A DNA stretch of 64,000 bases from Bacteroidales bacterium (GTDB taxonomy: Bacteria > Bacteroidota > Bacteroidia > Bacteroidales > ML635J-15). How positions within the stretch are numbered: the first letter of the stretch is position 1; each line of letters starts with the position of its first letter. A program made the position numbers and the translations under genes. Below are positions 1 through 64,000 of the stretch, piece after piece. Location of the stretch: positions 11,299 through 75,298 of the forward strand of contig QKHS01000095.1 of NCBI GenBank assembly GCA_003249955.1. The letters are read 5' to 3'. The notes beneath the pieces were generated by a model that did not search any database, was not told where the DNA came from, and saw nothing but the letters and a program-made list of their open reading frames with translations.

Positions 1-2214
1 TGGTTTCTTTTGCCCGTTAAATGATTCCTGAACAGATTGATTATATAAATATGAGTCATTATAACCATAAGCAATAACAGTATAGTAATACTCTCTATTA
101 TTAATGAGTCTAGAATTTCCTGTTGCAAACTTATCTGTTTCAAGAACAAAGGTATGTGTAATCCCAGTGTTAGTGCCTTGAACTTCTTCCACAGGAACGT
201 TTGCTGATAATTCATCCGACCAATCATAATTTACAACCTGCGAGATATCATCTTTTATGTCACATTGAAAAACCAGCCTTACAAGAGCATCATTATATCT
301 GTCAGAAATACTGACAGAACTATTCTTATACTGAAAAACCTGATATCCCTGAAATCTGTAATATTCATCACATGGATCAATATCCGAAGAACAAACAATA
401 GAAGGATCTTTCTCACTATAAGCTTCTAAATAATTATTACTTCCAGGTTTATTATATATATGGAAAATTAATCGTTTATCCATTTCAATAATTTTCAACT
501 CCGGAGCATCAGGACCATCAAGTACCCTGAAACAGTTTTCAAATAAAATCTGAGCTTTATCATCTGCTCTGCGGACAGCCTCAACTGAAGCCCAAGCGCC
601 TCCTGATGCCGCACGTGCATATACTGCTCCTATAGTAATATCGTTAACAGCACCCGGCTGAAGTGTAAAAGGACCTGCAGACTGCACGAACCTTCTGTCA
701 CCAGGATAATTATCCGCAGTTTCTTCTGACCATGGATCCTGTTGTGGAATTCCACCAAGACCCCATCCACAAGGATCTGTTGAAGGATTACCCGGAAACA
801 TAAAATTTGTAGGAGCACTGGCATTCCCTCCACCTGAAGTGTGACCAGTACCTCCATAGCATAAAGGAGAGTTGTCTTTCCAGAAACCTGTCAAATAGTT
901 ATAATGTTCAATTGCAGAATGAGGATCCTGAGTAGCAGCATTACCATAAGGAGGATTATTAAAATATAAAAATCTCCTCATTCCCCATCTTTCATTATCC
1001 GGGTATCCATCCTGAAAGTTAAGACCATTAATATTCCCGTTAAGAATATCTCCCTTTGAACAATTTAAAACTTTTACGCCATTAAGGGTATCATAAGAAG
1101 TAGAATTATCCAACCCGTCAGGATCCTGATAAGGACCTTCAAAAAAATCAATACCTATGGCCGGAGGCTGATCTCCATATCCTGGACTTTTTGAACTTGC
1201 TTCATCAAAAGGGTCTCCGTTATACATGTATCCCAACCCGCGCTGAACATCACATCCGGTATAATCATCATCAGAATATCCCAAATCCGCATCAGTCCAG
1301 ACACCAAAATATGTATCTGTAAGCGTATATGTCGATCTGTTAATTATGTTATAATTAGCAAAAGTCATATCATTAAGTTCATCATTTGTGGAAAAAGCAA
1401 AAGCCTGAGAACGAAATTCCATACCAATTGCAGTTCCTCCCGTTTCTGTATGAATATTACCTTTGTCATTATATACCCACCAAAGTGTATAGTCCCCAAA
1501 TAATCTTGGAGATATGCCTCTACGTCTCTCGCAAGCAATATCTTCTGTTATTCCCTCATTAGGGAATTCATAATAAGGAAAATCTCCGTTTAAAGGATTA
1601 TAATACCCATCACCGTCTGTATCCCACCATGGAGCAAGGTTGTAAGCATACCCACCATCAGGTCCGTGAGCAGGCCAGTTCGTAATAATATCAGGAATCT
1701 GATAATCCGGGAATTCTGTTTCAACAACGCATTCCGGATCCTGAGTACATTTCCACCATTCCCTGAACTCTTTAACCATTTCTTTACTTATTGCAAAGTG
1801 TTTGTCATATTCACGACATACTTCAGGACTAACATAAGCAAATCCGTCAGTAGTTAACGGACCAGGCCAGTAATCAATACCATCCTGACGAAAACGCTGA
1901 GCTGCAAGCTTTAACTGTCCGTTAGCATCATGACCTCCAACCCAGATAGCTCCGGCAAATAATGCACTTACGCCTCCGCCAACAGGAACTTCATAACGTG
2001 CTTTACCCTGTAAATCCCACCACATGTCTCCTCCGGTGTGAATAAGTGAACGAACATTGTTTATTGCCAATTCTGTAGAAGTCTTTCCCGGTTCACAACC
2101 AGCAGTAGCTCTGGTTGTAGGCGGATTAATTTCTCCTCTCTCTTTATCTGCCAACATGTAATTTGACAATGATAAAAGAACTACAAAGAATAATACTTTC
2201 TTAAGATTTTTCAT
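1..2214 (-). CDS. Secreted hypothetical protein, truncated at its C-terminal end by the window edge (first 738 aa present). It lies 24 nt downstream of the 1211-aa receptor-like gene.
   Basis: Absent from the supplied track because there is no stop codon inside the window. ATG is at 2214-2212. My manual translation begins MKNLKKVLFFVVLLSLSNYMLADKERGEINPPTTRATAGCEPGKTSTELAINNVRSLI, which is signal-peptide-like. I checked the frame as open at 1-60, 601-660 and 2041-2214. No competing long ORF occurs in 1-2214. Confidence 0.6.
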   Translation of the reverse strand, partial: MKNLKKVLFFVVLLSLSNYMLADKERGEINPPTTRATAGCEPGKTSTELAINNVRSLIHTGGDMWWDLQGKARYEVPVGGGVSALFAGAIWVGGHDANGQLKLAAQRFRQDGIDYWPGPLTTDGFAYVSPEVCREYDKHFAISKEMVKEFREWWKCTQDPECVVETEFPDYQIPDIITNWPAHGPDGGYAYNLAPWWDTDGDGYYNPLNGDFPYYEFPNEGITEDIACERRRGISPRLFGDYTLWWVYNDKGNIHTETGGTAIGMEFRSQAFAFSTNDELNDMTFANYNIINRSTYTLTDTYFGVWTDADLGYSDDDYTGCDVQRGLGYMYNGDPFDEASSKSPGYGDQPPAIGIDFFEGPYQDPDGLDNSTSYDTLNGVKVLNCSKGDILNGNINGLNFQDGYPDNERWGMRRFLYFNNPPYGNAATQDPHSAIEHYNYLTGFWKDNSPLCYGGTGHTSGGGNASAPTNFMFPGNPSTDPCGWGLGGIPQQDPWSEETADNYPGDRRFVQSAGPFTLQPGAVNDITIGAVYARAASGGAWASVEAVRRADDKAQILFENCFRVLDGPDAPELKIIEMDKRLIFHIYNKPGSNNYLEAYSEKDPSIVCSSDIDPCDEYYRFQGYQVFQYKNSSVSISDRYNDALVRLVFQCDIKDDISQVVNYDWSDELSANVPVEEVQGTNTGITHTFVLETDKFATGNSRLINNREYYYTVIAYGYNDSYLYNQSVQESFNGQKKP

Positions 2215-2238
2215 ATCTCGTTTTTTATAATTCTATTT

Positions 2239-5200
2239 TTAAAAATTAAACTGAACTCCCAACTTAATAGTTCTTGGCAAACTATAATTATATGGAGAAT
2301 TTATATACATAGCATAGTAGTTTCTATACGACTCAACATCGTTCTGGGTAGCTATCTGGTTCTGATAATCTGCATAACTAAGGTAACCATCATCATTAGC
2401 ATTCCCCGTATATGAATATACATTAATAACATTCAATGTATTTAACAGATTAGAAACTTCAACATAAACATTCAAGTATCCGTATTTTTCTTTTGTTCCA
2501 TCTTCTTTCTTATCCGCCAGCTTTATACGAATATCCCGATCTGCACGCATACTTATTGAAGTTCTCCAAGGTTTACGTGAACCGTTCAAAGAACCTACTA
2601 CAACACCATTACTAGGTTTGCTACGTTTTGTATAAGGAGATCCTGAGCCACTGTTTACAACAAAATTAACCCCGGTGTTGGCAAAAATACTCTTGCCTCC
2701 TATTTTCGGGCCATTGTAAGGAGTCCCTGAAACTTTTCCGCCATAGCGATAGTCAACAGTAATAGCAATATTATGACGCTGATCAAAATCAAGCGGAATT
2801 GTTGTTCTAAGATTTGGTTTATCTGACATAACAATTGCTGCACCTGATTCAAAACTTGAACCTGTACCATTTGCAAACTGCAAAGTATAAGACGCTCTTA
2901 AAGTAACATTACCGGTACGACGCATATCATAAGTAACACCAAAACCTTTAACAGTTCCGAAGTCAATGTTACCATAAGTGTAATAATTAACCGGGTAAGC
3001 ACCATATACTGCAATTGTTTGTTGCATATCACGCATTTCACGGTAAAAAGCTGAAAGTTTTAAAGCAGATGTGTTCCCAAGTTTTTGCTGGAATCCCAAT
3101 TCATAGTCAATTGTCTTTTCTGTCTGAAGATTAGGATTATTCAGTACATTTTCATTTAACTGACGAATATAAAGATATTCTATCGGATTTAAACGGTTAG
3201 AATAAGTAGGACGTTTTGAAAGAATATCATAATGAGCAAAAAACAAAGCTTCGTCTGAAATCGGGAAAGAGAAAGAGATACGAGGCATTACAACTACCTG
3301 AGGCTTATAGTCTTCAAACGCTTTGCTGTTTAATTCTTCATTAGGATCCAACAAATATGGAGCTATTCCATTTGCAGATGCAATCGAATTAGGATTTTCT
3401 ACCTCTGTTCCACTTGCATTATACCATACGCTACCAACGCGATAACCATTAATCGCTGTCGGATTATTTAAATCATTTACGTAAACTACTGCTCCGTCAG
3501 GAATATTAGAAGGATGATCTGTCCCTGAAATAATACCTTTTTCATCATTATCACCAACAGTATATGCTTCACTAAGTAAAAACTGATCCTTCAGAACCAT
3601 TTGATTTGCATCATATCTGTCAACACGTACACCTATGTTAAAAATAAGGTCTTTAAATGCAAATTTATCCTGAATATAACCTGCTACATAATTAGGTTCA
3701 AATGGTGCTATAGGCCTTTCTTTATATCCGTCTTCATTTATTTTGTTAAAGAAGTCATCAAAAGTAGGTTTATAAGTCAACTTATTTCCGGAATAATCAT
3801 ATCCATAATAAGCGACATAAGAGCTTCCCTGATTAAAAAGTTCATCAGCACTGAACCAGCTCAGATCAAATGTAGAGGGATCGTAAGAATCAATATCAAT
3901 CCAGGTAAGACTGTTTTCTGCAAGTCCTAATGCTTTTCTCAGGTTTTTATCAAAATATGCCTGTCCTTCTGCATTATATAATCTCGGATAGTCTATTGTA
4001 TCCATGAAAATTCCATTGGCATCGCGATAAATAATAGGATTGTTTGCGTCTTTCTCAAGAATGTGATTATTGGTAAGACTGCGCGCCAGTGTCCATAATC
4101 CAAAAGGAGCAACCTGAAAATATGAGTCACTTCTCTGTTCAAACTCAAATCCTAAACTTATTTCGTGATCTTTAACGTCGGCAGAACCTGAAGCAGAAAC
4201 TCTGAATTGTGTCGCATCACTCTCAAGGTATGAAGTATAAGGATTCCCCGGGCTATTGTACATACTATAAATAGCCGGAGCCCCCATACCATTAAGCAAA
4301 CCTCCGTTTGAGATAACGCTATTAACATCTTTATAATAATAATCCTGAAAATAGTCAAAATACTGTTCTGTATATCTTGCCAAGTCTGGATTTAAAGTAC
4401 CTGATTCAAAATCGGTAATTCTGTAAAAATACGTTTCTTGCAACCAACCTTCCAATCCTGTTGTAGTATCAGTGCCCCATGCATAATATTTTTCTGGTAC
4501 AGTTGTAAATTTTCCTACATAACCATATTCAAAAAAATTATCATCATAATCATCATCATATTGTTTTGCATAAGTTCTTGAATAGTCAACCTGAATTGAA
4601 TAATACGGATTTTTAATAACCGAAACTTTTTCACTTTCATCACTGTTATCTCTGAACTTTTGTGTTAAGCGACCGTATACCCTCCAGTTATTATAAATCT
4701 GATTTCCGTTATTTTCTGAATTAAACAACTGATTGCTATAACTGTAAAGTCTGCTATCACTATAATCAAGTGTTCCGCCAAAAGTAAGGTTAAGATCACG
4801 AACAGGAGAAATATCTATTTTCCCTGCAACATTTATTCCTTTACTTCCGGCATTGGCTCTTGTCTTATAATTCTGAAATGCGTCTGAGTGCAAATAATCA
4901 GTATTTTGATAAATAATCGCTCCTGAAGAATTCTGAACCAACTTCAAAGGATTAGTTCTGATACTTTCAATAACATCATCATTTGCTCTCCATTCTCCTA
5001 CTGCCGAAGGGCTTCCGTCTTCAACCATTCTTCCCTCTGCCGAGAATAAAAATCCGGCAACGGTTCTTGTGCGTTCACTACCTTTTTCTTTAACGGTCCA
5101 GATAGGTCCTGACAGCATTAATCCTCCCAGGTTGTATCCGTAAGGATCAAGATACTGAGAAGTAACGATTTCTGCTCCTCCGAAATACTGAGAAGAAGGG

Positions 5201-5874
5201 CCTTTTGTTGACACACTGATTACACCACCGGTAACGTCACCATATTGTGCAGGCAAACCACCGGTAATAACCTGAACCTGCTCAATAGCAGATTTTGGTA
5301 CGGAAGAACTTCCGCGCACCTTTACACCGTCAACATAATAAACGGTACCTTCAGAACGGGCTCCCCTGATACTACCAACTTCTCCGTCTTCGGAATATAC
5401 ACCTCCGACAGTAGTGGCAACAGCAGCAGCAGAACGTCCCGGCATCTTAGCGATGTCCTCGGATGATACAGTCCCTCCTGAGGTTGTCTGGTCCTTAGAA
5501 ATCAAAGGAACCTTATATTCCTTAATTTCTACTTCAGCAAGAATTTCTGCTGATGCACTAAGTTCAAAATTCTGGAAGGTTATTCTACCTGCCGGAATCT
5601 GTACATTATTATACTGCAAAGTGGCATATCCTACATAGGACGCCGACACAGTATATTTACCTGCTGGTATAGGTTTAATACTAAACTTCCCGTCGAAGTC
5701 AGTCATACCGCCGGTAACTACATTTCCATTCTCTTCAATCGATACATTAGCAAAAGGTACCGGTTCACCGGTTGCTGCATCTGTAATCGTTCCGTTTAGG
5801 GTACCTGCCGATTGGGCATACATCCCTGCACTTGTTACAAGTGCCATAATAACTATTAGTAATTTTCGTAGCAT
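2239..5874 (-). CDS. TonB-dependent-receptor-like outer-membrane protein with an N-terminal carboxypeptidase-regulatory-like domain (1211 aa)
   Basis: Signal peptide. CarboxypepD_reg-like segment GTLNGTITDAATGEPVPFANVSIEENG...KYTVSASYVGY. Plug-like segment SIRGARSEGTVYYVDGVKVRG...VITGGLPAQYGDVTGGVISV. Long barrel region ending in the outer-membrane beta-signal LGVQFNF. Confidence 0.8.
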   Translation of the reverse strand: MLRKLLIVIMALVTSAGMYAQSAGTLNGTITDAATGEPVPFANVSIEENGNVVTGGMTDFDGKFSIKPIPAGKYTVSASYVGYATLQYNNVQIPAGRITFQNFELSASAEILAEVEIKEYKVPLISKDQTTSGGTVSSEDIAKMPGRSAAAVATTVGGVYSEDGEVGSIRGARSEGTVYYVDGVKVRGSSSVPKSAIEQVQVITGGLPAQYGDVTGGVISVSTKGPSSQYFGGAEIVTSQYLDPYGYNLGGLMLSGPIWTVKEKGSERTRTVAGFLFSAEGRMVEDGSPSAVGEWRANDDVIESIRTNPLKLVQNSSGAIIYQNTDYLHSDAFQNYKTRANAGSKGINVAGKIDISPVRDLNLTFGGTLDYSDSRLYSYSNQLFNSENNGNQIYNNWRVYGRLTQKFRDNSDESEKVSVIKNPYYSIQVDYSRTYAKQYDDDYDDNFFEYGYVGKFTTVPEKYYAWGTDTTTGLEGWLQETYFYRITDFESGTLNPDLARYTEQYFDYFQDYYYKDVNSVISNGGLLNGMGAPAIYSMYNSPGNPYTSYLESDATQFRVSASGSADVKDHEISLGFEFEQRSDSYFQVAPFGLWTLARSLTNNHILEKDANNPIIYRDANGIFMDTIDYPRLYNAEGQAYFDKNLRKALGLAENSLTWIDIDSYDPSTFDLSWFSADELFNQGSSYVAYYGYDYSGNKLTYKPTFDDFFNKINEDGYKERPIAPFEPNYVAGYIQDKFAFKDLIFNIGVRVDRYDANQMVLKDQFLLSEAYTVGDNDEKGIISGTDHPSNIPDGAVVYVNDLNNPTAINGYRVGSVWYNASGTEVENPNSIASANGIAPYLLDPNEELNSKAFEDYKPQVVVMPRISFSFPISDEALFFAHYDILSKRPTYSNRLNPIEYLYIRQLNENVLNNPNLQTEKTIDYELGFQQKLGNTSALKLSAFYREMRDMQQTIAVYGAYPVNYYTYGNIDFGTVKGFGVTYDMRRTGNVTLRASYTLQFANGTGSSFESGAAIVMSDKPNLRTTIPLDFDQRHNIAITVDYRYGGKVSGTPYNGPKIGGKSIFANTGVNFVVNSGSGSPYTKRSKPSNGVVVGSLNGSRKPWRTSISMRADRDIRIKLADKKEDGTKEKYGYLNVYVEVSNLLNTLNVINVYSYTGNANDDGYLSYADYQNQIATQNDVESYRNYYAMYINSPYNYSLPRTIKLGVQFNF

Positions 5875-6031
5875 AACAGAGTTTTACTTTAACAATACTT
5901 AACCCAATTAAGAAAAACCGTAAATATAGAACAGTTTTCAATATTGACCAAATCTTTTCTTAGCAAAAAATTAACTTTTTTTTAAAGATATACCTAAGTA
6001 ACTAAAAACAAGATGAATAACATTTTTTCTG

Positions 6032-6379
6032 TCACCTCGTATTTTTTGCCTGTTTCTTTGATCGCTTCATTCTTTTATATGTCCTTTTCCCTCCAACGAG
6101 GTCTTTACCTCCACCATTAATTAATTTATTATGTTTCTTTACTGCTCTTTTATGTAAGCGGTAATCAATACGTTCCTTTTTATCTTTTTTTTTCTGCTGA
6201 TTTTTTTCGATTTTCATAACACTACGCTCTTCCCGTGAGGGCCTATAGTGTTTTGATTTCTGACTTTTCATGTATTTCTCATCGTCGATGTTGCGATTTG
6301 ATTGGGAAAAGCAAAGCGAAGGCAATAAAAACAGTAATAAGAATGTTAATAATTGTAATAAATTCCTTAATTTTGTCAT
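6032..6379 (-). CDS. Small secreted, extremely basic (Lys/Arg-rich) hypothetical protein
   Basis: ATG start and a clear signal peptide, MTKLRNLLQLLTFLLLFLLPSLCFSQ. By my count the remaining 89 aa contain 22 Lys and 11 Arg. I recognise no family. Confidence 0.55.
   Translation of the reverse strand: MTKLRNLLQLLTFLLLFLLPSLCFSQSNRNIDDEKYMKSQKSKHYRPSREERSVMKIEKNQQKKKDKKERIDYRLHKRAVKKHNKLINGGGKDLVGGKRTYKRMKRSKKQAKNTR
6368..6375 (+). promoter_or_regulatory. Candidate Bacteroidota -7 promoter box TAATTTTG for the lipoprotein gene at 6402
   Basis: Exact match to TAnnTTTG, 27 nt upstream of the ATG. It sits next to the start codon (6377-6379) of the divergent gene. Confidence 0.4.
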
Positions 6380-6401
6380 AAATGATAGTAATCTTTTTAT
6401 A

Positions 6402-6839
6402 ATGAAATCAATTTTACCAAAGATAGCGATTTTTTTAGTTTTAGCAAGTTTTTTTTCCGTTATTCCGGCCTGTGATCGTGAAGACAGAATTCCATATGCT
6501 TATGTTGACTTTGTTGTCTATCTGGATTTACCGGAATTCACAGAATTAAAGACACCCGGAAACTACCTTTATGTAACCGGAGGAGTAAGCGGAATTATAT
6601 TATATTGCGAATTCACTGATTCTTACAAGGCATACGAAAGAAATTGTCCTTATGAACCTTCTAACGCGAACTCAATACTTGATGTGGATTCAACAGGTCT
6701 GTTTCTTGTATGTCGTAACTGTGAATCAAAATTTATGCTCCTTGACGGTTCCGTAATAAACGGGCCGACAAAATATCCGGTAAAACAGTATTCTACTTAT
6801 CTTGAGAATAATGTTCTTTCTGTGTATAATTCTTATTAA
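6402..6839 (+). CDS. Hypothetical lipoprotein (145 aa, counted from the internal ATG of track ORF 6270..6839)
   Basis: MKSILPKIAIFLVLASFFSVIPAC has a lipobox-like Cys after its hydrophobic core. The 44 codons upstream overlap the divergent gene and look non-coding. The C-terminal half (NCPYEP...CRNCESKF) has Rieske-like Cys spacing but lacks the His ligands, so that resemblance is tentative. Confidence 0.6.
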   Translation: MKSILPKIAIFLVLASFFSVIPACDREDRIPYAYVDFVVYLDLPEFTELKTPGNYLYVTGGVSGIILYCEFTDSYKAYERNCPYEPSNANSILDVDSTGLFLVCRNCESKFMLLDGSVINGPTKYPVKQYSTYLENNVLSVYNSY

Positions 6840-6863
6840 GCCGGAAGCCCGAAGCCGGGAGAC

Positions 6864-6891
6864 GGGAGGCGGGAGGCGGGAGGCGGGAGGC
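6864..6891 (+). repeat. Four perfect tandem copies of the heptamer GGGAGGC, preceded by GGGAGAC
   Basis: Read directly: gggagac gggaggc gggaggc gggaggc gggaggc. It lies between the stop at 6839 and the terminator hairpin. Confidence 0.95.
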
Positions 6892-6920
6892 GAAAATGCG
6901 GTTAGTCATACTATAGAAAC

Positions 6921-6954
6921 AAAAAAATCACCTGAGTTCTCAGGTGATTTTTTT
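6921..6954. terminator. Bidirectional intrinsic terminator between the convergent genes 6402..6839 (+) and ahcY (-)
   Basis: An A7 run, the 8-bp stem tcacctga / tcaggtga with loop gttc, then a T7 run. Confidence 0.8.
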
Positions 6955-6996
6955 GTTTCTATAACTTCGTTAGCCGGTCTCCGGCCAACCGTATTC

Positions 6997-8412
6997 TTAG
7001 TATCTGTAATGATCTGCTTTATAAGGTCCTTCAACCGGAACCCCAATATAATTTGCCTGTTCTTCAGATAATTTTGTAAGCTTAACTCCGATTTGTTCGA
7101 GATGCAACCTTGCAACTTCTTCATCAAGATGTTTCGGTAATCTGTAAACACCTACTTCATATTTGTTTTTCCAAAGATCAAGCTGAGCAAGAGTCTGATT
7201 TGAGAATGAATTACTCATTACGAATGAAGGATGTCCTGTTGCACAACCAAGATTTACCAAACGACCTTCGGCAAGCATGAAAATTGAATTCCCGCTTTCA
7301 AAAGTATATTTATCAACCTGAGGTTTGATCTCTGTTTTTTTAGCTCCTTTATATGCATCAAGTTTATCAACCTGAATTTCATTATCAAAGTGTCCTATGT
7401 TACATACAATAGCCTGATCTTTCATCTGCTTCATATGCTCAAGTGTAATAACATCCTTGTTGCCGGTTGTGGTAACATAAATATTCCCTTCGCCTAATGT
7501 GTCTTCAATTGTAGCTACTTCAAAACCTTCCATAGCTGCCTGTAAAGCACAAATAGGATCTATCTCTGTAACAATAACACGGGCTCCGTAACCTTTCATG
7601 GAACGGGCACAGCCTTTTCCTACATCACCATAACCAAGAACAACCACAACTTTACCTGCAATCATAACGTCGGTAGCTCTCTTAATTCCGTCAGCCAAAG
7701 ACTCGCGGCAGCCATAAAGATTGTCAAATTTTGATTTTGTTACAGAATCATTTACATTAATTGCCGGAACCAAAAGCTCTCCTCTTTCCATCATCTGATA
7801 AAGACGGTGAACACCGGTTGTGGTTTCTTCAGATACTCCTTTTAAGTCACTAATAGTTCTTGTCCATTTGGTGTTATCCTGTGCCAGAACATTTTTCAAT
7901 GTTTGCAAAACTATTCTTTCTTCGTTGCTACCGGCTTCTACATTAAGAATTGAAGCATCTTTCTCTGCAAAAAATCCTTTATGTACCAAGAGACTGGCAT
8001 CTCCGCCATCATCAACAATAAGATTCGGACCTAAATTTCCAGGGAATGTTAATGCCTGTAATGTACACCACCAATATTCTTCAAGTGTTTCACCTTTCCA
8101 TGCAAAAACGGGAGTTCCTGCTGCTGCTATAGCTGCCGCTGCATGATCCTGGGTTGAGAAGATATTACAACTTGCCCATCTCACATCTGCTCCAAGCTCT
8201 ACAAGTGTTTCAATTAACACTGCAGTTTGAATTGTCATATGTAATGATCCTGTAATACGTGCTCCTTTCAAAGGTTTTTCTGCAGAGAATTTTCTGCGGA
8301 TACTCATAAGACCCGGCATTTCTTTTTCTGCTATTTCAATTTCTTTGCGTCCCCACTCAGCAAGATTTATGTCTCTGACTTTATAAGGTAATGTGCTGAA
8401 TAATTCTTCCAT
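6997..8412 (-). CDS. ahcY: Adenosylhomocysteinase
   Basis: The 471-aa protein is full length for SAH hydrolase. It has the N-terminal [26 protein letters not shown] segment, an NAD-binding GYGDVGKG motif and a C-terminal PYKADHYRY. Confidence 0.95.
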
Positions 8413-8446
8413 TTATCTGTAATTAAATTAGTTATTAAATTTTTAA

Positions 8447-8454
8447 CAAAATTA
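8447..8454 (-). promoter_or_regulatory. Candidate -7 box TAATTTTG upstream of ahcY
   Basis: Exact TAnnTTTG match on the minus strand, about 35 nt upstream of the ATG at 8412. Confidence 0.4.
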
Positions 8455-8480
8455 GTCAGTTTTTATTGAACTCACAAATT

Positions 8481-9383
8481 TTATGAAAAGAAAGCTTTTG
8501 TTTCTTCCTTATCAAGCTTTAGCTGATTGATCAAATCGTTAATATCATTGAATTTCTTTTCTTCTCTCAGTCTTTTAAAAAATTCGATTTCCACTTCAAT
8601 GTCATATAAATCTCCTTCAAAATCAGGAATATGGAATTCTACTGATCTTTCCGAACCGTTAAAACTGGGACGAAACCCGATATTCAACATTGCCGGATAT
8701 GACCGGCTATCTGTTTTGGCTTTAACAATGTAAACCCCATTAGCCGGGATTATCTTATCTTCACTGTATTCTCCGAGATTAGCCGTAGGGAATCCTATTT
8801 TTCTTCCTATTTTATAACCATTGACAATCTTACCCCCCAATCTGTAATTATATCCGAGCATTTCGGCAGCACTTTCAACATTCCCGTTTTGCAGGCACTC
8901 ACGAATCTGAGATGAATTGACATTGTTATACGATTCCATCTCAAATTTGTCAAGCCGTTTTAATTGCAGCAACGGTTCAGCAGTATCGGGTTCTGCCTGA
9001 TTTTTGCTCCCGAAAGAATTATTATAGCCCATTATAACTTTTGAACAATGCAAACCATCATGCAGAATCTCATTTACAAATCTTCCTGCAGATAATGCTG
9101 CCAGTTCTTTGTCAAACTTAAGAACCAATAAATTACGGATTCCTGATTGTCTGATTAATTCAGTTTTTTCTTCAAGAGTTGTGAGCAGATCAACAGTTTT
9201 TCCAAAAACTACTGCCGGATGCGGCCAGAGTGTAATTACAAGTTCTTCATTCCCTGAAGTAACTGCTTCTTTAGCCAAACTGTCGAGTAAGTAACGGTGT
9301 CCTTTATGCACTCCGTCAAAAAATCCGACAGTAACAACACAATTCTTTGGAATATTTTCGTTTATATTTGTAAAAACTTTCAA
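8481..9383 (-). CDS. ribF: Bifunctional riboflavin kinase / FMN adenylyltransferase
   Basis: N-terminal VVTVGFFDGVHKGHRYLL nucleotidyltransferase motif and a C-terminal riboflavin kinase region (GFPTANL...). The only in-frame start after the upstream stop is TTG at 9383. Confidence 0.9.
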   Translation of the reverse strand: MKVFTNINENIPKNCVVTVGFFDGVHKGHRYLLDSLAKEAVTSGNEELVITLWPHPAVVFGKTVDLLTTLEEKTELIRQSGIRNLLVLKFDKELAALSAGRFVNEILHDGLHCSKVIMGYNNSFGSKNQAEPDTAEPLLQLKRLDKFEMESYNNVNSSQIRECLQNGNVESAAEMLGYNYRLGGKIVNGYKIGRKIGFPTANLGEYSEDKIIPANGVYIVKAKTDSRSYPAMLNIGFRPSFNGSERSVEFHIPDFEGDLYDIEVEIEFFKRLREEKKFNDINDLINQLKLDKEETKAFFS

Positions 9384-9397
9384 TTCGTAAATTTTTG

Positions 9398-9405
9398 CAA
9401 AAGTA
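9398..9405 (-). promoter_or_regulatory. Candidate -7 box TACTTTTG upstream of ribF
   Basis: Exact TAnnTTTG match on the minus strand, 15 nt upstream of the TTG start. It lies within the palindromic tttgcaaa core shared with the divergent gene at 9410. Confidence 0.35.
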
Positions 9406-9409
9406 AAAA

Positions 9410-10606
9410 ATGAAATTTAAAATATCATTATCATCTGCCAATTTAAAAGCAATTTATTTCTGCGCTATATTAATATTAATGGTATCTGTCAACTCCTGCA
9501 ATAATAATAAAAGTAATATTACAGAAATTTCAGGCAAAATTGAAAACGCATCCGGTCGCACGGTTTATCTGGAAGAATTATCTCCTGGTAAGACTCAAAC
9601 TGTTGCCACTGCTACGATTAAAGACGACGGGACTTTTAAAATCCGGCTTGACAGTATCTCTGACAGTTTCCACAGAATGAAGATTGACGACAACAATGTT
9701 ATTTATCTTAGAATTATTGACGGAGATAAGATTGAAATATCGGCAAAATATCCGGGAATTGTCAGAAATTATGAAATACAAGGCTCTGAAGACTGTAAAC
9801 TCTTAAAAGAAATGAATTTAAGACTTATTAAAAGTTCCGACATTCTTAACGAACTCAAAAATAAAGTGAATGAGTCTGCACTTATACCGGATTACAACAC
9901 CGATTCTCTATGGGAAGTAACTAATGAAACTGCACGTGAACTTTATAAATCTGACAAAGAATTTCTTACAGATTTCATCAAAAAAAACAATAAATCAGCC
10001 GTAATTTACATGGCTCTTTATCAATATATCGGGCCCTCTCCCATTCTGATGATAGAAAACGAACCTGAAATTTTCGATTTTGTTCTTACTGAATTAAAGA
10101 AGTATCATCCTGAGCTTGAACAAACAGCTTTACTTGAATCTGATATTTCCAAAAACAAATTAAAAGAAACACAGAAAAACCGGGATTATGTTTCTCTTTC
10201 TCCCGGGGTTGATGCTCCGGACTTCGTCTTACCGGATGTAAACAGTAAAAAAACATCTTTATCTGCTTTTAAGGGCAATAATGTGATAATCTGCTTCTGG
10301 TCATCATGGAGCAAAAAATCTGTAGAATCAGTGTCCGAACTCATTAATTACGAAAAAATACCCAGGCTTAAAATAATTCTCGTTTCACTTGATACTCAAC
10401 CGGAAAATTGGGAATCCGCTATAAAATCCAACAAGCTGGAAAACATGATTAATCTTTGTGATTTTAAAACATGGGAAGGTTCTGTTGTGAAAATTTACGG
10501 AATAAAAACCTTACCTTCATTTGTTTTGCTGGACTCCGAAGGCAAAATAGAATTATTGACGGATGATTTTGACAAATTAAATGCCGGCTTACAGGAAATT
10601 AAATGA
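9410..10606 (+). CDS. TlpA/AhpC-like thioredoxin-fold protein in which the CxxC motif is replaced by SxxS
   Basis: Signal or lipoprotein-like N-terminus (VSVNSC). The C-terminal thioredoxin-like region has APDFVLPD...VIICFWSSWSKKS at the position where family members carry FWA(S/T)WCxxC. Confidence 0.65.
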   Translation: MKFKISLSSANLKAIYFCAILILMVSVNSCNNNKSNITEISGKIENASGRTVYLEELSPGKTQTVATATIKDDGTFKIRLDSISDSFHRMKIDDNNVIYLRIIDGDKIEISAKYPGIVRNYEIQGSEDCKLLKEMNLRLIKSSDILNELKNKVNESALIPDYNTDSLWEVTNETARELYKSDKEFLTDFIKKNNKSAVIYMALYQYIGPSPILMIENEPEIFDFVLTELKKYHPELEQTALLESDISKNKLKETQKNRDYVSLSPGVDAPDFVLPDVNSKKTSLSAFKGNNVIICFWSSWSKKSVESVSELINYEKIPRLKIILVSLDTQPENWESAIKSNKLENMINLCDFKTWEGSVVKIYGIKTLPSFVLLDSEGKIELLTDDFDKLNAGLQEIK

Positions 10607-13536
10607 ACAAAGCATTGAAACCGATATTTCTTACGGCAGTTCTTATTTTCATTTTGAATTTAGTTGCAAAAACACAGCCGGATTTTCAACAGGAAGTAAA
10701 CCACACAATAGAAGTAAAATTAGATGTTAACACAAAAGCATTAACCGGACAAATTGAAACCGAATACATTAATAATTCCCCCAATAGTCTCGACTATATT
10801 TATTATCATTTATGGCCAAATGCATACAAAAACAACGAAACCGAATTTGCAAAACAACAATTGGCCTACGGTAAAACCGATTTTTATTTTGCCTCTGACG
10901 AACAAAAAGGATATATTGACAGTCTTAATTTTACAGTAAACGGAATCCCTGCCGAAATAAAAAATTCTCCTGAAGGTATTGATGTGATTCTGCTTATTTT
11001 ACCTGAAACCTTTTTACCGGGTGACACAATAAAAATTAAAACTCCGTTTTATGTAAAACTTCCCGAAGTTTTCAGCAGGATGGGTTATGATGAAAACACC
11101 TTCTGCATTACGCAATGGTACCCCAAACCGGCTGTTTATGACAAAAACGGCTGGCATCCGATGAATTATCTTGACATGGGAGAATTTTACAGCGAATTCG
11201 GCAGTTTCGATGTACAGATTACCCTACCCGACGACTATATTGTTGCAGCAACCGGCAATCTTAAGTCTAAAAAAGAACTTCAGCGAATGGAAGATTATGC
11301 AGAAATTTGCAGAAAATCAAAATACCCTGATAATCTCCCGCCGTACGGAGATGCAAAAAAAGAAAAAACCATAAGGTATGTTGAAAAAAACGTTCATGAC
11401 TTTGCATGGTTTACTTCAAAGGATTTTGCAATCGGAAGAGAAAATGTAAAGCTTGAGGGAAACGACAAAACCGTTTTTTGCTGGACTTTTTACAATAAAA
11501 AACACTCCGGCTTATGGAAAGATGCTATTAATTATGTAAAACAATCTGTCAGTTTTTTCTCTTCCGAAATCGGTGATTATCCATATGCCAATTGTACCGC
11601 GGTTGATGGCCCTCTAAATGCAGGCGGAGGAATGGAATACCCGACGATTACAGTTGTGTCGGCATCCTCGGCATCTTCATTGGAGAATGTAATTATGCAT
11701 GAAACAGGGCACAACTGGTTTTACGGGATGCTGGCCAGTAACGAAAGAGCAGACCCGTGGATTGACGAAGGATTTACATCATTTTACGAAAGTAAATATA
11801 ATGACAGATATCATCCGGGAACCGGGTTGCTAGAACAACTTACGTACATAAAAGGAACAAACTCAACATTACAGGAAATTCCCGGCAGGTATATCAGAGA
11901 ATTAAGCTGGTTATATCTTGTAAAAGAGAATCAGGCTCAGTCTTCGGCATTAAGATCAGAAGAAATGTCTGCGGGTAACTATGTAATAATGGCTTACAAC
12001 AAGCCTGTTTCTGTTTTATACGCGGTAGAGAAATATCTCGGCGAAGACACGTTCAGATCTATAATGAAAGATTTTTTCCAAACCTATAAATTCAGGCATA
12101 TTTATTCGCAGACATTTGCTGAGTTTTTTAAAAGTAAAACAGATAATTCAGTAACAGATAAATATTTCAATGAATTATTAATTGACAATAAAATTCCTGA
12201 TTACAAAATTGCCGGACGGCGTGGCGACAGCATTTTAATAAAAAACAATCGTGGAGCCGCCATTCCTCTTTTCCTTTACATAGGAGACTCCCTTGTAATT
12301 GATGATGGCTTTACCGGCAGGAAGGAATTTCTGTTGCCTGCTAAAACAGATGTTACAATAGACAGAGACTTTTACTCTCCTGATTATAACAGAAATAACA
12401 ATTACTATCGTCCGGGCTTTTTAACACAAAACAGCCCTGTAAAAATCAAAATCGGGAATCTCATCGATAATCCTGAAATAAGAGAGTTTCCGCTTATCCC
12501 GGTAATAGCATTTAATACCTCGGATGGCTGGATGCCGGGGATAATGTTTTACTCCACCCCTTTCCCAAAAAAGAAATTTGAGTATCAGATTGTCCCGATG
12601 TATGGGACAAGATCCGGAGACATTGCGGGCCTGACAAATATGAGCTTTTACATTCATCCCCCAAAAAGTGCGGTAAGAGAATATGAATTATTTGCAAAAG
12701 CGGCTGTTTTCGGGACAGACAGTACTTATTCAAGAATAAAAATTGCTTACGGCGTAAAAATGAAACTCAGGACAAACCCCGTGGAAAGACAGGAATCAAC
12801 AATAACCTTGCGACAAGTTACTGCAACTAATGCTTATTCCGGGAAATTAATGAATTTTCAGTGTGTAGAATCATCATATGCAGACTTTCGCAAGATAAAC
12901 CCGTGGTCATTTAAAATCAATGCTGAAGCAGGTAAAGGATTTGTAAAAGCCTGGGCCGAAATAAAACAGACTATTACATATTCGGAAAAGTTAAAAGGAC
13001 TCACAATAAGATTGTTTGCCGGTAAGTTTTTGTACAACGCACCCGTTTACTACGGCAATTACAATTTCAGATTATCCGGTAATCTTGGCTCTCAGGATTA
13101 CCTGTATGATAATCTTTTTGCCGGCAGATACGAAAACATAGGGAAACATCCTGAATTGTTCTGGAGTCACCAGTTTTTGAGAAATGACGGAGGTTTTACT
13201 CTCTGGACTCCTCATGGACAAAGTGATAACTGGCTGGCAGCAATCAATTTTGATTCTTCCACCCCTTTGCCGTTTCTGGATGCATACATTAATCTGGGTG
13301 CCTGTCCTTCCGTTAATGGAAGCACTTTTGCCTATTATTATTACGAAGCAGGCCTTAAAATTAAAATATGGGATGATTTTTTATGTGTTTACTTCCCGAT
13401 AAAAGGCTCTGAAACAATATGGGAAACAAGTAATAATTTTTACACCGACAATTACTTTCAGAAAATAAGATTTACACTATCTTTGGACAAAATTAATTTA
13501 CTGAATTACAGAGAAAAACCATATTTATTGTTTTGA
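10603..13536 (+). CDS. M1-family (gluzincin) zinc metallopeptidase, 977 aa
   Basis: HETGHNWFYG (HExxH) is followed 18 residues later by WIDEGFTSFYE (the third zinc ligand, Glu). A signal peptide is present. The ATGA start overlaps the stop of the preceding gene. Confidence 0.8.
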   Translation: MNKALKPIFLTAVLIFILNLVAKTQPDFQQEVNHTIEVKLDVNTKALTGQIETEYINNSPNSLDYIYYHLWPNAYKNNETEFAKQQLAYGKTDFYFASDEQKGYIDSLNFTVNGIPAEIKNSPEGIDVILLILPETFLPGDTIKIKTPFYVKLPEVFSRMGYDENTFCITQWYPKPAVYDKNGWHPMNYLDMGEFYSEFGSFDVQITLPDDYIVAATGNLKSKKELQRMEDYAEICRKSKYPDNLPPYGDAKKEKTIRYVEKNVHDFAWFTSKDFAIGRENVKLEGNDKTVFCWTFYNKKHSGLWKDAINYVKQSVSFFSSEIGDYPYANCTAVDGPLNAGGGMEYPTITVVSASSASSLENVIMHETGHNWFYGMLASNERADPWIDEGFTSFYESKYNDRYHPGTGLLEQLTYIKGTNSTLQEIPGRYIRELSWLYLVKENQAQSSALRSEEMSAGNYVIMAYNKPVSVLYAVEKYLGEDTFRSIMKDFFQTYKFRHIYSQTFAEFFKSKTDNSVTDKYFNELLIDNKIPDYKIAGRRGDSILIKNNRGAAIPLFLYIGDSLVIDDGFTGRKEFLLPAKTDVTIDRDFYSPDYNRNNNYYRPGFLTQNSPVKIKIGNLIDNPEIREFPLIPVIAFNTSDGWMPGIMFYSTPFPKKKFEYQIVPMYGTRSGDIAGLTNMSFYIHPPKSAVREYELFAKAAVFGTDSTYSRIKIAYGVKMKLRTNPVERQESTITLRQVTATNAYSGKLMNFQCVESSYADFRKINPWSFKINAEAGKGFVKAWAEIKQTITYSEKLKGLTIRLFAGKFLYNAPVYYGNYNFRLSGNLGSQDYLYDNLFAGRYENIGKHPELFWSHQFLRNDGGFTLWTPHGQSDNWLAAINFDSSTPLPFLDAYINLGACPSVNGSTFAYYYYEAGLKIKIWDDFLCVYFPIKGSETIWETSNNFYTDNYFQKIRFTLSLDKINLLNYREKPYLLF

Positions 13537-14282
13537 CAACTAGAACCAAAATATATTTCGTATCGGATGTACATCTGGGGATAAATAGTGAATTTACTTC
13601 GGAATATCGCGAACTTCTGCTGATAAAATGGCTTGATGAAATTAAAACAGATGCGACAGAAATTGTTTTGGCCGGAGATATTTTTGATTTCTGGTTCGAG
13701 TACAAACATGTTGCTCCGAGAGGTTTTAACCGTATAATTTCAAAGCTGAGAGAAATTTCCGACAGCGGAATAAAAATTACATACTTTACCGGAAATCATG
13801 ATATGTGGATATTCGGCTATCTGCCGGAGGCAATTGGTGCTGAACTTATTCGCGGAATACAGATAAGGGAAATAAACGGAAAGAAATTATATATAGGCCA
13901 TGGTGACGGACTTGGGCCTTACGATAAAAGTTATAATTTCCTAAAAAAGATTTTCTCATCAAAATTTTTCCAGTTTTTGTTTAAGCTTGTTCATCCCGAA
14001 ATTTCTTTCAGGATTGCCCTTAAATGGTCATCTTCAAGCCGTAAAAAACACAAATACCCTGCAAAAACAGACTTTAACGACGAATGGCTGGTAATGTTTG
14101 CAAAAACGGTATTGGAAAAAGAACATATAGACTTTTTTGTCTTCGGGCACAGACACATTCCTTTTCAGGCACAAATCGGAGATAATACGGTTTTTACAAA
14201 CCTCGGCGACTGGCTTTTTAACTTCAGTTATGCCGTTTTTGACGGAGAAAAGATGGAGTTGAAGAGAATGTTGCACGAATAA
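13533..14282 (+). CDS. lpxH: UDP-2,3-diacylglucosamine diphosphatase (calcineurin-like phosphoesterase)
   Basis: Metallophosphoesterase motifs are present: FVSDVHLG, AGDIFDFW, GNHD, GHGD and GHRH. The size (249 aa) fits LpxH. The TTG start overlaps the M1 peptidase stop. Confidence 0.75.
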   Translation: MTTRTKIYFVSDVHLGINSEFTSEYRELLLIKWLDEIKTDATEIVLAGDIFDFWFEYKHVAPRGFNRIISKLREISDSGIKITYFTGNHDMWIFGYLPEAIGAELIRGIQIREINGKKLYIGHGDGLGPYDKSYNFLKKIFSSKFFQFLFKLVHPEISFRIALKWSSSSRKKHKYPAKTDFNDEWLVMFAKTVLEKEHIDFFVFGHRHIPFQAQIGDNTVFTNLGDWLFNFSYAVFDGEKMELKRMLHE

Positions 14283-14393
14283 GCTGTTCAAATTCTGTAT
14301 TACATCATAACCTCGCCGTTTTTCATAAATTATATTTACTATAGCATACGGGCTTTTTTTCTGTCAATCTTCTAATGTCTAATGTCTTTTTTT

Positions 14394-14401
14394 TATCTTT
14401 G
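14394..14401 (+). promoter_or_regulatory. Candidate -7 box TATCTTTG upstream of lptB
   Basis: Exact TAnnTTTG match, 9 nt upstream of the ATG at 14410 (18 nt upstream of the alternative ATG at 14419). Confidence 0.4.
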
Positions 14402-14409
14402 CACAAAAA

Positions 14410-15144
14410 ATGCACGGAATGAAACTGCACACTTCAGGGTTAGTAAAAAAATATGGCAGCAGAACTGTTGTAAAAGGAGTAAGCGTTGAAGTAAATCAGG
14501 GAGAAATTGTTGGATTGCTTGGACCAAACGGAGCAGGTAAAACTACAACATTTTATATGATTGTCGGATTGATAAAACCCAACGAAGGACATATTTTCCT
14601 TGATGAAACCGAGATAACCAAGGAGCCGATTTATATGCGTGCACGAAAGGGCATAGGGTACCTTGCCCAGGAAGAATCAATTTTTCAGAAAATGTCGGTT
14701 CAGGATAACATAAAGGCCATACTTGAGATGACCAAACTGACAAAAAGTGAACAACTTCGCAAAACATCACAATTACTTGAAGAGTTCGGACTTTCACATA
14801 TTCGTAAGAGCAAAGGTTTTCAGTTATCAGGCGGAGAAAGAAGAAGAACCGAAATTGCACGTGCACTGGCGATAGATCCGTATTTTATTTTACTCGACGA
14901 ACCATTTGCTGGTGTTGACCCCATTGCCGTAGAAGACATTCAGAAAATAGTCCGACATCTTAAAGAAAGAAATATCGGGGTATTAATCACAGACCACAAT
15001 GTTCATGAAACTCTTACAATAACTGACCGTGCTTATCTTCTTTTCGAAGGCAATATTCTTAAAAGCGGGACAGCAGAAGAATTATCAGACGACGAACAGG
15101 TTAGAAAACTTTACCTCGGCGAAAACTTTGAACTAAGGAAATAA
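14410..15144 (+). CDS. lptB: LPS export ABC transporter ATP-binding protein
   Basis: Walker [10 protein letters not shown], signature LSGGERRR and Walker [12 protein letters not shown]. The size (about 240 aa) and C-terminal extension are typical of LptB. Confidence 0.85.
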
Positions 15145-15196
15145 TCATATAATTCTTAAACATAAAAATATCCTGTCTCTTCATTCATACTTTTTC

Positions 15197-15204
15197 TAAT
15201 TTTG
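15197..15204 (+). promoter_or_regulatory. Candidate -7 box TAATTTTG upstream of the SulP transporter gene
   Basis: Exact TAnnTTTG match, 26 nt upstream of the ATG at 15230. Confidence 0.4.
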
Positions 15205-15229
15205 CACCCGTTTTCAATCAGATTTTACG

Positions 15230-16885
15230 ATGAAAGATATTTTTAGACCTAAATTTTTCAGCATTATAAAAGAAGGCTATACCAGGCAACAATTTACAAA
15301 AGATTTATTTGCAGGTATAATTGTCGGTATCGTAGCCCTGCCGTTGGCTATTGCATTTGCTGTTGCCTCAGGAGTATCTCCGGAGAAAGGTATTATTACA
15401 GCGGTAATTGCCGGGTTCATTATCTCATTGCTTGGTGGTAGCCGGGTCCAGATTGGCGGCCCCACAGGAGCATTTATTGTAATTGTTTTCGGAATTGTTT
15501 CGCAGTACGGAGTCGGAGGATTACTTATTTCAACAATTCTGGCCGGAATAATGCTTATTGCATTCGGATTACTACGTCTGGGTGCTTTACTTAAATATAT
15601 TCCTCATCCCCTTATAGTAGGCTTTACCAGCGGAATTGCACTTATTATTTTTTCGACACAGATAAAAGATGCTTTCGGATTGCAAACAGGTCAGGTTCCT
15701 GCCGATTTCATAGGTAAATGGGAGACTTATTTTCACTCATTTTCAAGCATCAACTATGTGGCAATAATAATAACTGTTGTGACAATACTCATAAGCTTGT
15801 TTTTCAACAAGATAACCAATAAAATACCGGGATCTTTTGTTGCAATTATTTTTGTTACTGCTGCAGTTGCAATATTTAAACTGCCTGTCACAACTATTGA
15901 AACTCTGTTTGGCGAGATTTCCGGTAAAATAACTATGGAATTTCCTGCAATCGACTGGAGCAATATAAGTTATTACTTTGCCCCGGCTCTTACAATTGCA
16001 TTATTGGGAGCAATAGAGTCGTTGCTATCGGCAGTAGTAGCGGACGGTATGATAGGTGGTAATCACCGGAGCAATACCGAACTTATTGCCCAGGGAATTG
16101 CCAATATAGTAGCTCCGTTTTTCGGAGGGATTCCGGCAACAGGTGCAATTGCAAGGACTGCAACCAATATAAAAAACGGTGGAAGGACTCCTGTCGCCGG
16201 TATGATTCATGCGGTTACACTACTGCTCATACTTTTGTTTTTTGGTAAATATGCAAAACTGATTCCTATGTCATGTCTTGCCGGGATTCTTATTCTCGTT
16301 TCATACAATATGAGCGAATGGAGATCTTTCAGGGCCATTCTGAGGGGTTCGGCATTTGATATTATCATTCTGTTAACTACTTTTATTCTCACTGTTTTAG
16401 TCGATCTTACCGTGGCAATTCAAATCGGCATAGTGCTTTCTGCAATATTATTTATGAAACGTATGGCAGACAACGGCCAGGCAATACTAAAAGAAAAAGA
16501 CTCTCAAATTATCGAGAACTATGGCTACCTGCCTAAAGAAATTGAGATTTATGAAATCAGCGGGCCTTTTTTCTTCGGGGCTGCAAAACATTACAGTGAA
16601 GTTCTTAAAGGTCATGCCTCATCGACTAAAATACTGATTATACGTATGCGTTATGTCCCTTTTATTGACTCAACGGGAATACACAACTTTAAGGAAGCCA
16701 TAACCACTCTTAAAAGCAGCGGAAAGAAAATAATACTGTCAGGGGTACAACCTGATGTAAGGAAAGAGCTGGATAAAGCCAGGGTGGCATTTCTGATTGG
16801 GAAAGCAAATATATGTGACGATTTTGATGATGCATTGGCAAAAGCGAAAGATGTTCTCAGCAAAATGGAAAGTTCTCAGCAATAA
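15230..16885 (+). CDS. SulP-family anion transporter with a C-terminal STAS domain
   Basis: The N-terminus YTRQQFTKDLFAGIIVGIVALPLAIAFAVASGV is typical of SulP. There are many transmembrane segments and a STAS-like tail (ILIIRMRYVPFIDSTG). Confidence 0.85.
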   Translation: MKDIFRPKFFSIIKEGYTRQQFTKDLFAGIIVGIVALPLAIAFAVASGVSPEKGIITAVIAGFIISLLGGSRVQIGGPTGAFIVIVFGIVSQYGVGGLLISTILAGIMLIAFGLLRLGALLKYIPHPLIVGFTSGIALIIFSTQIKDAFGLQTGQVPADFIGKWETYFHSFSSINYVAIIITVVTILISLFFNKITNKIPGSFVAIIFVTAAVAIFKLPVTTIETLFGEISGKITMEFPAIDWSNISYYFAPALTIALLGAIESLLSAVVADGMIGGNHRSNTELIAQGIANIVAPFFGGIPATGAIARTATNIKNGGRTPVAGMIHAVTLLLILLFFGKYAKLIPMSCLAGILILVSYNMSEWRSFRAILRGSAFDIIILLTTFILTVLVDLTVAIQIGIVLSAILFMKRMADNGQAILKEKDSQIIENYGYLPKEIEIYEISGPFFFGAAKHYSEVLKGHASSTKILIIRMRYVPFIDSTGIHNFKEAITTLKSSGKKIILSGVQPDVRKELDKARVAFLIGKANICDDFDDALAKAKDVLSKMESSQQ

Positions 16886-16903
16886 CGATAATAATTTCAT
16901 TGT

Positions 16904-17272
16904 ATGAAAGGCTTTTATACAATTCTTCTTTTAATATTGTCCAACTCTTTCATGACATTTGCATGGTACGGACATTTAAAATTTAAAGAAATTCCGTGGT
17001 TTGCCAGACTATCTCTTTTTAGTATCGTTTTAATAAGCTGGGGAATTGCATTATTCGAATATTTTTTTCAGGTTCCGGCAAACAGACTCGGGTTTAAAGG
17101 AAATGGCGGGCCTTTCTCTCTTGTAGAACTAAAAGTCATACAGGAGGTTATCACATTAATTGTTTTTGTAGTCTTTTCTCTTGTATTTTTTAAAACTGAG
17201 CAATTCCGTACAAATCACATAATTGGCTTTGTCTTTCTGATTCTTGCCGTATATTTCATTTTTAAGAAATGA
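16904..17272 (+). CDS. DMT-superfamily small membrane protein (DUF486-like)
   Basis: 122 aa with four predicted transmembrane segments. The N-terminus LLILSNSFMTFAWYGHLKF is characteristic of DUF486. Confidence 0.7.
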   Translation: MKGFYTILLLILSNSFMTFAWYGHLKFKEIPWFARLSLFSIVLISWGIALFEYFFQVPANRLGFKGNGGPFSLVELKVIQEVITLIVFVVFSLVFFKTEQFRTNHIIGFVFLILAVYFIFKK

Positions 17273-17312
17273 AGAATAAATTACAAAATTGCAATTCCCG
17301 CATCCGGGGATT

Positions 17313-18392
17313 TTATCTTTTCTTTAAATCTATATAAGTAGGTAAGTGATCGCTATATCCGCCATGATATTTAAAACCGATATAAGTTCTGTCAGGACGT
17401 TTTCCCGGGAATTTATCATCCGGTTCAAGTAAAAAATCTGCATTAAAAACATGTGCATCGTCCGGCGTTGTATAAATATTTCCAACAGTGTCCAACAGGG
17501 CTCCTGAAACAATAATCTGGTCTAAAATTCCCCACTGACCGTTATATTTATGTGTCCCGAGTTTTTTTACTTCCTGAAGATAATATGAGAGATTATAAAG
17601 CTTATCAGATTTAATTCTGTCAAATGATGTATTAGCCTTTAACGATTCTGTCAGGCTTCTGTCTGTAGGATAATCATTAAGGTCTCCCATTATGATAATA
17701 TTTGCCTGAGGATTATCATTCAATATCGAATCAGAGTGGTTTTTAACCATTTTTGCAACAAACATTCGTTTTTCTTCAGTTTCCATCTGTCCTCCCCAAC
17801 GCGAAGGCCAATGGTTTACATATACGTTTAAAGTATCTCCGTTGGCTGTAACACCCTTAACATACAAAATATCTCTGGTTGTACCGGAACCTATACTTGC
17901 AGGCCAGACAACCCTTATTGCACGTTGAGCCACCGGGGTAAAATAATCAGACCGATAGAGTAAAGCGACATCAATTCCTCTGGCATCAGGAGATTCATAT
18001 TGAATAATTTTATAATCTGTTTTATATAAAGGTGTGTAATTCAACAAGTCGTTCAGGACCTTTCTGTTTTCTATTTCGCTCAATCCTACTAACTTCGGCA
18101 AATCCCACTCTCCGACAGCAACAATAACTTTATAAATATTACTCAGCTTTTGCTTGTAACGTGAATCAGACCAGTAACGGGCACCCTCAGGCAAAAACTC
18201 ACTATCACTTGTTTCAGGATCATCTTCTGTATCGAACAGGTTTTCGGTATTATAAAACATTATACGATACGAGGTATTTGTAAACTCAGAATTAAGCTTA
18301 CTGTCATTATTCGCAGAGTTCTTTCCTGTTGTACAGGATAATGCCAACAAAAGAAAACATAAAGGAATAAAAGTAAACAAAGTTTTTTTCAT
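17313..18392 (-). CDS. Endonuclease/exonuclease/phosphatase (EEP) family lipoprotein
   Basis: Lipobox LLALSC. EEP-like motifs are present: FYNTENLFD, GLSEIEN, VNHWPSR, MGDLND and SDHLP. Confidence 0.75.
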   Translation of the reverse strand: MKKTLFTFIPLCFLLLALSCTTGKNSANNDSKLNSEFTNTSYRIMFYNTENLFDTEDDPETSDSEFLPEGARYWSDSRYKQKLSNIYKVIVAVGEWDLPKLVGLSEIENRKVLNDLLNYTPLYKTDYKIIQYESPDARGIDVALLYRSDYFTPVAQRAIRVVWPASIGSGTTRDILYVKGVTANGDTLNVYVNHWPSRWGGQMETEEKRMFVAKMVKNHSDSILNDNPQANIIIMGDLNDYPTDRSLTESLKANTSFDRIKSDKLYNLSYYLQEVKKLGTHKYNGQWGILDQIIVSGALLDTVGNIYTTPDDAHVFNADFLLEPDDKFPGKRPDRTYIGFKYHGGYSDHLPTYIDLKKR

Positions 18393-18405
18393 ACTGCAAT
18401 TTTGC

Positions 18406-18413
18406 CAAATTTA
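18406..18413 (-). promoter_or_regulatory. Candidate -7 box TAAATTTG upstream of the EEP gene
   Basis: Exact TAnnTTTG match on the minus strand, 14 nt upstream of the ATG at 18392. Confidence 0.35.
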
Positions 18414-18521
18414 CAAAATTTAAATGCTCGTAAGCACACTGTTTGTAAAAAAGTTAATAATACCGGCTTTATAAAGGCTGCGAGCTTCAGCCTCCAGCAG
18501 ATATGATACCCCAAAATCTGA

Positions 18522-19994
18522 TTATTCCTGTCTCTCAAACGCTCCCAGATCAGGTTTTCCGTCAACAATTCTGTTATTACCGTTCTGATCTGAGGGAACA
18601 AGATTACCTATGCTGAGTTTACCTGCATCTTTTGCCGGAGAAAGCGTGTCAAGCTGATAATCATATGGCGATGTTGTTTCAACGAATTTAGGGTTTTCAT
18701 TAAAAATATTATCAATAAAGAAATCGGAACCTTCAAAATCCGAAGGATTACTATACTTTATCAGACAATTATCGAAACGGAAGTTTGCCATTGCCCCTGT
18801 TGCCAGATCCAATTCAAGTTCATCTTCCCGCGATCCGTAGATTATGCAATTCCCAAAATAGGCATTCGTGAGATCTCTGTATGATATCTGATCATTTCCG
18901 TTACCGTCTGTATAACCATAATAATTGTTCAGTATTAACTGAGGTGTCTGTCTGTTGCCAATCCAATAGTTTGCAAGAGTACAATGAATAAAAGAATATT
19001 CTCCGCCTATAATACAGGCTACATTATACTGCCCGCTGTTGGCAAAAACACAGTTCTCGGCATCTATCGCTGCTCCCAGAGCATAAAGGCCTATAATCTT
19101 TGAATTTTCAATATTTGTATTTTTCAGTTTTACAGTCGGAGTCCCTGGTGTAACACATGAATCTACCTGTAATCCGATAATTCCGTTTTTTATGTCAGAA
19201 TTAAGTATTTCGCTGTTTTGTGAACCGGCAAGCAAATGAATTCCGCCATAAATACCGGTGGTATTTCCGTTATTATCTTCTGTAAATGCTCCCCATTGCC
19301 CTGCAACCTCAGAATAATATTCCTCAAGCCTGTCACAGGTAAATAAAATTCTGTCGGAGACATCACCATAAGCTTTTAAAGTTCCGCGAACAAACAAAGA
19401 AGATCCCCGGTGAAAAAACACTTTTGTCCCTGGTAAAATTGTTAAAATAACATTATCTTCCACCAATGCCGAATTATAAATCAAAACCGGCTTTTCAGAA
19501 GTCCAGGTCGTATCATTTGTAATATACTGACCATTAATTAATGTAATGTCCTGTCCGAAAGATACCAGTTTAACATCCTGCCTGTTCCCGTTAGAAATAA
19601 AAACTACAGAATCCTGCTCAATCATTTCATCTTTTCCGGGGTCAATTGTTACTTCTACAAATATAAAAACAGAATCTCCCGGAGCCAGTTCTATATCTTC
19701 AACACTGTTAGCAGAATAGCCATCAATATTAAGACGATAAGCCGAATTTTTATCTTTTGCCAGATATATCCTGTCAATTTTTATTGTTTTAGACTTATTT
19801 GAATTTTTTACAGTGAAATAATTGGTAGCACTCCCGGCAGTTGTAAAAACAGTGTCAAACTGCACTGTATCTGTCGAAAAAATGAGTTTATCAGACGGAT
19901 CTGTTGTAAATGCATTTTTTTGACATGAATTAATAAAAAACAAAGAAAAAAAACAAAGTGTTACTACTGTAAATATTGCAATTTTTTTAACCAT
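18522..19994 (-). CDS. Lipoprotein with a probable right-handed beta-helix region
   Basis: The track ORF begins with GTG at 20000. ATG at 19994 gives MVKKIAIFTVVTLCFFSLFFINSC, which has a lipobox. The central region has repetitive N/G-rich beta-helix-like turns. I recognise no named family. Confidence 0.6.
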   Translation of the reverse strand: MVKKIAIFTVVTLCFFSLFFINSCQKNAFTTDPSDKLIFSTDTVQFDTVFTTAGSATNYFTVKNSNKSKTIKIDRIYLAKDKNSAYRLNIDGYSANSVEDIELAPGDSVFIFVEVTIDPGKDEMIEQDSVVFISNGNRQDVKLVSFGQDITLINGQYITNDTTWTSEKPVLIYNSALVEDNVILTILPGTKVFFHRGSSLFVRGTLKAYGDVSDRILFTCDRLEEYYSEVAGQWGAFTEDNNGNTTGIYGGIHLLAGSQNSEILNSDIKNGIIGLQVDSCVTPGTPTVKLKNTNIENSKIIGLYALGAAIDAENCVFANSGQYNVACIIGGEYSFIHCTLANYWIGNRQTPQLILNNYYGYTDGNGNDQISYRDLTNAYFGNCIIYGSREDELELDLATGAMANFRFDNCLIKYSNPSDFEGSDFFIDNIFNENPKFVETTSPYDYQLDTLSPAKDAGKLSIGNLVPSDQNGNNRIVDGKPDLGAFERQE

Positions 19995-20064
19995 CTGCAC
20001 AATTTTAATTCTATAAACGCAAATCAGGCCTGGTTATTACATTACCGGGCCCGAAAAAATTGCT

Positions 20065-23000
20065 TTATCTTATCAGTGTTACTGTACCACTTTCTTCGTG
20101 AGGCTTTCCCGTAAAGTCGGCAAAAGAGCAATACCACCTGTACATCCCGTTTGTAAGAACAGGGTCTCCCTTAACAACACTACCATTATGAGAACCGTCC
20201 CAGGCCATCCGGTATGGATTATTTTCATCAAAAACATCGGTTTCAAAAACTTTACTTCCGAATCTGTCATAAACTACCAGATAGAACTGTGTTTTGTCAA
20301 TACCATGTCCGATAACATAAAAAATATCATTTAAGCCATCTCCGTTAGGAGTGAATGCATCCGGGGCATAGAAAGTAAATTCATCATGAACTCTCACTTT
20401 TTTATATGCAGTGTCAAGACATTCATACTGGTTTTTAGCAATCATCATAATATCATATTCCCCTACTTCCTTATAGGTGTGCATTTGCATTTCGCTTGTC
20501 CACATGCTGGTAAAGCCATCACCAAAGTCCCAGAAATACTCAACGGCTCCATCTGTATAATTATTAAATTCCACCTGAGCATTAAGGACAGAAAGCAGTT
20601 CGGGAGTTGCAGCAAATTCTGCTCTTGGCATAGGATAAAGGTAAATCATATTTGTATATATGCGTGTACGTTCACAACCATACTCTGACCATGCAGTTAA
20701 CTGAATATCATATGTTCCCGAAACAGTAAAAGTATGCTGTGGGTTCTTCTGCACAGAGAATCCGCCATCGCCGAAATCCCACAAATAGGTTTGTCCTGCA
20801 TCGGGGGTTGTTTCGGTAAACTGGAATAATGAAGGCGGACATGCAGCCGTATGGTCAGCAAAGAATGCAACCTGCGGTAAAGGATGAACTATAACATAAA
20901 TTGAATCGTAATCTACAGGAGATCCGCAATTATCCGATACTGTAAAATGATAATACCCGGTTTCCTGTGGATAAAAAGTCTTTGGCATATTTACAATTCC
21001 GTAATCTTCCATGTTAATCGTGTAAGGACCGCCGTTGCCTCCGCTTATCTCCATTTCAATATAAATACTTTCTCCAATGCAAATGTCCTGAGGTGACGAA
21101 GTTGTTGAGATAATATCTATAACAGGATTAACATGTACAGTAATGTTCTTAACCGGGCCAAAGCATCCCCGGAAATCGGTAACAACAAGCTGATACGAAG
21201 TAGTAACTTCTGGACTGACTGTTAAAGTTTCGCCGTACCACACAGAATCATCAGTTCCCATCCATACAAATTCATAAGGGCCTAATCCGCCTGTAGCATG
21301 TGCATATGTTGTAAAGCTTTCTCCTATACAGATTGTTCCACCCCATGGATTTGTAACATACACAGCTTCCGGCTGGTCAACAAAAGCCATTGTAACATGT
21401 TCACAACCGTTGGCATCATTTACGGTAACATAGTGATAGCCTGCTCCCAGTGCAACTGAATCCATGGTTTGTCCATCATCCCACTGATACTGATAAAATT
21501 CTCCGAATTCATTACTGAACGGAACACCTCCCACAACATCAACCTCTCCATAACCGTCGTTATATCCCCAACATGTGGCCGGACCTGAAAATACTGAAAG
21601 ATAAATAGTATCCGGTTCTGTAATTTCAAAATTTGCAGAGCCTGTACATTCATACAAGTCTGTAAGGGTAACCGAATACTCTCCTGCACAGAGATTCTCC
21701 AGATAGTCTGTTGTACTCCCCCATGTATAAATAAACGGGGGAATTCCACCTGTAATGTCAAGAACAGCACTTCCGTCACAAACTCCGTGGCAAAGCAAAT
21801 CTGTAGTCTCAACATCAATTACAATAGGTTGACTTACAATTACTGTAGTTGACTGCGGAGTATATGTACACATATTATCATCATATACTGTTACTGTGTA
21901 TTGAGTTGTATTTGGAGGGCTTACTGTTCTGTCTGCAGAATTCATTGCAGGAGAGTCTTCCCATGAGTATAAATATGGTTCAACACCTCCTGTTACTGTA
22001 ACATGAATATCTGCCTGTTCCCCAAAACATATTCCCTGATTAGGTGTTATTGAATAAAAGAATTGCGGAGGTTCTTCAATAAATACTGTTGCGTAACCTG
22101 TACATCCGTTCAAATCTGTAACAGTAACAGCATAATTCCCTGAAATAAGGTCTGCAATAGTCTGGCTTGTACTCCATCCCATCCAGTTATACGTATAAGG
22201 TTCTACTCCTCCGGTAACTACGGCTGTTGCAGTTCCGTCAACTTTTCCATAACATGAAATATCTTCAGAATCAATGATGACACTAACTGCAGGCACTTCG
22301 GTAACGGTAAAACACTCCACCATCTGGCATCCGCTGGCCATATCCGTTACAGTAAGGCAGAAATTACCCGGGCTTTCGATAACAATTCCCGGAGAAATAT
22401 CTCCGGTTGACCATTCGTACATAAAAGGTCCTGTTCCTGTAATAAGATTAAACTGTGCACTGCCTGTGCTTCCTGCACATATTGTCGGGGTATAGTTTAC
22501 ACTGAAGTCAAAATCACCATCTATTACAGTTGCATCATCAGAATCAACGCATGTCCCGTATGTAGCTGTACAGGTATATGTTCCCGGCGAACTTACAACA
22601 ATGCTTTGTGTAGTGCTTGAAGTAGGATTATCCCAATGGAAGCTGACATCTCCGGGATTTGCCCCCATAACATTAGCTGTTAAAGTAACCGGTCCCGAAC
22701 AAGGATTTCCTGAAGTTGTAACCGAAACGACAAAATTAGTCGCAGACCCGATAGTAAAATTTATAATTGTATCTCCGCAGGCGGCATCATCCGTAACCGT
22801 AACCGAATGATTTCCGGCTACAAGACCTGTAACTGTTGCCCCGCTTAAGCCTCCGTCCCAGCTAATTGTGGGATTCCCGGAACAGGAAGAATTTACGGTT
22901 ATAGTTGCAGAACCTTGTTGTCCACAACCAACATCTACTGTAGTAAGAGTAACATCCAATTCTTCAGGATCCGGTTCCAGAAATGAAGCCGCTATTCCGA

Positions 23001-23979
23001 AAGTACAAAGAGATGTCCCTGCTTCGTAACTAAATCCATCCATTGCAAGAACATAAAGGCCGGGAGTCAGATTTTCAGAATACACCACTGTTCCTGTACC
23101 TTGTCTGCAATTAAAGTATGTCGTATTATTAGGCGGGTCGCTTAAAGGACTTCCGCCAATACCTGTGCAGTCAACGCCATTCCATGAATAAACTGCAAAC
23201 TGAATTTCAGGAGTTGCAGGAACCAGCCCCTGTACATCATTTGCCCAACACTGACCAAATTCTATGTTAATTGTAACTGGTTGTGGATCTCCCGGAAGGA
23301 CTTCGAACGAATAAAAAACCACATTATCAGTAGATGACCATCCGCAATCTTCAGGAGCCTGAACAGTTCCTGCCGGAGCAAGAATATTACATCCTGCAGA
23401 AGATAACTCAGGAGGATTTGAACAGTCTGATTCGGGTAAAGAAGTTAAAACTGATGCCGCAAAAAACATAGAAGTTACGTCATTATCTTCCTCCCATAAT
23501 CTTACATAAATAGTTTCGCCAGGAACTAAACCTGATATAATTTCCCATCTTATTTCGGCATTTGACATAAAACCGTCAGAAGCATTAAAACAATCGAGTA
23601 AAGTAAGGCTTCCACAACTTCCGCGATAAACAGCCATTCCCGGTCCGCAGGCAGGAGCTCCAGGAATAAGCGGCGGAACTGCCATCATAGCGGTTGGAGC
23701 ATCAAAAGCATGAAACGCCATTTCGGTAACCCCTGAAGGAACTGTAAAACGATACCACATATCATTTGTTGTTGCACTAAAACTGCCGCAAGCAGGTGCA
23801 GGTGCATCTGAAGAAGGGATAGCCCCGTCAAAATCAACATTTGTAAATGCCATATCGCCGCATGTTCCGTAAACATCAATCGGAATATCTATCGCATTTG
23901 CACAATTGTCCTGAGCATTTACAGATGATGAAATCCAAATCAATAAAATAAAAAGAAAACTCAAAAAAACTGCTTTCAT
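20065..23979 (-). CDS. Large T9SS cargo adhesin with SprB repeats, two PKD-like domains and a type B (gliding-motility-associated) C-terminal sorting domain
   Basis: Signal peptide. Several SprB-type units, e.g. DISCYGKVDGTATAVVTGGVEPYTYNW and LLCHGVCDGSAVLDITGGIPPFIYTW. PKD-like YLWDFGDGG and YFWDFGDGF. The C-terminal DAFTPNGDGLNDIFYV motif is typical of type B sorting domains. Confidence 0.85.
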   Translation of the reverse strand: MKAVFLSFLFILLIWISSSVNAQDNCANAIDIPIDVYGTCGDMAFTNVDFDGAIPSSDAPAPACGSFSATTNDMWYRFTVPSGVTEMAFHAFDAPTAMMAVPPLIPGAPACGPGMAVYRGSCGSLTLLDCFNASDGFMSNAEIRWEIISGLVPGETIYVRLWEEDNDVTSMFFAASVLTSLPESDCSNPPELSSAGCNILAPAGTVQAPEDCGWSSTDNVVFYSFEVLPGDPQPVTINIEFGQCWANDVQGLVPATPEIQFAVYSWNGVDCTGIGGSPLSDPPNNTTYFNCRQGTGTVVYSENLTPGLYVLAMDGFSYEAGTSLCTFGIAASFLEPDPEELDVTLTTVDVGCGQQGSATITVNSSCSGNPTISWDGGLSGATVTGLVAGNHSVTVTDDAACGDTIINFTIGSATNFVVSVTTSGNPCSGPVTLTANVMGANPGDVSFHWDNPTSSTTQSIVVSSPGTYTCTATYGTCVDSDDATVIDGDFDFSVNYTPTICAGSTGSAQFNLITGTGPFMYEWSTGDISPGIVIESPGNFCLTVTDMASGCQMVECFTVTEVPAVSVIIDSEDISCYGKVDGTATAVVTGGVEPYTYNWMGWSTSQTIADLISGNYAVTVTDLNGCTGYATVFIEEPPQFFYSITPNQGICFGEQADIHVTVTGGVEPYLYSWEDSPAMNSADRTVSPPNTTQYTVTVYDDNMCTYTPQSTTVIVSQPIVIDVETTDLLCHGVCDGSAVLDITGGIPPFIYTWGSTTDYLENLCAGEYSVTLTDLYECTGSANFEITEPDTIYLSVFSGPATCWGYNDGYGEVDVVGGVPFSNEFGEFYQYQWDDGQTMDSVALGAGYHYVTVNDANGCEHVTMAFVDQPEAVYVTNPWGGTICIGESFTTYAHATGGLGPYEFVWMGTDDSVWYGETLTVSPEVTTSYQLVVTDFRGCFGPVKNITVHVNPVIDIISTTSSPQDICIGESIYIEMEISGGNGGPYTINMEDYGIVNMPKTFYPQETGYYHFTVSDNCGSPVDYDSIYVIVHPLPQVAFFADHTAACPPSLFQFTETTPDAGQTYLWDFGDGGFSVQKNPQHTFTVSGTYDIQLTAWSEYGCERTRIYTNMIYLYPMPRAEFAATPELLSVLNAQVEFNNYTDGAVEYFWDFGDGFTSMWTSEMQMHTYKEVGEYDIMMIAKNQYECLDTAYKKVRVHDEFTFYAPDAFTPNGDGLNDIFYVIGHGIDKTQFYLVVYDRFGSKVFETDVFDENNPYRMAWDGSHNGSVVKGDPVLTNGMYRWYCSFADFTGKPHEESGTVTLIR

Positions 23980-24014
23980 ATCTTTAGTATGTTTTTTTTA
24001 TGCTATTAAGCCAG

Positions 24015-24022
24015 CAAATTTA
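24015..24022 (-). promoter_or_regulatory. Candidate -7 box TAAATTTG upstream of the 1304-aa adhesin gene
   Basis: Exact TAnnTTTG match on the minus strand, 36 nt upstream of the ATG at 23979. Confidence 0.35.
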
Positions 24023-24291
24023 AAAAAATCATTTTATAATCACCTGAAATTCATGTAAAATTAATACAAATTTCACTAATTAAATCCCTCTTATTAAAAA
24101 TCACCCGGATTAATGACTAAAAAACGTGGTTTTGGTTGTCTTTAATCACAATTTTTATTGAAATTTTCTGAATATAAACTTTAGGGATTAAACCGGGAAA
24201 TGTGAACTGTGATTAGCTGAATATAAGGAGGTGAAAGATTCAAATAAACAAAAAATCCTACATCTGATTCCGAAAATATAATTCATTCATA

Positions 24292-26187
24292 TCAGCCGGA
24301 AATTTCGCTTAATTCAAGCCATCTCATTTCTTTATCTTCTATTATTGCAAGTAACTCAGAGTATTCATGCGATTTTTCAATTAGTTCATCATGTCCCAGT
24401 GACCCTGAATTTAACATTGATTCCAGTTCTGACTTCCTTGTTGTCAGCTGAGCTATTTCTTTTTCCAGATTTTCAAATTCATATTTCTCATTAAAACTCA
24501 TCTTTCTTTTTTGAGAAGGTTGCACCACAGACCCGGAGTTTGATTTCTGTCCGCCTTCGACTTTTGATTTTTCTGTAACTGCTGTTTTTTGAGTCTCAAT
24601 ATCTGCCTTAAACAATTCTGAATTTCTGTATTGGGTATAATTCCCCGGAAAATCTGAAATACGGCCTTTACCGCTGAAAACGAAAACATGATCGACTATT
24701 TTATCCATGAAAAACCTGTCGTGCGAAACAATTATCACACAAGCATCTATCATGGCAAGATATTCTTCAAGAACCTGAAGTGTCATTATATCCAGATCGT
24801 TTGTAGGCTCGTCCATTATCAATACATTGGGCTGTGTCATCAGTACAGTGCAGAGATACAGCCTGCGCCTTTCCCCACCGCTTAATTTCCGCACAAAAGT
24901 GTACTGCATGTCAGGAGAAAAAAGAAAATACTGTAAAAAGCCTGATGCACTAAAAGTTTTTCCGTTTTTCATTTTAACAGTTTCTGCAATACTTTTCACA
25001 ATATCGATAGGTTTGGAATCTTCGTCAAAACTTATCCCATCCTGCGTATAATATGCAATTTTTACGGTACTGCCTGTTTCAATCCGGCCTTTATCTGCCT
25101 TTAATCTGCCCGTTAAAATGTTAAGTAATGTCGTTTTTCCGCTACCATTATTACCGACTATTCCTATTTTTTCGTTTCTGGCCAGTTTGTACGAGAAATC
25201 ATCTATTACACACTCATCCCCAAAAGATTTTGAAATATTGTAAACATCTATAATTTTTTTGCCCAGCCTTTCTGTTGCAATTCCTAATTCAAGTTTTGAA
25301 TCATCAATTTTCTGAGAAGCACGGGCTTTAATATTTTCAAATTCATCGACCCTGAATTTTGATTTATGAGTACGGGCTTTGGGCATACGGCGAATCCATT
25401 CCTGCTCTGTTCTCATCAGATTCTGAGCACGCTCAATATTTGCCTGAAGGTTATCTATCCTCTCAGCCCTTTTTTCGACAAAATATGTATAATTACCCTG
25501 ATAAGTAAATATCTGGCCCGAATCCATTTCGAGAATTATATTACATACCCTATCCAGAAAATACCGGTCATGAGTAACCATAAATATGGTCATCCCGGAT
25601 TTATCAAGATACTCTTCAAGCCATTCTATCATGTCGAGATCCAGATGGTTTGTAGGCTCATCAAGGATTAACAATTCGGGTTCGCTGATTAATGTACCGG
25701 CAAGAGCCACCCGTTTTTTTTGACCTCCGCTAAGAAACTTAATTTTTTTCTCCAGATCAAAAATCTTCAGTTTTCCCAGTATCTGTTTTACTCTTGCTTC
25801 ATAATCCCAGGCGTTTAACCTGTCCATTTTATCAAGAATTTTCTGAAGCCCCGAGTGATCTTTCCCCGACATTATGTCATTGTATTCCCGGATAGTTGTT
25901 ATTATTTCATCTTCCTGAAAAAAAACAGCCTGTAAAACAGATTTTTCGGGTTCAAGCACAATATCCTGAGGCAAGTAAGCAATGCGAAGATCTCTCTTCA
26001 TACTTAACGTTCCCGTATCACCGGTATCAAGTCCTCCGAGAATATTAAGCAATGATGTTTTACCGGTACCGTTTTTCGCAACAAGAGCAATTTTCTGACC
26101 TTCGGATATATGTATGTTTATCCCTTCGAATAAAAGCTTCTCACCATACCGTTTACTTAAATTTTCGCCCTGAAGAAAACTGCTCAT
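24292..26187 (-). CDS. ABC-F family ATPase (two ABC domains, no transmembrane domain, C-terminal coiled coil)
   Basis: Two Walker A motifs (GKTSLLNILGG and GSGKTTLLNILTG) and two signatures (LSGGQKKR and LSGGERRR). The tail is charged and coiled-coil-like. Confidence 0.9.
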   Translation of the reverse strand: MSSFLQGENLSKRYGEKLLFEGINIHISEGQKIALVAKNGTGKTSLLNILGGLDTGDTGTLSMKRDLRIAYLPQDIVLEPEKSVLQAVFFQEDEIITTIREYNDIMSGKDHSGLQKILDKMDRLNAWDYEARVKQILGKLKIFDLEKKIKFLSGGQKKRVALAGTLISEPELLILDEPTNHLDLDMIEWLEEYLDKSGMTIFMVTHDRYFLDRVCNIILEMDSGQIFTYQGNYTYFVEKRAERIDNLQANIERAQNLMRTEQEWIRRMPKARTHKSKFRVDEFENIKARASQKIDDSKLELGIATERLGKKIIDVYNISKSFGDECVIDDFSYKLARNEKIGIVGNNGSGKTTLLNILTGRLKADKGRIETGSTVKIAYYTQDGISFDEDSKPIDIVKSIAETVKMKNGKTFSASGFLQYFLFSPDMQYTFVRKLSGGERRRLYLCTVLMTQPNVLIMDEPTNDLDIMTLQVLEEYLAMIDACVIIVSHDRFFMDKIVDHVFVFSGKGRISDFPGNYTQYRNSELFKADIETQKTAVTEKSKVEGGQKSNSGSVVQPSQKRKMSFNEKYEFENLEKEIAQLTTRKSELESMLNSGSLGHDELIEKSHEYSELLAIIEDKEMRWLELSEISG

Positions 26188-26204
26188 ACCTGAAATAATT
26201 TGTG

Positions 26205-26212
26205 CAAAAGTA
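26205..26212 (-). promoter_or_regulatory. Candidate -7 box TACTTTTG upstream of the ABC-F gene
   Basis: Exact TAnnTTTG match on the minus strand, 18 nt upstream of the ATG at 26187. Confidence 0.4.
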
Positions 26213-26433
26213 ATAAAAAACTTTGTAATTATTTAGCTTGATTGATTCACAGGGAAGGAAGACCGGAATCAGAAAACGGATATAATTCATCAAACATGTT
26301 TACAGGTACAATTATAGTGCTGATACCGGATTATCAAAACATTACCTGTTTTCGGATTTCCATATCCGGTATTCAGCCCCGAAAAAAATAACCGTCTAAG
26401 TCAACCATTCATAACCGGATTACCTCAGTAACT

Positions 26434-27105
26434 TTATAACAAATCTGGTCTTAAATCCTGTGTCCTCTTAAAGGATTGTTCTTCTTTCCATTTTTCGATT
26501 TCTGCAAAATTTCCGGACAAAAGAACCGGCGGAACTTTCCATCCGTTAAATTCGGAAGGCCTGGTGTAAACAGGCGGAGCAAGAAGATCGTCCTGAAAAG
26601 AATCTGAAAGTGCAGATTGCTCGTCTCCGATAGCCCCGGGCAACAAACGCACAATACTGTCACACATCATTGCAGCAACAAGTTCCCCTCCTGTCAGGAC
26701 AAAATCGCCTATACTGAATTCTTCATCTATCAGATGCTCCCTGATTCTGTTGTCAACACCCTTGTAATGTCCGCAAAGAATAATGATATTCTCATAAGTT
26801 GAGACGCGGTTTGCCGATTTTTGATTCCATGGTTTACCATCAGGTGATGTGTAAATTACAAGATCGTATTCGCGTTCTGATTTCAATTTATTTATCAGGT
26901 TAAAAACAGGTTCAACCATTATTACCATACCTGCCTCTCCTCCAAAAGGATAATCGTCAACCTGTCTGTGTTTACCAAGACCAAAATCCCGCAAATCGTG
27001 CACTACAATCTCAGCAATTTGTTTATCTACTGCCCGTTTAACAATTGAATGGCTCAAAGGCCCGCTCAATATTTCAGGTAAAACAGTGATTATGTCGATT
27101 CTCAT
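26434..27105 (-). CDS. trmD: tRNA (guanine37-N1)-methyltransferase
   Basis: [13 protein letters not shown]...[10 protein letters not shown]...[13 protein letters not shown]...[11 protein letters not shown] are canonical TrmD motifs. Length is 223 aa. Confidence 0.95.
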
Positions 27106-27127
27106 ACTAATTTTTGTTAATATTCAG

Positions 27128-27135
27128 CAAAAGTA
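27128..27135 (-). promoter_or_regulatory. Candidate -7 box TACTTTTG upstream of trmD
   Basis: Exact TAnnTTTG match on the minus strand, 23 nt upstream of the ATG at 27105. Confidence 0.4.
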
Positions 27136-27338
27136 ATTAAACCACACGGTTATTAAAAAATTTGAAAAAGAAAATTACTCTGTTTCTTATCAAAAAACTG
27201 ACTATCTTTTAAATTTTATCAATGACAAGATAGAAAAAACAATAAAAATTTGTTTGTGTTCCATTTAAAATATACCTTCGTAAGTTTTATATGTTATAAC
27301 ATTTTAATAGTTAACTAATTAAAGATCAGAGACTTAAC

Positions 27339-29435
27339 ATGAGTATCGAAATGGAAAACAAGCTAAACGGTTTGGAAAACGAGGCTGAAAACAATGTTCA
27401 GAATGAGATTAATACAGAAGTAATTGACGTTATTTCAGAAAATTCATCTGTAGCTGAACAGGAATATGAGACTGTTTTGGAAGAAAATTCTACACAGCAA
27501 GAGGAAATTATTGTTGAAGAACCCGAAAATCTGACAGACAATAATCTAAAAACAGAAATAAATGAAAAAACATCTGAAGCAGTGATTATTGCCGACAAGG
27601 AACTGATCAAACATGAAGAAGAAGTAAGTTTTGAAAAGCCCGAAGATATTATATCTGAAGAAGAAATAAACGAACTTACTGCTACAGATTATTCTGCTCT
27701 GACAAAAGACGAGATTCTCGAAAAGCTTAAAACTCTTATTCATGATACAGATATTGAAGAATCGAGAAAAGAAATAGAAGCTCTTAAAAATCAATATTAT
27801 AAAAATCTGAAGCTGGAACACGACAAGATAAAACAGGAACTTAAAGATGTTACAGGTGACGAGGCTGAAGTAGAAATGCCTAAAGATGATACTGAAGAGT
27901 ATCTTAAAGAATTAATGGCTGACTACAGGCAAAAGAAACAGGAATATGCCCAGAAACAGGAACAGGAAAAAATGAAAAACCTGAAACTGAAGGAGGAGAT
28001 TATTGAAAAAATCAAAGGGCTTGCAAACAGCGAAGAATCTCTTAATAAAACATTTGCTGAATTTAAAGCTTTGCAGCAGGAATGGCAAAATATCGGTCCT
28101 GTGCCAAATACCGAAGCAAATAATCTTTGGAAAGGCTACCAATTACAAATTGAAAGGTTTTACGACCTTGTAAAAATAAACAAAGAATTACGTGATCTGG
28201 ATTTCAAACGCAATCTGGAGCAAAAAGTTGAGTTATGTGAGAAAGCTGAAGAGCTTCTTTTAATGACCGACGTATTGGCTGCTTACAAACAATTACAGGA
28301 ATATCACGATTTATGGAAAGAGCTGGGGCCTGTTCCGTCAGATAAACGCGAAGAAATCTGGGACAGATTCAGCATGACCAGTAAAAAAATTCGTCAGGCA
28401 TATCAGGATCATTTTGAAAAACTAAAAGAAGAGAGAAATGCTAATTATGAGCAAAAACTGATTTTGTGTGAAAAAGCAGAATCGGTTTTAACAGAAAATA
28501 ATCCCCAAAGCGGAAAAGAATGGGCTGATTTATCAGAGCAGGTTCTTGAGCTTCAGAAAATATGGAAAACTATCGGAATGGTTCCTTCTGCTGTAAACAA
28601 TGAGGTTTACGAAAGATTCCGTGCTGCCTGCAATAAATTTTTTGATGCAAAAAAAGAATTCTTCGGAGTTATAAATGATGAATTAAACACAAACCTTCAG
28701 AAAAAGATCGAGTTATGTGTTAATGCCGAGCTTTTGAAGGATAGTACCGAGTGGAAAAAAACCACCGAAGCATTTCTTGATATGCAGAGAAAATGGAAAG
28801 AAATCGGTTCTGTACCAAAGAAAAATTCAGAACATATCTGGAAAAGATTCAGAGCTGCATGTGACCATTTTTTCAATGCAAAATCAGCATTTTACTCAAA
28901 TATTGACATAGAACAAAAAGATAATCTTAAGAAAAAAGAAGATCTTATTGAAGAAATAAAAACTTTTGTCCCTGGTGAAAATCAGTCGGAAAATATTGCA
29001 AAAGTTAAAGATTTTCAAAGCAGATGGACCGAAATAGGTTATGTTGCAAGTTCCCAGAAAGACAGACTTTATGCAGAATTCAGAGGAGCTATTAATGAAA
29101 TATTCAGCAAGCTTAATCTAAACAGGAACTCGTTGGAAATCAGCAACTTCAACTCAAGAGTTGAAAATATGAAAGATACCGGTTCTTCAGGAGCATTGGC
29201 AAAAGAAAGAAGCAGAGTTTTGCAAAGAATTCAGGAATTAAACTCAGAGATACTTCAGATAGAAAACAACATGGGATTTTTCTCATCAGGATCTGAAAAC
29301 ATTATCAAAGATTTTAAAAAGAAAATTGAACGGGCACAGGAGGAGATTAAAACTTTAAAAGAAAAGAAAAAATCTATCGACCTTGCCGAAAGAGAACTTA
29401 AAAAGAAAGAAGAAAATAATGAACAAACAGATTAA
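27339..29435 (+). CDS. DUF349 repeat protein
   Basis: Acidic N-terminus followed by repeated helical units carrying W(K/Q)(E/T)IGPVP / WKEIGSVP / WTEIGYV motifs, which is typical of DUF349. Confidence 0.8.
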   Translation: MSIEMENKLNGLENEAENNVQNEINTEVIDVISENSSVAEQEYETVLEENSTQQEEIIVEEPENLTDNNLKTEINEKTSEAVIIADKELIKHEEEVSFEKPEDIISEEEINELTATDYSALTKDEILEKLKTLIHDTDIEESRKEIEALKNQYYKNLKLEHDKIKQELKDVTGDEAEVEMPKDDTEEYLKELMADYRQKKQEYAQKQEQEKMKNLKLKEEIIEKIKGLANSEESLNKTFAEFKALQQEWQNIGPVPNTEANNLWKGYQLQIERFYDLVKINKELRDLDFKRNLEQKVELCEKAEELLLMTDVLAAYKQLQEYHDLWKELGPVPSDKREEIWDRFSMTSKKIRQAYQDHFEKLKEERNANYEQKLILCEKAESVLTENNPQSGKEWADLSEQVLELQKIWKTIGMVPSAVNNEVYERFRAACNKFFDAKKEFFGVINDELNTNLQKKIELCVNAELLKDSTEWKKTTEAFLDMQRKWKEIGSVPKKNSEHIWKRFRAACDHFFNAKSAFYSNIDIEQKDNLKKKEDLIEEIKTFVPGENQSENIAKVKDFQSRWTEIGYVASSQKDRLYAEFRGAINEIFSKLNLNRNSLEISNFNSRVENMKDTGSSGALAKERSRVLQRIQELNSEILQIENNMGFFSSGSENIIKDFKKKIERAQEEIKTLKEKKKSIDLAERELKKKEENNEQTD

Positions 29436-31728
29436 AACCCTTGGTTTCGCGTTATTACTTATTTTACTCGGCTATTCAGCATTTTCTCAGACCGGAGCTA
29501 TAAAAGGCTTTGTTTACGACAAAGACAATGGTGAACCCTGTGCATTTGCAAACGTTTCTATAGATGGCACTCCCTATGGTGCAGCCACAGATATGAATGG
29601 ATATTTTTCCATTCCGAAAATACCTGACGGGACTTACAATATTGTAATTACATATGTTAGTTATGACAGTATTTCAGAGCCTTTCACCATAAGCAACGGC
29701 AAGATTTTCTCGAAGAATTATTATATGTCCAAAGCGGCATTTGTTCTTGACGAGGCTGTAGTTTCAGCCGAAAGGGAGGAAATGCGTACACAAACAAGAA
29801 TCTCTATAGTTAAAGTTTCTCCTACACAAATAAAACAGCTTCCGTCAATAGGCTCTGAGCCCGATATTGCCCAATACATGCAGGTTGTACCGGGAGTTAC
29901 TTTTACCGGAGACCAGGGCGGACAATTATATATAAGAGGTGGGTCCAACATCCAGAATCTTGTTCTCCTTGATGGAATGACAATTTATAATCCGTTTCAT
30001 TCCATAGGATTGTTTTCTGTTTTTGATTCAGACATTATAAGAAATGCGGATATTTATACCGGAGGGTTTAACTCCGAATACGGAGGAAGAATTTCTTCTG
30101 TTATGGATATTTCTATGCGTGACGGAAATCCTAACCGATTTGCAGGGAAAATATCAGGCAGCACATTCGGGACAAAACTTTTACTTGAGGGTCCACTTGT
30201 AAAATATAAGGAAGGCAAGTCCAGTCTGTCTTATATCCTGTCTGGGAAAACCTCATTTCTTGAACAGTCATCAAAATATTTATATAAATATATAAATGAT
30301 GGTGCAGGTTTGCCTTTCAATTATACAGACCTGTACGGAAAAATTTCCCTTAATTCTCCGGAAGGAAGCAGAGTAAATCTTTTCGGATTTAAATTTTCCG
30401 ACAATGTTAGTTATCAGGGACTTAGTGATCTTGGCTGGGATTCCTACGGCTTAGGGGCAAACGTCTCTCTGGTTCCTTCCGGTTCAACCGTAATGATTAA
30501 GGCCAATCTTTCTTATTCTGATTATAACATAAGTTTGCAGACTCTGGATAATTTACCCAGTTCAAGCGGTATAAGAGGATTTAATTTTGGCCTTGACTTC
30601 ATTTATTTCCTTGGGAAAAATCAATTTGTATGGGGTATAGAAACACTCGGTTTCAACACAGATTTCAATTTCTACAATTCTGTTGGCCGTTTAATTACCC
30701 AGTTTGAGAACACAACCGAATTGGGCACATATTTTAAGTTTAAATGGAATCTTGGAAATCTGCTTATTGAACCTGGTTTCAGAGTTCAGTATTATGCATC
30801 AATGAGTTCTGCCTCTCCTGAACCAAGATTAGGGTTAAAATATAATATCAATGAATTCCTGCGTTTTAAAATGGCAGCAGGAATTTACTCACAAAACCTT
30901 GTTGCTGCAAACAGCGATCGTGATGTTGTAAACCTTTTCTACGGGTTCCTTAGCGGCGACCTGAATCTCCCCAGCACTTTCAAAGGAGAAGATGTTACTC
31001 ATAAACTCCAGAAATCAGAGCATATTATTGCTGGGTTTGAAGTTGATTTAACAAATAAAATTAATTTAAATGTTGAGGGATATCTTAAGAACTTCTCTCA
31101 ATTGTCAACCATCAACAGGAATAAAGTGTACGATGACGACGATATAAATCAGGACAAACCTGAATATTTAAGAAAAGATTTCTTAATTGAGTCAGGATAT
31201 GCTTATGGAGTTGACTTTCTGGTTAAATATGATCAAAAAAATCTGTACATATGGTTTGTTTACTCTCTTGGATGGGTAAAACGTGATGACGGAGTGCAGA
31301 TTTATAGCCCGCATTATGATCGCAGACATAACATTAATCTTGTAACTACTTACAAATTCGGGAAAAATCAGTCATGGAATGTCAGTGCAAGATGGAATCT
31401 GGGTTCAGGATTCCCGTTCACCCAGACCGCAGGGTTCTACGAAGAAACCGATTTGTACAACAGCTTGAATTATCAGTATTGGCAAAACAACGGCTCTTTG
31501 GGAATAATATACGGAGAATTAAATACCGGGCGTTTGCCTTACTACCACAGACTTGACTTTACAGCCAGCAAGGTTATTACTTTCAGCAAATATTCGAAAC
31601 TTGAAATAAACTTTAGTATTACTAATGTTTATAACAGGCAAAACATATTTTATTTCGACAGGGTTGATTATAACCGTGTAGATCAGTTACCGATAATGCC
31701 TAGTTTGGGTCTCAGTTTAACATTTTAA
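29419..31728 (+). CDS. TonB-dependent receptor with a carboxypeptidase-regulatory-like N-terminal domain
   Basis: The internal ATG at 29419 gives the signal peptide MNKQIKTLGFALLLILLGYSAFSQ. CarboxypepD_reg-like GAIKGFVYDKDNGEPCAFANV. Plug-like QLYIRGGSNIQNLVLLDGMTIYNPFH. Terminal LGLSLTF. It overlaps the end of the DUF349 gene by 17 nt. Confidence 0.85.
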   Translation: MNKQIKTLGFALLLILLGYSAFSQTGAIKGFVYDKDNGEPCAFANVSIDGTPYGAATDMNGYFSIPKIPDGTYNIVITYVSYDSISEPFTISNGKIFSKNYYMSKAAFVLDEAVVSAEREEMRTQTRISIVKVSPTQIKQLPSIGSEPDIAQYMQVVPGVTFTGDQGGQLYIRGGSNIQNLVLLDGMTIYNPFHSIGLFSVFDSDIIRNADIYTGGFNSEYGGRISSVMDISMRDGNPNRFAGKISGSTFGTKLLLEGPLVKYKEGKSSLSYILSGKTSFLEQSSKYLYKYINDGAGLPFNYTDLYGKISLNSPEGSRVNLFGFKFSDNVSYQGLSDLGWDSYGLGANVSLVPSGSTVMIKANLSYSDYNISLQTLDNLPSSSGIRGFNFGLDFIYFLGKNQFVWGIETLGFNTDFNFYNSVGRLITQFENTTELGTYFKFKWNLGNLLIEPGFRVQYYASMSSASPEPRLGLKYNINEFLRFKMAAGIYSQNLVAANSDRDVVNLFYGFLSGDLNLPSTFKGEDVTHKLQKSEHIIAGFEVDLTNKINLNVEGYLKNFSQLSTINRNKVYDDDDINQDKPEYLRKDFLIESGYAYGVDFLVKYDQKNLYIWFVYSLGWVKRDDGVQIYSPHYDRRHNINLVTTYKFGKNQSWNVSARWNLGSGFPFTQTAGFYEETDLYNSLNYQYWQNNGSLGIIYGELNTGRLPYYHRLDFTASKVITFSKYSKLEINFSITNVYNRQNIFYFDRVDYNRVDQLPIMPSLGLSLTF

Positions 31729-31734
31729 ATTTAA

Positions 31735-33345
<1,611 letters not shown>

Positions 33346-33422
33346 GAAACAACAAATAACAAAACGGCATCCATTGAATTCCAAAATACAGACTATAAAT
33401 GATTCTGAGATTTTGAAAACGA

Positions 33423-35366
33423 ATGGCAACAAAATTAGAAAGTATGGATAAAAACAGTATTATAGGATTATTGGTTATCGGCGCTTTGCTCGTTGGGTAC
33501 ATGCTTATAACGGCACCAAGCAAAGAGGAAAAAGCCGAAATGAAAAGAAAGCAGGATTCTATTGCTCAGGTAGAACATCAGAGAGACTCTCTTGAAAGAG
33601 TCCAGCGGGATATTATTGCTCAACAGGAAGACAGTATTTCGAAAGCAACCGACTCAGTTCCGGTGATTTCAGATACTTTAAGTATTGAACAAAAGGATTC
33701 TATTGAGTCATTGGCTCTTGCATCAAAATACGGAACATTTAAAGATGCTGCAACAGGAACGGAAGAGTTTCTGGTTATCGAAAACGAAAAGATGATTATC
33801 ACTCTTACAAACCGGGGTGGTAAAGTTTATTCTGTTGAACTTAAAGATTACAAAACTTATTATCAGGAACCTCTGATTCTTTTTGTAAACGATTCTGCTT
33901 CGGTATTCGGTCTGGAATTAATGGCAGACGGAAAGCCTTTGATTACCAACGACATGTATTTTGTCCCGACAACAGATGCAGACACAATAAAGACAGACGG
34001 CAAAGAAGTTAAAGCTTCTATGCGTCTTGAAGCATCCAAAGACAAATACATCGAATTCCTTTACACCGTTAAACCTGACGAGTACATGATTGATTTTGAC
34101 ATAAACATCGTCGGGTTAAAATCAGAAATAGATGCAAATCCATATGTTACATTAAGATGGAACAGCAAAATTCCCGGACTTGAAAGAGGCCGTGACTGGG
34201 AATCAAACAACACTACTATTTTCATGCGCATGACAGATGACGAAATAGAAAAACTGGGCGAAACCAAAGCAAAAGATGATTTCGACAGTAGCGGAGCCAT
34301 TAAATGGATAGCATACAAGCAACAGTTTTTCTCGTCAGTATTAATTGCAAAAAACAAACTTGATAATCCGACAGTTAGCCTCACTAAAATAGAAGATAAA
34401 GAAAGTAAATATCTTAAAAACTTTAATTCTGAATTTACTTTCGACCTTAATGATTCTGATAATCAATCACAAAATTTTAGTTTCTACTTCGGCCCCAATA
34501 AATTCTCGACTTTAAAACAATATGATTTAAAATTAGAAAAAGTTGTTCCTTTGGGATGGGGTATTTTTGGCTGGGTAAACCGTTTCCTTATCATTCCTAT
34601 TTTCAACTGGCTTGGAGGATTCATAAGTAACTTCGGTATTATAATACTGTTGTTGACCCTTATAATTAAAATAATTCTTTTCCCGTTAACTTATAAATCG
34701 TCAATGTCATCAGCTAAAATGAGAGTTCTGAAACCTCAGATTGATGCATTATCTGCCAAGTTCCCTAAAGGAAAAGAAATGGAAAAACAGCAGGCAACAA
34801 TGGCACTTTATAAAAAAGCCGGTGCCAGTCCTATGGGAGGATGTTTACCTATGCTGATACAGTTCCCTATATTAATCGCGATGTTCCGGTTTTTCCCTGC
34901 ATCCATAGAGTTGCGCCAGCAAAGTTTCCTTTGGGCAAATGACCTGTCAACTTATGATGCTATTGTTGAGTGGAGCGGAAACATTCCTTTAATTTCAAGT
35001 ATGTATGGTAACCACATAAGTTTGTTTACTTTACTGATGGCTATTTCAATGTTGATTTCAACAATTATGACCAGTGCCAATCAGCCACAGAACAACAGCA
35101 TGCCGGGAATGAAATACATGATGTATTTAATGCCTGTGATGATGATTTTCTGGTTCAACAAATACTCTTCAGGATTAAGTTACTATTATTTCCTTGCAAA
35201 TCTTATCACAATACTTCAAACCTGGATTATTCAGAAATTTATTATTGATGAAAAGAAAGTTCTTGCACAAATGGAAGCCAAGAAAAAGACTGTAAAACCA
35301 AAGTCAAAATGGCAACAAAGACTGGAAGAGGCAGCAAAAATGCAACAACAAAGAGCTAAAAAATAA
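33423..35366 (+). CDS. yidC: Membrane protein insertase YidC (long Bacteroidota form)
   Basis: Large periplasmic domain followed by the conserved core, GWGIFGWV...IIILLLTLIIKIILFPLTYKS...MALYKKAGASPMGGCLPMLIQFPILIAMF. The true start may be the ATG at 33444 (MDKNSIIG). Confidence 0.9.
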   Translation: MATKLESMDKNSIIGLLVIGALLVGYMLITAPSKEEKAEMKRKQDSIAQVEHQRDSLERVQRDIIAQQEDSISKATDSVPVISDTLSIEQKDSIESLALASKYGTFKDAATGTEEFLVIENEKMIITLTNRGGKVYSVELKDYKTYYQEPLILFVNDSASVFGLELMADGKPLITNDMYFVPTTDADTIKTDGKEVKASMRLEASKDKYIEFLYTVKPDEYMIDFDINIVGLKSEIDANPYVTLRWNSKIPGLERGRDWESNNTTIFMRMTDDEIEKLGETKAKDDFDSSGAIKWIAYKQQFFSSVLIAKNKLDNPTVSLTKIEDKESKYLKNFNSEFTFDLNDSDNQSQNFSFYFGPNKFSTLKQYDLKLEKVVPLGWGIFGWVNRFLIIPIFNWLGGFISNFGIIILLLTLIIKIILFPLTYKSSMSSAKMRVLKPQIDALSAKFPKGKEMEKQQATMALYKKAGASPMGGCLPMLIQFPILIAMFRFFPASIELRQQSFLWANDLSTYDAIVEWSGNIPLISSMYGNHISLFTLLMAISMLISTIMTSANQPQNNSMPGMKYMMYLMPVMMIFWFNKYSSGLSYYYFLANLITILQTWIIQKFIIDEKKVLAQMEAKKKTVKPKSKWQQRLEEAAKMQQQRAKK

Positions 35367-35373
35367 TAAAACC

Positions 35374-35402
35374 GGGAGCCTGTAAATTCAGGCTCCCTTT
35401 TT
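35374..35402 (+). terminator. Intrinsic terminator after yidC
   Basis: 9-bp GC-rich stem gggagcctg / caggctccc with loop taaatt, followed by ttttt. Confidence 0.8.
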
Positions 35403-35406
35403 AAAA

Positions 35407-36084
35407 ATGGATATCAAAAAAGAAAATACCCCGGCAATGTTCGATGAAATCGCGACTACTTACGATTCATTAAACCATATCCTCTCTTTCGGACTTGACA
35501 AAAAATGGCGAAGAAAATTCATTAAAAACCTACCGGAACAGAAATACGGAACCATTGCCGATATAGCCTCGGGAACAGGAGATTTACTGGTAAAACTGCA
35601 GATATTAAATGCCAGCAAATATTATGCACTCGATCCTGCCGAAAACATGCTGGACATAGCTAAAGATAAGGTTCCAAACGCAGAATTTATTGTTTGTACT
35701 GCCGAAAGCATTCCCCTACCCGATTCGTCATGCGATCTGGTTACAGTTTCATTCGGTATCAGAAATTTCGCGGATCTTAACACTTCATTTGCCGAAATTC
35801 ACCGTATATTAAAACCAAACGGAATAATTTCGATAATGGAATTCTCACAGCCTGAGTTTTTCCTGTTCAGATTCGGATTCATCATTCACTTAAAACTGTT
35901 CCTTCCGATAGTTGGCAGGATTATTTCGAAAAACAAATCAGCTTATAAATACTTACAATCTTCAATTTTTGATTTTGCAAAAAATGTGGATGTATTTAAG
36001 TTGCTTGAGAATAATAATCTTAAAAAAATCAATGAAAAACGAATGTTGTTCGGAGCTGTGAGGATTTATGTTGGTAGAAAATAA
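35407..36084 (+). CDS. ubiE: Demethylmenaquinone / ubiquinone-family C-methyltransferase
   Basis: MFDEIATTYDSLNHILSFGLDKKWRR is typical of UbiE/MenG. SAM-binding DIASGTGDL and later FGIRNF are also present. Confidence 0.85.
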   Translation: MDIKKENTPAMFDEIATTYDSLNHILSFGLDKKWRRKFIKNLPEQKYGTIADIASGTGDLLVKLQILNASKYYALDPAENMLDIAKDKVPNAEFIVCTAESIPLPDSSCDLVTVSFGIRNFADLNTSFAEIHRILKPNGIISIMEFSQPEFFLFRFGFIIHLKLFLPIVGRIISKNKSAYKYLQSSIFDFAKNVDVFKLLENNNLKKINEKRMLFGAVRIYVGRK

Positions 36085-36125
36085 TGTTGCTAAAACAGCC
36101 ATCATTAAAAATATTCTTGTGTAAT

Positions 36126-36163
36126 AAAAAATGGGTTGCTTAAATCGAAACAACCCATTTTAT
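36126..36163. terminator. Bidirectional intrinsic terminator between ubiE (+) and the DUF285 surface protein gene (-)
   Basis: Stem aatgggttg / caacccatt with a 12-nt loop, flanked by an A run on one side and a T run on the other. The T6 run is stronger for the minus-strand transcript. Confidence 0.65.
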
Positions 36164-36181
36164 TCTAAAAATCTTAACCAA

Positions 36182-38068
36182 CTATTCCACCATAACTTTA
36201 GTAAATATTGAATTCTCATTACCTTGGATTTCAATAAAATATAAGCCGGGGTTTTTATCACTTAAATCAATACTCATATTATTGCTTTCTATTTTCTCTG
36301 TTTTAATAATTCGGCCAAGTTCATCACTTATAATTATTAAACTATAATTTTGCAAATTATCAGCTTCAATGTTTACATTTCCTGTTGTGGGATTTGGATA
36401 GACTGAGAATAAGCTGGTTTCATCTTCAATCCCACCAAATGATTCTATTGTGGCATCGAAATTACATGTAGTTTGTCTGCCCGAAGCATCTGCCACAGTC
36501 CACAGAATAGTTGTTGTCCCTAAATCAAGAACACTGCCATTTAAACTGTTTGAGTTGCTGAAATCATTGATTAAATATGAAACCATACAATTGTCATCAA
36601 ATGCCAATGGATCCAATTCGGTGCCTTGTACAGTGTAAGTTTGGCTATTATCATCAGCAACAACCGTAAAGTTTGAAGGACATGTAATTGTAGGGTCCTC
36701 CCCATCATCAACAAGTCCGCCATCTGTAATAATCCAACTATTGGGTGTTCCGGTTAGTATGTTATGTGCAGTTATTGCAGCGCAGGAATATTTGCTGTTC
36801 CCCCCGCAGAAAGCTACATTGGGGAATAAAGTTTGTGCTGCCCAACCAATTAATAATGCATCATAATTTGCAACCGAGAGACTATCTCCATAAAACATAT
36901 CATCCATAAATTCTATATTACTTACATCCCAGCTTCCAATATCCTGATTAAATGCAGTGGCGTATGCAAACATAAAATACATTTTTATCACACTACTCAC
37001 GTCCCAGTTTCCGATATCCTGATTGAAGGCAGTGGCATAATTAAACATACCAGACATCTGTGTTACGCTACTCACATCCCAACTCCCAATATCCTGATTA
37101 AATGTTGAGGCATAAAGAAACATACCTCTCATATCTATCGCACTACTAACATCCCAGCTTCCGATATCCTGATTAAAGGCAATGGCGTGATAAAACATAT
37201 AATTAAAATTAGTAACACTACTCACGTTCCAGTTTCCGATATCCTGATTAAATGCTGTGGCATCCTCAAACATAGAGTTCATATGAGTAACACTACCCAC
37301 ATTCCAATTGCCAATATTCTGATTAAACGCCGTGGCATCAGAAAACATTCTACTCATATAAATAACACTACTCACATCCCAGCTTCCTATATCCTGATTA
37401 AATGCTGGGGTGTACTCAAACATCCCTTGCATATCTGTTACATTACTTACATCCCAGCTTCCGATATTTTGATTAAATGCTATAGCTCCATAAAACATTG
37501 AATACATATCAACAACACTACTCACATCCCAATTGCCAATATTCTGATTAAATGCAGAGGCAAAATAAAACATACAATTCATACTGGTAACACTACTTAC
37601 ATCCCAACTTCCGATATCATGATTAAATGCAGTAGCACCAGCAAACATATGACTAAGATTTGTAACACCTGCAGGCAATACATCCGGAACTACTGTAAGA
37701 TGAATTGCATCACGACATGAATAAGATAAATCCGTTAATCCAATATTTCCAAAATCATTAATTTTTACAAGTTTACCGGCATTTGAAGAAGCAATAGCCT
37801 CATTAGAAACACCAAAATGAGTAAGAGTCCCATTTATAATTACTGTGTAAATACCATTTACAGAGTAGGTATGGTTTCTATTACCCGGGCCTGAGAATGA
37901 TTCTGAACTCTCATCCCCCCAATCAACTGTTACATCTACAGTTCCGTATAAAGGCAATGTAATGGTTGTGCCTGCCGATAAATTTGTATTAAATTCCAGG
38001 CTCATTTGTGCCTGTAAGATAAATACCGATACCAAAAGTGCCAGTGTGAGAAATAACTTTTTTGTCAT
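36182..38068 (-). CDS. BspA-like / DUF285 repeat surface protein with an HYR-like domain and a T9SS type A C-terminal sorting domain
   Basis: Signal peptide. About ten 25-aa units of consensus [25 protein letters not shown]. HYR-like [17 protein letters not shown]...[20 protein letters not shown]-terminal [13 protein letters not shown]...LYFIEIQ. Confidence 0.85.
36884..37666 (-). repeat. About ten in-frame tandem 75-bp (25-aa) DUF285-type repeats, diverged at the nucleotide level
   Basis: I counted the repeated FN(Q/H)(D/N)IG(S/N)W(D/N)V motif ten times between about aa 135 and aa 395 of the 628-aa protein. Confidence 0.85.
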
Positions 38069-38661
38069 AATTTTAAATTTTAATTCTTTTTACTATTCTG
38101 GTAATAAGCATCTTTTTTATTTTCCTTTCCCTGAACAGCCAAAAATGATTTTACAAACATAAAGTAATATTCTTAGCTTATTACCTAAATTTTTTATATT
38201 TACTATTCAGACTCTCTCTTGAACAATAAGGTTGTAAATAAAATACATATTTTTACATATTTGTGAAATTAATTTGTAAAACAAGAAAAGCTTCCTCTTT
38301 CCTAAAGCAACTTTTACAAATATGTCTCTATTACAGGTAATTAAGTTTTTGACACATTTTTGAACTTAATTTACTACATATGTGTAGCCAGATTTTAGGA
38401 CCGGTCACTACTATCCCGCCTATTTTGCTTATACATTGCCAGATTGTGTTTTTTATTTATATCTAGTTGTGTTTTTATCTCCAATTTTTTCAATTATTCC
38501 ATAAATAAAGCCTAACGGTTTATGGTATGGCGTAGTGAGGGATTATAAGATGATTGACGTCTGCAGAGCGAAGATAATCACGCGGAAATCCGTCCTGCGA
38601 ATACTCACCGAACCCAGCCATTACTTATACTGAGTGTTGACAGTAGTATTTTCAGTTTGGT

Positions 38662-39105
38662 TCACGGATTTGAAGGTCTGCTGTCTGTCCAATCAATAAT
38701 TAGTTTTCTTTCAGAAAACAACCAATTGTTATCTTCTTTTACAAATGTGTCATAGTAACGAATATACATTATTGTCAAAGTTCGTTGTCCGTTTTCGGTT
38801 TTTAAATGGTGTGCAACGCAATACGTTTCTCCTGTCGCTTTATCGCCATTTATAGTCAAACTTGTTTGTCCGTTAATATGCGTTGTCAGGTCATAGTCTT
38901 TTAGTCCGCCAAAAGCATTTTTAAGTTCTTGTCGTCCTTGCAAAACCTGTATTGGTTTGTGCGTGTCGGGTTCGCCTTGATAAACATTTACAACAGCGTT
39001 TTTAGCGAACAGTTGCGATTGGTTGCCTGCTTGTCGTCTATCTGCATAATGAGCATACAAATTGATAAGTTCCATGATTGAAATTCTGTCTGCAATGTTT
39101 GTCAT
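38662..39105 (-). CDS. NTF2-like (SnoaL-like) family protein
   Basis: From the internal ATG: MTNIADRISIMELINLYAHYADRR..., the typical first helix of SnoaL/NTF2-like proteins. The track ORF extends to 39171, but the extra 22 aa have no recognisable feature. Confidence 0.6.
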   Translation of the reverse strand: MTNIADRISIMELINLYAHYADRRQAGNQSQLFAKNAVVNVYQGEPDTHKPIQVLQGRQELKNAFGGLKDYDLTTHINGQTSLTINGDKATGETYCVAHHLKTENGQRTLTIMYIRYYDTFVKEDNNWLFSERKLIIDWTDSRPSNP

Positions 39106-39276
39106 ATTGTCTTTTGTTTTCAGTCTTGTAATATTACTGCCAACGCCTACAGTTATATTTTGTGCGGGCATGGTTACTAAAATTTTTCAAATTTACAAAT
39201 CAAAAAGTAAATGATGGAACGGAGAAAAAACCACCAAAAATCAGACTGTGGTTATTTCTTAATAAGTAAATAATTC

Positions 39277-39702
39277 CTATGCTTTTTCAACGTACTTCTT
39301 AAAATTATTTAAAATCGCCTGCCAGCCAAAGCGTTGTAGCTCAACAGAATTTTCGGTTTCGGCTTCGAATATTTGTTCAATCAAAGTCTGCTCTCCCATA
39401 TCTGTGAAAAGAGTCTTTACTTTGCGCCCGTCATCAAGAACAGATTCAATTAACTCATATTTTTCCACCCTGTCATAAACTCCCGAAAAATCAAAGCCCT
39501 GGCTACCGTCTTTAGCTTCCATCCTTGACAAAAACTTTCCACCCGGCTGCAAATCATTTTCGGCATAAGTCGTGTGCCAGTCATCCGAAGCATTATTCCA
39601 TTTTACAATATGTTCAGGCAAGGTCCAAAGTTTCCACACAGTCTCAATATCAGAGTTTACACGAACCATGATTGAGACCGATTCCTTTATATTATTTTCC
39701 AT
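39277..39702 (-). CDS. SRPBCC (AHSA1/START-like) domain protein
   Basis: From the internal ATG at 39702: MENNIKESVSIMVRVNSDIETVWKLWTLPEHIVKWN...GFDFSGVYDRVE...GWQAILNNFKKYVE, a typical AHSA1-family pattern. This start removes the overlap with the upstream gene. Confidence 0.7.
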   Translation of the reverse strand: MENNIKESVSIMVRVNSDIETVWKLWTLPEHIVKWNNASDDWHTTYAENDLQPGGKFLSRMEAKDGSQGFDFSGVYDRVEKYELIESVLDDGRKVKTLFTDMGEQTLIEQIFEAETENSVELQRFGWQAILNNFKKYVEKA

Positions 39703-39706
39703 AGTT

Positions 39707-40147
39707 TTAAACTTTTCCCGTACAATTGAACATCCATTGCACCCCAAACTTATCAGTACAGGACCCATAATATGCTCCCCAAAAAGTTTCCTGAAGGTCC
39801 ATAGTTATTTTTCCACCTGCAGATAAAGCATCAAATAATCTTTTGGTTTCTGCACGTGTTTCGGGGTCAAGGTTAATATGAACATTATTTCCGAAATTCA
39901 AATTAAAGCCTCTCGATTCCGGGGCATCCGTACCCATAATCAGGTATCCGTCAAGTATTGGCAATTCAATGTGCATTATAAGATTTTTATCCTCTTCTGC
40001 CAAAGCAGGCATTCCCTCCATGGCCGGCATATCGCCTAAGCGTGCAATTCCTCCTCCGCTGAATTCTCCGCCAAATACCGATTTGTAAAAGTTAAACGCC
40101 TCTTCTGTGTTACGGGCGAAATTAAGATATGTGCTGACTCGTGACAT
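39707..40147 (-). CDS. VOC-family (glyoxalase/PhnB-like) protein
   Basis: STYLNFARNTEEAFNFYKSVFGGEF...LMHIELPI...FWGAYYGSCTDKFGVQWMFN is typical of the PhnB-like VOC family. Confidence 0.75.
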   Translation of the reverse strand: MSRVSTYLNFARNTEEAFNFYKSVFGGEFSGGGIARLGDMPAMEGMPALAEEDKNLIMHIELPILDGYLIMGTDAPESRGFNLNFGNNVHINLDPETRAETKRLFDALSAGGKITMDLQETFWGAYYGSCTDKFGVQWMFNCTGKV

Positions 40148-40245
40148 AATATTTTCATTTTAGGTTATACCATAATTTAACAATTTAAACAGCATTTTGT
40201 TGCTGAATGAAATTACGTACCAAATCAGAACCGGAGTAAAAATAA

Positions 40246-40275
40246 AAAAGCTACCTCCTTACGAAAGTAGCTTTT
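40246..40275 (-). terminator. Intrinsic terminator after the lipoprotein gene 40300..41406
   Basis: On the minus strand: aaaagctac, a 12-nt loop, gtagctttt, then a further T-rich run (ttttttatttt). Confidence 0.65.
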
Positions 40276-40299
40276 ATGATAAATAAAAATTTCTTTATA

Positions 40300-41406
40300 T
40301 TACGGGATGACCACCGGAATAGGCTCGCACATCCTGGTTAAATCATAAGTAGTACCGTTGGTTGTAATATTCCATGTTTTACGCAAGCTGAAGTAATATG
40401 TCTGGCCTGATACAAGTGTATAACCGGCGGCAGCAAGATTAGAAACAATCTGCGAATAATTAAAGGTTTCATCAGAACGTATGTCACTTTCGCCGTTTGC
40501 GTTTACAGTGTTGGGAACCAATGTATTTGTATTAACAGCCATTGCTTCGGCATCAACAGTTAAAGTCCCGTCTGAACCTCTGAAAACATGTTGTGAGGTA
40601 TGTGAGTTTATTGTTCCTCCATTCTGATCAAAGTCAACAAATGTATGTATTCCATAATAATTAACAGACTCATTGGAAACAATTGTTATCCCGTACGGAG
40701 GAGAATGTCTTATCTGCTGTATTCCCTGCTCCAGAAGGACTCCTATATTAAGCAACGGTCTTATACCGGCAAATTCCCATGTGTAGTTAAGGTAGCTGTA
40801 TGAGATAACGTAAACTGAAGCATCGGCATCGAACTGAAGATGAATATTTTCTACATCACTTGCATCTGACAATGTAAATGTAAGCGGATATTCAAAAACT
40901 ACAGCTCCGCTTCCGAAAACATTTGTTACCCCCTGAGCTTCGGTAAATGTTTGTGCGGGATTTGCTATAGAAGCTGTTGCCGAAGCAGAAACAGATGCTG
41001 TGTAATTGTTCCCGTTATAAGTTGTACTTACTCCCGAAACTGTAATTTTAATACCGGTATAGGAACCAACAGGAATATCAGCCGAAACAAGATCATCAAC
41101 AGTACCCTGAAAATCGCGCAAATCAACTGTTTTACTTCCATTAAGCAGTTCGATATATTCTCCGTCGCTGTTTTTCAACATTATAGAAGAATAAGTAATC
41201 TCACATTTGGTAAGAAGACTTGCATCGGCAATTCCCTCAGATGTAGTTTTGGTTGTAGTATGAGGAACACGTGCATCATAAAGTTTTATGTTTACTTTTG
41301 CATTTTCCTCTTTGGGTTCATCTTTTTTACAGCCGGTAAAGAAAAACGGTAAAGCAAATAATCCGATTAACAGGATTGATAAAAATCCGGAACATGTTTT
41401 TTTCAT
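40300..41406 (-). CDS. Hypothetical lipoprotein (possibly DUF4382-like)
   Basis: Lipobox FFFTGCKKDEP, followed by a beta-rich S/T/N-rich sequence. The family assignment is from memory only. Confidence 0.5.
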   Translation of the reverse strand: MKKTCSGFLSILLIGLFALPFFFTGCKKDEPKEENAKVNIKLYDARVPHTTTKTTSEGIADASLLTKCEITYSSIMLKNSDGEYIELLNGSKTVDLRDFQGTVDDLVSADIPVGSYTGIKITVSGVSTTYNGNNYTASVSASATASIANPAQTFTEAQGVTNVFGSGAVVFEYPLTFTLSDASDVENIHLQFDADASVYVISYSYLNYTWEFAGIRPLLNIGVLLEQGIQQIRHSPPYGITIVSNESVNYYGIHTFVDFDQNGGTINSHTSQHVFRGSDGTLTVDAEAMAVNTNTLVPNTVNANGESDIRSDETFNYSQIVSNLAAAGYTLVSGQTYYFSLRKTWNITTNGTTYDLTRMCEPIPVVIP

Positions 41407-41428
41407 AATGGTTAGTTTTGAGTTTACG

Positions 41429-41436
41429 CAAATTTA
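41429..41436 (-). promoter_or_regulatory. Candidate -7 box TAAATTTG upstream of the lipoprotein gene
   Basis: Exact TAnnTTTG match on the minus strand, 23 nt upstream of the ATG at 41406. Confidence 0.4.
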
Positions 41437-41653
41437 GAAAAGAATTTGAGATATATCACTGCGTGCAAAAAAATATGCAGAACAATTCCATTAAAAATCA
41501 AATACATAGTAATATTATTCTGTTAAACTCATGTGTTGAATTTTAATTTTATTTTTTTTAAAAATCTCCCGATTTTTGGTGTGAATTTTGCATGCGCCGG
41601 CTTTGCCTAAATTCACAAAATTGAGATTTTTTAATTTTTAATACATTTTTTTA

Positions 41654-44600
41654 ATGAAAACAATTTTTACCTGTTTACTATTTATCATTGTGGCGATAAA
41701 TGTTAATGCCTCAATAATTTATGTTAATCATGCCGCTACGGGAGCAAACAACGGAACGTCATGGGCTAATGCCTACACAGACCTGGAATATGCTGTGATA
41801 TTTGCAATGAGCGGCGACGAGATCTGGGTTGCCAAAGGGACGTATTACACCTCATCAACCAACGACAGAAGTTCATCATTTGCTCTTGGAAACGGAGTTA
41901 AATTGTACGGGAACTTTGCCGGAACGGAAACAGATATTAACCAACGTGTCGGACTTATTCCTGATGCAGCCGGAACCGACAGGGTTAATGAAACCATTTT
42001 AAACGGAGACATCGGGGTTGCAAATGACAGCACCGATAATGCCTATCACATTATGTACATAGTCGGGAATACACTTCCGGTAATTATTGACGGTGTGAAA
42101 ATCACAGGCGGTAATGCAAGTATAGATCCGGGAAAAGGTATTGGTTCCGGGATATATATTCAAAGTACAAATGATGTATTTCTTAAAAATGTAATCATTG
42201 CAAACAACACCGGAACTGCAGGTACATACGGTAAAGGCGGAGGACTTTATGTACAGACAACCACTTCTTTTATTCTGGAAAACTCTGCCGTTATCCGCAA
42301 CAGAATTATTGATGACCCGTTAGTTTCTACAAATGCTGTATATCTTGGAGGCGGAATCTATGTAAGCAGCCCGTTGACTCAAATTTCAAACTGTTTTATA
42401 GAAAATAACAAGATACAATCGGGCAGGTCTGACAGTGAAGGCGGGGGGTTATATATTGAAAACAATTTAAATCTTGACATTACAAATACCAGCATAATAA
42501 ACAATTCTGTAATTTCAACATCCGGATCGGCAAAATATCTTAAAGGCGGAGGAATAGCATGTTATGGAAATGCAACGTCTGTTTCAAATTTAAATTTAAA
42601 TAACATTTCAGATAATACTATAACAACTTCAAAAGGAGAAGCCCGCGGTGGCGGAAGTTATCTTAGTTCTGACACTTTGAAAATTTCTGATTGTTATTCA
42701 AACAGCAACAGAATCAACACTTCGTACACCGCTACAGTATATAACACATCTGGCTGCGGCATGTATGCAGAAGTGGAAAAATCCACGAACATTACCAATT
42801 CCGAATTTAATATGAACAGCATTTATGCAGGATCGGCAAGTGGTGGTGGTTTGTGTCTGATTTCATCATCTGCAGACACTGCTTCGGTTCAGGAATGTCA
42901 ATTTTCCAATAATGTTCTGCAATCTGTAGGTTTTTCCGGTAGCTACCTCTACGGTGGCGGATTATTCCTTGGGCTAAAAGTAAGATTAAATGACTGCCAG
43001 ATAAATAATAATAATGCTAATATTTCAGCAACTGCTACTTCTGCTTATGCCAGCAAAGCAAGTAACGCTTACGGCGGGGGCGTTTATTCATCAAACTTTG
43101 CTGAATTTAATAATTGCAGCATTAACTCGAATACACTGCACTCAGACATGACTTACAATGTTGACAATAATATGACTTTCCCGTCAATATCTTCCAGAGC
43201 CAGTGGAGGAGGGATATATTCCAGCTCAAAATTAATCCTCCAAAATTCAAGCATTGATAATAATGAGGCTATGAGCTCAATAGATTCATATTATTATTGG
43301 TCTTCATATTTCAAAGGATATTGCTTTGGTGGCGGAGTATGCAATGATTATACGACATCCGGTCAAAAAAGTCTTATTTCAAACTGCACAATAAACAATA
43401 ACACTTCTAATTCATACAGTAGTTATGCATACAGCGAAATGAAAGGCGGAGGAATTTATTCAAGGAATATGGATATTCTTAACTGCGAAATTTCCAATAA
43501 CGACACTTATGTTGATCTTTCTGTCGCAGGAGGGCTTAATCAGGGCGGAGGAATTTACCACGAAGGAACCGGCAAACTTTACCATAACACTATATCTGAT
43601 AATGACGCATCTGCCGGAACCGGCTATATAAGCGGAGGTTATACATCATATACTTACGGAGGAGGTCTTTACTCCAAATCAGCCGATCCGGTATCTAATT
43701 GCCTTATTCATAACAATAGTGTAACAGGACGCAACAAAGCATATGGCGGGGGAATTTATAATGAAAGCTCTTCTGTTTTTTCAAACCTCACTGTTGCAAA
43801 AAACACTTCTTACAGTTCATATACAACCCCTGATAACAAAGGGAGCGGAGTTTACACAAATAATTCATCAGCAAAGTTCCGTAACTCAATTATTTATTTT
43901 AATGATTTACTGAGTTATTACGATCAAACCACCAGCTCGGAAGTTAAAAACAGCGTTATTCAATTGTATCCTAACGGAGCCACTAACTTTAACATAGATC
44001 CCCAATTTACAGATGTTGCTGCAAATGACTTTCATGTTTCGGCATCGTCAATTGCAATTAACAGAGGCGATGACTCTTTTATTCCTTCAGATATTACCAC
44101 AGATCTTGACGGAAATCTCAGGATATCAGGCTCAAGTGTTGACATAGGCGCGTATGAACTTGATTTATGCAAGTCTTATACTACAATTTATGATGAAATT
44201 TGCTTTGGGACTCCTTATATTTTTAACGGACAAAACCTTACAGCATCAGGAATTTACAAAGACACACTTACCAATGTAGCTCTTTGTGACAGCATTATTA
44301 CATTAAATTTCACGGTCAATAATCCGGCTTATTCAACTGATGTTATTTCGGCATGCGAAACATATACATGGATTGACGGGTTAACTTACACTACAGATAA
44401 CAATACTGCTACTTTTACCTACCCGGGTGCTACAGCAGATGGCTGCGACAGCATCGTCACTTTAAACCTTACAATCAATCACGCTACAACAGGAACAGAT
44501 TTTATTACCTCTTGCGGCTCATACACATGGATTGACGAGATTACTTACACGGCCAGCAATAATACCGCTACTTTCAATATTGCTGGTGGAGCAGCAAATG

Positions 44601-47600
44601 GTTGCGACAGTCTGGTTACTCTGAACTTAACAATAAATAATTCTGCTACAGGAACAGATGTTATTACTGCATGTGATTCTTACACATGGATTGACGGAAT
44701 TACTTACACTGCAAGCAATAACACCGCTACTTTCAATATTGCAGGTGGTGCGGCTAACGGTTGCGACAGTCTGGTTACTCTTAACTTAACAATAAATAAT
44801 TCTGCTACAGGAACAGATGTTATTACTGCATGTGATTCTTACACATGGATTGACGGGATTACTTACACGGCCAGCAATAATACCGCTACTTTCAATATTG
44901 CTGGTGGAGCAGCAAATGGTTGCGACAGTCTGGTTACTCTTAACTTAACTATTAATAATTCTGCTACAGGAACTGACGTTATTACTGCATGTGATTCTTA
45001 CACATGGATTGACGGGGTTACTTACACCGCAAGTAATAATACTGCTACTTTCAATGTTGCCGGTGGGGCAGCAAATGGTTGCGACAGTCTGGTTACGCTA
45101 AATTTAACAATAAATAATTCTACTACAGGTACAGACCTTATTACTGCTTGTAATTCTTACACATGGATTGACGGTATTATTTACACGGCTAGCAATAATA
45201 CAGCTACTTTCAATATTGCCGGTGGGGCAGCAAATGGTTGCGACAGTCTGGTTACTCTGAACTTAACAATAAATAATTCTGCTACAGGAACAGATGTTAT
45301 TACCGCATGTGATTCTTACACATGGATTGACGGGATTACTTACACGGCCAGTAATAATACTGCTACTTTCAATATTGTTGGCGGAGCGGCAAATGGTTGC
45401 GACAGTCTGGTTACCCTGAACTTAACAATAAATAATTCTGCTACAGGAACAGATGTTATTACTGCATGTGATTCTTCTTACACATGGATTGACGGGGTTG
45501 CTTACACTGCAAGCAATAACACCGCTACTTTCAATATCGCTGGTGGAGCTGCAAATGGTTGCGATAGTCTGGTTACTTTGAATTTAACAATTAATCACTC
45601 AGCTACAGGTACAGACGTTATTACTGCCTGTGATTCTTACACATGGATTGACGGTATTACTTACACGGCAAGCAATAATACAGCTACTTTCAATATTGCC
45701 GGTGGGGCAGCAAATGGTTGCGACAGTCTGGTTACGCTGAATTTAACAATAAATAATTCTACTACAGGTACAGACGTTATTACTGCTTGTAATTCTTACA
45801 CATGGATTGACGGTATTATTTACACGGCTAGCAATAATACCGCTATATTCAATATTGCTGGTGGTGCGGCTAACGGTTGCGATAGCCTGGTTACACTGAA
45901 CCTAACTATTAATCACTCAGCTACAGGTACAGATGTAATTACTGCATGTGATTCCTACACATGGATTGATGGAATTACTTACACGGCAAGTAATAATACA
46001 GCTACTTTCAATATTGCAGGTGGAGCAGCTAACGGTTGTGACAGTCTGATTACTCTAAACTTAACTATTAATCACTCAGCTACAGGTACAGATGTAATTA
46101 CTGCATGTGATTCTTATACATGGATTGATGGAATTACTTACACTGCCAGCAATAACACTGCTACTTTCAATATTGTTGGTGGAGCAGCAAATGGTTGCGA
46201 CAGTCTGGTTACACTAAACTTAACTATTAATCACTCTGCTACAGGTACTGACGTTATTTCTGCTTGTGATTCTTACACATGGATTGACGGTATTACTTAC
46301 ACTTCAAGCAACAACACTGCTACTTTCAATATTGCCGGTGGAGCAGCAAATGGTTGCGACAGTCTGGTTACTCTGAACTTAACAATAAATCACTCTACTA
46401 CAGGAACCGATGTTATTTCTGCATGCGATTCTTACACATGGGTTGACGGTATCACTTACACTGCAAGCAACAACACGTCTACTTTCAATATTGTTGGTGG
46501 AGCAGCAAATGGTTGCGACAGTCTGGTTACACTAAACTTAACTATTAATCACTCTGCTACAGGTACTGACGCTATTACTGCATGCGATTCTTACACATGG
46601 ATCGACGGAATTACTTACACGGCAAGCAACAACACTGCTACTTTCAATATTGCTGGTGGTGCGGCTAACGGTTGTGACAGTCTGGTTACTCTGAACTTAA
46701 CAATAAATCACTCTGCTACAGGAACCGATGTTATTTCTGCATGTGATTCTTATACATGGATTGACGGAATTACTTACACTGCCAGCAATAACACTGCTAC
46801 TTTCAATATTGCTGGTGGAGCAGCTAACGGTTGCGATAGTCTGGTTACGCTGAATTTAACAATCAATCACTCAACAACCGGAACTGACGTAATTACAGCT
46901 TGTGATTCTTACACCTGGATTGACGGAATTACTTACACTGCAAGCAACAACACTGCTACTTTCAATATTGCCGGTGGTGCGGCTAACGGTTGCGATAGTC
47001 TGGTTACCCTAAACTTAACAATAAATAATTCTGCTACAGGAACCGATGTTATTTCTACTTGTGATTCTTACACATGGATCGACGGAATTACTTACACGGC
47101 CAACAACAACACGGCTACTTTCAATATTGCTGGTGGAGCAGCAAATGGTTGTGACAGTCTGGTTACTCTGAACTTAACAATAAATCACTCTGCTACAGGA
47201 ACCGATGTTATTTCTGCATGTGATTCTTACACATGGATTGACGGTATTACTTACACAGAAAGTAATAACACTGCTACTTTCAATATTGCAGGTGGGGCAG
47301 CTAACGGTTGTGATAGTCTGGTTACTCTTGATTTAACAATTGAAACCATAGACCTTAGCGTAACAACATCTGATAATATAATTGTTTCAAATCAGGATGG
47401 AGCTTCATATCAATGGATTGATTGCAGTACAAATCTGCCAATTGAAAATGAGACAAACCAAAGTTTTACCGCTACTGTAAACGGCGACTATGCAGTAATT
47501 GTCTCTTTGGGAACATGTAGCGACACATCTGCTTGTGAAAGCATTATTGTGGAAAATATAGAACCTGTTTCAGATATTCAGTTTAATATTTATCCGAACC

Positions 47601-47803
47601 CGAACAACGGGCAGTTTAAGCTTGATCTGAGTTCTGAAGCCACAATAGAAATTTCTGATGCCCTTGGAAGAATTATTTACTCAGAACAGCATCAATCAGG
47701 CACATCATTAATAAATCTTTACAATGAAGAAGCTTCTGTTTACTATCTAAGAGTTATTTCTAACGGGAAAATCAGTGTTCAGAAAGTTGTGGTGCACAAA
47801 TAA
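41654..47803 (+). CDS. Giant (2049 aa) T9SS cargo adhesin: a Pmp-like right-handed beta-helix, then a 53-aa two-cysteine tandem repeat array, then a type A C-terminal sorting domain
   Basis: Signal peptide. About 14 GGG(I/L/V)(Y/C/F) turns alternating with N-rich rungs (aa 1-830). 19-20 units like SATGTDVITACDSYTWIDGITYTASNNTATFNIAGGAANGCDSLVTLNLTINN. C-terminal FNIYPNPNNGQFKLDL...YYLRVISNGK. Confidence 0.9.
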   Translation: MKTIFTCLLFIIVAINVNASIIYVNHAATGANNGTSWANAYTDLEYAVIFAMSGDEIWVAKGTYYTSSTNDRSSSFALGNGVKLYGNFAGTETDINQRVGLIPDAAGTDRVNETILNGDIGVANDSTDNAYHIMYIVGNTLPVIIDGVKITGGNASIDPGKGIGSGIYIQSTNDVFLKNVIIANNTGTAGTYGKGGGLYVQTTTSFILENSAVIRNRIIDDPLVSTNAVYLGGGIYVSSPLTQISNCFIENNKIQSGRSDSEGGGLYIENNLNLDITNTSIINNSVISTSGSAKYLKGGGIACYGNATSVSNLNLNNISDNTITTSKGEARGGGSYLSSDTLKISDCYSNSNRINTSYTATVYNTSGCGMYAEVEKSTNITNSEFNMNSIYAGSASGGGLCLISSSADTASVQECQFSNNVLQSVGFSGSYLYGGGLFLGLKVRLNDCQINNNNANISATATSAYASKASNAYGGGVYSSNFAEFNNCSINSNTLHSDMTYNVDNNMTFPSISSRASGGGIYSSSKLILQNSSIDNNEAMSSIDSYYYWSSYFKGYCFGGGVCNDYTTSGQKSLISNCTINNNTSNSYSSYAYSEMKGGGIYSRNMDILNCEISNNDTYVDLSVAGGLNQGGGIYHEGTGKLYHNTISDNDASAGTGYISGGYTSYTYGGGLYSKSADPVSNCLIHNNSVTGRNKAYGGGIYNESSSVFSNLTVAKNTSYSSYTTPDNKGSGVYTNNSSAKFRNSIIYFNDLLSYYDQTTSSEVKNSVIQLYPNGATNFNIDPQFTDVAANDFHVSASSIAINRGDDSFIPSDITTDLDGNLRISGSSVDIGAYELDLCKSYTTIYDEICFGTPYIFNGQNLTASGIYKDTLTNVALCDSIITLNFTVNNPAYSTDVISACETYTWIDGLTYTTDNNTATFTYPGATADGCDSIVTLNLTINHATTGTDFITSCGSYTWIDEITYTASNNTATFNIAGGAANGCDSLVTLNLTINNSATGTDVITACDSYTWIDGITYTASNNTATFNIAGGAANGCDSLVTLNLTINNSATGTDVITACDSYTWIDGITYTASNNTATFNIAGGAANGCDSLVTLNLTINNSATGTDVITACDSYTWIDGVTYTASNNTATFNVAGGAANGCDSLVTLNLTINNSTTGTDLITACNSYTWIDGIIYTASNNTATFNIAGGAANGCDSLVTLNLTINNSATGTDVITACDSYTWIDGITYTASNNTATFNIVGGAANGCDSLVTLNLTINNSATGTDVITACDSSYTWIDGVAYTASNNTATFNIAGGAANGCDSLVTLNLTINHSATGTDVITACDSYTWIDGITYTASNNTATFNIAGGAANGCDSLVTLNLTINNSTTGTDVITACNSYTWIDGIIYTASNNTAIFNIAGGAANGCDSLVTLNLTINHSATGTDVITACDSYTWIDGITYTASNNTATFNIAGGAANGCDSLITLNLTINHSATGTDVITACDSYTWIDGITYTASNNTATFNIVGGAANGCDSLVTLNLTINHSATGTDVISACDSYTWIDGITYTSSNNTATFNIAGGAANGCDSLVTLNLTINHSTTGTDVISACDSYTWVDGITYTASNNTSTFNIVGGAANGCDSLVTLNLTINHSATGTDAITACDSYTWIDGITYTASNNTATFNIAGGAANGCDSLVTLNLTINHSATGTDVISACDSYTWIDGITYTASNNTATFNIAGGAANGCDSLVTLNLTINHSTTGTDVITACDSYTWIDGITYTASNNTATFNIAGGAANGCDSLVTLNLTINNSATGTDVISTCDSYTWIDGITYTANNNTATFNIAGGAANGCDSLVTLNLTINHSATGTDVISACDSYTWIDGITYTESNNTATFNIAGGAANGCDSLVTLDLTIETIDLSVTTSDNIIVSNQDGASYQWIDCSTNLPIENETNQSFTATVNGDYAVIVSLGTCSDTSACESIIVENIEPVSDIQFNIYPNPNNGQFKLDLSSEATIEISDALGRIIYSEQHQSGTSLINLYNEEASVYYLRVISNGKISVQKVVVHK
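44324..47347 (+). repeat. Nineteen contiguous in-frame 159-bp tandem repeats (one unit is 162 bp), preceded by one degenerate unit at about 44164-44323
   Basis: Unit boundaries were derived from the reading frame (unit n starts at 44324+159(n-2) up to unit 9). I counted units from the recurring TLNLTIN motif. Confidence 0.9.
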
Positions 47804-47827
47804 ATAAAACAATTTTTATTTTATACA

Positions 47828-47857
47828 ATCCTCCGGTTTATGCCGGGGGATTTTTTA
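47828..47857 (+). terminator. Intrinsic terminator after the giant adhesin gene
   Basis: 9-bp stem atcctccgg / ccgggggat (one G-U pair) with loop tttatg, followed by tttttt. Confidence 0.75.
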
Positions 47858-47935
47858 TTTCTAACAGTATTTTCTGAAACAGGCAGGGCATTTACAACTT
47901 CCCGGCATTCATCTTTAGTTAACTTTTCTTTTACA

Positions 47936-49114
47936 TCAGTCAGAACCTCTGCTTCCATATGACAATCTTCTCCATAATTTTTCCATCGGCCCCTGATTGT
48001 TAAACTTAAACCAGAGTAGATTTACAAACAACTGGAAAATATAAACAGATACAGCAATAAGCAAAACCGAAGTTATATCTGTCTGTCCGAAAAGCCCGAA
48101 CCCCCAACCATAAAAAATTATCGAAAGAATAAGCGATTGCATAAGGTAATTTGTCAGCGACATCCGCCCCATCAATGCCACAGGCCTGAGTAATTTTGCC
48201 ATTGGCCGGAATGATGCAATAAGCAATATCAACAAAAGATAACTGCTTGCAATAAACAAATTCATAAATTCATAGCCGCTCATATAAACTGCATTGGCAA
48301 AAGGACTTTCAAAATTTACAATTTTCTCGTAACCAAAATATGCAACTGCTCCTATAGTTGAAGTAATTATTAAAACAATAAACCATCTTAACTTTTTTTC
48401 AGACACTCGCTTATGCAGTTTATACTTTGAAGCGATATATCCAAAAAGTGTTAATCCGGTAATTTTCGGCAAATAATAAAACAAATTTATGTTTCTGAAT
48501 GCTGCATATTCCTGCAAACGTAACTTCATGCAATCAAAGTAGTCCCCTGATGAATAAACTGTTTTTGCCTTATCCAGATATTCGGTACAGGTTGAAGACA
48601 TTGCATCCGGAAGAGCAACCCAAACTCCAAGACAAAGCCATATCCCTATAAAAAAATAGAAAAAAACTGCTATCGGAATCTGCCATTTAACAGAAAGTTT
48701 ATGAAACAATAATACCATAAAACCTGCTATGGAATATGTAAGCAATATGTCTCCCGCCCAAAGAAAAAGAATATGCGCAATTCCAAAAAGTGACAAAGCC
48801 ATCATCCTCCGGCTAAAAAAGCCATTGAATTTTTCGTTTCTTTCTTTAAACTTTGAATATTGCAGAAAAATGCCGTATCCGAATAAGAAACTGAATAACA
48901 GGATAAATTTATCCGCGCTGAGACTGATAAAAACAGAATAAAATTTCTGCTGAAATTCGTCGGGAAGGCTGCTGTAAAATCCTCCGAAATTAAAAAACGA
49001 AGCATTGAACCCCAGAATATTAACCAACAAAATCCCAAATAGTGCAAAGCCACGAAGTATATCGACAGAAGATATTCTGTCGCTGGTTGCTACCGGACTT
49101 ATATGAGTTCTCAT
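47936..49114 (-). CDS. DUF418 (YeiB-like) membrane protein
   Basis: DRISSVDILRGFALFGILLVNILGF at the N-terminus. The protein is polytopic, with a C-terminal GRMSLTNYLMQSL...GPMEKLWRRLSY typical of DUF418. Confidence 0.8.
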   Translation of the reverse strand: MRTHISPVATSDRISSVDILRGFALFGILLVNILGFNASFFNFGGFYSSLPDEFQQKFYSVFISLSADKFILLFSFLFGYGIFLQYSKFKERNEKFNGFFSRRMMALSLFGIAHILFLWAGDILLTYSIAGFMVLLFHKLSVKWQIPIAVFFYFFIGIWLCLGVWVALPDAMSSTCTEYLDKAKTVYSSGDYFDCMKLRLQEYAAFRNINLFYYLPKITGLTLFGYIASKYKLHKRVSEKKLRWFIVLIITSTIGAVAYFGYEKIVNFESPFANAVYMSGYEFMNLFIASSYLLLILLIASFRPMAKLLRPVALMGRMSLTNYLMQSLILSIIFYGWGFGLFGQTDITSVLLIAVSVYIFQLFVNLLWFKFNNQGPMEKLWRRLSYGSRGSD

Positions 49115-49343
49115 GTCAAAAATATTTCAGGATAAAATTACAAAATTCAAATTACAATTCCATGTTTTTCTCCTTCCTTTCGACGGTTAAAGGTCCTCTA
49201 AAATCGGACGACGGTAGTTTACGATTTCCTTTTCTTCGTCTTCCATCTGACGGCGTAGCCAACTGACAGCCTGCGTTTTCCGGTTTCAGCCTTCTGAAAG
49301 CGCAGCGAATAACAGTTCACGTTTTTCAACCTGACATTTACTT

Positions 49344-49952
49344 TTACGCCGAGTGCCTTAGTCTGCTATGGAAAGGATGATATGAATAATAATTAAGCAC
49401 CTCTTCGAGGGCGATTTTCATTGCAAGATTAATTGGCACAATAATATTCCCCAGTTTAAAATCTATTTGCGACAGCCTCATATAATAATCAGTAAAAAGA
49501 GGAATATTCCGACTACTTATTATATCGGACGAAATCTGTTTAATTTTTTCAGGATTATTTTCTTTAATGATTTTACAGGTGATTAATTCAGGATTACCAT
49601 ATTTATTTACATGCGCGGCATTACCAAAAAGCCTGCAAATAAGGCCACGGTGATAATAATCAGAGCAATTCCCGATATTATCATCAATAATTGATAAATG
49701 AGAATAAAGGAAGCATCCTGTCTCCTGAAGATTATTTAATTGTTTAAGAATGTCTTCTGCTTTACCGCTGACAAAAACCTGAAATGACCATGGCAAAAAC
49801 TCTAAAGGAGAAGCTTCAATATCCGGATTATTACAACACTTCCCGCATCCGCTTACACAATCAAGATTTGTTTTTAATCTAAATGTGTTGATTTCTTTAT
49901 CGAGTTGAGCGAACAGATGTTCTATCAATCTCACTTTACTTATTATCGACAT
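49344..49952 (-). CDS. YkgJ-family cysteine-cluster (putative Fe-S / zinc) protein
   Basis: CVSGCGKCCNNP is the CxxCxxCC signature of this family. Further Cys residues lie downstream. Confidence 0.7.
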   Translation of the reverse strand: MSIISKVRLIEHLFAQLDKEINTFRLKTNLDCVSGCGKCCNNPDIEASPLEFLPWSFQVFVSGKAEDILKQLNNLQETGCFLYSHLSIIDDNIGNCSDYYHRGLICRLFGNAAHVNKYGNPELITCKIIKENNPEKIKQISSDIISSRNIPLFTDYYMRLSQIDFKLGNIIVPINLAMKIALEEVLNYYSYHPFHSRLRHSA

Positions 49953-49962
49953 GAAATTTTTT

Positions 49963-49970
49963 CAAAGATA
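49963..49970 (-). promoter_or_regulatory. Candidate -7 box TATCTTTG upstream of the YkgJ-family gene
   Basis: Exact TAnnTTTG match on the minus strand, 10 nt upstream of the ATG at 49952. Confidence 0.35.
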
Positions 49971-50231
49971 CAGAAATTTAAAATGGCAAATAAAAATATA
50001 TGTGCCTTTTAAAAACAATAATTATCTCACAAACAAAATTTTACACATCGATAAAATACAATTATTTATCATCCCAAGCAATAATGTATAAATATTTTAG
50101 AAAGACTTTTGCAGACATGAAAATACAAATTATATTTGAGGCAGGTTGAATTTCAGGTATATGGGATTTTTTTCAGCCTGAATAATTTACAATAATCACT
50201 AAATCAAAAACATAACATAATTTAATAAATA

Positions 50232-51290
50232 ATGATAAAATTAAACTCTTCCAAACACTTCTCAAAAACCAGGTTAATTGTACTGATAATTTTTATTTTC
50301 AGTTGCACCGCAGCAGGATTCGCTCAAAAGACGAAAACTTATTACATAGGAGATTCCGGAAAACTAACACCAAAACAGGATGCTCTCTACAAAAGAGAAG
50401 TCACCAGAGATGAATCACGATGGTTTGTATGTGACTATTATTTAAATGACAGTTTATACATGAAAGGATATTATCTTGACAAGGATATTAAAATCAAAAC
50501 CGACACCTTCAGAATCTTTCATATAAACGGAAATCTTTCTGAAATCATTATTTACAAAGATGGATTAATGAACGGGGAATATCAAAAGTATAATATTGCA
50601 GGGACAAAAATTCTGACAGGAAGTTACACCGATGGAAAATCAGATAACCACTGGAAAAGATATGATAATAATCCGGCATCAAACCCTGAATATGCAAATG
50701 TTCCGAATTATGACTTTTACGAATTACAAAACAGACCAAAGTATCCGGGTGGCCATGATGCATACAAGGTACATCTGGATTCTTATCGTTACCCTCATAA
50801 AACATCGCAGGAAGGATATTATGGTAAAGTAATAGCCACATTTGTGGTTTCAGAAACAGGCGAAATTACGGATATTGATATTATACTTCATGGAAGTGAG
50901 GAAATGGATTCTCAGGTTGTAAAAATGATACAGGAAATGCCGGACTGGCAGCCTGCAACCGTAAAAGGCAAAGCTGTTTCATCGTTCTTCATTCTGCCAG
51001 TTACTTTTCTTCTGGACGATGAAAAGGTAAATATTAAAAACAGAAAAATAGCAGAGGCATATTTTATAAGCGGGATAAATGATTACAAGAATAACAAATT
51101 CCCGAATGCCGCATTTAAATTTAAGAATGCAATTTCTTATGATAATAGTAATGCAAAATATTATTATTACTTAGCCGTAAGTTTATATCAGTATTATGAT
51201 CCTGACATAGCATGCGAATACTTTAAAATTGCCGATATGCTTGATGATCAGATCGTTAAGCCTGATATAAAAAAGTTTTGTAATTTTTAA
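50232..51290 (+). CDS. Exported protein with MORN/YwqK-like repeats, a TonB C-terminal-like domain and a TPR-like tail
   Basis: Signal peptide. The TonB_C-like segment is RPKYPGGHDAYKVHLDSYRYP...YGKVIATFVVSETGEITDIDII...WQPATVKGKAVSSFFILPVTF. Confidence 0.65.
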   Translation: MIKLNSSKHFSKTRLIVLIIFIFSCTAAGFAQKTKTYYIGDSGKLTPKQDALYKREVTRDESRWFVCDYYLNDSLYMKGYYLDKDIKIKTDTFRIFHINGNLSEIIIYKDGLMNGEYQKYNIAGTKILTGSYTDGKSDNHWKRYDNNPASNPEYANVPNYDFYELQNRPKYPGGHDAYKVHLDSYRYPHKTSQEGYYGKVIATFVVSETGEITDIDIILHGSEEMDSQVVKMIQEMPDWQPATVKGKAVSSFFILPVTFLLDDEKVNIKNRKIAEAYFISGINDYKNNKFPNAAFKFKNAISYDNSNAKYYYYLAVSLYQYYDPDIACEYFKIADMLDDQIVKPDIKKFCNF

Positions 51291-51693
51291 TTCCCGCGAT
51301 CTTGCTTATTTTTCTTATTGCAAAAAGAAACAAGACAAAAAAACTGGAGATTTTGAGAAATGAGACAATTAAATGTCAGCTCTCTTAAAACATTGCAATT
51401 AAAAATCACAGAACTAACGGATAAATCAAATTATTTAGCTCATAATTTTTTATTGAAATTGGATAATGAAGACTTCCAATGATGTAAAATTAATCCTTAC
51501 ATGTTGAAATTTTTTTATCTGCTCTGATATATTATCGTCAACTTTTCAGTTTTAATTTAAAAAATCAGAATAAAAAACGGCCTGTTATAAAAAATTTGAA
51601 TAAAACAGATACCTCCCCGCCAGCCGAAACTGACAAGGAAGTACTGTTGCCTGCAACTATACAGAGACACATAAACCCGCAAAACCACTTAGC

Positions 51694-53280
51694 TCATTCT
51701 GACAAGCTGTCTTTTTTTAATTGATGATTAATTGCTTTTCGCATTGTTTTAAATTTTGGATGTAACGCTTTTGGCCGAAGCGAACTTTCTTTTAAGCTGA
51801 AAACTAGCAGACAAAACAGTCCCAATAAACACAACCATCCGTATATCTCTTTCAGGCTTACCATAATTGACTGCTGTTGCAGAACTCCCAAGAGTTCCCC
51901 CTGAGGAATTTGTTTTATTATCGGATTTACATGGTCGAGATTTGCACTCAGCAACATAAAGTTCTTCTTCATAATTAACTTAAATGCCCGGCTCAATATT
52001 GTTGTCCCCAATAAAGCTCCAATACAGGCACTTGCAAATGCCTGTATTGTAAGCGACTGAAAAAAGTTTTGAAACGGTACGGGCACAAGTGCTGTTATAA
52101 AAGTTATCGCAATAATTATATAGCCCATTCCTCTTAAAAACAAAGGTAATATCAGCATTTCCTTTGGCAAATTAAAGTCAATAATGAAATACATTACCAG
52201 CAAATACCCTATGATTAATAAAAATCCGATTAATGTCATTGTCTTATATTTCCACTTTCGCAGAGCAAAAACATGGTATGTAAACAATGTACCTGCAACA
52301 AACCCCAAAATAACTACCCAATTAAGCGAAATCGCATTTAGTGCATCATAACCCAGAACACCTTCTGTGTAGATATGTTCAAATAAATGTGCCGGACTAA
52401 GCAACAGGTCAACTAAAATGTAAAGTATAAATGTAAGCCATACATTTCGGTAACTCCATGTTTTCAATTCAATAAAAGGATGCCGGATAAATGAAGCACG
52501 CCAAAGATTAAGAGCTAAACTAACAACCCCGAATACCACGCCAAGCCGTATATATCCTGATTGAAACCAATCCAGATATTCACCGTAATTAAGCACAAAA
52601 ATAATGCTTAGTATTGTTGCCGACCATAAAAACAGTCCCATCCAGTCAATTCCATAGAGCGGGAGCTTCTTCATGGAGCGATAATTGCGAAAAGTTACAA
52701 TAGTTACTGACATTACTAACAATAAAAGTCCGACAACCAACCAATGCATGTATTTCCATGTGTGCAGGTATGAAACATAAACAGTTGTCAAACCGGAAAG
52801 CAGTATAGATGTCTGCACTAAAAAATAAATATAAACAAACCATACCGACATATCTCGCTTTGGAGTTATCCATAACATAATTGTTGTATTACAAGCAAAA
52901 GTTCCCCACATTCTTAAAAATCCGGCTACAAAAGACACCGCAACCAAAAGCGGTAAACTATGTGTATGCATACTTATCAGGTTACAGGCTATAAGTCCCA
53001 ATGCAGTAACGAGCAAACTTGTTTTTATCGGAAACCGGAATTTAAGCCGGTACATAAAAGTAAAGGTAAGAGCCAAACCTACTAATGATGCATATCCCGC
53101 CATCATTATGTCTTCTTGCATCAATGCCATCGAACCCGTCATTTCACTGACAGATGCCAGATATATACCACCTGACAACTGATAGACAATAACAAATACG
53201 ACAAGTATCCAAGGCTTTATCTTTTCGGGAATAAAGTTCCTGATATCAGGAATAAAAAAAGTTTTATTTTCGTGTTGCAT
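51694..53280 (-). CDS. Divergent MFS-type efflux permease (in the EmrB position of the operon)
   Basis: 528 aa with about 14 hydrophobic segments. It is the last gene of a TolC - membrane-fusion - permease operon. I did not see the canonical MFS motif A. Confidence 0.65.
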   Translation of the reverse strand: MQHENKTFFIPDIRNFIPEKIKPWILVVFVIVYQLSGGIYLASVSEMTGSMALMQEDIMMAGYASLVGLALTFTFMYRLKFRFPIKTSLLVTALGLIACNLISMHTHSLPLLVAVSFVAGFLRMWGTFACNTTIMLWITPKRDMSVWFVYIYFLVQTSILLSGLTTVYVSYLHTWKYMHWLVVGLLLLVMSVTIVTFRNYRSMKKLPLYGIDWMGLFLWSATILSIIFVLNYGEYLDWFQSGYIRLGVVFGVVSLALNLWRASFIRHPFIELKTWSYRNVWLTFILYILVDLLLSPAHLFEHIYTEGVLGYDALNAISLNWVVILGFVAGTLFTYHVFALRKWKYKTMTLIGFLLIIGYLLVMYFIIDFNLPKEMLILPLFLRGMGYIIIAITFITALVPVPFQNFFQSLTIQAFASACIGALLGTTILSRAFKLIMKKNFMLLSANLDHVNPIIKQIPQGELLGVLQQQSIMVSLKEIYGWLCLLGLFCLLVFSLKESSLRPKALHPKFKTMRKAINHQLKKDSLSE

Positions 53281-53285
53281 AAGGT

Positions 53286-54320
53286 TTAATACTTTACTTC
53301 ACATTCCACATTCATACCAGTGCGTAAAAGCGATAAATCTTTTGCCTCGTTAGTCTCAGAAAATTCTATACGAACCGGAATGCGTTGTGCTACTTTAACA
53401 AAATTACCTGCAGAATTATCCTGAGGAAAAAGAGAAAAACTTGCTCCCGTAGCTCTCGAGATAGACTTTACTTTTCCTGTAAATATTTTGTCGGGCAATG
53501 CATCTACTTTAATTTCGACGATTTGTCCTTCTTTTATGTTATCTATCTGCGTTTCTTTAAAATTGGCAATTATCCACTTTTCTGTTTCATTTACCAGATC
53601 CAGTACGTTTTGTCCGGGTTGAACAAGTTGTCCCTCTTCAATAACTTTACGACCTGTGAAGCCATCGCATGGCGCAATAATTACAGTATAGGACAAATTA
53701 AGTTTTGCAAGTTCCAACGCAGCTTCTGCTAATTTTATCAGGGCATCATTCTGATCCAGACGCAAAGTTTGCTCATCTTTTACCAACGAAGTTGTATTAC
53801 GCATTCCCAGCATTTGTTCGTAACGGGCCCTGGCAGCATCATAATTAGTCTTAACATCATCAAACTGCTGTTTGGTAACAGCTTCCTGTTCCAGCAAATT
53901 TTTATATCTATTATATTCTTTTTCTGCATTTTCCATTAATATGCGACTTTCTTCAATTCCGGATTCAGAAACTACAATATTGCTCTGGGTCGTAAGAATT
54001 GTAGTTCCCATAGCTTTTTTCCCGGCTATGGCGTTTTGGTAATCTGCTTCAGCCTGTGCCAGGCGATATCGGTATTCCATATCTTCAATAACCAAAAGAG
54101 TATCTCCTTTGCTAACACTCTGATATTCATCAAAATATATCTTTTTAATATAACCCTGAACTCTTGTATTTATAGGAACTATCTGCTGTTTTACCTGTGC
54201 ATTATCTGTAAACTCTACATTCCCAAAATGAACGAAACGACTCCAGACCCAAATTATGCAAGCTACCAACAATCCTCCGACTACTATATTGTACACCAAT
54301 TTCATTTTCTTACTTTTCAT
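53286..54320 (-). CDS. HlyD/EmrA-family membrane fusion protein
   Basis: One N-terminal transmembrane segment, a biotinyl-lipoyl-like GYIKKIYFDEYQSVSKGDTLLVIED, a coiled-coil region and a beta-barrel tail. Confidence 0.85.
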   Translation of the reverse strand: MKSKKMKLVYNIVVGGLLVACIIWVWSRFVHFGNVEFTDNAQVKQQIVPINTRVQGYIKKIYFDEYQSVSKGDTLLVIEDMEYRYRLAQAEADYQNAIAGKKAMGTTILTTQSNIVVSESGIEESRILMENAEKEYNRYKNLLEQEAVTKQQFDDVKTNYDAARARYEQMLGMRNTTSLVKDEQTLRLDQNDALIKLAEAALELAKLNLSYTVIIAPCDGFTGRKVIEEGQLVQPGQNVLDLVNETEKWIIANFKETQIDNIKEGQIVEIKVDALPDKIFTGKVKSISRATGASFSLFPQDNSAGNFVKVAQRIPVRIEFSETNEAKDLSLLRTGMNVECEVKY

Positions 54321-54362
54321 ATTATTTCAATTTGATTATTCCTGACTTATAAATTTCTATAA

Positions 54363-55682
54363 CTACAACTTACCTGTTTCCCAAAGTAATTTTAAATGGC
54401 TGTAAACAACATTAAGATTTGCGTTTACTACCTGCAATTCTGCATTAAGCTTCATATTACTTGCATCTAACATTTCTGTGATTAATGCCAGATCGTTCAG
54501 GTAACGGTTATTAATTACAGCGTAGTTTTCCTTAGCAAGCTGAAAACTCTTTTCGTAAGCATATAGCTTGTCAAATGATTCCAGATATTTTGTGTATGCA
54601 GAATTAATTGCGATCTGAGCATGTTCCGATTCTGCATCATAGATGTAATTTGCAATATTCCTGCGACTTTTTGCAAGACGCACATCTGAGGAAGACGAAT
54701 AAAGAGAGGCGACATTGTATTTTATTCCGACTCCTACATACCAGTAATTAAGATTTTTGTTAATAGGAGGCACTTCAAAAGTTATCGGACCATTCAGATT
54801 TTCAGCTCCAATAATCGCCACCGCTGGATAGAAATTTGCTTTTACCAATCTTATCTCAGTTTCAGCAATATCCTTTTGTAAACCTGCTATTTGCAAATTA
54901 AATCTGTTTTTTTCGGCTATCTGCATCAATTCACTCATGGGTTGTTGTAGCAGATTAATGTTTTGAATAGTTGTATCGGGAAGAACTATTGTTTCTGCCG
55001 GTAAGCCAAGAGTAACAACCAGACTTTGATTTATTATACTGATATTATTTTCTATCTCAATAAGAGAAAGTTTAAGGTTTTGCAACATCAGCTCATAACG
55101 GGTAAGGTCATTGCTGAGTACCATTCCTTCTTTCTGTTTAGCCAGAACCTGTTTAATAATCACTTCGGTTTGTTCAATATTCTTCAGAAAAACCTTACGT
55201 TGATTATAAAGATTGTATAAATCCAGATACTGTCCTGCAACCAAAAACCTCATGTCAGAAATATTATTATTGTGTGCAAGCTGAGCAACCTGAGCCTCCA
55301 GATTTGCTTTTTCAATAGCGTTTGTAACTGCTCCTCCGGCAAAGACAAGATATGAAGCTTCAACAGAAAAATTATTACCCAGATGAGGTATCGGGGCATT
55401 AAAGCTGTTCGAAAAATTACGATCAAGAATAGCAGCATCTCCCATATATAATACTGAAACTCCTACGTCAATTGTTGGTAACTGAGAATTTTTTACAACT
55501 AAAACAGATTGTTGTGCTGTCTCAGAAACAGATTGGGATATTTTTAACTGCGTACTATTACGTTCTACTAATAAAAAAGCAGAATCTAATGAGATTACAA
55601 TTCCGTTATTAATTTGTGAAAATATGTTTTGCGCAACCAGTATTGATAGCATTAACAAATAAGTTCTTATTTTCATGTTCAT
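54363..55682 (-). CDS. TolC-family outer-membrane efflux protein
   Basis: Signal peptide and two internally repeated helical/beta halves, with a length and pattern typical of TolC/OprM-like proteins. The start could be either ATG, at 55682 or 55676. Confidence 0.8.
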   Translation of the reverse strand: MNMKIRTYLLMLSILVAQNIFSQINNGIVISLDSAFLLVERNSTQLKISQSVSETAQQSVLVVKNSQLPTIDVGVSVLYMGDAAILDRNFSNSFNAPIPHLGNNFSVEASYLVFAGGAVTNAIEKANLEAQVAQLAHNNNISDMRFLVAGQYLDLYNLYNQRKVFLKNIEQTEVIIKQVLAKQKEGMVLSNDLTRYELMLQNLKLSLIEIENNISIINQSLVVTLGLPAETIVLPDTTIQNINLLQQPMSELMQIAEKNRFNLQIAGLQKDIAETEIRLVKANFYPAVAIIGAENLNGPITFEVPPINKNLNYWYVGVGIKYNVASLYSSSSDVRLAKSRRNIANYIYDAESEHAQIAINSAYTKYLESFDKLYAYEKSFQLAKENYAVINNRYLNDLALITEMLDASNMKLNAELQVVNANLNVVYSHLKLLWETGKL

Positions 55683-55828
55683 TTTTTAAATTTTAAATCA
55701 GGGGGCAAAAGTCGGATTCTATTCGTGCAAACTACTTTTCATTTTTACTACAATATTTGTCAATATTTCCACAAAAATTATTTTTATAGCATAAATTATA
55801 TTATTTTTATAGTCAAAATAAGAAATGC

Positions 55829-56677
55829 ATGAATCCGCAAAGCAGTAGTTTTACTAAGCCCGATTTATCGGAAGAAGACATGACAATGTCTCTGAATAAC
55901 AACTCATTACCCTTATCCGGCAAGTTAACAAAATCAGGACGCTGTATAGTTTGTTATTGTTTAAAAGGATGGGCAGATATGGAAGTTAACTTAACGAAAC
56001 ATCGCTTTGTTGAATCGGAAATAATGGTACTCTTCCCGACTCAAATTGTGCAACAAAATGAGGTAAGCAGTGATTTCTCTGTAATGTATTTTTCAATTTC
56101 GCCAACAATGCTGCTTGAAGTTACATTTCGGTTTCCCCCTGATTTTATAAGTTTCTTGCGACAACATTTCTATTATAAAGTCAGCTCCGATTTACTACAG
56201 GAAGAACAAGTCCGCTTTGCTGTAATTCAGCAAAAGTTTTATGATAAAGATAATTATTGCCGCAGAGAGATATTGGTAAATTTTATACGCATATTCTTTT
56301 TGGAATTATATGATAAAATTCGCAGAGACGAATTAACCAACCCCGGGTCAAGACATAACAGAAGATCTGAAATTTTTGAAGAATTTATTAATTTGGTAAT
56401 GCGTAACTATAAATCAAACCGGGATGTTTGTTTCTATGCAAATACTTTATGCATTTCTCCCAAATACCTGTCAGTGATTACTATGGAGCTAAGCGGAAAC
56501 GGAGCCAAAGAATGGATTGACGACTATGTAATTTTAGAATTGAAAATCCGTTTAAAATCGACACAGGACAGTTTGCAGAAAATTGCAGACGAATTAAATT
56601 TTGCAGATCAGGCATTTTTATCAAAATACTTCAAGCTTCGCACCGGTCTGTCTCCAAGAGATTTTAGAAAAATGTAG
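55829..56677 (+). CDS. AraC-family transcriptional regulator, divergent from the efflux operon
   Basis: C-terminal double HTH: ANTLCISPKYLSVITMELSG...IADELNFADQAFLSKYFKLRTGLSPRDFR. Confidence 0.85.
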   Translation: MNPQSSSFTKPDLSEEDMTMSLNNNSLPLSGKLTKSGRCIVCYCLKGWADMEVNLTKHRFVESEIMVLFPTQIVQQNEVSSDFSVMYFSISPTMLLEVTFRFPPDFISFLRQHFYYKVSSDLLQEEQVRFAVIQQKFYDKDNYCRREILVNFIRIFFLELYDKIRRDELTNPGSRHNRRSEIFEEFINLVMRNYKSNRDVCFYANTLCISPKYLSVITMELSGNGAKEWIDDYVILELKIRLKSTQDSLQKIADELNFADQAFLSKYFKLRTGLSPRDFRKM

Positions 56678-56858
56678 GATACACATTGCATATGCATGAA
56701 ATTTTTGATGAATCAAGCTTTATCAGTACAGATAATTATTCTCTTTTGTACTGCTTTCAATCATCAACAACATTATACACATCTCTTTTATTCACTATTT
56801 CATCGATAACATTTTCGTAAAATATTATGAATACATTATGTCAGCATTAAAATTTTAC

Positions 56859-56866
56859 TATTTTTG
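56859..56866 (+). promoter_or_regulatory. Candidate -7 box TATTTTTG upstream of the RDD gene
   Basis: Exact TAnnTTTG match, 73 nt upstream of the ATG at 56939. Confidence 0.3.
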
Positions 56867-56938
56867 TAAATAAGGCTTAAAGCAAAGCACCAGTGTTGTT
56901 ATACAATATTTTAATAAACAAAACCAAAAAGCATAAAA

Positions 56939-57532
56939 ATGACAAGAGAAGAACACTTAAAATTTTGTAAGATTTGTAAAAATCAGACTTTCGATTTTAA
57001 ACAGGGTATAATATGTGGCCTTACAGGTAAGCAAGCAAACTTTGATTTAAAATGCAATTCTTTTTATGAAGATATAAAACTGAAAGCTGAAGCAGAATCC
57101 AAAATTACTGAAAATGAATTAATAACCAAAACTGCGGGTCAGGGAAAGAGATTTGCAAATTTTCTATTAGACTATATATTCCTGATTGTTATCAGTATGA
57201 TTTTCGGGGCAGGTCTGGGAATTGTGATTGCTATTATATCTCCGCAATCTGTTTCTTTTTTTGATGCTGATAATAAACTCATAAATTATTTCTTCGGATT
57301 TGTTGTAGGAATGATATATTACACATTTCTTGAATTTGCCACAGGAAGAACAATTGCCAAATTTATAACAAAGACAAAAGTTGTAACCGAAAAAGGCGAA
57401 AAACCTGATTTAGGGTCAATTTTAGTACGATCTCTATGCAGATTTATTCCTTTCGAGCCTTTTTCATTCCTGGGCTCTGATGCTTCCGGCTGGCATGATA
57501 AATTATCTAAAACAAAAGTGATTGAAGTATAA
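56939..57532 (+). CDS. RDD-family membrane protein with an N-terminal Cys-rich (zinc-ribbon-like) segment
   Basis: CKICKNQ...CGL...CNSF is followed by an RFANFLLDYIFL-type RDD core with transmembrane segments. Confidence 0.7.
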   Translation: MTREEHLKFCKICKNQTFDFKQGIICGLTGKQANFDLKCNSFYEDIKLKAEAESKITENELITKTAGQGKRFANFLLDYIFLIVISMIFGAGLGIVIAIISPQSVSFFDADNKLINYFFGFVVGMIYYTFLEFATGRTIAKFITKTKVVTEKGEKPDLGSILVRSLCRFIPFEPFSFLGSDASGWHDKLSKTKVIEV

Positions 57533-57636
57533 AACTGTCATTAATTGAATTATCTTACACGGATAAGCAGTTAGCAAAGATTCTTAAAGCTTATTGAATT
57601 ACCTGTAACTCTTGTATAATCAGGTTTTATCAATAA

Positions 57637-58311
57637 TCAGAACTTAAACTTATATCCTGCCTGAAAAACAAAATCAGTAAGCGGATTTTTTGTAAAATAT
57701 TCTTTTTGCACCATATATCCTAAATCGATGGAATGCATTTTATTAAAAGAATATCCTATACCGGCACAGATTCTGATTTTATCCAAAGGTTTATACCCGT
57801 TGTAAAAAACCGGAAAATATGCTTCTGCAGACAAATATGGTTCTGTTTTTCCAAGCTTGTACTTAATACTGTACTTAGGCCTTACGGCAGAACGTGTGCT
57901 ACCGTCTGAGTCAAAAACAAATATATTCTTTTGCTGAATCTGAAATCTTAACCTTAAAGACATATCAAAATTACCAACCCCGGTTTTATAGGAATAATCA
58001 GCATAAATTTTACTTCCCGGAATATATTGATTGTTAAGTTGCAATTGATAAAAGTATCTGTAAAACAGGGAAACCTGTGACTTCTTATCAAATTTATAGT
58101 TCACCCCTATTTCGTTTATTATGCTTCTTAATTCGGAAACATTCTCATTAAATCTGGAATCGTGTGCAAATTCCACCGAGAAAGCCTGAGTAATCTGTTT
58201 TTCGACCCCGAATCCTGCCCATACTCCTGCATCATTTACCTGCGAACAGACATTCGTGAATAAACTGGCACAAAATAACAGCGGAAGAAATATTTTTACT
58301 GCTTTATTCAT
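57637..58311 (-). CDS. DUF2490-like outer-membrane beta-barrel protein
   Basis: Signal peptide, alternating beta-strand pattern (WAGFGVEKQI, VEFAHDSRF, IGVNYKF...) and a terminal aromatic beta-signal, GYKFKF. Confidence 0.7.
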   Translation of the reverse strand: MNKAVKIFLPLLFCASLFTNVCSQVNDAGVWAGFGVEKQITQAFSVEFAHDSRFNENVSELRSIINEIGVNYKFDKKSQVSLFYRYFYQLQLNNQYIPGSKIYADYSYKTGVGNFDMSLRLRFQIQQKNIFVFDSDGSTRSAVRPKYSIKYKLGKTEPYLSAEAYFPVFYNGYKPLDKIRICAGIGYSFNKMHSIDLGYMVQKEYFTKNPLTDFVFQAGYKFKF

Positions 58312-59086
58312 AAAAATATATCTTTATTATTGCGGCATCTTTCAGCAAATTTATCTGTCCGATTACTATTCTGTGAATATTAAAACCGGTACGCTTCTTA
58401 AGATCTTCTATCAGCTCTTCTCTCCTTTCCGGAAGTATCAGGTCAAGGTTATCATATAGTACCTTCCGTGAAGATTCTCTTTTCAGGATTAACCTGCTGT
58501 CGAGAATAAAAATAAAAAAAATCAGAATCGAATTTATTATAATTAATTCGTAAAATTCGAGCCGGATAGCACTGATAAGACCGATTGCAATAAATATGAA
58601 CAAATAAGTCATATCTTTCATTGAAATGCCTGAGGTACGGTATCTCAACATCGAAAAAACTGCAAAAAGGCCGAAAGCGGCTCCCATGGATATTTTTACT
58701 TCATTAAGTACATAAGTAAGCAGGAATATCACCACATTAAACAAAATAAAAGTAAAAATATATCCCAGCTTTTTATTCCTCGGGTAATAAATAAGAAATA
58801 TTATCAAAAGAACAGAGCTTACATCTATCAACAAATTGATAAAAAAGTCTGCGTTTAACTTTATAACATCTTTTTCTTTGTCTTTCTTTTTCTTCGACTC
58901 CTTTACTTCCTGTGTTTTGGTATTAACAAGAGAATCGGCTCCGGTTGTTTCTTCCTGAGAAGACTGTTCCCAGACTTCACCTGTAGTTATTGTTTCTGTA
59001 TTTTCCTGTGCTGAAACCAAAACAGGCTGAAACATTGCGAAACCTGTGACAAATGTCAAAATCATTAAAATCCTGTATATTTTCAT
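58304..59086 (-). CDS. DUF4956-like polytopic membrane protein
   Basis: Signal-like N-terminus, a charged linker (SKKKKDKEKD), four to five transmembrane segments, and a soluble tail of about 65 aa (VLYDNLDLILPERREELIEDLKKRTGFNIHRIVIG). The family call is from memory of its typical pairing with VTC-domain genes. Confidence 0.65.
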   Translation of the reverse strand: MKIYRILMILTFVTGFAMFQPVLVSAQENTETITTGEVWEQSSQEETTGADSLVNTKTQEVKESKKKKDKEKDVIKLNADFFINLLIDVSSVLLIIFLIYYPRNKKLGYIFTFILFNVVIFLLTYVLNEVKISMGAAFGLFAVFSMLRYRTSGISMKDMTYLFIFIAIGLISAIRLEFYELIIINSILIFFIFILDSRLILKRESSRKVLYDNLDLILPERREELIEDLKKRTGFNIHRIVIGQINLLKDAAIIKIYFYE

Positions 59087-59118
59087 ATTCCTGAAATTTA
59101 TTTTCCTGTTTTTATTAG

Positions 59119-59895
59119 TTAATTTTCTATTCCGGGTTTAATCACATCTTCCCCGGAACAAAGCTTATTTACAAACCTTATTTTTTCTTTAATATTATTT
59201 TTTTTCACCTCCGGGTATAAACTTGCTATTCCAAGGCAATATTTACTAAGAGAACTTTCAAAGATTCTTTTTTCTCTTAAAATTTCCCTTAAAGGAGATC
59301 TGGCCGATTTATCCTGTTTAAGTTCTAAAATACATAACCCGGAATAACCGGCAGATGAAGTTTCGTTTTTAAAGTTAAGTCCTGTATCAATGGTAAGTCT
59401 CTCTGTAAAAGCTTTGTTTACCAGAGTAATGCGCGAGTAGGCCACATCGACAACAGGAATTATTTCTTTATATTTATCTGTGCATGATTTTAAAAAATTT
59501 TTGTAGCTTTTCTCTTTAAGAGAATCAGAATCCGGAATCGGAATTCTGTTTTTTGAAGTCTTTGAATGATTATTTTTAACTTTTATTTCCAGAAAACTCT
59601 GTCCTGTCTCCATATAAGTACGTAATCTTATTTTAAGCCTGGAAAAACGTCCACACTGGTGCTGATAATAAAAATAAAAATATGGGGTATCATAATACAG
59701 GGTTCTATAATTGCTCATTCTTACCCCGTTAATTTCAAGTATAAAATAATCATCTTCAAGCTTTAACAAAAGATCAGACAAATCAGATACTTTTATTAAA
59801 AACTTGGTATCCACCCTGTTCAGCAATTTAACAGAATCAATCTGGGAGAGCTGAACCGGTTCAAAGTCATTCAATATGTCGTTAAAGCTTTTCAA
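59119..59895 (-). CDS. VTC-domain (polyphosphate-polymerase-like, triphosphate-tunnel fold) protein
   Basis: No signal peptide. Alternating charged beta-strand motifs typical of tunnel enzymes: RVDTKFLI, RLKIRLRTY, FLEIKVKN, ILELKQDK, then SKYCLG. The start codon is TTG at 59895. Confidence 0.7.
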   Translation of the reverse strand: MKSFNDILNDFEPVQLSQIDSVKLLNRVDTKFLIKVSDLSDLLLKLEDDYFILEINGVRMSNYRTLYYDTPYFYFYYQHQCGRFSRLKIRLRTYMETGQSFLEIKVKNNHSKTSKNRIPIPDSDSLKEKSYKNFLKSCTDKYKEIIPVVDVAYSRITLVNKAFTERLTIDTGLNFKNETSSAGYSGLCILELKQDKSARSPLREILREKRIFESSLSKYCLGIASLYPEVKKNNIKEKIRFVNKLCSGEDVIKPGIEN

Positions 59896-59899
59896 AAGA

Positions 59900-60385
59900 C
59901 TAATAACTTGTGTATGAGTATTTTTTTACCCACCTTAACTCTCCCTTAGAGTTGTATTCTTTGGCATCTTTTTTCAGCCCTTTATTATCGGTTGAATATA
60001 CCTGTTTACTGATTATATTACCCTCGCTGTCGGTTTTTATTTCTTCTGTTTTCTCCCCTTTTGCATCATATTTATAAACCGTCTTTTCTGTCTTTCCCGA
60101 CTTTTTCTCATAATCGGTTTTTTCGGTAACATTACCAAAATTGTCATACTTAAAAGTTTCTTTTGATTTTACTTCGCCCGACTTGTTAAACTCCTGTTTA
60201 AGAACAGTATTGCCGTTTTTATCGTATTCCTCATACGATTCCTTATAAGTGACAGTTACGCCATCTTTCTGTTCTGTTTTTTCCGTAGTTCTCGACTTTA
60301 TTTTATTCGATTTTAACTCCGTTTTACTTTGAGAGAACCCGATAACCGGAACAATCATTAACAAGAAAAATATTATCTTTTTCAT
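59900..60385 (-). CDS. Small exported Lys/Glu/Thr-rich protein with short YD-like repeats
   Basis: Signal peptide MKKIIFFLLMIVPVIGFSQ. Repeated xYxYDxxGN-type units: YEEYDKNGN, FKYDNFGN, YKYDAKGE and VYSTDNKG. Confidence 0.6.
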   Translation of the reverse strand: MKKIIFFLLMIVPVIGFSQSKTELKSNKIKSRTTEKTEQKDGVTVTYKESYEEYDKNGNTVLKQEFNKSGEVKSKETFKYDNFGNVTEKTDYEKKSGKTEKTVYKYDAKGEKTEEIKTDSEGNIISKQVYSTDNKGLKKDAKEYNSKGELRWVKKYSYTSY

Positions 60386-60389
60386 AATC

Positions 60390-60806
60390 CTAATTATAAA
60401 TTATTATTTGCGGAACTGCCAAAACCTGATCACTTTCGGTAATTTCGACTTCTTTTACTATTGCAATATTTCCATCCGGAGAGGTAAGTGTCGAATCTTC
60501 GGAAAAGACATAAATTGTGTATTTACCGGGTCTCAGATAATTAAACCTGTAATATCCCTGATAATCTGTTTCCACCTTATCGTCATATCCTACATTTTCA
60601 CCATAAACGATATAAACATCTTCCTTTGCTCCGGCATACTCACTTATAAGTGATGTGTAAGTACTGTTATAATTACGTACCCAAACAGACCCTGTTATCG
60701 TTGCGTTACCGCCTTCGCCCGGAGACTTTTCACAGGAAGTAAAAACCAAAGCTGCAAATACGGTAATAGCAACTGCCACCTGACTAACAAAACTTCGTTT
60801 CAACAT
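60390..60806 (-). CDS. Carboxypeptidase-regulatory-like domain lipoprotein
   Basis: Lipobox VFTSCEK. A single Ig-like domain carries YQGYYRFNYLRPGKYTIYV, typical of CarboxypepD_reg. Confidence 0.65.
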   Translation of the reverse strand: MLKRSFVSQVAVAITVFAALVFTSCEKSPGEGGNATITGSVWVRNYNSTYTSLISEYAGAKEDVYIVYGENVGYDDKVETDYQGYYRFNYLRPGKYTIYVFSEDSTLTSPDGNIAIVKEVEITESDQVLAVPQIIIYN

Positions 60807-60850
60807 AATATTAAATTTATTTTATTCATTACAAATCTATACTAATAATT

Positions 60851-63142
60851 TTATAATTTAACAAACACAGAAGATCTCACATTACACTCCGAAACCACAC
60901 TTACATAGTAAACAGAGGGTTTCCACGTTTTTATATCTATGGCTATTGAGAAATAATCATTCCCTATCGGACCGGAACTGTACATAAGTTCACCTGCGGA
61001 ATTATAAATTAAAACGTTTGTAATGCTTTCTAAAGATGCAAGTTCCAGATATACCTCATCCGCAGACGGTACCGGATAAACCAGAATAGTATTGTTTATA
61101 TTTTCCGGCTGAGAATTAAATGCTCCGGGTGTCGGCACCAGCACAGAGCTTTGATTATACCCGTCAGGGAATCTTCCGACACTGCGATTATCTGAGCATA
61201 TCCCGGGCAAAAAGCAATCAACCTGAATATCAGAATCTGACATTAATTCTACAACATCTTCGTTTTGTTCATTTAACTCTGTTGAATATACGTCGGCCTG
61301 ACCAGGATAAGCAAGTAAAAATCCCCTGCCGGCTATTGTAGTATCCACAATATCAAAACCAGTCCCATGACAACGGATATTAATATTTTTCAAAAATAAT
61401 TTTTCTTCTCCCGGATTAAAAATTTCTATAGCTTCAATATCACTCAACCCGGCAACATCTCCAAAATCATAATTGTTGTAAATAATTTCATTTATTACAA
61501 TATCCCCTTGCTCTGTTCTTACAGGCACATTAAAAAACTCATATGCTGCACGTTCCGGCAAAAATGATCCTGACGAATCGTTTTCGGCCCAGAAGTAATA
61601 CTCAAAATTTTTACCTGCCGGAGTAATTTCTGCATAAAATAATGAGTCTCCGGCACACACATCCCCGTTTGTTCCGTCATCATACATAACAGAAGCTGTA
61701 AAAACCCCGTTACTCTTATCCCTGTGATACACCCATACTTTTTGGGCTCCGGAAACTTTAACTGTAATCCCCAGATTATGGTTACGTATTGCAATAGTGG
61801 CTGAAAGCTCAGGTTCTCCAAATACCGGATATCCTGAAATGCCCGGGTACGTTTCGATATAAGCAGCACGGGATTCCATTAAATCCTGAATTCCGGGAAA
61901 TTGCTCTGTTGATAAGCCGGTAGTAGAATACAGATTTTCTTCAAAATCTTCATTTGAATAAAATTTATTGGTATCTGCTTCTACATAATCCGCAATCAAA
62001 TCATGAAGTAGTTCCCCTGTCTCAAGATAGCTTCCGTTATTTATATTTTCGTTTATAATTGTCCGCAAATGAGCAAGATACATTTTTCTGTATGTAGAAT
62101 TCAAAAACAGATTTTTCATCAAAGGCCGCGGCGAAATCGAAAATGTCATATGCTGTAACGGGTTAAGAAGCGGCAATTTTGTCATTGTAACTCCCTGAAA
62201 GTTTGTTGCCCCGTCCGAATGTCTGAAACTACCAAACGACATGTTTAAATCCCACGGAATTGTATTAAACTGCAGATTCTCATCCTGATAAACATAAAAA
62301 TTCTGAGCATACGCGATATAACTATCCAGATTTAGTATGGCATAATTAAATGCATGCATCCACAAAGCTCTGTCAACGTTTAATACTGTTGTAATGTTTG
62401 CCGTATCGTTATTAAGAACGTTAATAAAATTGAAAAGCTCTTCCCAGCCATATTTCGATTCAAGGCTATAATAAGGCATATATCCCGATGAATCTTCGCC
62501 ATGAGTATAGGCAAGATTTGCATTCTGCCCGAATGGATATGACAGAGTCTCCGGATTTCCTTTAAAAAACGGGTTGTTTTTATCTCCGAAATGTTTATCA
62601 GCAAAGCACTCGTCCACCGCCTCTACATTGGTGTAAAGCCCTATAAGAGTATCATTAATATAAACATTGGCAAAATTTGCTTCTGATGCAGGCATATACT
62701 TACGTGCAATGCCATAAGCCAGAACTTCGCGCACAAAAGAAGGATCGTAAATTACATTGGAAAGCTTTAATTTTTTGTAACCCTGATGATTCTGATTTAC
62801 ATATGTGTAATCAAGATTAATGCTAAACGGATTCTTGACCTCATCTGCATTCCATGAACTGAATCCTTTGTATCTTATCCCGCATTTTTTATAAAGATCC
62901 CCGTCTATTTCCACATCTGCTTTAATTCTGGAATAGGTATCACCAGCTAAAAACAGTGAATCAAGAATATATTTCCAGTTATCGTCTTCAAAATAAATTT
63001 TTATTTCTCTAACCGAACCGCTGTCATAAAACCCTTCCTGGGAAAATGCGCTTACTGCACATATTAAAACAAGAGTAAGAGTAAAATAAAATCTTTTAAA
63101 CGATCTCAAAGACTTTAAATATTTTAATATTAAATGAGGCAT
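60851..63142 (-). CDS. CotH-family kinase-like protein with a lamin-tail-like domain and a T9SS type A C-terminal sorting domain
   Basis: Signal peptide. CotH-like N-terminal two thirds (IRYKGFSSWNADEVKNPFSINLDY...KKLKLSNVIYDPSFVREVLAY...). LTD-like IVINEIIYNN...IEIFNPGE at about 61160-61510. C-terminal LVYPVPSADEVYLEL...VYYVSVV. Confidence 0.75.
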   Translation of the reverse strand: MPHLILKYLKSLRSFKRFYFTLTLVLICAVSAFSQEGFYDSGSVREIKIYFEDDNWKYILDSLFLAGDTYSRIKADVEIDGDLYKKCGIRYKGFSSWNADEVKNPFSINLDYTYVNQNHQGYKKLKLSNVIYDPSFVREVLAYGIARKYMPASEANFANVYINDTLIGLYTNVEAVDECFADKHFGDKNNPFFKGNPETLSYPFGQNANLAYTHGEDSSGYMPYYSLESKYGWEELFNFINVLNNDTANITTVLNVDRALWMHAFNYAILNLDSYIAYAQNFYVYQDENLQFNTIPWDLNMSFGSFRHSDGATNFQGVTMTKLPLLNPLQHMTFSISPRPLMKNLFLNSTYRKMYLAHLRTIINENINNGSYLETGELLHDLIADYVEADTNKFYSNEDFEENLYSTTGLSTEQFPGIQDLMESRAAYIETYPGISGYPVFGEPELSATIAIRNHNLGITVKVSGAQKVWVYHRDKSNGVFTASVMYDDGTNGDVCAGDSLFYAEITPAGKNFEYYFWAENDSSGSFLPERAAYEFFNVPVRTEQGDIVINEIIYNNYDFGDVAGLSDIEAIEIFNPGEEKLFLKNINIRCHGTGFDIVDTTIAGRGFLLAYPGQADVYSTELNEQNEDVVELMSDSDIQVDCFLPGICSDNRSVGRFPDGYNQSSVLVPTPGAFNSQPENINNTILVYPVPSADEVYLELASLESITNVLIYNSAGELMYSSGPIGNDYFSIAIDIKTWKPSVYYVSVVSECNVRSSVFVKL

Positions 63143-64000
63143 TTATTTCTTCTGTATTTTTGCTGAAAACTCTTTACCCTTATCCTCAAATTTTATTAAA
63201 TATACACCTTGTGGCAAAGAATGCAAATCAATTACATAAGTAGCAGAAGTTGTTTTATCTGTTACATTTTTACCGGTAATGTCAAAAATATTGTATGAAT
63301 ATCCGTCACTCATATTTGTAACTGAAATAAAATCAAAACACGGATTAGGATATACATTTGCTGAAGGCAGGTAATAATGACTTGCTACTCCGGCATTCAG
63401 ATCCATCTTTGAAACTCCGTTTCCGGTAGATATCCATGCATCTCCGTCGTTATCTATTTTTATCTTTTTCACCAACACATCTACCAGTCCGTCATCAACG
63501 CTGTAAATAGTCCAGTTTGTTCCGTTATAGACGGTTACACTGCCTTCGGCCAGATAATCGGCATATTCACATGCCCATATATTACCATTATCATCAATTG
63601 CAATATCTTTTATAAAATTATTGTAAAGCCCGTCTTCCGTAGTATAATTTTCCACCCAGACATCTGATGAATTAAAAACAGAAATTCCCGAATAAGTTCC
63701 TATAAGTTTGTTGCCACCGGCATCAATTGCAATGCTGCAAACATAATCTCCGAGTAAACCGTTGCCGGTATTATAGACAACTGTAAATGCTGATCCGTTA
63801 TATTTTACAACCCCGTTTGCCCATGTGCCTATCCAGATATTACCGGAATTGTCAGCGCATAAATAGCTGATTAAATCATCTGATGGCAATCCGTCCTCAG
63901 AAGTATAATTTGTAAAATCTGTACCGTTAAATTTTGTCAGTCCGCTGTTGCTGGCAATCCAGACATTTCCCGAGTAATCAGGGGTAATAAAGACAATAGA
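63143..64000 (-). CDS. Beta-propeller repeat (two-component-regulator-propeller-like) T9SS cargo protein, truncated at its N-terminal end by the window edge
   Basis: The track ORF begins at TTG 63889. My manual translation stays open to position 64000 and continues the repeat (SGNVWIASNSGLTKFNGTDFTNYTSEDGLPSDD). The C-terminal NVYPNPCFDFISV...VYLIKF is a type A sorting domain. Its stop codon directly abuts the CotH start codon. Confidence 0.75.
   Translation of the reverse strand, partial: SIVFITPDYSGNVWIASNSGLTKFNGTDFTNYTSEDGLPSDDLISYLCADNSGNIWIGTWANGVVKYNGSAFTVVYNTGNGLLGDYVCSIAIDAGGNKLIGTYSGISVFNSSDVWVENYTTEDGLYNNFIKDIAIDDNGNIWACEYADYLAEGSVTVYNGTNWTIYSVDDGLVDVLVKKIKIDNDGDAWISTGNGVSKMDLNAGVASHYYLPSANVYPNPCFDFISVTNMSDGYSYNIFDITGKNVTDKTTSATYVIDLHSLPQGVYLIKFEDKGKEFSAKIQKK

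Follow-up and report, generated by a model that had tools for sequence, protein, structure and literature searches.

A tandem array of 19 diverged coding units in a Bacteroidales gene, probably the stalk of a T9SS surface protein

How do the copies of a tandem coding repeat keep almost the same peptide when their silent sites have moved far apart? The question was raised by a locus in a 64,000-nucleotide stretch of Bacteroidales DNA (the window), in which a sequence-only reading had described a 3-kb array of 19 tandem coding repeats at positions 44324 to 47347. Tandem Repeats Finder reported an array at 44433 to 47340, with a period of 159, 18.3 copies, 87% matches, and 0% indels, and cutting the translation of the ORF at the motif L[ND][LF]T[IV], which set the unit borders, yielded 19 in-frame units over the interval described. 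All units had been given as 159 bp long, which holds for 18 of them; the remaining one, unit 8, has 162 bp. The two units that had been quoted (44642 to 44800 and 44801 to 44959) do encode the same 53-aa peptide and differ at exactly 11 nucleotides, all in third codon positions and synonymous, but they are the third and fourth of the 19, and the numbers 4 and 5 assigned to them fit only if a degenerate preceding copy (unit 0) is counted. We consider it probable that the array is old, that ordinary domain-level purifying selection acts on its units while unequal exchange or gene conversion slowly reshuffles them, and that it encodes the stalk of a T9SS surface protein. The features of the locus are collected in Table 1.

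Table 1. Features of the array-bearing gene, in window coordinates
Feature	Position	Strand	Description
Whole gene	41654..47803	+	2,049-aa predicted T9SS-secreted surface protein; sole long ORF over the region
Sec-type signal peptide	41654..41713	+	MKTIFTCLLFIIVAINVNAS; hydrophobic N terminus by inspection of the translation, conserved in orthologues
Head, ~820-830 aa	41714..44164	+	~15 GGG[ILV][YFC] motifs at a spacing of 30-40 aa
Choice-of-anchor Q domain	44027..44161 (aa 792-836)	+	End of the head; NCBIfam NF041518, 31.6 bits (cut-off, 25)
Unit 0	44165..44323	+	Degenerate founder copy with three Cys (CKSYTTIYDEICFGTPYIFNGQNLTASGIYKDTLTNVALCDSIITLNFTVNN); conserved in all orthologues
Unit 1	44324..44482	+	Divergent edge unit with positional orthologue in relatives; same unit in P0002
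Units 2-19	44483..47347	+	Homogeneous 53-aa units; mean identity ~93% (protein) and ~87% (DNA)
Unit 8	45437..45598	+	162 bp; TCT (Ser) codon duplicated, extra Ser codon at 45473-45478
Unit 17	46871..47029	+	Variant more like units from other genomes than like those around it
Pre-CTD domain, ~80 aa	47348..47587	+	Conserved Cys (…YQWIDCSTNLPIENETNQSFTATVNGDYAVIVSLGTCSDTSAC…); kept in P0001-P0005
T9SS type A C-terminal sorting domain (CTD)	47588..47794	+	TIGR04183 and PF18962
Terminator-like hairpin	47827..47862	+	11-bp stem followed by a T-run, 24 nt past the stop codon; consensus match only

The predicted protein appears to consist, in this order, of a signal peptide, a beta-helix-like head, one degenerate and 19 regular modules, a pre-CTD domain, and a type A CTD, and orthologues P0001 to P0005 had the same architecture. 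The other reading frames across the array contained no ORF of at least 80 aa. Judging by the periodicity of its GGG[ILV]Y motifs, the head looks like a PMP-type parallel beta-helix; precomputed matches to PF13229 (Beta_helix) and PF02415 (Chlam_PMP) were present in homologues, while the head of the window protein itself had no Pfam match at E ≤ 1 and no sequence relative in the PDB. The pre-CTD domain gave no family match in the Pfam and NCBIfam searches. TIGR04183 matched aa 1979 to 2047 (E = 7e-11; 41.9 bits against a cut-off of 23), and PF18962 matched the extreme C terminus (E = 6e-9; 36.5 bits against a cut-off of 27); in the PDB, this sorting domain had weak matches to a lipase C-terminal region (7pzj) and an endonuclease I chain (8glk). 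With a type A sorting domain and an N-terminal signal peptide, the protein is predicted to be a T9SS type A cargo. According to published work, type A CTDs are cleaved off after secretion, and the new C terminus is joined to the anionic LPS of the outer membrane. With the C terminus anchored in this way, the array would separate the surface of the cell from the N-terminal head and would serve as a spacer that holds the head away from it. Architecture and models suggest a rod shape for the array, whose most likely role is that of the stalk in a protein anchored to the surface of this uncultured Bacteroidales bacterium.

The repeated unit had not been assigned to a named family, and our HMM and structure searches gave it neither a named family nor a fold. 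Against Pfam-A 2025 and NCBIfam r20, it showed no genuine match above a curated cut-off; bpX5 and DUF1390 did pass the cut-off in the full-length protein, as sums of weak partial matches with no significant stretch, and apart from these and the Ig_7 score described below the hits were scattered and below threshold. A profile of the unit reached a best E value of 0.25 against PDB sequences, and Foldseek searches of the PDB gave a best E value of 0.34 with one unit and of 3.7e-3 (TM, 0.24; generic Ig/cadherin rods) with three, which is not significant. AlphaFold modelled each unit as an all-beta structure with three long strands and a short hairpin (mean pLDDT of 85.3 for one unit and 84.7 for three). 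The same profile found 31,588 protein cluster representatives, with up to ~80 copies per protein, and each of the 8 top matches whose complete C terminus was tested ended in a T9SS sorting domain, which was of type A in 4 and of type B in the other 4. By these searches, the module appears to be an unnamed but very widespread domain. Each unit has two Cys residues, which had been thought likely to form a disulfide; both were invariant among 66 diverse family members, and C11, C41, D42, and S43 were invariant in sets of 32 and 66 diverse sequences. The invariant Cys pair fits a disulfide, and the bond is probable.

Purifying selection on each unit, which had been proposed to be strong, was measured by full Nei-Gojobori pairwise comparison. 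Units 3 to 18 differed on average by 16.2 synonymous and 3.7 nonsynonymous changes, corresponding to a dS of 0.65, a dN of 0.032, and a dN/dS of 0.049 (0.062 for units 2 to 19); dN within the window array was 0.032 to 0.036. Among units 3 to 19, the minimum numbers of segregating changes were 56 synonymous and 22 nonsynonymous (38.6:120.4 sites expected; binomial P = 1e-18). Nonsynonymous changes were thus not as frequent as synonymous ones, and strong selection was confirmed, but the description of the differences as almost only synonymous was overstated, as about one-fifth of the pairwise differences were nonsynonymous and the 17 inner units included 15 with distinct protein sequences. The pattern was the same in four other arrays, with dS and dN values of 0.77 and 0.042 in the closest relative (L007), 0.32 and 0.028 in P0001, 0.45 and 0.052 in P0003, and 0.88 and 0.069 in P0004. 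Between lineages, the silent sites of the module were saturated (pS, 0.73 to 0.9) and dN ranged from 0.13 to 0.76; for the window against P0001, dN/dS was ~0.06, the same as within arrays. The purifying selection therein appears to be nothing special to the array, equalling the long-term constraint on the same domain between lineages. The units are old copies (dS, ~0.65), each a folded domain under long-term purifying selection (dN/dS, ~0.05), and because of this age and constraint the silent sites have drifted far while the peptides stayed ~93% identical. The within-array dS exceeded that of the flanks against the closest relative (0.41 to 0.59), which bears out the view that this is not a very recent amplification.

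Comparison with relatives bears on how the array may have turned over. Each lineage had its own unit type, with 2, 3, 9, 9, and 13 units in the more distant orthologues, which are different lineages and not strains of one species, and 19 in both the window and L007, which was independently assembled. The occurrence of exactly 19 units in both is not predicted by a free turnover process. Two units of the window array differed on average by 20.4 nt, two of the L007 array by 22.7 nt, and one from each array by 27.4 nt; dS was 1.19 between the arrays, which is approximately the within-array dS (~0.7) plus the flank dS (~0.5). For units 3 to 19, positional pairs (26.8 nt) were no closer than nonpositional pairs (27.5 nt), whereas edge unit 1, 29 nt from unit 1 of L007 and at least 47 nt from all other units, is clearly orthologous. 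Unit 1 was also strongly diverged from every other unit of the window (46 to 59 nt). Unit 17 was 12 to 13 nt from units 14 and 8 of L007, compared with 16 to 29 nt from other window units, and was the window unit nearest to unit 3 of P0002 (24 nt). Between the two 19-unit arrays, 44 polymorphic sites were shared and no difference was fixed; this lack of fixed differences is a hint rather than proof, because recurrent mutation at two-fold sites can yield shared polymorphism. Flank dS between the window and L007 was uneven, with values of 0.41, 0.48, and 0.59 alongside 1.5 for one segment of the head and 1.13 for unit 1, so only a loose timescale can be set for turnover after the split. Synteny is lacking between the L007 gene and that of the window, and therefore transfer or paralogy, rather than speciation, may relate the two genes.

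Shuffling of a few cassettes by gene conversion, as proposed from the sequence, was supported by four-gamete failures, PHI tests, and half-unit mosaics. The four-gamete criterion was failed by 69 to 72% of the informative site pairs. The PHI test gave P values of 0.002 to 0.044 for the window array and of ≤0.0025 for L007, P0003, and P0004 at test windows of 3 and 5 informative sites, with significance lost for P0003 at 10 informative sites; P0001 was not significant, in contrast to the other four of the five arrays. Units 6 and 10 differed at 1 position in nt 1 to 80 and at 16 positions in nt 81 to 159. Distances that are smaller within than between arrays, interior units without positional orthology next to an edge unit that has kept it, and the mosaic and PHI results point to concerted evolution. 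The mechanism would be occasional unequal exchange or short-tract gene conversion among units, which would reshuffle variants, keep the array one family, and remove positional orthology from the inner units while leaving the edge unit alone.

Other accounts of the array must be weighed against this one. An assembly artefact is an unlikely explanation for the array, and we give very little credence to the idea that its copy number, order, or unit variants came from misassembly or from merged strain variants of a metagenome. The window is apparently metagenome derived, no long-read run turned up for it, and Logan unitigs break within the array, so the order of units is not readable from them, but unitigs from two public short-read metagenome runs contained unit-specific pieces at 100% identity and at a depth of 24 to 45, near that of the single-copy flank (22.7). 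The longest exact repeated substring within 44001 to 47800 is 93 nt and k-mers of at least 99 nt are never repeated, which makes assembly unambiguous at k ≥ 99; the reading frame is unbroken for 6.1 kb, and L007, in a separate assembly that was probably made from long reads, likewise has a 19-unit array. If the array is authentic, it could have arisen in one ancient burst of 19 units that then evolved independently under purifying selection, with the mosaics as homoplasy among the few silent states allowed. The pairwise distances are compatible with this, being nearly star-like (9 to 31 differences) with little dependence on lag, and 53 of the 69 variable sites are biallelic, with many two-fold sites among the variable ones, at which recurrent mutation would be easy. 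However, the PHI permutation controls for homoplasy without positional structure and still detected a signal in most arrays, the half-unit mosaics are sharp, and the tracts that units share run to 93, 84, and 83 nt at the longest, across unit borders and beyond the 67 nt that a column-shuffle null sets as its 95% limit. Independent divergence also fits poorly with units that are closer within than between genomes and with the absence from L007 of positional orthologues for the inner units, given that dS is higher within the array than in the flanks and that unit 1 does have such an orthologue. We judge this account unlikely.

Under natural codon scrambling, silent divergence would itself be selected because it suppresses RecA-dependent deletion and slippage; the stalk, with its length of 19 units and its uniform peptide both functionally required, would thereby be kept stable. 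The longest exact tract common to two units has a median of only 23 to 26 nt (26 nt in the window array), which is close to the shortest length that still supports efficient homologous recombination in E. coli. This reading would also accommodate the 19 units shared by two genes with a flank dS of ~0.5, and a protein identity between adjacent domains far above the usual value of <50% (PMC8201768) without high DNA identity. However, neighbouring units were not more unlike than distant ones, and the Mantel trend of distance with lag was the opposite of that expected (r = +0.14, P = 0.10 in the window; r = +0.19, P = 0.04 in L007). Exact shared tracts were longer, not shorter, than in the shuffled null, dN/dS within the array matched the long-term value, and copy number varied widely among the other orthologues. 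In the family, arrays occurred at every identity level, including 100% identical units: among 137 multi-unit proteins, mean unit identity was continuous from 1.00 to ~0.38 (median, 0.56), as would be expected of arrays that differ in age. The pattern can be explained without any selection for silent-site diversity as such, and we consider scrambling quite improbable. An old array under ordinary constraint, with slow exchange among its units, is the reading we prefer.

Such an array resembles periscope proteins, which are surface proteins with a variable-length stalk, such as SasG, Rib, and Sgo_0707 (Whelan et al. 2021, PMC8201768). In both, near-identical folded tandem domains separate a distal head from the anchoring end (in the window protein, by its predicted architecture), copy number varies between lineages (2 to 19 here), and identity between adjacent domains is far above 50%, a value that multidomain proteins usually do not reach (PMC8201768). 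The same study invokes high DNA identity between repeats, with protein identity as a by-product. The window array lacked the high inter-repeat DNA identity that enables intragenic recombination in periscope proteins: at the DNA level its units are 87% identical, with a dS of 0.65 and no exact tract above 93 nt, under a protein identity of ~93%. It also differs in having as many units as its closest relative, in its Gram-negative host, in its T9SS A-type sorting domain instead of sortase/LPXTG, and in its unnamed unit.

Fibrillar adhesins and giant T9SS repeat proteins of Bacteroidota, e.g., of the SprB type, have been reviewed (PMC10202324 and PMC5445135) and surveyed (PMC8286594 and PMC9210967). 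As in these proteins, the window protein has a signal peptide, a head, repeated stalk domains, and a C-terminal T9SS sorting domain; its module occurs in thousands of proteins, with the tested top matches ending in type A or B CTDs. In contrast to them, its head has no known adhesive function, and the module was unmatched by the Pfam and NCBIfam models for named stalk domains (SprB repeat, Ig-like, PKD, HYR, Big, and Cadherin). Positions 42 to 84 of the Ig_7 profile (PF19081, CHU_C associated) weakly matched the most divergent members (P0100-type units), and in one distant family member the summed score was 30.1 bits against a cut-off of 27.3, with no single significant stretch. The window units, unit 0, and most family members were unmatched by Ig_7 at E ≤ 0.01, and the module has 50 to 53 aa compared with 84 profile positions.

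With regard to repeat evolution more generally, the array behaves like repeats under concerted or birth-and-death evolution in that units are more alike within a genome, edges escape homogenisation, mosaics occur, and unit types are lineage specific. Unlike in typical concerted evolution, homogenisation has been slow enough that silent sites within the array are about half saturated. Persi, Wolf, and Koonin (2016, PMC5120217) compared horizontal and vertical evolution of protein repeats and reportedly found positive and strongly relaxed purifying selection to be the drivers; the between-unit (horizontal) dN/dS of the window array is, by contrast, low (0.05).

Some minor features of the locus deserve mention. 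Every window unit carries C-D-S-[LI], and in ~5,000 family units the C-D-S-x positions held D in 90%, S in 89%, and I/V/T/L in ~89%. The general O-glycosylation sequon of exported Bacteroidota proteins is (D)(S/T)(A/I/L/V/M/T) (PMC8550257). The sequon is present in the module, but Thr almost never replaces Ser across the family units, and this near-absence suggests a structural role for the residue. The neighbouring genes scanned at 36 to 54 kb included no T9SS component (PorK/L/M/N, SprA/Sov, or PorU/V), and a second CTD-bearing cargo gene lies nearby, at 36182 to 38068.

Tandem Repeats Finder reported a single array between 40 and 52 kb, with a period of 159 nt, 18.3 copies, 87% matches, and no indels. 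It was enclosed in one long ORF, and the other frames and strands across it contained no ORF of 80 or more amino acids. Unit borders were set at the L[ND][LF]T[IV] motif that recurs in the translation, which gave 19 units behind a degenerate copy (unit 0). Of these, 18 were 53 amino acids long, and the sole length change was the doubled TCT (Ser) codon of unit 8, giving CDSSYTW, which looks like a 3-nt slippage. The sequence-only reading of this DNA had picked out two adjacent units that encode one identical peptide and differ by 11 nucleotides, each of them synonymous and at a third codon position. Both observations held, and only their numbering as units 4 and 5 was a trivial slip, as they stand third and fourth in the array. 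The remainder of the 64-kb window held no further copies of the module, and public assemblies held no record of the exact protein. The last residue was Asn in units 2 to 7, 9, and 17 and His in units 8, 10 to 16, and 18 (44483-47188), a spatial clustering that points to putative blocks of local duplication or conversion.

Coordinates of the array gene, its units, and neighboring features in the window
Feature	Position	Strand	Description
Second T9SS cargo gene	36182-38068	-	628 aa; four DUF285 stretches, HYR domain, Por_Secre_tail CTD
Array ORF	41654-47803	+	2,049 aa
Unit 0	44165-44323	+	Degenerate copy ahead of the 19 units
Units 1 to 19	44324-47347	+	Exact extent by motif cutting
Array by Tandem Repeats Finder	44433-47340		Period 159
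Third unit	44642-44800	+	Same peptide as fourth unit
C-D-S-L of third unit	44762-44773	+	After second Cys
Fourth unit	44801-44959	+	Same peptide as third unit
Unit 8	45437-45598	+	54 aa
Doubled TCT codon	45473-45478	+	In unit 8
Unit 17	46871-47029	+
Terminator-like hairpin	47827-47862		11-bp stem and T-run, between stop codon and convergent DUF418 gene

The assembly of the array appeared credible. Within 44001-47800, exact repeats reached at most 93 nt and no 99-mer was repeated, so de Bruijn assembly at high k is unambiguous. The example therefore informs whether such arrays assemble from short reads, and for this one they suffice, as its exact repeats stay within 93 nt. Among sampled words of 43800-47900, array included, 78% were present in two public metagenome runs, one of them labeled hydrothermal vent. 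Unitigs of both runs matched unit-specific stretches at 100% identity, with depths of 24 to 45 at these stretches and 22.7 in the single-copy flank. Short unitigs cannot give the unit order, and no long-read runs holding the array were found. An independent MAG assembly carried a related gene with the same layout and 19 units.

Selection on the units was estimated by the Nei-Gojobori method over all unit pairs. Pairs among units 3 to 18 had on average 16.2 synonymous and 3.7 nonsynonymous differences (dS 0.65, dN 0.032, dN/dS 0.049), and the dN/dS for units 2 to 19 was 0.062. Third, first, and second codon positions contributed 42, 18, and 9 variable columns, respectively. Minimum segregating changes, which we also counted in units 3 to 19 to guard against pseudo-replication, were 56 synonymous and 22 nonsynonymous (p = 1e-18 versus site proportions). 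The surplus of silent changes is genuine and very large. However, the earlier description of units differing almost only at synonymous sites was overstated in its "almost only", as 15 of the 17 inner units had distinct peptides. Between lineages, silent sites were saturated (pS 0.73 to 0.9) and dN ranged from 0.13 to 0.76; where still estimable, in the window compared with its orthologue P0001, dN/dS was about 0.06. Thus, the constraint within the window array is the ordinary long-term constraint on the unit domain. Nothing points to additional selection for peptide uniformity, and the peptides are alike because the common ancestor of the units is fairly recent relative to the rate of amino acid change.

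Orthologues with a matching N-terminal head and matching tail each had their own unit type and their own copy number. Within-array divergence of relatives was computed from the DNA of their contigs, and the P0001, P0003, P0004, and L007 arrays had dN/dS values of 0.05 to 0.12. In two more diverged arrays (P0006 and P0007), silent sites were saturated and dN/dS was 0.12 to 0.19. Across 137 multi-unit proteins of the family, mean unit identity was continuous from 1.00 to about 0.38 (median, 0.56), with 8 proteins at 0.85 or higher, and the window array lies in the homogeneous tail of this continuum. One family member, P0123 (2,175 amino acids), stood at the young end with about 40 units of 100% protein identity, the result of a very recent expansion or else of an artifact of assembly.

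Unit arrays of the orthologues (P0001 to P0005) and of the closest relative (contig L007)
Array	Units	Unit length (aa)	dS	dN
P0001	9	51	0.32	0.028
P0002	3	53
P0003	12-13	50	0.45	0.052
P0004	9	51	0.88	0.069
P0005	2
L007	19, after its unit 0		0.77	0.042

The closest relative of the array gene, with 86% amino acid identity in the head, was encoded on the Bacteroidales MAG contig L007. The gene had three frameshifts (around 4170-4190, 4690-4710, and 5620-5637), one of them an extra C in a CCC run within a unit, and these are probably long-read homopolymer errors and not pseudogenization. Unit 1 differed between the window and L007 by 29 nt, and by at least 47 nt from every other unit; from these distances it is a clear positional orthologue. 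In units 3 to 19, positional pairs differed by a mean of 26.8 nt and nonpositional pairs by 27.5 nt, and aligning the two arrays at offsets of -4 to +4 brought no improvement. Mean differences were 20.4 nt within the window array, 22.7 nt within the L007 array, and 27.4 nt between them. The flanks of the gene had dS values of 0.41, 0.48, and 0.59, with 1.5 in one head segment and 1.13 in unit 1, an unevenness that makes the clock soft. The dS was 0.65 within the window array, 0.77 within that of L007, and 1.19 between them; the last is roughly the sum of within-array and flank dS, as expected of units that act as lineages in a pool with slow turnover. No fixed differences separated the two arrays, which shared 44 polymorphic sites (36 of them third-position) and had 39 private ones; recurrent mutation can be a source of shared polymorphism at two-fold sites. 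Unit 17 was 12 to 13 nt from L007 units, 16 to 29 nt from its own neighbors, and 24 nt from unit 3 of P0002, and its start, TCAACAACC, was the majority haplotype in L007. The second unit of L007 (5434-5586) was of the 51-amino-acid type (…THTLTNVHNC…) typical of P0001 and P0004 where the window has a 53-amino-acid unit, so the two 19-unit arrays are not strictly collinear.

Signs of exchange between units were present within the arrays. In the window, 69 to 72% of informative site pairs were incompatible, and a PHI-type permutation test gave p values of 0.002 to 0.044 depending on window size. The same test gave p < 0.0005 to 0.002 for L007, p ≤ 0.0005 for P0004, and, for P0003, 0.0005 to 0.0025 at 3 and 5 informative sites and 0.25 at 10; it was not significant for the small P0001 array. 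Individual units were mosaics: unit 6 differed from unit 10 at 1 position in nt 1 to 80 and at 16 in nt 81 to 159, the corresponding counts were 7 and 2 for units 6 and 9, and 14 and 2 for units 12 and 14. Breakpoints seemed to concentrate around nt 56 to 85 of the unit. The longest shared exact tracts were 93, 84, and 83 nt, beyond the 95% limit of 67 nt under a column-shuffle null, and they spanned unit borders. Taken together with the L007 comparison, the permutation tests, mosaics, and long tracts are classic marks of concerted or birth-and-death evolution, with a homogenized interior and escape at the edge. Homogenization of the array is slow relative to silent mutation, and ordinary purifying selection combined with slow array turnover would generate the DNA pattern. 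The finding was real, and the sequence-only reading, which had invoked strong purifying selection, shuffling by gene conversion, or both, was essentially right.

The L007 flanks (1-2600 and 8744-15274) had no tblastx match anywhere in the 64-kb window. Synteny was absent, which rules out treating L007 as a simple species-level orthologue. P0002, at 76% identity, was syntenic, with a downstream DUF418 gene at 79% amino acid identity (dS 1.18) and dS values of 1.0 to 2.5 in the flanking parts of the gene itself. Since L007 is not syntenic whereas the more distant P0002 is, the genes of the window and L007 may owe their relation to transfer or paralogy, and the differing neighborhood of L007 suggests that the gene could have been transferred or rearranged.

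The unit itself, which the sequence-only reading could not place in a named family, matched none in Pfam-A (2025 copy) or NCBIfam r20, whether we searched with the whole protein, two- or three-unit pieces, or 32 diverse relatives. Scattered weak matches to bpX5, DUF1390, TRP_N, LRR, and MHC_I were noise arising from the repeated, low-complexity sequence; bpX5 and DUF1390 did exceed their cutoffs in the full-length protein, but as sums of many weak partial matches with no significant stretch. The C-terminal half of the Pfam Ig_7 profile weakly matched the most divergent family members alone and none of the window units; this sole hint of a named relative may serve as a weak lead and does not amount to membership. 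A profile of 66 diverse units had no match among PDB sequences. AlphaFold models built from the unit alignments were confident (mean pLDDT of 84.7 for three units and 85.3 for one), and the modeled unit consisted of three strands, TDVITAC, ATFNI, and SLVTLNLTIN, the first and third of them long, and a short hairpin (SYTW…TYT). Foldseek found nothing significant in the PDB; the best E values were 3.7e-3 for three units (TM 0.24), where all matches were generic Ig or cadherin rods, and 0.34 for one. Matches of the three-unit model to titin, cadherin, and MpIBP reflected the beads-on-a-string shape alone, and those to the Aureispira T9SS protein GhpA, low ranked at E > 3, were disregarded.

Of 1.84 billion cluster representatives, the 66-unit profile matched 31,588 at E ≤ 1e-3 and 22,157 at E ≤ 1e-10, some with up to about 80 unit copies per protein. 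We checked eight complete C termini among the top matches, and every one was a T9SS sorting domain, of type A in four and of type B in the other four. Both Cys residues and the Asp-Ser after the second Cys were invariant in the alignments. Every window unit had C-D-S-[LI] there, which fits the Bacteroidota O-glycosylation sequon (D)(S/T)(A/I/L/V/M/T) (PMC8550257). In about 5,000 family units, these positions were D in 90%, S in 89%, and I, V, T, or L in about 89%, with Thr almost never replacing Ser. The motif could carry one glycan per unit or be purely structural. This 50- to 53-amino-acid, two-Cys, all-beta module has no name or structure in Pfam-A, NCBIfam, PDB sequences, or PDB folds; found in giant Bacteroidota T9SS cargo in about 31,600 clusters, it clearly qualifies as a candidate curated domain family and as a target for structure determination.

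The C terminus of the array protein matched the T9SS type A sorting domain (TIGR04183, 41.9 bits with a cutoff of 23; PF18962 also matched), and by this domain the gene is predicted to encode type A cargo. A typical hydrophobic signal peptide was read from the translation at the N terminus. About 15 GGG[ILV][YFC] motifs spaced 30 to 40 amino acids apart followed in residues ~21 to 837, and the head ended in a choice-of-anchor Q domain (NF041518, above cutoff). Homologues of the head matched Pfam Beta_helix and Chlam_PMP, neither of which matched the window protein itself, and the beta-helix head is a probable one. A conserved Cys-containing region of ~80 amino acids, with no family match, separated the array from the CTD. 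Type A CTDs are cleaved and the protein is then linked to anionic LPS (PMC10202324, PMC5445135, and PMC4804311), which would place the array as a stalk between the cell surface and the distal head.

The array gene, with its unnamed domain, belongs to a well-known class, the repeat-stalk surface proteins, and its architecture would work like that of a fibrillar adhesin or a Periscope-type stalk protein. Strain-level length variation defines the Periscope class, as does high DNA identity between repeats, to which Whelan et al. attribute both this variation and protein identity (PMC8201768). In contrast, the window array lacks this high DNA identity. It is a natural example of peptides that remained about 93% identical as their DNA drifted to a dS of about 0.65, a decoupling backed by four related arrays and one array-to-array comparison. 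Protein-level repeat identity is thereby separated from DNA-level identity, which gives context for the Periscope-protein idea and for metagenomic annotation of repeat proteins.

Free turnover does not predict exactly 19 units in both the window and L007 arrays, and the equal count may reflect coincidence or stabilizing selection on stalk length. We weighed the possibility that silent divergence is itself selected, protecting the array from (RecA-mediated) recombinational deletion, which we regard as improbable. In its favor are the median longest exact tract common to two units, only 23 to 26 nt, and the equal copy number of the two genes, but neighboring units were not more different than distant ones, and the trend was opposite (Mantel r = +0.14, p = 0.10 in the window; r = +0.19, p = 0.04 in L007). 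Shared tracts were also longer than chance, not shorter, dN/dS agreed with the long-term value, and arrays of the family span every identity level, including 100%. We hold it equally doubtful that the array is a codon-scrambled stalk of fixed length in which selection keeps both the unit number, equal in these two diverged genes, and the near-identity of the peptides, with silent divergence retained as a brake on RecA-mediated deletion; possible reasons for such uniformity are regular lateral packing or evenly spaced O-glycans, one for each unit, displayed at the invariant C-D-S-[IVTL]. If true, the array would be, in function, the reverse of a Periscope protein, and high identity of adjacent domains could be a product of selection on the protein, not necessarily a side effect of DNA identity. 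Purifying selection and slow turnover are known processes that account for the DNA pattern, and the array reveals no new mechanism.

A sigma-70 promoter scan gave fewer matches than shuffled sequence, and this promoter type is inappropriate for Bacteroidota in any case. L007 carried a (GATTACA)x12 heptamer array (2272-2355) some 250 nt ahead of the related gene's start, with no counterpart in the window; it could be a slippage-prone promoter element. The neighbors of the array gene were unrelated to it (SnoaL-like, AHSA1-like, glyoxalase-like, DUF418, TonB-C, and HlyD-type genes), and the only related neighbor was the second T9SS cargo gene, about 3.6 kb upstream.

Follow-up and report, generated by a model that had tools for sequence, protein, structure and literature searches.

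Bacterial polyphosphate (polyP) is attributed to PPK1 and PPK2. Several other bacterial polymers, namely alginate, PNAG, cellulose, and Pel, are secreted by systems that combine an inner-membrane polymerase and a dedicated membrane partner with periplasmic accessory proteins and with a beta-barrel of the outer membrane whose gene lies in the same operon. The eukaryotic VTC synthase-translocase is represented by yeast Vtc4 together with Vtc1/2/3 (PDB 3G3R, 7YTJ, 8I6V). In bacteria, genes for CotH, a polyP polymerase, and a DUF4956 protein, in some cases with DUF4832, have been described alongside the pelDEADAFG exopolysaccharide (pel) operons of Gram-positive bacteria (Whitfield et al. 2020, PMC7112168). 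SIR_1592-1594 of S. intermedius are such a cotH/polyP-polymerase/DUF4956 trio, which was reported to be found only within pel operons (bioRxiv 10.1101/2024.04.20.589940). The initial annotation of the locus described here held that no function is assigned to the bacterial combination; it is still uncharacterised, but the trio itself had already been pointed out in that Gram-positive setting. CotH has been studied in B. subtilis, where mutation of the catalytic D228 or the metal-binding D251 inactivates the kinase (PMC7821199).

The window analysed here is a 64,000-nt stretch of DNA from a Bacteroidales bacterium (GCA_003249955.1, QKHS01000095.1:11299-75298), which carries seven near-contiguous genes on the minus strand at 57637-64000. 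From first to last, these encode a beta-propeller protein, CotH, an Ig-like lipoprotein, a lysine-rich YD protein, a VTC-type enzyme, a DUF4956 protein, and a DUF2490 protein. All seven ORFs of the initial annotation were present, and its spacing was reproduced, with gaps of 0, 44, 4, 4, and 32 nt and, between DUF4956 and DUF2490, an overlap of 8 nt; the stop codon of the propeller gene (TAA) directly abuts the CotH ATG. Profile-HMM searches also returned every Pfam domain that had been called, strongly for VTC, CotH, DUF4956, and DUF2490 and below the cut-off for CarboxypepD_reg and lamin-tail. The predicted compartments agreed as well, in that the VTC protein has no signal peptide, the DUF4956 protein is polytopic, the DUF2490 protein starts with a signal peptide and ends in Phe, and CotH and the propeller protein have T9SS C-terminal domains. 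The complete gene order was found again in at least 16 species, with VTC proteins approximately 40-65% identical to that of the window, and the arrangement is therefore far from chance. An exact look-up of the window's VTC protein returned no record, while its DUF4956 protein is on record and led to another assembly with the same genes (L088). Neighbours outside the cluster encode an RDD protein, an AraC regulator, an efflux system, and an ASST-like (arylsulfotransferase-like) T9SS protein.

The gene at 59119-59895 (minus strand, TTG start) encodes a VTC-type triphosphate-tunnel enzyme of 258 amino acids in which Pfam finds the VTC domain alone (PF09359; 104.3 bits against a cut-off of 23; E = 9.5e-30; profile positions 1-235 of 235 matched). 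When its AlphaFold2 model (pLDDT 93.2) was compared with the PDB using Foldseek, ranks 1-12 were all yeast Vtc4, Vtc3, and Vtc2 tunnel domains (TM 0.57-0.66), with 3g3r as the best match (E = 4.7e-12, TM 0.66/0.60), while ygiF and other generic triphosphatases reached TM values of only 0.40-0.49. The VTC profile searched against PDB sequences gave nothing at E up to 0.01 and a marginal Vtc2 match (0.0046) at E up to 10. Vtc4 was therefore compared by pairwise global alignment, hmmalign of the Vtc4 fragment having given only a partial alignment. In this alignment, R90/R92, K105, Y153, R155, E191, and S217/K218 of the window protein correspond to R264/R266, K281, Y359, R361, E426, and S457/K458 of Vtc4. 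Seven of the eight Vtc4 residues needed for polyP synthesis by mutagenesis have identical counterparts, as does the Mn-binding E426, and the residues aligned with Vtc4 ligands and with K458 are invariant across 63 homologues. K458, the equivalent of K218, separates active Vtc4 from inactive Vtc2 and Vtc3, which have Ile or Leu at this position. R27 and K31 on the first long strand are invariant too and may take the place of Vtc4 K200, which lies before residue 239, where the aligned part of Vtc4 begins. The VTC assignment is thus borne out by a Pfam match over the full model, a Vtc4-like fold, and retained Vtc4 active-site residues. The protein looks like a catalytically competent Vtc4-type polymerase and is, from sequence and model, a predicted polyP polymerase. 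Our literature search found no paper with biochemical evidence of polyP synthesis by any bacterial VTC-domain protein.

Instead of polymerising phosphate, the tunnel enzyme, as a member of the CYTH superfamily, could hydrolyse tri- or polyphosphate or cyclise nucleotides, in signalling or in the scavenging of phosphate, and DUF4956 could then be the membrane sensor that goes with it. Most bacterial CYTH/TTM enzymes studied so far are phosphatases or cyclases (PMC8233210, PMC3440374), and the phosphate-scavenging genes next to the VTC-DUF4956 pair in other phyla (phytase-like esterase, acid phosphatase, and phn) would fit such a role. We nevertheless consider it very unlikely, because both fold and sequence are nearer to Vtc4 than to any triphosphatase and the lysine specific to the polymerase (K458) never varies.

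The VTC and DUF4956 genes adjoin in 83 of the 84 loci examined and frequently overlap where genes were called, by 14 nt in L001 and L094, for example. Deinococcus (Deinococcota) and, among Alphaproteobacteria, Aminobacter, Shinella, and Nitratireductor likewise have the two genes side by side. This census upheld the VTC-DUF4956 association proposed initially, but not the single seven-gene envelope module, given that CotH is present in 14 of the 52 Bacteroidota VTC loci with enough flanking sequence. The obligate unit is VTC plus DUF4956, to which Bacteroidota add DUF2490 and two small exported proteins. Among the same 52 loci, the DUF2490 family is found in 45, usually overlapping DUF4956, the YD protein family in 30, and the Ig-like lipoprotein family in 27; no DUF2490 was annotated adjacent to the Alphaproteobacterial pairs examined. 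In 34 of the 52, the same gene run includes a secreted partner, which is either CotH, a Cthe_2159 protein, a T9SS protein rich in repeats, or a small protein that ends in a T9SS C-terminal domain. On the spread of VTC-type polymerases across phyla, a word-indexed search listed 5,717 protein clusters at 90% identity. Gut Bacteroidaceae have the core, among them B. thetaiotaomicron (BT3498-99), which makes genetics feasible.

The DUF4956 protein (58304-59086, minus strand; Pfam E = 1.4e-48) has a signal-peptide-like N-terminus, an acidic tail with a KKKKDKEKD patch, five transmembrane (TM) helices, and a small C-terminal beta-alpha-beta-beta domain, which accords with the four to five TM segments and inner-membrane location first proposed for it. 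All five helices are seen in the AlphaFold2 model, in which the C-terminal domain has a pLDDT of about 90 and is placed by predicted topology in the cytoplasm; no pore was seen in this monomer model (overall pLDDT 71). DUF4956 is conserved more strongly than the VTC enzyme, and a near-invariant motif, SMGAAFGLFAVFSMLRYRTxGIS, extends across TM3 and TM4 and is kept in Deinococcus too. A Vtc1-type channel or any solved transporter was considered as a homologue, and Foldseek gave no match below E = 0.1; no structural or sequence relation was detected between DUF4956 and the eukaryotic VTC channel subunits. The S. intermedius preprint proposes the MgtC/SapB family for the DUF4956 partner (bioRxiv 10.1101/2024.04.20.589940). 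In this case, 57 members gave no MgtC Pfam match at E up to 5, and hhalign probabilities were 0.08% against E. coli YhiD and 0.3% against a five-member MgtC profile. The likeness between DUF4956 and MgtC is limited to layout, with TM helices followed by a small alpha/beta domain. A lysine-rich or PASK-like periplasmic tail was also considered as a general DUF4956 trait, but it occurs in just 9 (9-10) of 79 diverse homologues and is confined to the clade of the window.

The last gene of the cluster (57637-58311, minus strand) encodes a DUF2490 protein of 224 amino acids (PF10677; 92.7 bits against a cut-off of 29.8; E = 3e-26) with an N-terminal signal peptide and a C-terminal KFKF, and the last residue is Phe in 39 of 69 homologues. 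DUF2490 is listed as putative porin family 1.B.81 in TCDB (PMC4827864) and classed among outer-membrane barrels by AlphaFold models, and from these classifications it is a predicted outer-membrane beta-barrel. The YD/RHS-repeat protein (59900-60385, minus strand; 161 amino acids) is also exported, and its RHS_repeat (25.4 bits, 1.9e-5) and TIGR01643 (20.2 bits) matches are both above cut-off. It consists of 20% lysine and has a net charge of +8; across 45 species, the family has a median lysine content of 18%, compared to 6.8% in background genes, and net charges from 0 to +10. Across loci, this protein tracks VTC and not CotH. The Ig-like lipoprotein (60390-60806, minus strand; 138 amino acids) has a conserved position immediately before the YD protein and VTC genes. 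It had been described as a CarboxypepD_reg lipoprotein, of which the lipoprotein part is supported by a lipobox-like ...VFTSC motif, while the CarboxypepD_reg match (1.2e-3) falls below the Pfam cut-off and, like a weak Ig-like match, supports no more than a beta-sandwich fold for this exported protein.

These exported proteins bear on where the polymer goes. Any polyP made by the VTC enzyme may stay in the cytoplasm, with DUF4956 tethering the enzyme or regulating it allosterically via the ACT-like C-terminal domain, and with exported neighbours that are co-regulated and never meet polyP. Bacteria tolerate cytoplasmic polyP made by PPK, DUF4956 is without similarity to known channels, and its C-terminal domain does weakly resemble ACT regulatory domains (Foldseek E = 0.3-1). 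Cytoplasmic polyP was also suggested by the authors of the S. intermedius preprint (bioRxiv 10.1101/2024.04.20.589940). However, this leaves unexplained both the near-exclusive export of the accompanying gene products and the dedicated barrel gene that overlaps DUF4956 at most Bacteroidota loci (45 of 52), and the most conserved part of DUF4956 is the intramembrane TM3-TM4 region rather than the soluble domain. We therefore judge retention in the cytoplasm to be unlikely.

The CotH-family kinase-fold protein (60851-63142, minus strand; 763 amino acids) matches PF08757 at 137.5 bits against a cut-off of 23.8 (E = 1e-39), with the CotH domain at approximately residues 89-428 and a signal-peptide-like N-terminus (...LVLICAVSAFSQEG). 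The single sequence had no match in the PDB, and a family profile was used instead. This profile of 18 homologues matched the B. cereus CotH structure 5JD9 (E = 8.7e-31, residues 55-355), aligning D273 (NLDSY) and D298 (PWDLN), which are invariant in the 18 homologues, with NFDG and PWDYD of 5JD9. The two residues probably correspond to D228 and D251 of B. subtilis, the numbering offset being deduced from the 23-residue spacing. The conserved residues point to an intact catalytic site in this kinase-fold enzyme, which is predicted to be secreted and is a facultative partner outside the core. A lamin-tail match (6.4e-5) is below the Pfam cut-off and supports only a beta-sandwich fold. The T9SS sorting domain ascribed to CotH was sub-threshold in the single sequence (Por_Secre_tail, 22.2 bits against a cut-off of 27), but the family profile did match the solved T9SS C-terminal domains 8GLK and 8GLJ (1e-10 and 2e-7).

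The neighbouring beta-propeller gene (63143-64000, minus strand) is represented by its C-terminal 285 codons and runs past the window edge; its full length is 407 amino acids in L088, where an ASST-like T9SS gene lies upstream. It has clear matches to Reg_prop (1.4e-11) and Por_Secre_tail (2.3e-12; 47.5 bits against a cut-off of 27). From these domains, CotH and the propeller protein are predicted T9SS type A cargo. The propeller position is likewise occupied in L001, L005, L008, L012, L079, L081, and L094. Elsewhere, the place of CotH is taken by a Cthe_2159 beta-helix protein or by a T9SS protein rich in repeats. A 550-amino-acid T9SS protein that replaces CotH in 10 species was considered as a divergent CotH, but hhalign matched the C-terminal sorting domain only and Pfam found no CotH. 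A reverse census of CotH in a plasmid collection gave only three weak Bacillales matches.

The T9SS cargo set may be functionally independent of the polyP genes and lie upstream of them by happenstance in this lineage. The set can occur separately, as its ASST-like/CotH-lamin-tail/propeller genes stand alone without VTC in L089, VTC is present at just two of seven sampled CotH loci, with the other five lying away from it, and CotH accompanies only a minority of VTC loci (14 of 52). In addition, the 44-nt gap between the CotH and lipoprotein genes of the window contains a plausible -33/-7 promoter, with the -7-like motif TAGATTTG at 60839-60832. Scans for sigma-70 promoters and for terminators gave no more matches than chance and carry no information for Bacteroidota. 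However, 13 of the 18 Bacteroidota loci with CotH directly upstream have no promoter motif separating the modules, and the same juxtaposition and gene order recur in at least 16 Bacteroidota species. Furthermore, the CotH-VTC-DUF4956 trio was found in four phyla (Bacillota, Actinomycetota, Deinococcota, and Bacteroidota), including Deinococcus and C. perfringens, with a signal peptide on CotH where examined. Such a juxtaposition across phyla is hard to explain without a functional link, and we regard mere adjacency as doubtful.

We tentatively favor a reading in which the locus encodes a bacterial analogue, split over separate proteins, of the eukaryotic VTC synthase-translocase, to which an outer-membrane conduit and variable surface partners are added. 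The cluster would then consist of two adjacent modules, one for polyP at 57637-60806 and one for T9SS cargo from 60851 to beyond 64000. In the first, the soluble VTC enzyme would polymerise the gamma-phosphate of ATP into polyP at the inner face of the cytoplasmic membrane, a step supported by the conservation of fold and active-site residues. DUF4956 may oligomerise and pass the growing chain across the inner membrane, and in Bacteroidota the DUF2490 barrel may carry or anchor it at the outer membrane, while the polyanion may be handled, either in the periplasm or on the cell surface, by the lysine-rich YD protein and the Ig-like lipoprotein. The cargo of the second module (ASST-like, propeller, and CotH), which continues upstream of the window, would have been placed before the first module in this lineage. 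Besides the enzyme and its pairing with DUF4956, points in favor of this reading are the frequent DUF2490 partner, the TAnnTTTG promoter motif, which is enriched before the leading gene of the core and almost lacking at the starts of DUF4956 and DUF2490, and a link to phosphate through the genes beside the pair in other phyla, namely an inorganic phosphate transporter, secreted phytase-like esterases, an acid phosphatase, and phnCDE. ATP is scarce beyond the cytoplasm, where CotH is predicted to lie, and CotH is therefore a candidate user of surface polyP, which could serve it as phosphoryl donor, substrate, or scaffold. We infer both the export of polyP and its use by CotH. A more far-reaching version is a third, VTC-type bacterial polyP route that operates as synthase-dependent secretion, with VTC and DUF4956 threading polyP, DUF2490 taking it through the outer membrane, and surface polyP acting as phosphoryl donor or scaffold for CotH and T9SS cargo. 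We hold this version to be improbable, though it would explain how kinase-fold enzymes work in an ATP-free compartment.

An active VTC-type polymerase in several phyla would represent a third class of polyP synthase besides PPK1 and PPK2. If DUF4956 and DUF2490 move the polymer out, they would form the first dedicated bacterial polyP export route and a source of surface or extracellular polyP, and it would become testable which phosphoryl donor is used outside the cell by secreted kinase-fold proteins like CotH.

Like eukaryotic VTC, the bacterial enzyme has the tunnel fold, the triphosphate and Mn residues, and the equivalent of K458, and it is obligately paired with a small polytopic membrane protein, which suggests that synthesis is coupled to membrane transit. 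Unlike eukaryotic VTC, the enzyme stands alone at 258 amino acids without an SPX domain or fused TM domain, its partner (five TM helices and an ACT-like domain) is unrelated to the Vtc1-type subunits with three TM helices, and in Bacteroidota a barrel of the outer membrane and accessory proteins that are exported come in addition. The pel-associated set contains the same three families, contiguous and on the same strand, with CotH predicted to be secreted and VTC predicted to be cytoplasmic and to keep its catalytic residues. In contrast, the Bacteroidales version is without DUF4832 and stands alone in a diderm, with no Pel gene among the 25 commonest annotated neighbour families of 80 loci. 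Further differences are the DUF2490 barrel, the T9SS sorting domain of CotH, and the pair of additional small exported proteins, and in Bacteroidota Cthe_2159 or other cargo can take the place of CotH.

The CotH-CotG-CotB system of B. subtilis is similar in that the kinase fold has both catalytic Asp residues and the kinase gene lies beside genes for small Lys/Ser/Thr-rich proteins. However, the host in this case is a non-sporulating Bacteroidales with no spore-coat context, the signal peptide and T9SS C-terminal domain of CotH predict that it acts beyond the cytoplasm and not in a mother cell, and the lysine-rich neighbour goes with VTC rather than with CotH. The Bacteroidota cluster follows a logic matching that of synthase-dependent exopolymer systems, by analogy only, the comparison of DUF2490 with AlgE, PgaA, and BcsC included; the polymer in this case would be inorganic, and there is no glycosyltransferase, TPR scaffold, or c-di-GMP receptor. 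As with PPK1 and PPK2, a nucleoside triphosphate would be used to make polyP, but the VTC fold, that of a triphosphate tunnel metalloenzyme, is unrelated to theirs, and the enzyme would be coupled to the membrane, with a polymer predicted to leave the cytoplasm.

Seven minus-strand open reading frames fill window positions 57637-64000 at the coordinates given in the initial annotation, with the spacings claimed there (0, 44, 4, 4 and 32 nt, then an 8-nt overlap) and with the stop codon of the propeller gene directly abutting the CotH ATG. They encode a propeller protein (63143->64000), CotH (60851-63142), a lipoprotein (60390-60806), a YD protein (59900-60385), a VTC-domain protein (59119-59895), DUF4956 (58304-59086) and DUF2490 (57637-58311). 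Searches with Pfam and NCBIfam models reproduced the assignments of CotH (1e-39), VTC (9.5e-30), DUF4956 (1.4e-48) and DUF2490 (3e-26), and an RHS/YD repeat match exceeded the curated cut-off; the Pfam matches to CarboxypepD_reg and lamin-tail were sub-threshold. The propeller protein matched Reg_prop and Por_Secre_tail, and its reading frame was still open at the window edge; in L088, another assembly carrying the window's genes, the gene encodes 407 aa. No terminator-like hairpins were found in the intergenic gaps of the cluster by a terminator scan that itself performed at chance level. The nearest relatives were Bacteroidales metagenome-assembled genomes.

Sequence and structural modelling point to a catalytically plausible Vtc4-type polymerase in the cluster, which would synthesize polyphosphate (polyP). 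When the AlphaFold2 model of the VTC protein (pLDDT 93.2, 63 homologues in the alignment) was compared to the PDB by Foldseek, the tunnel domains of yeast Vtc4, Vtc3 and Vtc2 ranked top (3g3r: E 4.7e-12, TM 0.66/0.60). The Vtc4 239-460 sequence was taken from PDB-search alignments and aligned to the window protein, placing R90/R92 at R264/R266, K105 at K281, Y153 at Y359, R155 at R361, R166 at R373, E191 at E426 and S217/K218 at S457/K458, and the mapped ligand residues were invariant across the 63 homologues. Their Vtc4 counterparts bind triphosphate and Mn2+ and are required for polyP synthesis, K458 being the sole position that differs in the non-catalytic Vtc2 and Vtc3 (VTC cryo-EM preprint). 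Because the catalytic residues are kept and invariant, including the K458 equivalent, the protein looks like an active polymerase rather than a degenerate relative. Generic triphosphate-tunnel enzymes reached TM values of only 0.40-0.49 against the model. One main rival is a tunnel enzyme that is not a polymerase. Our literature search found no experimental work on bacterial VTC-domain proteins or DUF4956. Neither an SPX domain, a TM segment nor a signal peptide was found in the VTC protein, the last as claimed previously.

VTC is paired obligately in genomes, across phyla, with the highly conserved polytopic membrane protein DUF4956. With each species represented by one genome, a scan turned up VTC relatives in at least 595 stretches, and 80 Bacteroidota loci plus four metagenomic places were analyzed. 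Using HMMs built from the window proteins, DUF4956 adjoined VTC in 83/84 loci, the exception lying at a contig end. When 1,175 neighbour genes were clustered without bias, VTC ranked first, followed by DUF4956, DUF2490, the K-rich YD protein, the Ig-like lipoprotein and CotH. Bacteroidota regularly add a predicted outer-membrane barrel and small exported proteins to the pair. Counted as lower bounds within the same-strand gene run of the 52 loci flanked by 4 kb or more in both directions, DUF2490 was present in at least 45, the K-rich YD protein in at least 30, the Ig-like lipoprotein in at least 27, CotH in at least 14, Cthe_2159 in at least 12, a 550-aa repeat-rich T9SS protein in at least 7, and any secreted partner in at least 34. 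The gene association proposed initially is conserved for VTC and DUF4956, in Bacteroidota mostly with DUF2490, and CotH is an optional member. DUF2490, listed as a putative porin (TCDB 1.B.81; PMC4827864), would allow polyP transit across, or anchoring in, the outer membrane, and the Lys-rich YD protein (family median 18% K) may bind polyP.

Five recurring architectures (A-E) were found among the VTC loci. Architecture A, that of the window, reads (ASST-like)-(propeller)-CotH-lipoprotein-YD-VTC-DUF4956-DUF2490 and occurs in at least 16 species. B has VTC-DUF4956-DUF2490 and then a small T9SS C-terminal-domain protein and Cthe_2159 in variable order, C is lipoprotein-DUF2490-repeat protein-YD-VTC-DUF4956, D is lipoprotein-YD-VTC-DUF4956-DUF2490 by itself, and E is VTC-DUF4956 with or without DUF2490. 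A Cthe_2159-family beta-helix protein lay beside VTC-DUF4956-DUF2490 in 15 loci (L014, L026, L028, L067 and 11 others), several labelled Bacteroidaceae, and a ~150-aa protein with a T9SS C-terminal domain alone was present in 14 loci; no CotH was found in Cthe_2159-bearing VTC runs. The place of CotH was taken in L044 (7826-9496), L070 (7858-9510) and 8 other loci by the 550-aa T9SS cargo protein, which is made of ~45-residue 'DIYAQR...W' repeats, contains zero Pfam domains and was ruled out as a CotH by hhalign. The DUF4956 and DUF2490 genes are adjacent in B. thetaiotaomicron (BT3498-99). In 8 loci (among them L001:10126-11912, L005, L008, L020, L037 and L070), genes for a histidine kinase of the LytS type and a LytTR-type response regulator adjoin the cluster and may regulate it specifically; the window has neither gene. 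Three contigs labelled Candidatus Methanoperedens nitroreducens (L015), Akkermansia sp. (L024) and Hydrocarboniphaga daqingensis (L057) carry VTC-DUF4956 genes 44-45% identical to those of the window, about the same as most Bacteroidota loci, and are probably mis-binned or contaminating.

The DUF4956 model (pLDDT 71.5) begins with a signal-peptide-like N-terminus, followed by a disordered acidic tail ending KKKKDKEKD, five TM helices (4-5 had been claimed) and a confidently modelled beta-alpha-beta-beta C-terminal domain. Since the N-terminus is predicted to be exported and five TM helices follow, the C-terminal domain would lie in the cytoplasm, beside the VTC enzyme. A TM3-TM4 stretch (SMGAAFGLFAVFSMLRYRTxGISMKDMTYLF) was invariant or near-invariant across 57 homologues and still recognisable in a Deinococcus protein. 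DUF4956 would translocate polyP. A main rival here is that the polyP made by VTC stays in the cytoplasm, DUF4956 acting as the membrane-bound regulator of the synthase. Foldseek returned no significant match for the model, on which ground a Vtc1-type channel homologue was rejected, and weak ACT-like matches for the C-terminal domain. The acidic Ser/Lys-rich tail KTQEVKESKKKKDKEKDVIK (window 58880-58940, residues about 50-70) counts as a polyP-binding 'PASK'-like motif under a threshold of 75% D/E/S/K in a 20-residue window. A PASK-like tail was found in 9/79 DUF4956 homologues versus 3/829 other neighbour genes and is enriched yet restricted to the window's clade. A streptococcal homologue has been placed in the MgtC family (bioRxiv 10.1101/2024.04.20.589940), which was not reproduced here (zero Pfam MgtC matches; hhalign probabilities 0.08% and 0.3%).

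The association of secreted CotH with VTC-DUF4956 is recurrent and facultative. A profile of 18 CotH homologues matched solved T9SS C-terminal domains at E 1e-10, in agreement with the sorting domain assigned initially, and the CotH structure of B. cereus at E 8.7e-31. D273 and D298 were invariant among the homologues and align with the two Asp residues equivalent to D228 and D251 of B. subtilis CotH, both needed for activity (PMC7821199), so the kinase core appears intact, in a protein that appears built for export. When seven CotH loci were drawn from the list of homologues, two carried VTC-DUF4956-DUF2490, both with lamin-tail and T9SS domains on CotH plus ASST-like and propeller genes; one (L089) had ASST-like, CotH with a lamin-tail domain, and propeller without VTC; three had 540-aa CotH pairs in tandem; and one had neither arrangement. 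Because VTC is present in two of these seven and the ASST-like/CotH/propeller group occurs without it, the window cluster is best read as two modules set side by side, instead of the single seven-gene module first proposed. CotH may be a user of polyP; a main rival is that CotH is functionally independent of the VTC module. Upstream of the propeller gene, just past the right edge of the window (L088:2-1168), is a T9SS cargo protein with weak ASST (arylsulfotransferase) and PKD similarity. In L001, L005, L008, L079, L081 and L094, as well as in the VTC-free L089, that position is held by clear ASST-T9SS genes. ASST itself works in the periplasm, where it transfers groups without the need for a nucleotide donor.

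The 44 nt that separate the CotH and lipoprotein genes contain TTTG-N22-TAGATTTG (window 60832-60865, minus strand), which resembles the Bacteroidetes -33/-7 promoter and is a candidate internal promoter of this type for the VTC module. Such motifs were not enriched across the window (84 found versus 87.6 expected). Across loci, TAnnTTTG was close to 31/83 VTC starts, 8/31 lipoprotein-gene starts, 3/82 DUF4956 starts and 1/70 DUF2490 starts, compared to 8.4% in random windows, a distribution consistent with a single transcript of the core module that starts at its first gene.

Convergent with the cluster end is a gene (56939-57532, plus strand) whose product is a membrane protein of the RDD family; its N-terminus has a Cys-rich segment resembling a zinc ribbon. 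Next beyond it are a TolC-like outer-membrane factor and a membrane-fusion protein (53286-56677), then a 528-aa protein resembling MFS transporters (51694-53280); an AraC regulator gene runs divergently. Together these appear to be a tripartite efflux system with no relation to the VTC cluster. A 2049-aa T9SS cargo protein (41654-47803, plus strand) matches bpX5, of the MoxR-vWA-beta-propeller system, and Por_Secre_tail.

In other phyla, VTC-DUF4956 has phosphate-related neighbours. An acid phosphatase and phnCDE lie beside the pair in Deinococcus sp. QL22, a phytase-like esterase follows DUF4956-VTC in Aminobacter (with a signal peptide) and Shinella, and an inorganic phosphate transporter lies within the DUF4956/VTC run of Nitratireductor. 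Deinococcus taeanensis has a contiguous CotH-VTC-DUF4956, its CotH carrying a signal peptide. In streptococci, clostridia and bifidobacteria, cotH, a polyP polymerase gene and DUF4956 occur downstream of pel operons (PMC7112168). In NELoc-2 of C. perfringens, two genes encode VTC domains; behind each lies a gene for a cytoplasmic-membrane protein that carries a tubulin/FtsZ annotation and may be DUF4956, and a CotH gene adjoins the second pair. Work on S. intermedius found the trio in pel operons only (bioRxiv 10.1101/2024.04.20.589940); the Bacteroidota and Deinococcus cases show that it occurs outside pel operons too.

Follow-up and report, generated by a model that had tools for sequence, protein, structure and literature searches.

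A VTC-domain enzyme and a DUF4956 membrane protein as the proposed core of an envelope-spanning bacterial polyphosphate synthesis and export operon

INTRODUCTION

Polyphosphate in bacteria is attributed to PPK1 and PPK2. Amongst bacterial exopolymers, the synthase-dependent systems (Pel, alginate, cellulose, PNAG) join a polymerase that faces the cytoplasm to a conduit in the inner membrane, accessory proteins that are periplasmic or lipoproteins, and a dedicated barrel in the outer membrane. Recent reviews refer to VTC as the 'eukaryote-type' and to PPK as the 'prokaryote-type' polyphosphate enzyme (PMC12526157). In Vtc4 the triphosphate ligands are K200, R264, R266, K281, Y359, R361, S457 and K458, and E426 is an Mn ligand; mutation of these nine residues lowers yeast polyphosphate, and K458 is the sole one of the nine that differs in the inactive Vtc2/3 (bioRxiv 2023.01.27.525886).

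VTC-domain genes have nevertheless been noted in Gram-positive bacteria. The pel operons carry accessory genes in the order cotH-'PPP' (VTC)-DUF4956 (-DUF4832) (Whitfield et al., bioRxiv 768473/PMC7112168), and SIR_1594-1592 of S. intermedius is a trio of the same CotH/VTC/DUF4956 type, in which the streptococcal CotH is described as secreted (bioRxiv preprint 10.1101/2024.04.20.589940). C. perfringens NELoc-2 is grouped with these clusters, having the same three families in one operon. These papers describe a Vtc4-like enzyme that has catalytic residues, and a membrane protein with multiple TM segments and an ACT-like domain; they give DUF4956 no role and suggest that the polyphosphate stays in the cytoplasm (bioRxiv 768473/PMC7112168; bioRxiv 2024.04.20.589940). 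The trio is thus already in the literature; an export model or a porin link was not found in the literature that we searched, nor were experiments on bacterial members of either family, enzyme assays of a VTC protein included.

Here, we analyse a two-membrane version of this arrangement in a 64,000-nt stretch of a Bacteroidales contig (the window), following up an earlier note, made from the sequence alone, which had suggested that the VTC and DUF4956 genes encode a split bacterial analogue of the eukaryotic VTC synthase/translocase.

RESULTS

A tightly packed cluster of seven genes

The VTC and DUF4956 genes are where the earlier note had placed them, both on the minus strand, which it had left unstated, and Pfam matches confirm both families. 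They belong to a cluster with the following features:

57637..58311, minus strand: DUF2490 predicted outer-membrane beta-barrel, 224 aa (Pfam PF10677, E=3e-26)
58304..59086, minus strand: DUF4956 inner-membrane protein, 260 aa (Pfam PF16316)
58307..58498, minus strand: C-terminal soluble domain of DUF4956, residues 197-260 (64 aa; AF2 secondary structure)
58598..58690, minus strand: invariant block of DUF4956, residues 133-163 (alignments, conservation in 149 sequences)
58853-59008, minus strand: disordered N-terminal linker of DUF4956, residues 27-78, containing SKKKKDKEKD
58868..58897, minus strand: lysine-rich stretch SKKKKDKEKD of DUF4956, residues 64-73 (from the sequence)
59119..59895, minus strand: VTC-domain protein, 258 aa, TTG start (Pfam PF09359)
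59900..60385, minus strand: small secreted Lys-rich repeat protein, 161 aa, with signal peptide (weak YD/RHS-like Pfam/NCBIfam repeat matches)
60390..60806, minus strand: small predicted lipoprotein, 138 aa, FTSC lipobox (sub-threshold Pfam matches)
60851..63142, minus strand: CotH kinase-family protein, 763 aa (Pfam CotH, E=9.7e-40)
63143..64000, minus strand: beta-propeller protein (Reg_prop repeats) with T9SS sorting domain (Pfam and NCBIfam matches), its reading frame open to position 64000, i.e. past the end of the window

From the propeller gene to DUF2490 the gaps are 0, 44, 4, 4, 32 and -8 nt: the propeller stop abuts the CotH start, 32 nt separate VTC from DUF4956, and the end of DUF4956 and the start of DUF2490 share 8 nt. 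Promoter-like sites number 34 against 25.5 in shuffles (with a sigma-70 consensus that may not apply to this host), and terminator-like sites 2 against 4.0 expected from shuffles, both near the chance level. The window cluster was not seen adjoining pel genes.

The VTC protein keeps the Vtc4 catalytic residues

The 258-aa protein matches the Pfam VTC family over the entire model (1-235 of 235; 104.3 bits against a cut-off of 23, E=9.5e-30). This is its only Pfam domain; there is no SPX domain and no fused DUF202. For its AF2 model (pLDDT 92.6), the best Foldseek matches in the PDB are to the Vtc4 catalytic domain (3g3r, 3g3q, 7ytj, 8i6v; E 2.6e-12 to 1e-10, TMq 0.61-0.68), with weaker matches to generic TTM/CYTH enzymes (E 1e-7 to 1e-10, TMq 0.4-0.49). 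PDB sequence searches with the single protein gave nothing useful, a profile of its C-terminal half gave no match, and a protein search from a Vtc4 fragment yielded short exon-like fragments only.

To compare individual residues, we aligned the protein by hhalign to Vtc4 195-482, a reference confirmed against PDB chain 8i6v_E. The equivalences (window=Vtc4) are K31=K200, R90=R264, R92=R266, K105=K281, Y153=Y359, R155=R361, E191=E426, S217=S457 and K218=K458; all nine triphosphate/Mn ligands are therefore retained, including the lysine that differs in Vtc2/3. Across 137 bacterial VTC sequences the mapped basic, Glu and Ser ligands are conserved at 99-100%, and the Y153 position is Tyr or Phe. 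The three motifs from which the earlier note had read a tunnel enzyme are present (RLKIRLRTY, 86-94; FLEIKVKN, 101-108; ILELKQDK, 189-196). By sequence and model, the protein is a stand-alone, cytoplasmic Vtc4-type triphosphate-tunnel enzyme with the full Vtc4 residue set, and thus a putative polyphosphate polymerase.

The tunnel could instead have a triphosphatase, nucleotide-polyphosphate or cyclase-like activity, with DUF4956 transporting or sensing the product or a cofactor cation. The Foldseek matches do spread over a functionally diverse superfamily; the hhalign probability to the single Vtc4 sequence is modest (33%, E 4.4e-4); and in the first strand, R27-V-D29-T-K31 as against R196-Q-T-T-K200 in Vtc4, the near-invariant Asp D29 takes the place of Vtc4 Thr198. 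Hydrolytic CYTH/TTM triphosphatases (e.g. YgiF) carry an ExExK metal-binding motif on the first strand, and this is absent here. With all nine ligands kept, a fold nearer to Vtc4 than to any hydrolase, and a phosphate-selective porin partner (see below) pointing to inorganic phosphate species, we regard a non-polymerase activity as highly improbable.

VTC and DUF4956 are almost never apart

Pairing was measured in two independently anchored sets of loci. In VTC-anchored Bacteroidota genomes, DUF4956 neighbours VTC in 78 of 80 loci; in 76 of these 78 it lies directly downstream on the same strand, the other 2 being convergent on opposite strands. In DUF4956-anchored metagenome loci, VTC is directly upstream in every case with room for it (57/57). 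Streptococcus, Deinococcus and Pseudoalteromonas also have the module. In Deinococcus the order is CotH-VTC-DUF4956, with the stop abutting the next start, whilst in the actinomycete Nonomuraea the order is swapped to DUF4956-VTC and the pair is still adjacent; a two-component system there matches generic OmpR/heavy-metal-type families only, all below cut-offs. In B. thetaiotaomicron, BT3498-BT3499 are annotated as DUF4956 and DUF2490. The DUF4956 protein is thus a polytopic inner-membrane protein almost never found apart from the VTC enzyme, and the two are the invariant core of a conserved envelope-spanning operon. The earlier note had drawn this link from gene order and topology at one locus; it is now far stronger. 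Given the E-values and the thousands of homologues (>5,700 VTC relatives in one search), the sequence features of the two genes are far beyond chance. Neither the 163 loci nor the top 150 representatives of the family contained a VTC::DUF4956 fusion.

The DUF4956 protein has a conserved basic face, probably cytoplasmic

The membrane protein matches PF16316 with 165.3 bits (cut-off 30.6, E=1.4e-48), a family of 1,848 clusters at 50% identity; a public gene call starts it at Met8, giving 253 aa. The AF2 model has a signal-peptide-like helix (2-17), a disordered stretch (23-74), five TM helices (79-103, 107-129, 134-152, 156-173 and 178-196) and a 64-aa C-terminal domain with a beta-alpha-beta-beta order, in good agreement with the four to five TM segments and soluble domain of about 65 aa counted in the earlier note. 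The topology is probably N-out/C-in: the C-terminal domain is predicted to be cytoplasmic from the loop charges, and also because the natural fusions described below keep a signal-peptide-like segment after it. Universal residues of this domain are Y211, D228, R232, G234 and D250. Its Foldseek matches are weak and ACT/KH-like only (E>0.3); such a weakly ACT-like domain would also fit a ligand-sensing regulator.

An invariant block at residues 133-163 (SMGAAFGLFAVFSMLRYRTsGISMKDMTYLF) runs from a conserved TM3, rich in Gly/Ala/Phe, through a tight turn on the cytoplasmic side into TM4. In 149 DUF4956 sequences, positions 148 and 150 are Arg or Lys in 100% and position 157 is Lys or Arg in 97%. 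These basic residues lie at the cytoplasmic boundary, not within the membrane. The block is a candidate pore mouth or docking site.

The linker is less general. It follows a signal peptide with a cleavage-type motif (...A↓Q), is disordered with acidic/poly-Lys composition, and keeps its SKKKKDKEKD stretch in the closest Bacteroidales relatives. However, only ~22 of 75 homologues from Bacteroidota have a lysine-rich linker and those of other phyla lack it, so that it cannot belong to the core mechanism. Judged by this distribution it is a clade-specific decoration.

We also compared DUF4956 with known membrane proteins. A PDB sequence search gave no match; Foldseek gave nothing below E=0.01, with no match to VTC chains or to any solved channel; and relaxed Pfam searches of 36 members gave no match to DUF202 (none at E<=5), MgtC or a transporter family. 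By sequence and predicted fold, DUF4956 shows no detectable relation to the Vtc1/DUF202 pore. An MgtC-like reading of the five helices plus ACT domain was dropped, there being no match at all.

Outer-membrane and secreted partners

The DUF2490 protein has a signal peptide and a C-terminal ...YKFKF; a PDB sequence search with it gave nothing useful. The family is a putative porin family (TC 1.B.81; PMC4827864). In 50 of 69 Bacteroidota loci a DUF2490 gene comes immediately after DUF4956. In the loci of a second lineage the same slot is filled, in 61 of 64 cases, by a Porin_O_P gene of the OprO/OprP family (PF07396; above the Pfam cut-off in 8/8 checked), which is absent from the window. OprP and OprO of P. 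aeruginosa are phosphate- and pyrophosphate-specific porins for uptake, induced by phosphate limitation (PMC9769906). A scan for Pho boxes upstream of second-lineage operons gave a few 11-of-14 matches and no consistent enrichment, a weak test given imprecise start sites. DUF4956::DUF2490 fusions recur (one cluster, P0448, has 36 members on many contigs), and one DUF4956::CotH fusion was found; both types have the signal-peptide-like segment after the DUF4956 C-terminal domain. In gene content, the window and 160 related loci join a cytoplasmic polymerase-type gene, an inner-membrane protein and an outer-membrane barrel in one operon.

The presence of a phosphate-selective porin family would also suit traffic in the reverse direction, where external PPi or polyphosphate enters through the porin or barrel and then DUF4956, and the tunnel enzyme acts as a polyphosphatase or as a reversed polymerase phosphorylating ADP. 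Marine metagenome assemblies, from TARA and other marine records, account for many of these loci, and lamin-tail domains are present in some CotH proteins, both of which fit scavenging. Nevertheless, a polyanion would have to be driven inwards against an inside-negative potential, and no encoded component would supply the energy; in the enzyme the Vtc4-specific lysine (K218=K458) is retained and R27-x-D29-x-K31 stands in place of the hydrolytic ExExK; the Gram-positive trio sits in exopolysaccharide (pel) biosynthesis operons rather than uptake loci; and the Pho-box scan lacks a consistent signal. Uptake of this kind is, in our judgement, quite improbable.

A CotH gene lies upstream in 17 of the 64 loci from Bacteroidota and in 35 of the 42 from the second lineage, where the proteins have lipoprotein signal peptides. 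The window CotH has lamin-tail (LTD) and Por_Secre_tail (T9SS) matches, weak and below gathering cut-offs, which suggest a secreted or surface protein. The CotH kinase-like partner is thus predicted to be extracytoplasmic wherever examined here. Amongst the other partners, the T9SS propeller recurs upstream of CotH in 8 loci. Many of the 80 loci have a protein of the 161-aa Lys-rich kind encoded upstream of VTC, these repeat proteins having a median of 17% Lys and a net charge of +5. The 138-aa lipoprotein, with weak sub-threshold Ig-like and carboxypeptidase-regulatory-like matches, recurs in the cluster. PDB sequence searches with CotH and with the 161-aa protein gave nothing useful.

These partners also bear on whether the polymer leaves the cytoplasm. 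The authors of the S. intermedius preprint propose that polyphosphate may stay there, since a Vtc1-type partner is lacking (bioRxiv 2024.04.20.589940). The VTC product would then be a membrane-anchored store, DUF4956 an anchor or ACT-like sensor, and the barrel or porin an importer of phosphate for the store. The weak ACT-like matches of the C-terminal domain, a DUF4956 membrane core without basic residues and the uptake role of OprO/OprP under phosphate limitation are all consistent with this. What it leaves unexplained is why secretion-signal-bearing CotH and other secreted proteins accompany the pair across differing envelopes and signals, why DUF4956 is fused to an outer-membrane barrel or CotH, and why a mere anchor should have 30 contiguous invariant residues; the second-lineage operons also lack a consistent upstream Pho box (by the weak test above). 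We consider storage unlikely.

DISCUSSION

A proposed route for polyphosphate synthesis and export

We propose DUF4956 as a polyphosphate conduit or membrane partner of the VTC enzyme, and the pair as the core of an envelope-spanning bacterial polyphosphate synthase/export module; we rate the chances of the latter as about even. In this model, the VTC enzyme would dock on a DUF4956 oligomer, at the basic cytoplasmic face that the R148-Y-R150-T turn, K157 and the small C-terminal domain make up, and would polymerise the gamma-phosphate of ATP. The growing polyanion would be threaded via DUF4956 into the periplasm. With neither an ATPase nor another energising partner encoded, threading would have to be driven by polymerisation itself and by the inside-negative membrane potential. 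DUF2490 (in the window) or an OprO/OprP-type porin (in the second lineage) would pass the chain, or its product, across the outer membrane, and CotH and the other secreted proteins would act on the polymer outside the cytoplasm. We infer both the translocation and its direction. Several observations run against export: OprO/OprP porins are classically uptake channels, DUF4956 is unrelated to Vtc1/DUF202, VTC::DUF4956 fusions are missing from the loci and family representatives surveyed, and the basic residues are outside the membrane core.

The closest mechanistic comparison is the eukaryotic VTC complex (Vtc4/Vtc3/Vtc1; 7YTJ, 8I6V, 3G3Q/3G3R). In common are the triphosphate-tunnel fold with nine ligands including the Vtc4-specific lysine, and an enzyme genetically tied to a membrane protein; the conserved basic residues at the cytoplasmic membrane face may be comparable to those of the Vtc channel mouth. 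In contrast, the window enzyme has neither SPX nor a C-terminal DUF202 TM domain and is a separate chain from its membrane protein; DUF4956 (five helices plus beta-alpha-beta-beta) is unrelated to Vtc1; the polymer would be bound for the periplasm or cell surface and not for a vacuole; and the bacterial cluster has extra outer-membrane and secreted partners. The split analogue suggested by the earlier note therefore stands in part: the Vtc4-like enzyme, the near-universal pairing and the envelope partners agree with it, whilst DUF4956 shows no relation to the Vtc1/DUF202 pore. The evidence supports a functionally split analogue of the eukaryotic synthase/translocase with a non-homologous membrane part.

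Relative to the Gram-positive trio, the window adds the DUF2490 barrel, a T9SS-type tail on CotH, the T9SS propeller and two small exported proteins. The operon logic is shared with synthase-dependent exopolymer systems, although here inorganic polyphosphate would be the polymer, none of the components is a homologue and a c-di-GMP receptor was not identified. PPK1 and PPK2 are alike in the proposed chemistry, ATP-dependent polyphosphate synthesis, but have an unrelated fold and are cytoplasmic or peripheral enzymes without a dedicated membrane or outer-membrane partner.

Implications

Irrespective of the route, there is a large bacterial VTC family with the full Vtc4 catalytic set, hard-wired to a membrane protein and with outer-membrane and secretion-signal-bearing partners. 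Synthesis of polyphosphate and its transfer out of the cytoplasm are the operon's probable function, by a route that would be new for bacteria. If true, the export model would give a genetic handle on the placement of polyphosphate in the periplasm, surface or biofilm matrix, and synthesis would have become coupled to translocation on two or more occasions, through unrelated membrane parts. It would also suggest a possible phosphoryl donor for secreted CotH kinases. A doubtful extension is that the Vtc4-type polymerase and DUF4956 conduit, with a phosphate-selective outer-membrane barrel in two-membrane bacteria, might supply CotH kinases with a phosphoanhydride donor where ATP is absent, such polyphosphate-fuelled extracytoplasmic phosphorylation or matrix modification being shared across very different envelopes. 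The model is directly testable in tractable organisms.

The VTC enzyme

The two genes under study lie on the minus strand, 32 nt apart:

59119..59895, minus strand: VTC protein, 258 aa; Pfam VTC (PF09359), whole model, E=9.5e-30
58304..59086, minus strand: DUF4956 protein, 260 aa; DUF4956 (PF16316), E=1.4e-48

Places, Pfam matches and gap all agree with the earlier note, which had proposed a split bacterial analogue of the eukaryotic VTC complex. The strand motifs that it quoted are present in the VTC protein (RLKIRLRTY, residues 86-94; FLEIKVKN, 101-108; ILELKQDK, 189-196), as is the linker SKKKKDKEKD at residues 64-73 of the DUF4956 protein.

The AlphaFold2 model of the VTC protein has a pLDDT of 92.6. 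In Foldseek it comes closest to yeast Vtc4, namely to the catalytic tunnel domain by itself or as part of VTC cryo-EM complexes (E 2.6e-12 to 1e-10, TM 0.61-0.68). CYTH proteins of the 'adenylate cyclase-like' kind and triphosphate-tunnel hydrolases in general scored lower (E 1e-7 to 1e-10, TM 0.4-0.49). Searched against the PDB, the VTC family profile gave a weak but correct alignment to Vtc4. Once the sequence of Vtc4 195-482 had been checked against PDB chain 8i6v_E, the family profile was aligned to it over 202 columns (23% identity, E 4.4e-4).

Residues of the window VTC protein and of yeast Vtc4 paired by the profile alignment
Window VTC, yeast Vtc4
R27, R196
K31, K200
R90, R264
R92, R266
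K105, K281
K115, K294
Y153, Y359
R155, R361
R166, R373
E191, E426
K193, K428
S217, S457
K218, K458

In Vtc4, triphosphate is bound by K200, R264, R266, K281, R361, K458, S457 and Y359, and Mn2+ by E426; polyP in vivo requires all nine ligands, and only at K458 do the inactive paralogues, Vtc2 and Vtc3, carry another residue (10.1101/2023.01.27.525886). All nine are retained in the window protein (9/9 in the alignment to Vtc4 195-482). In the 137 distinct bacterial sequences from all collected loci, conservation is 99-100% at the mapped basic, Glu and Ser positions, and position 153 carries either Tyr or Phe. Hydrolytic tunnel enzymes carry the motif ExExK; the first strand of the window protein is not of this kind but reads R-x-D-x-K, resembling the R-x-T-x-K of Vtc4, with D29 near-invariant in bacterial VTC proteins as a family-specific difference from the yeast enzyme. 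A Pfam search found neither an SPX domain nor a membrane domain. Judged from fold and residues, the protein is best read as a putative active, stand-alone Vtc4-type polyphosphate polymerase; some other tunnel chemistry is very improbable. NCBI already uses the names 'polyphosphate polymerase domain-containing protein' and 'DUF4956 domain-containing protein', while recent reviews keep VTC as the eukaryote-type polymerase (PMC12526157). We found no assay of any bacterial VTC enzyme in the literature searched.

The DUF4956 membrane protein

The earlier description of four to five transmembrane segments and a soluble C-terminus of about 65 aa is matched by the AlphaFold2 model (mean pLDDT 70, core 75-85), in which a helix resembling a signal peptide and disorder over residues 23-74 precede five transmembrane helices and a 64-aa beta-alpha-beta-beta domain. 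The predicted topology is N-out and C-in, and the loop charges fit it: YYPRNKK and RYRTsGISMKD are predicted to be cytoplasmic, as is DSRLILKRESSRK after the last helix, and NEVKIS and RLEFYE to face outward. What stands out most is a block of 30 invariant residues, S133-F163 (SMGAAFGLFAVFSMLRYRTxGISMKDMTYLF), made up of a Gly/Ala/Phe-rich helix 3, a tight turn on the cytoplasmic side and the beginning of helix 4. In 149 sequences drawn from several phyla, Arg or Lys invariably occupies positions 148 and 150, Lys or Arg occupies position 157 in 97%, and in the C-terminal domain Y211, D228, R232, G234 and D250 are nearly universal.

No PDB relative of DUF4956 was found by sequence and no significant fold match by Foldseek. 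When 36 members were scanned against Pfam at relaxed settings, none could be linked to a transporter family, to MgtC or to DUF202 (the Vtc1 pore), and identities as an MgtC relative or a Vtc1/DUF202 homologue were rejected on that scan. The membrane protein is therefore not homologous to the eukaryotic channel. The conserved basic residues of DUF4956 would form a putative cytoplasmic mouth like the conserved basic one of the Vtc channel, although in DUF4956 they lie at the membrane boundary.

The earlier note had also pointed to the lysine-rich linker, an argument that the distribution of the linker weakens. A signal peptide, an acidic stretch and a poly-Lys run are kept in the nearest Bacteroidales relatives, and these features occur in only ~22 of the 75 Bacteroidota homologues; N-termini of the rest are short (15-28 aa) or acidic (~50 aa), and in the Pseudoalteromonas, Deinococcus and Nonomuraea proteins the first helix is the protein start. 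On these sequences the linker is thus a real but clade-specific decoration, outside any general mechanism. It agrees with the N-out topology, since export of a long N-terminal tail needs a signal peptide.

Gene neighbourhoods

The earlier note had linked the two proteins from gene order at one locus; support for the link now extends far beyond this, across two sets of loci. In a VTC-anchored set of 80 loci, nearly all labelled Bacteroidota, DUF4956 adjoins VTC in 78 (76 directly downstream on the same strand, two convergent on the opposite strand); one of the other two is a contig end and one a true absence. The gene for DUF2490, a predicted outer-membrane beta-barrel, comes directly next in 50 of the 69 loci that have space for it; several more carry it at another place in the cluster. 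Two small exported proteins, the kinase-family protein CotH and a type IX secretion (T9SS) propeller recur upstream. The window cluster has seven genes, with gaps of 0, 44, 4, 4, 32 and -8 nt, and includes:

59900-60385, minus strand: small exported Lys-rich repeat protein, 161 aa; 20% Lys (family median 17% Lys, net +5)
60390-60806, minus strand: small predicted lipoprotein, 138 aa
63143-64000, minus strand: T9SS beta-propeller gene at the cluster head, exceeding the window end, with only the C-terminal part visible

The pairing recurs in other phyla. On a Deinococcus plasmid the order is CotH-VTC-DUF4956, with the stop abutting the next start. In Nonomuraea gerenzanensis (L083:4805-8452) DUF4956 precedes VTC by 4 nt, so the adjacency outlives a swap in order. 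This pair is preceded on the same strand by a histidine kinase and an OmpR-type response regulator, and no CotH was detected near it at this locus. A Pseudoalteromonas megaplasmid carries a decayed VTC remnant, then DUF4956, then, 1 nt later, a porin matching Pfam Porin_O_P (OprO/OprP phosphate-selective porins, E=2.4e-47).

A second set of 80 metagenome loci was seeded with this Pseudoalteromonas DUF4956 protein. VTC lies directly upstream of DUF4956 in all 57 loci with room, CotH upstream in 35 of 42, and a Porin_O_P gene directly downstream in 61 of 64, with DUF2490 there in one more; the eight porins checked (8/8) exceed the Pfam cut-off (E 5e-19 to 3e-70). The operon of this second lineage (L084-L163; for example L106:7644-8852 and L099:1458-2660) is lipoprotein-CotH - VTC - DUF4956 - OprO/OprP-family phosphate-selective porin. 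The outer-membrane slot is filled by two unrelated barrel families, the porin standing where Bacteroidota have DUF2490. OprO/OprP porins are known for phosphate and pyrophosphate selectivity (PMC9769906), and their presence in this slot is the strongest indication that an inorganic phosphate species crosses the envelope in this system.

Many second-lineage loci come from marine metagenome records, the closest of them sharing 97-100% identity with the protein on the Pseudoalteromonas plasmid. On that plasmid (Pseudoalteromonas sp. CuT4-3, NZ_CP142031.1; L081:6189-6882) VTC is reduced to its C-terminal ~70 residues and overlaps an ORF annotated 'lamin tail domain'; the cluster there looks partly deleted. 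In the near-identical metagenome loci L084-L087, CotH and VTC are intact.

Fusions and predicted export of partner proteins

Clustered at 50% identity, DUF4956 forms 1,848 clusters, and among their representatives we found fusions to DUF2490 in P0448 (460 aa), P0387/P0511 (512 and 520 aa) and P0426, and only one to CotH:

L164:5001-6383: P0448, DUF4956::DUF2490 fusion
L166:6001-8016: P0444, DUF4956::CotH fusion, 671 aa

The 90%-identity cluster of P0448 holds 36 members of the same length from many contigs (NCBI, ENA, Logan). Both fusion contexts examined begin with VTC, one being Cthe_2159-VTC-fusion-LytS/LytTR and the other TPR/YaiO-VTC-fusion-CotH-CotH-CotH, in which P0444 precedes three more CotH paralogues. 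Every fusion has a signal-peptide-like or lipobox-bearing hydrophobic segment after the DUF4956 C-terminal domain, and the sole possible topology is therefore one with that domain cytoplasmic and the partner exported.

CotH likewise appears extracytoplasmic in each case examined, since the window CotH has a weak T9SS-tail match, nearly all complete second-lineage genes encode lipoprotein signal peptides (L-x-[AG]-C-G-G), and streptococcal CotH is described as secreted (preprint 10.1101/2024.04.20.589940).

A candidate polyphosphate export module

The best-supported reading, to which we give an even chance, is that these genes encode a synthase-dependent module for polyphosphate export. In it, the Vtc4-type enzyme of the cytoplasm would dock on DUF4956 and polymerise ATP phosphate at its basic face, the polyP chain would thread through the inner membrane, the outer-membrane barrel would deal with the second membrane, and secreted proteins, chiefly CotH, would act on the product. 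Such a module would share its enzyme and coupling logic with eukaryotic VTC but differ in its non-homologous membrane part and its extra outer-membrane and secreted layer. The data show the enzyme family with its catalytic set, the topology features of the membrane protein, the near-constant adjacency, the outer-membrane partners, the fusions and the secretion signals of the partners; docking, translocation, its direction and the part played by CotH are inferred. The split VTC analogue proposed earlier is thus partly supported.

DUF4956 might instead be an anchor or regulator, with polyP staying in the cytoplasm. The authors who described the S. intermedius proteins from AlphaFold models suggest such a location because no Vtc partner is present (10.1101/2024.04.20.589940); we think this alternative unlikely here. 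Scavenging in reverse is decidedly unlikely. We prefer export to import because no energising component is encoded and the inside-negative potential favours polyanion extrusion, because the enzyme retains the polymerase-specific lysine, and because the Gram-positive trio lies in exopolysaccharide (pel) biosynthesis operons. An extracytoplasmic system in which polyphosphate fuels phosphorylation by CotH would be of high interest if true, and is improbable.

The cotH-PPP-DUF4956 trio itself is already known, having been noted beside Gram-positive pel operons (bioRxiv 768473/PMC7112168). In C. perfringens NELoc-2, the gene after each VTC-domain gene encodes a protein of the cytoplasmic membrane annotated 'tubulin/FtsZ, GTPase', and CotH lies close by; B. 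thetaiotaomicron BT3498-99 are DUF4956 and DUF2490. In the literature searched we found no paper on a translocase role for DUF4956 and no report of its DUF2490 or OprO/P-porin partnership or of its fusions.

Other genes of the window

Many Bacteroidota loci have the 161-aa and 138-aa exported proteins between CotH and VTC, an arrangement that does not recur in the second lineage; at a guess, they may bind polyanion in the periplasm. ORFs homologous to the beta-propeller are ~400 aa or longer in related loci. Further genes are:

51694-55682, minus strand: tripartite efflux-like operon
55829-56677, plus strand: AraC-family regulator, divergent to this operon
41654-47803, plus strand: very large predicted T9SS substrate, 2049 aa; bpX5-like repeats, Por_Secre_tail
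20065-23979, minus strand: very large predicted T9SS substrate, 1304 aa; SprB and PKD repeats, CHU_C sorting domain

The efflux-like operon encodes an outer-membrane efflux protein (OEP), a membrane-fusion protein of the HlyD type and a polytopic membrane protein of 528 aa, for which Pfam gave no match at E<=1e-5. Taken with the cluster proteins, the two large substrates show that T9SS cargo is abundant in this genome.
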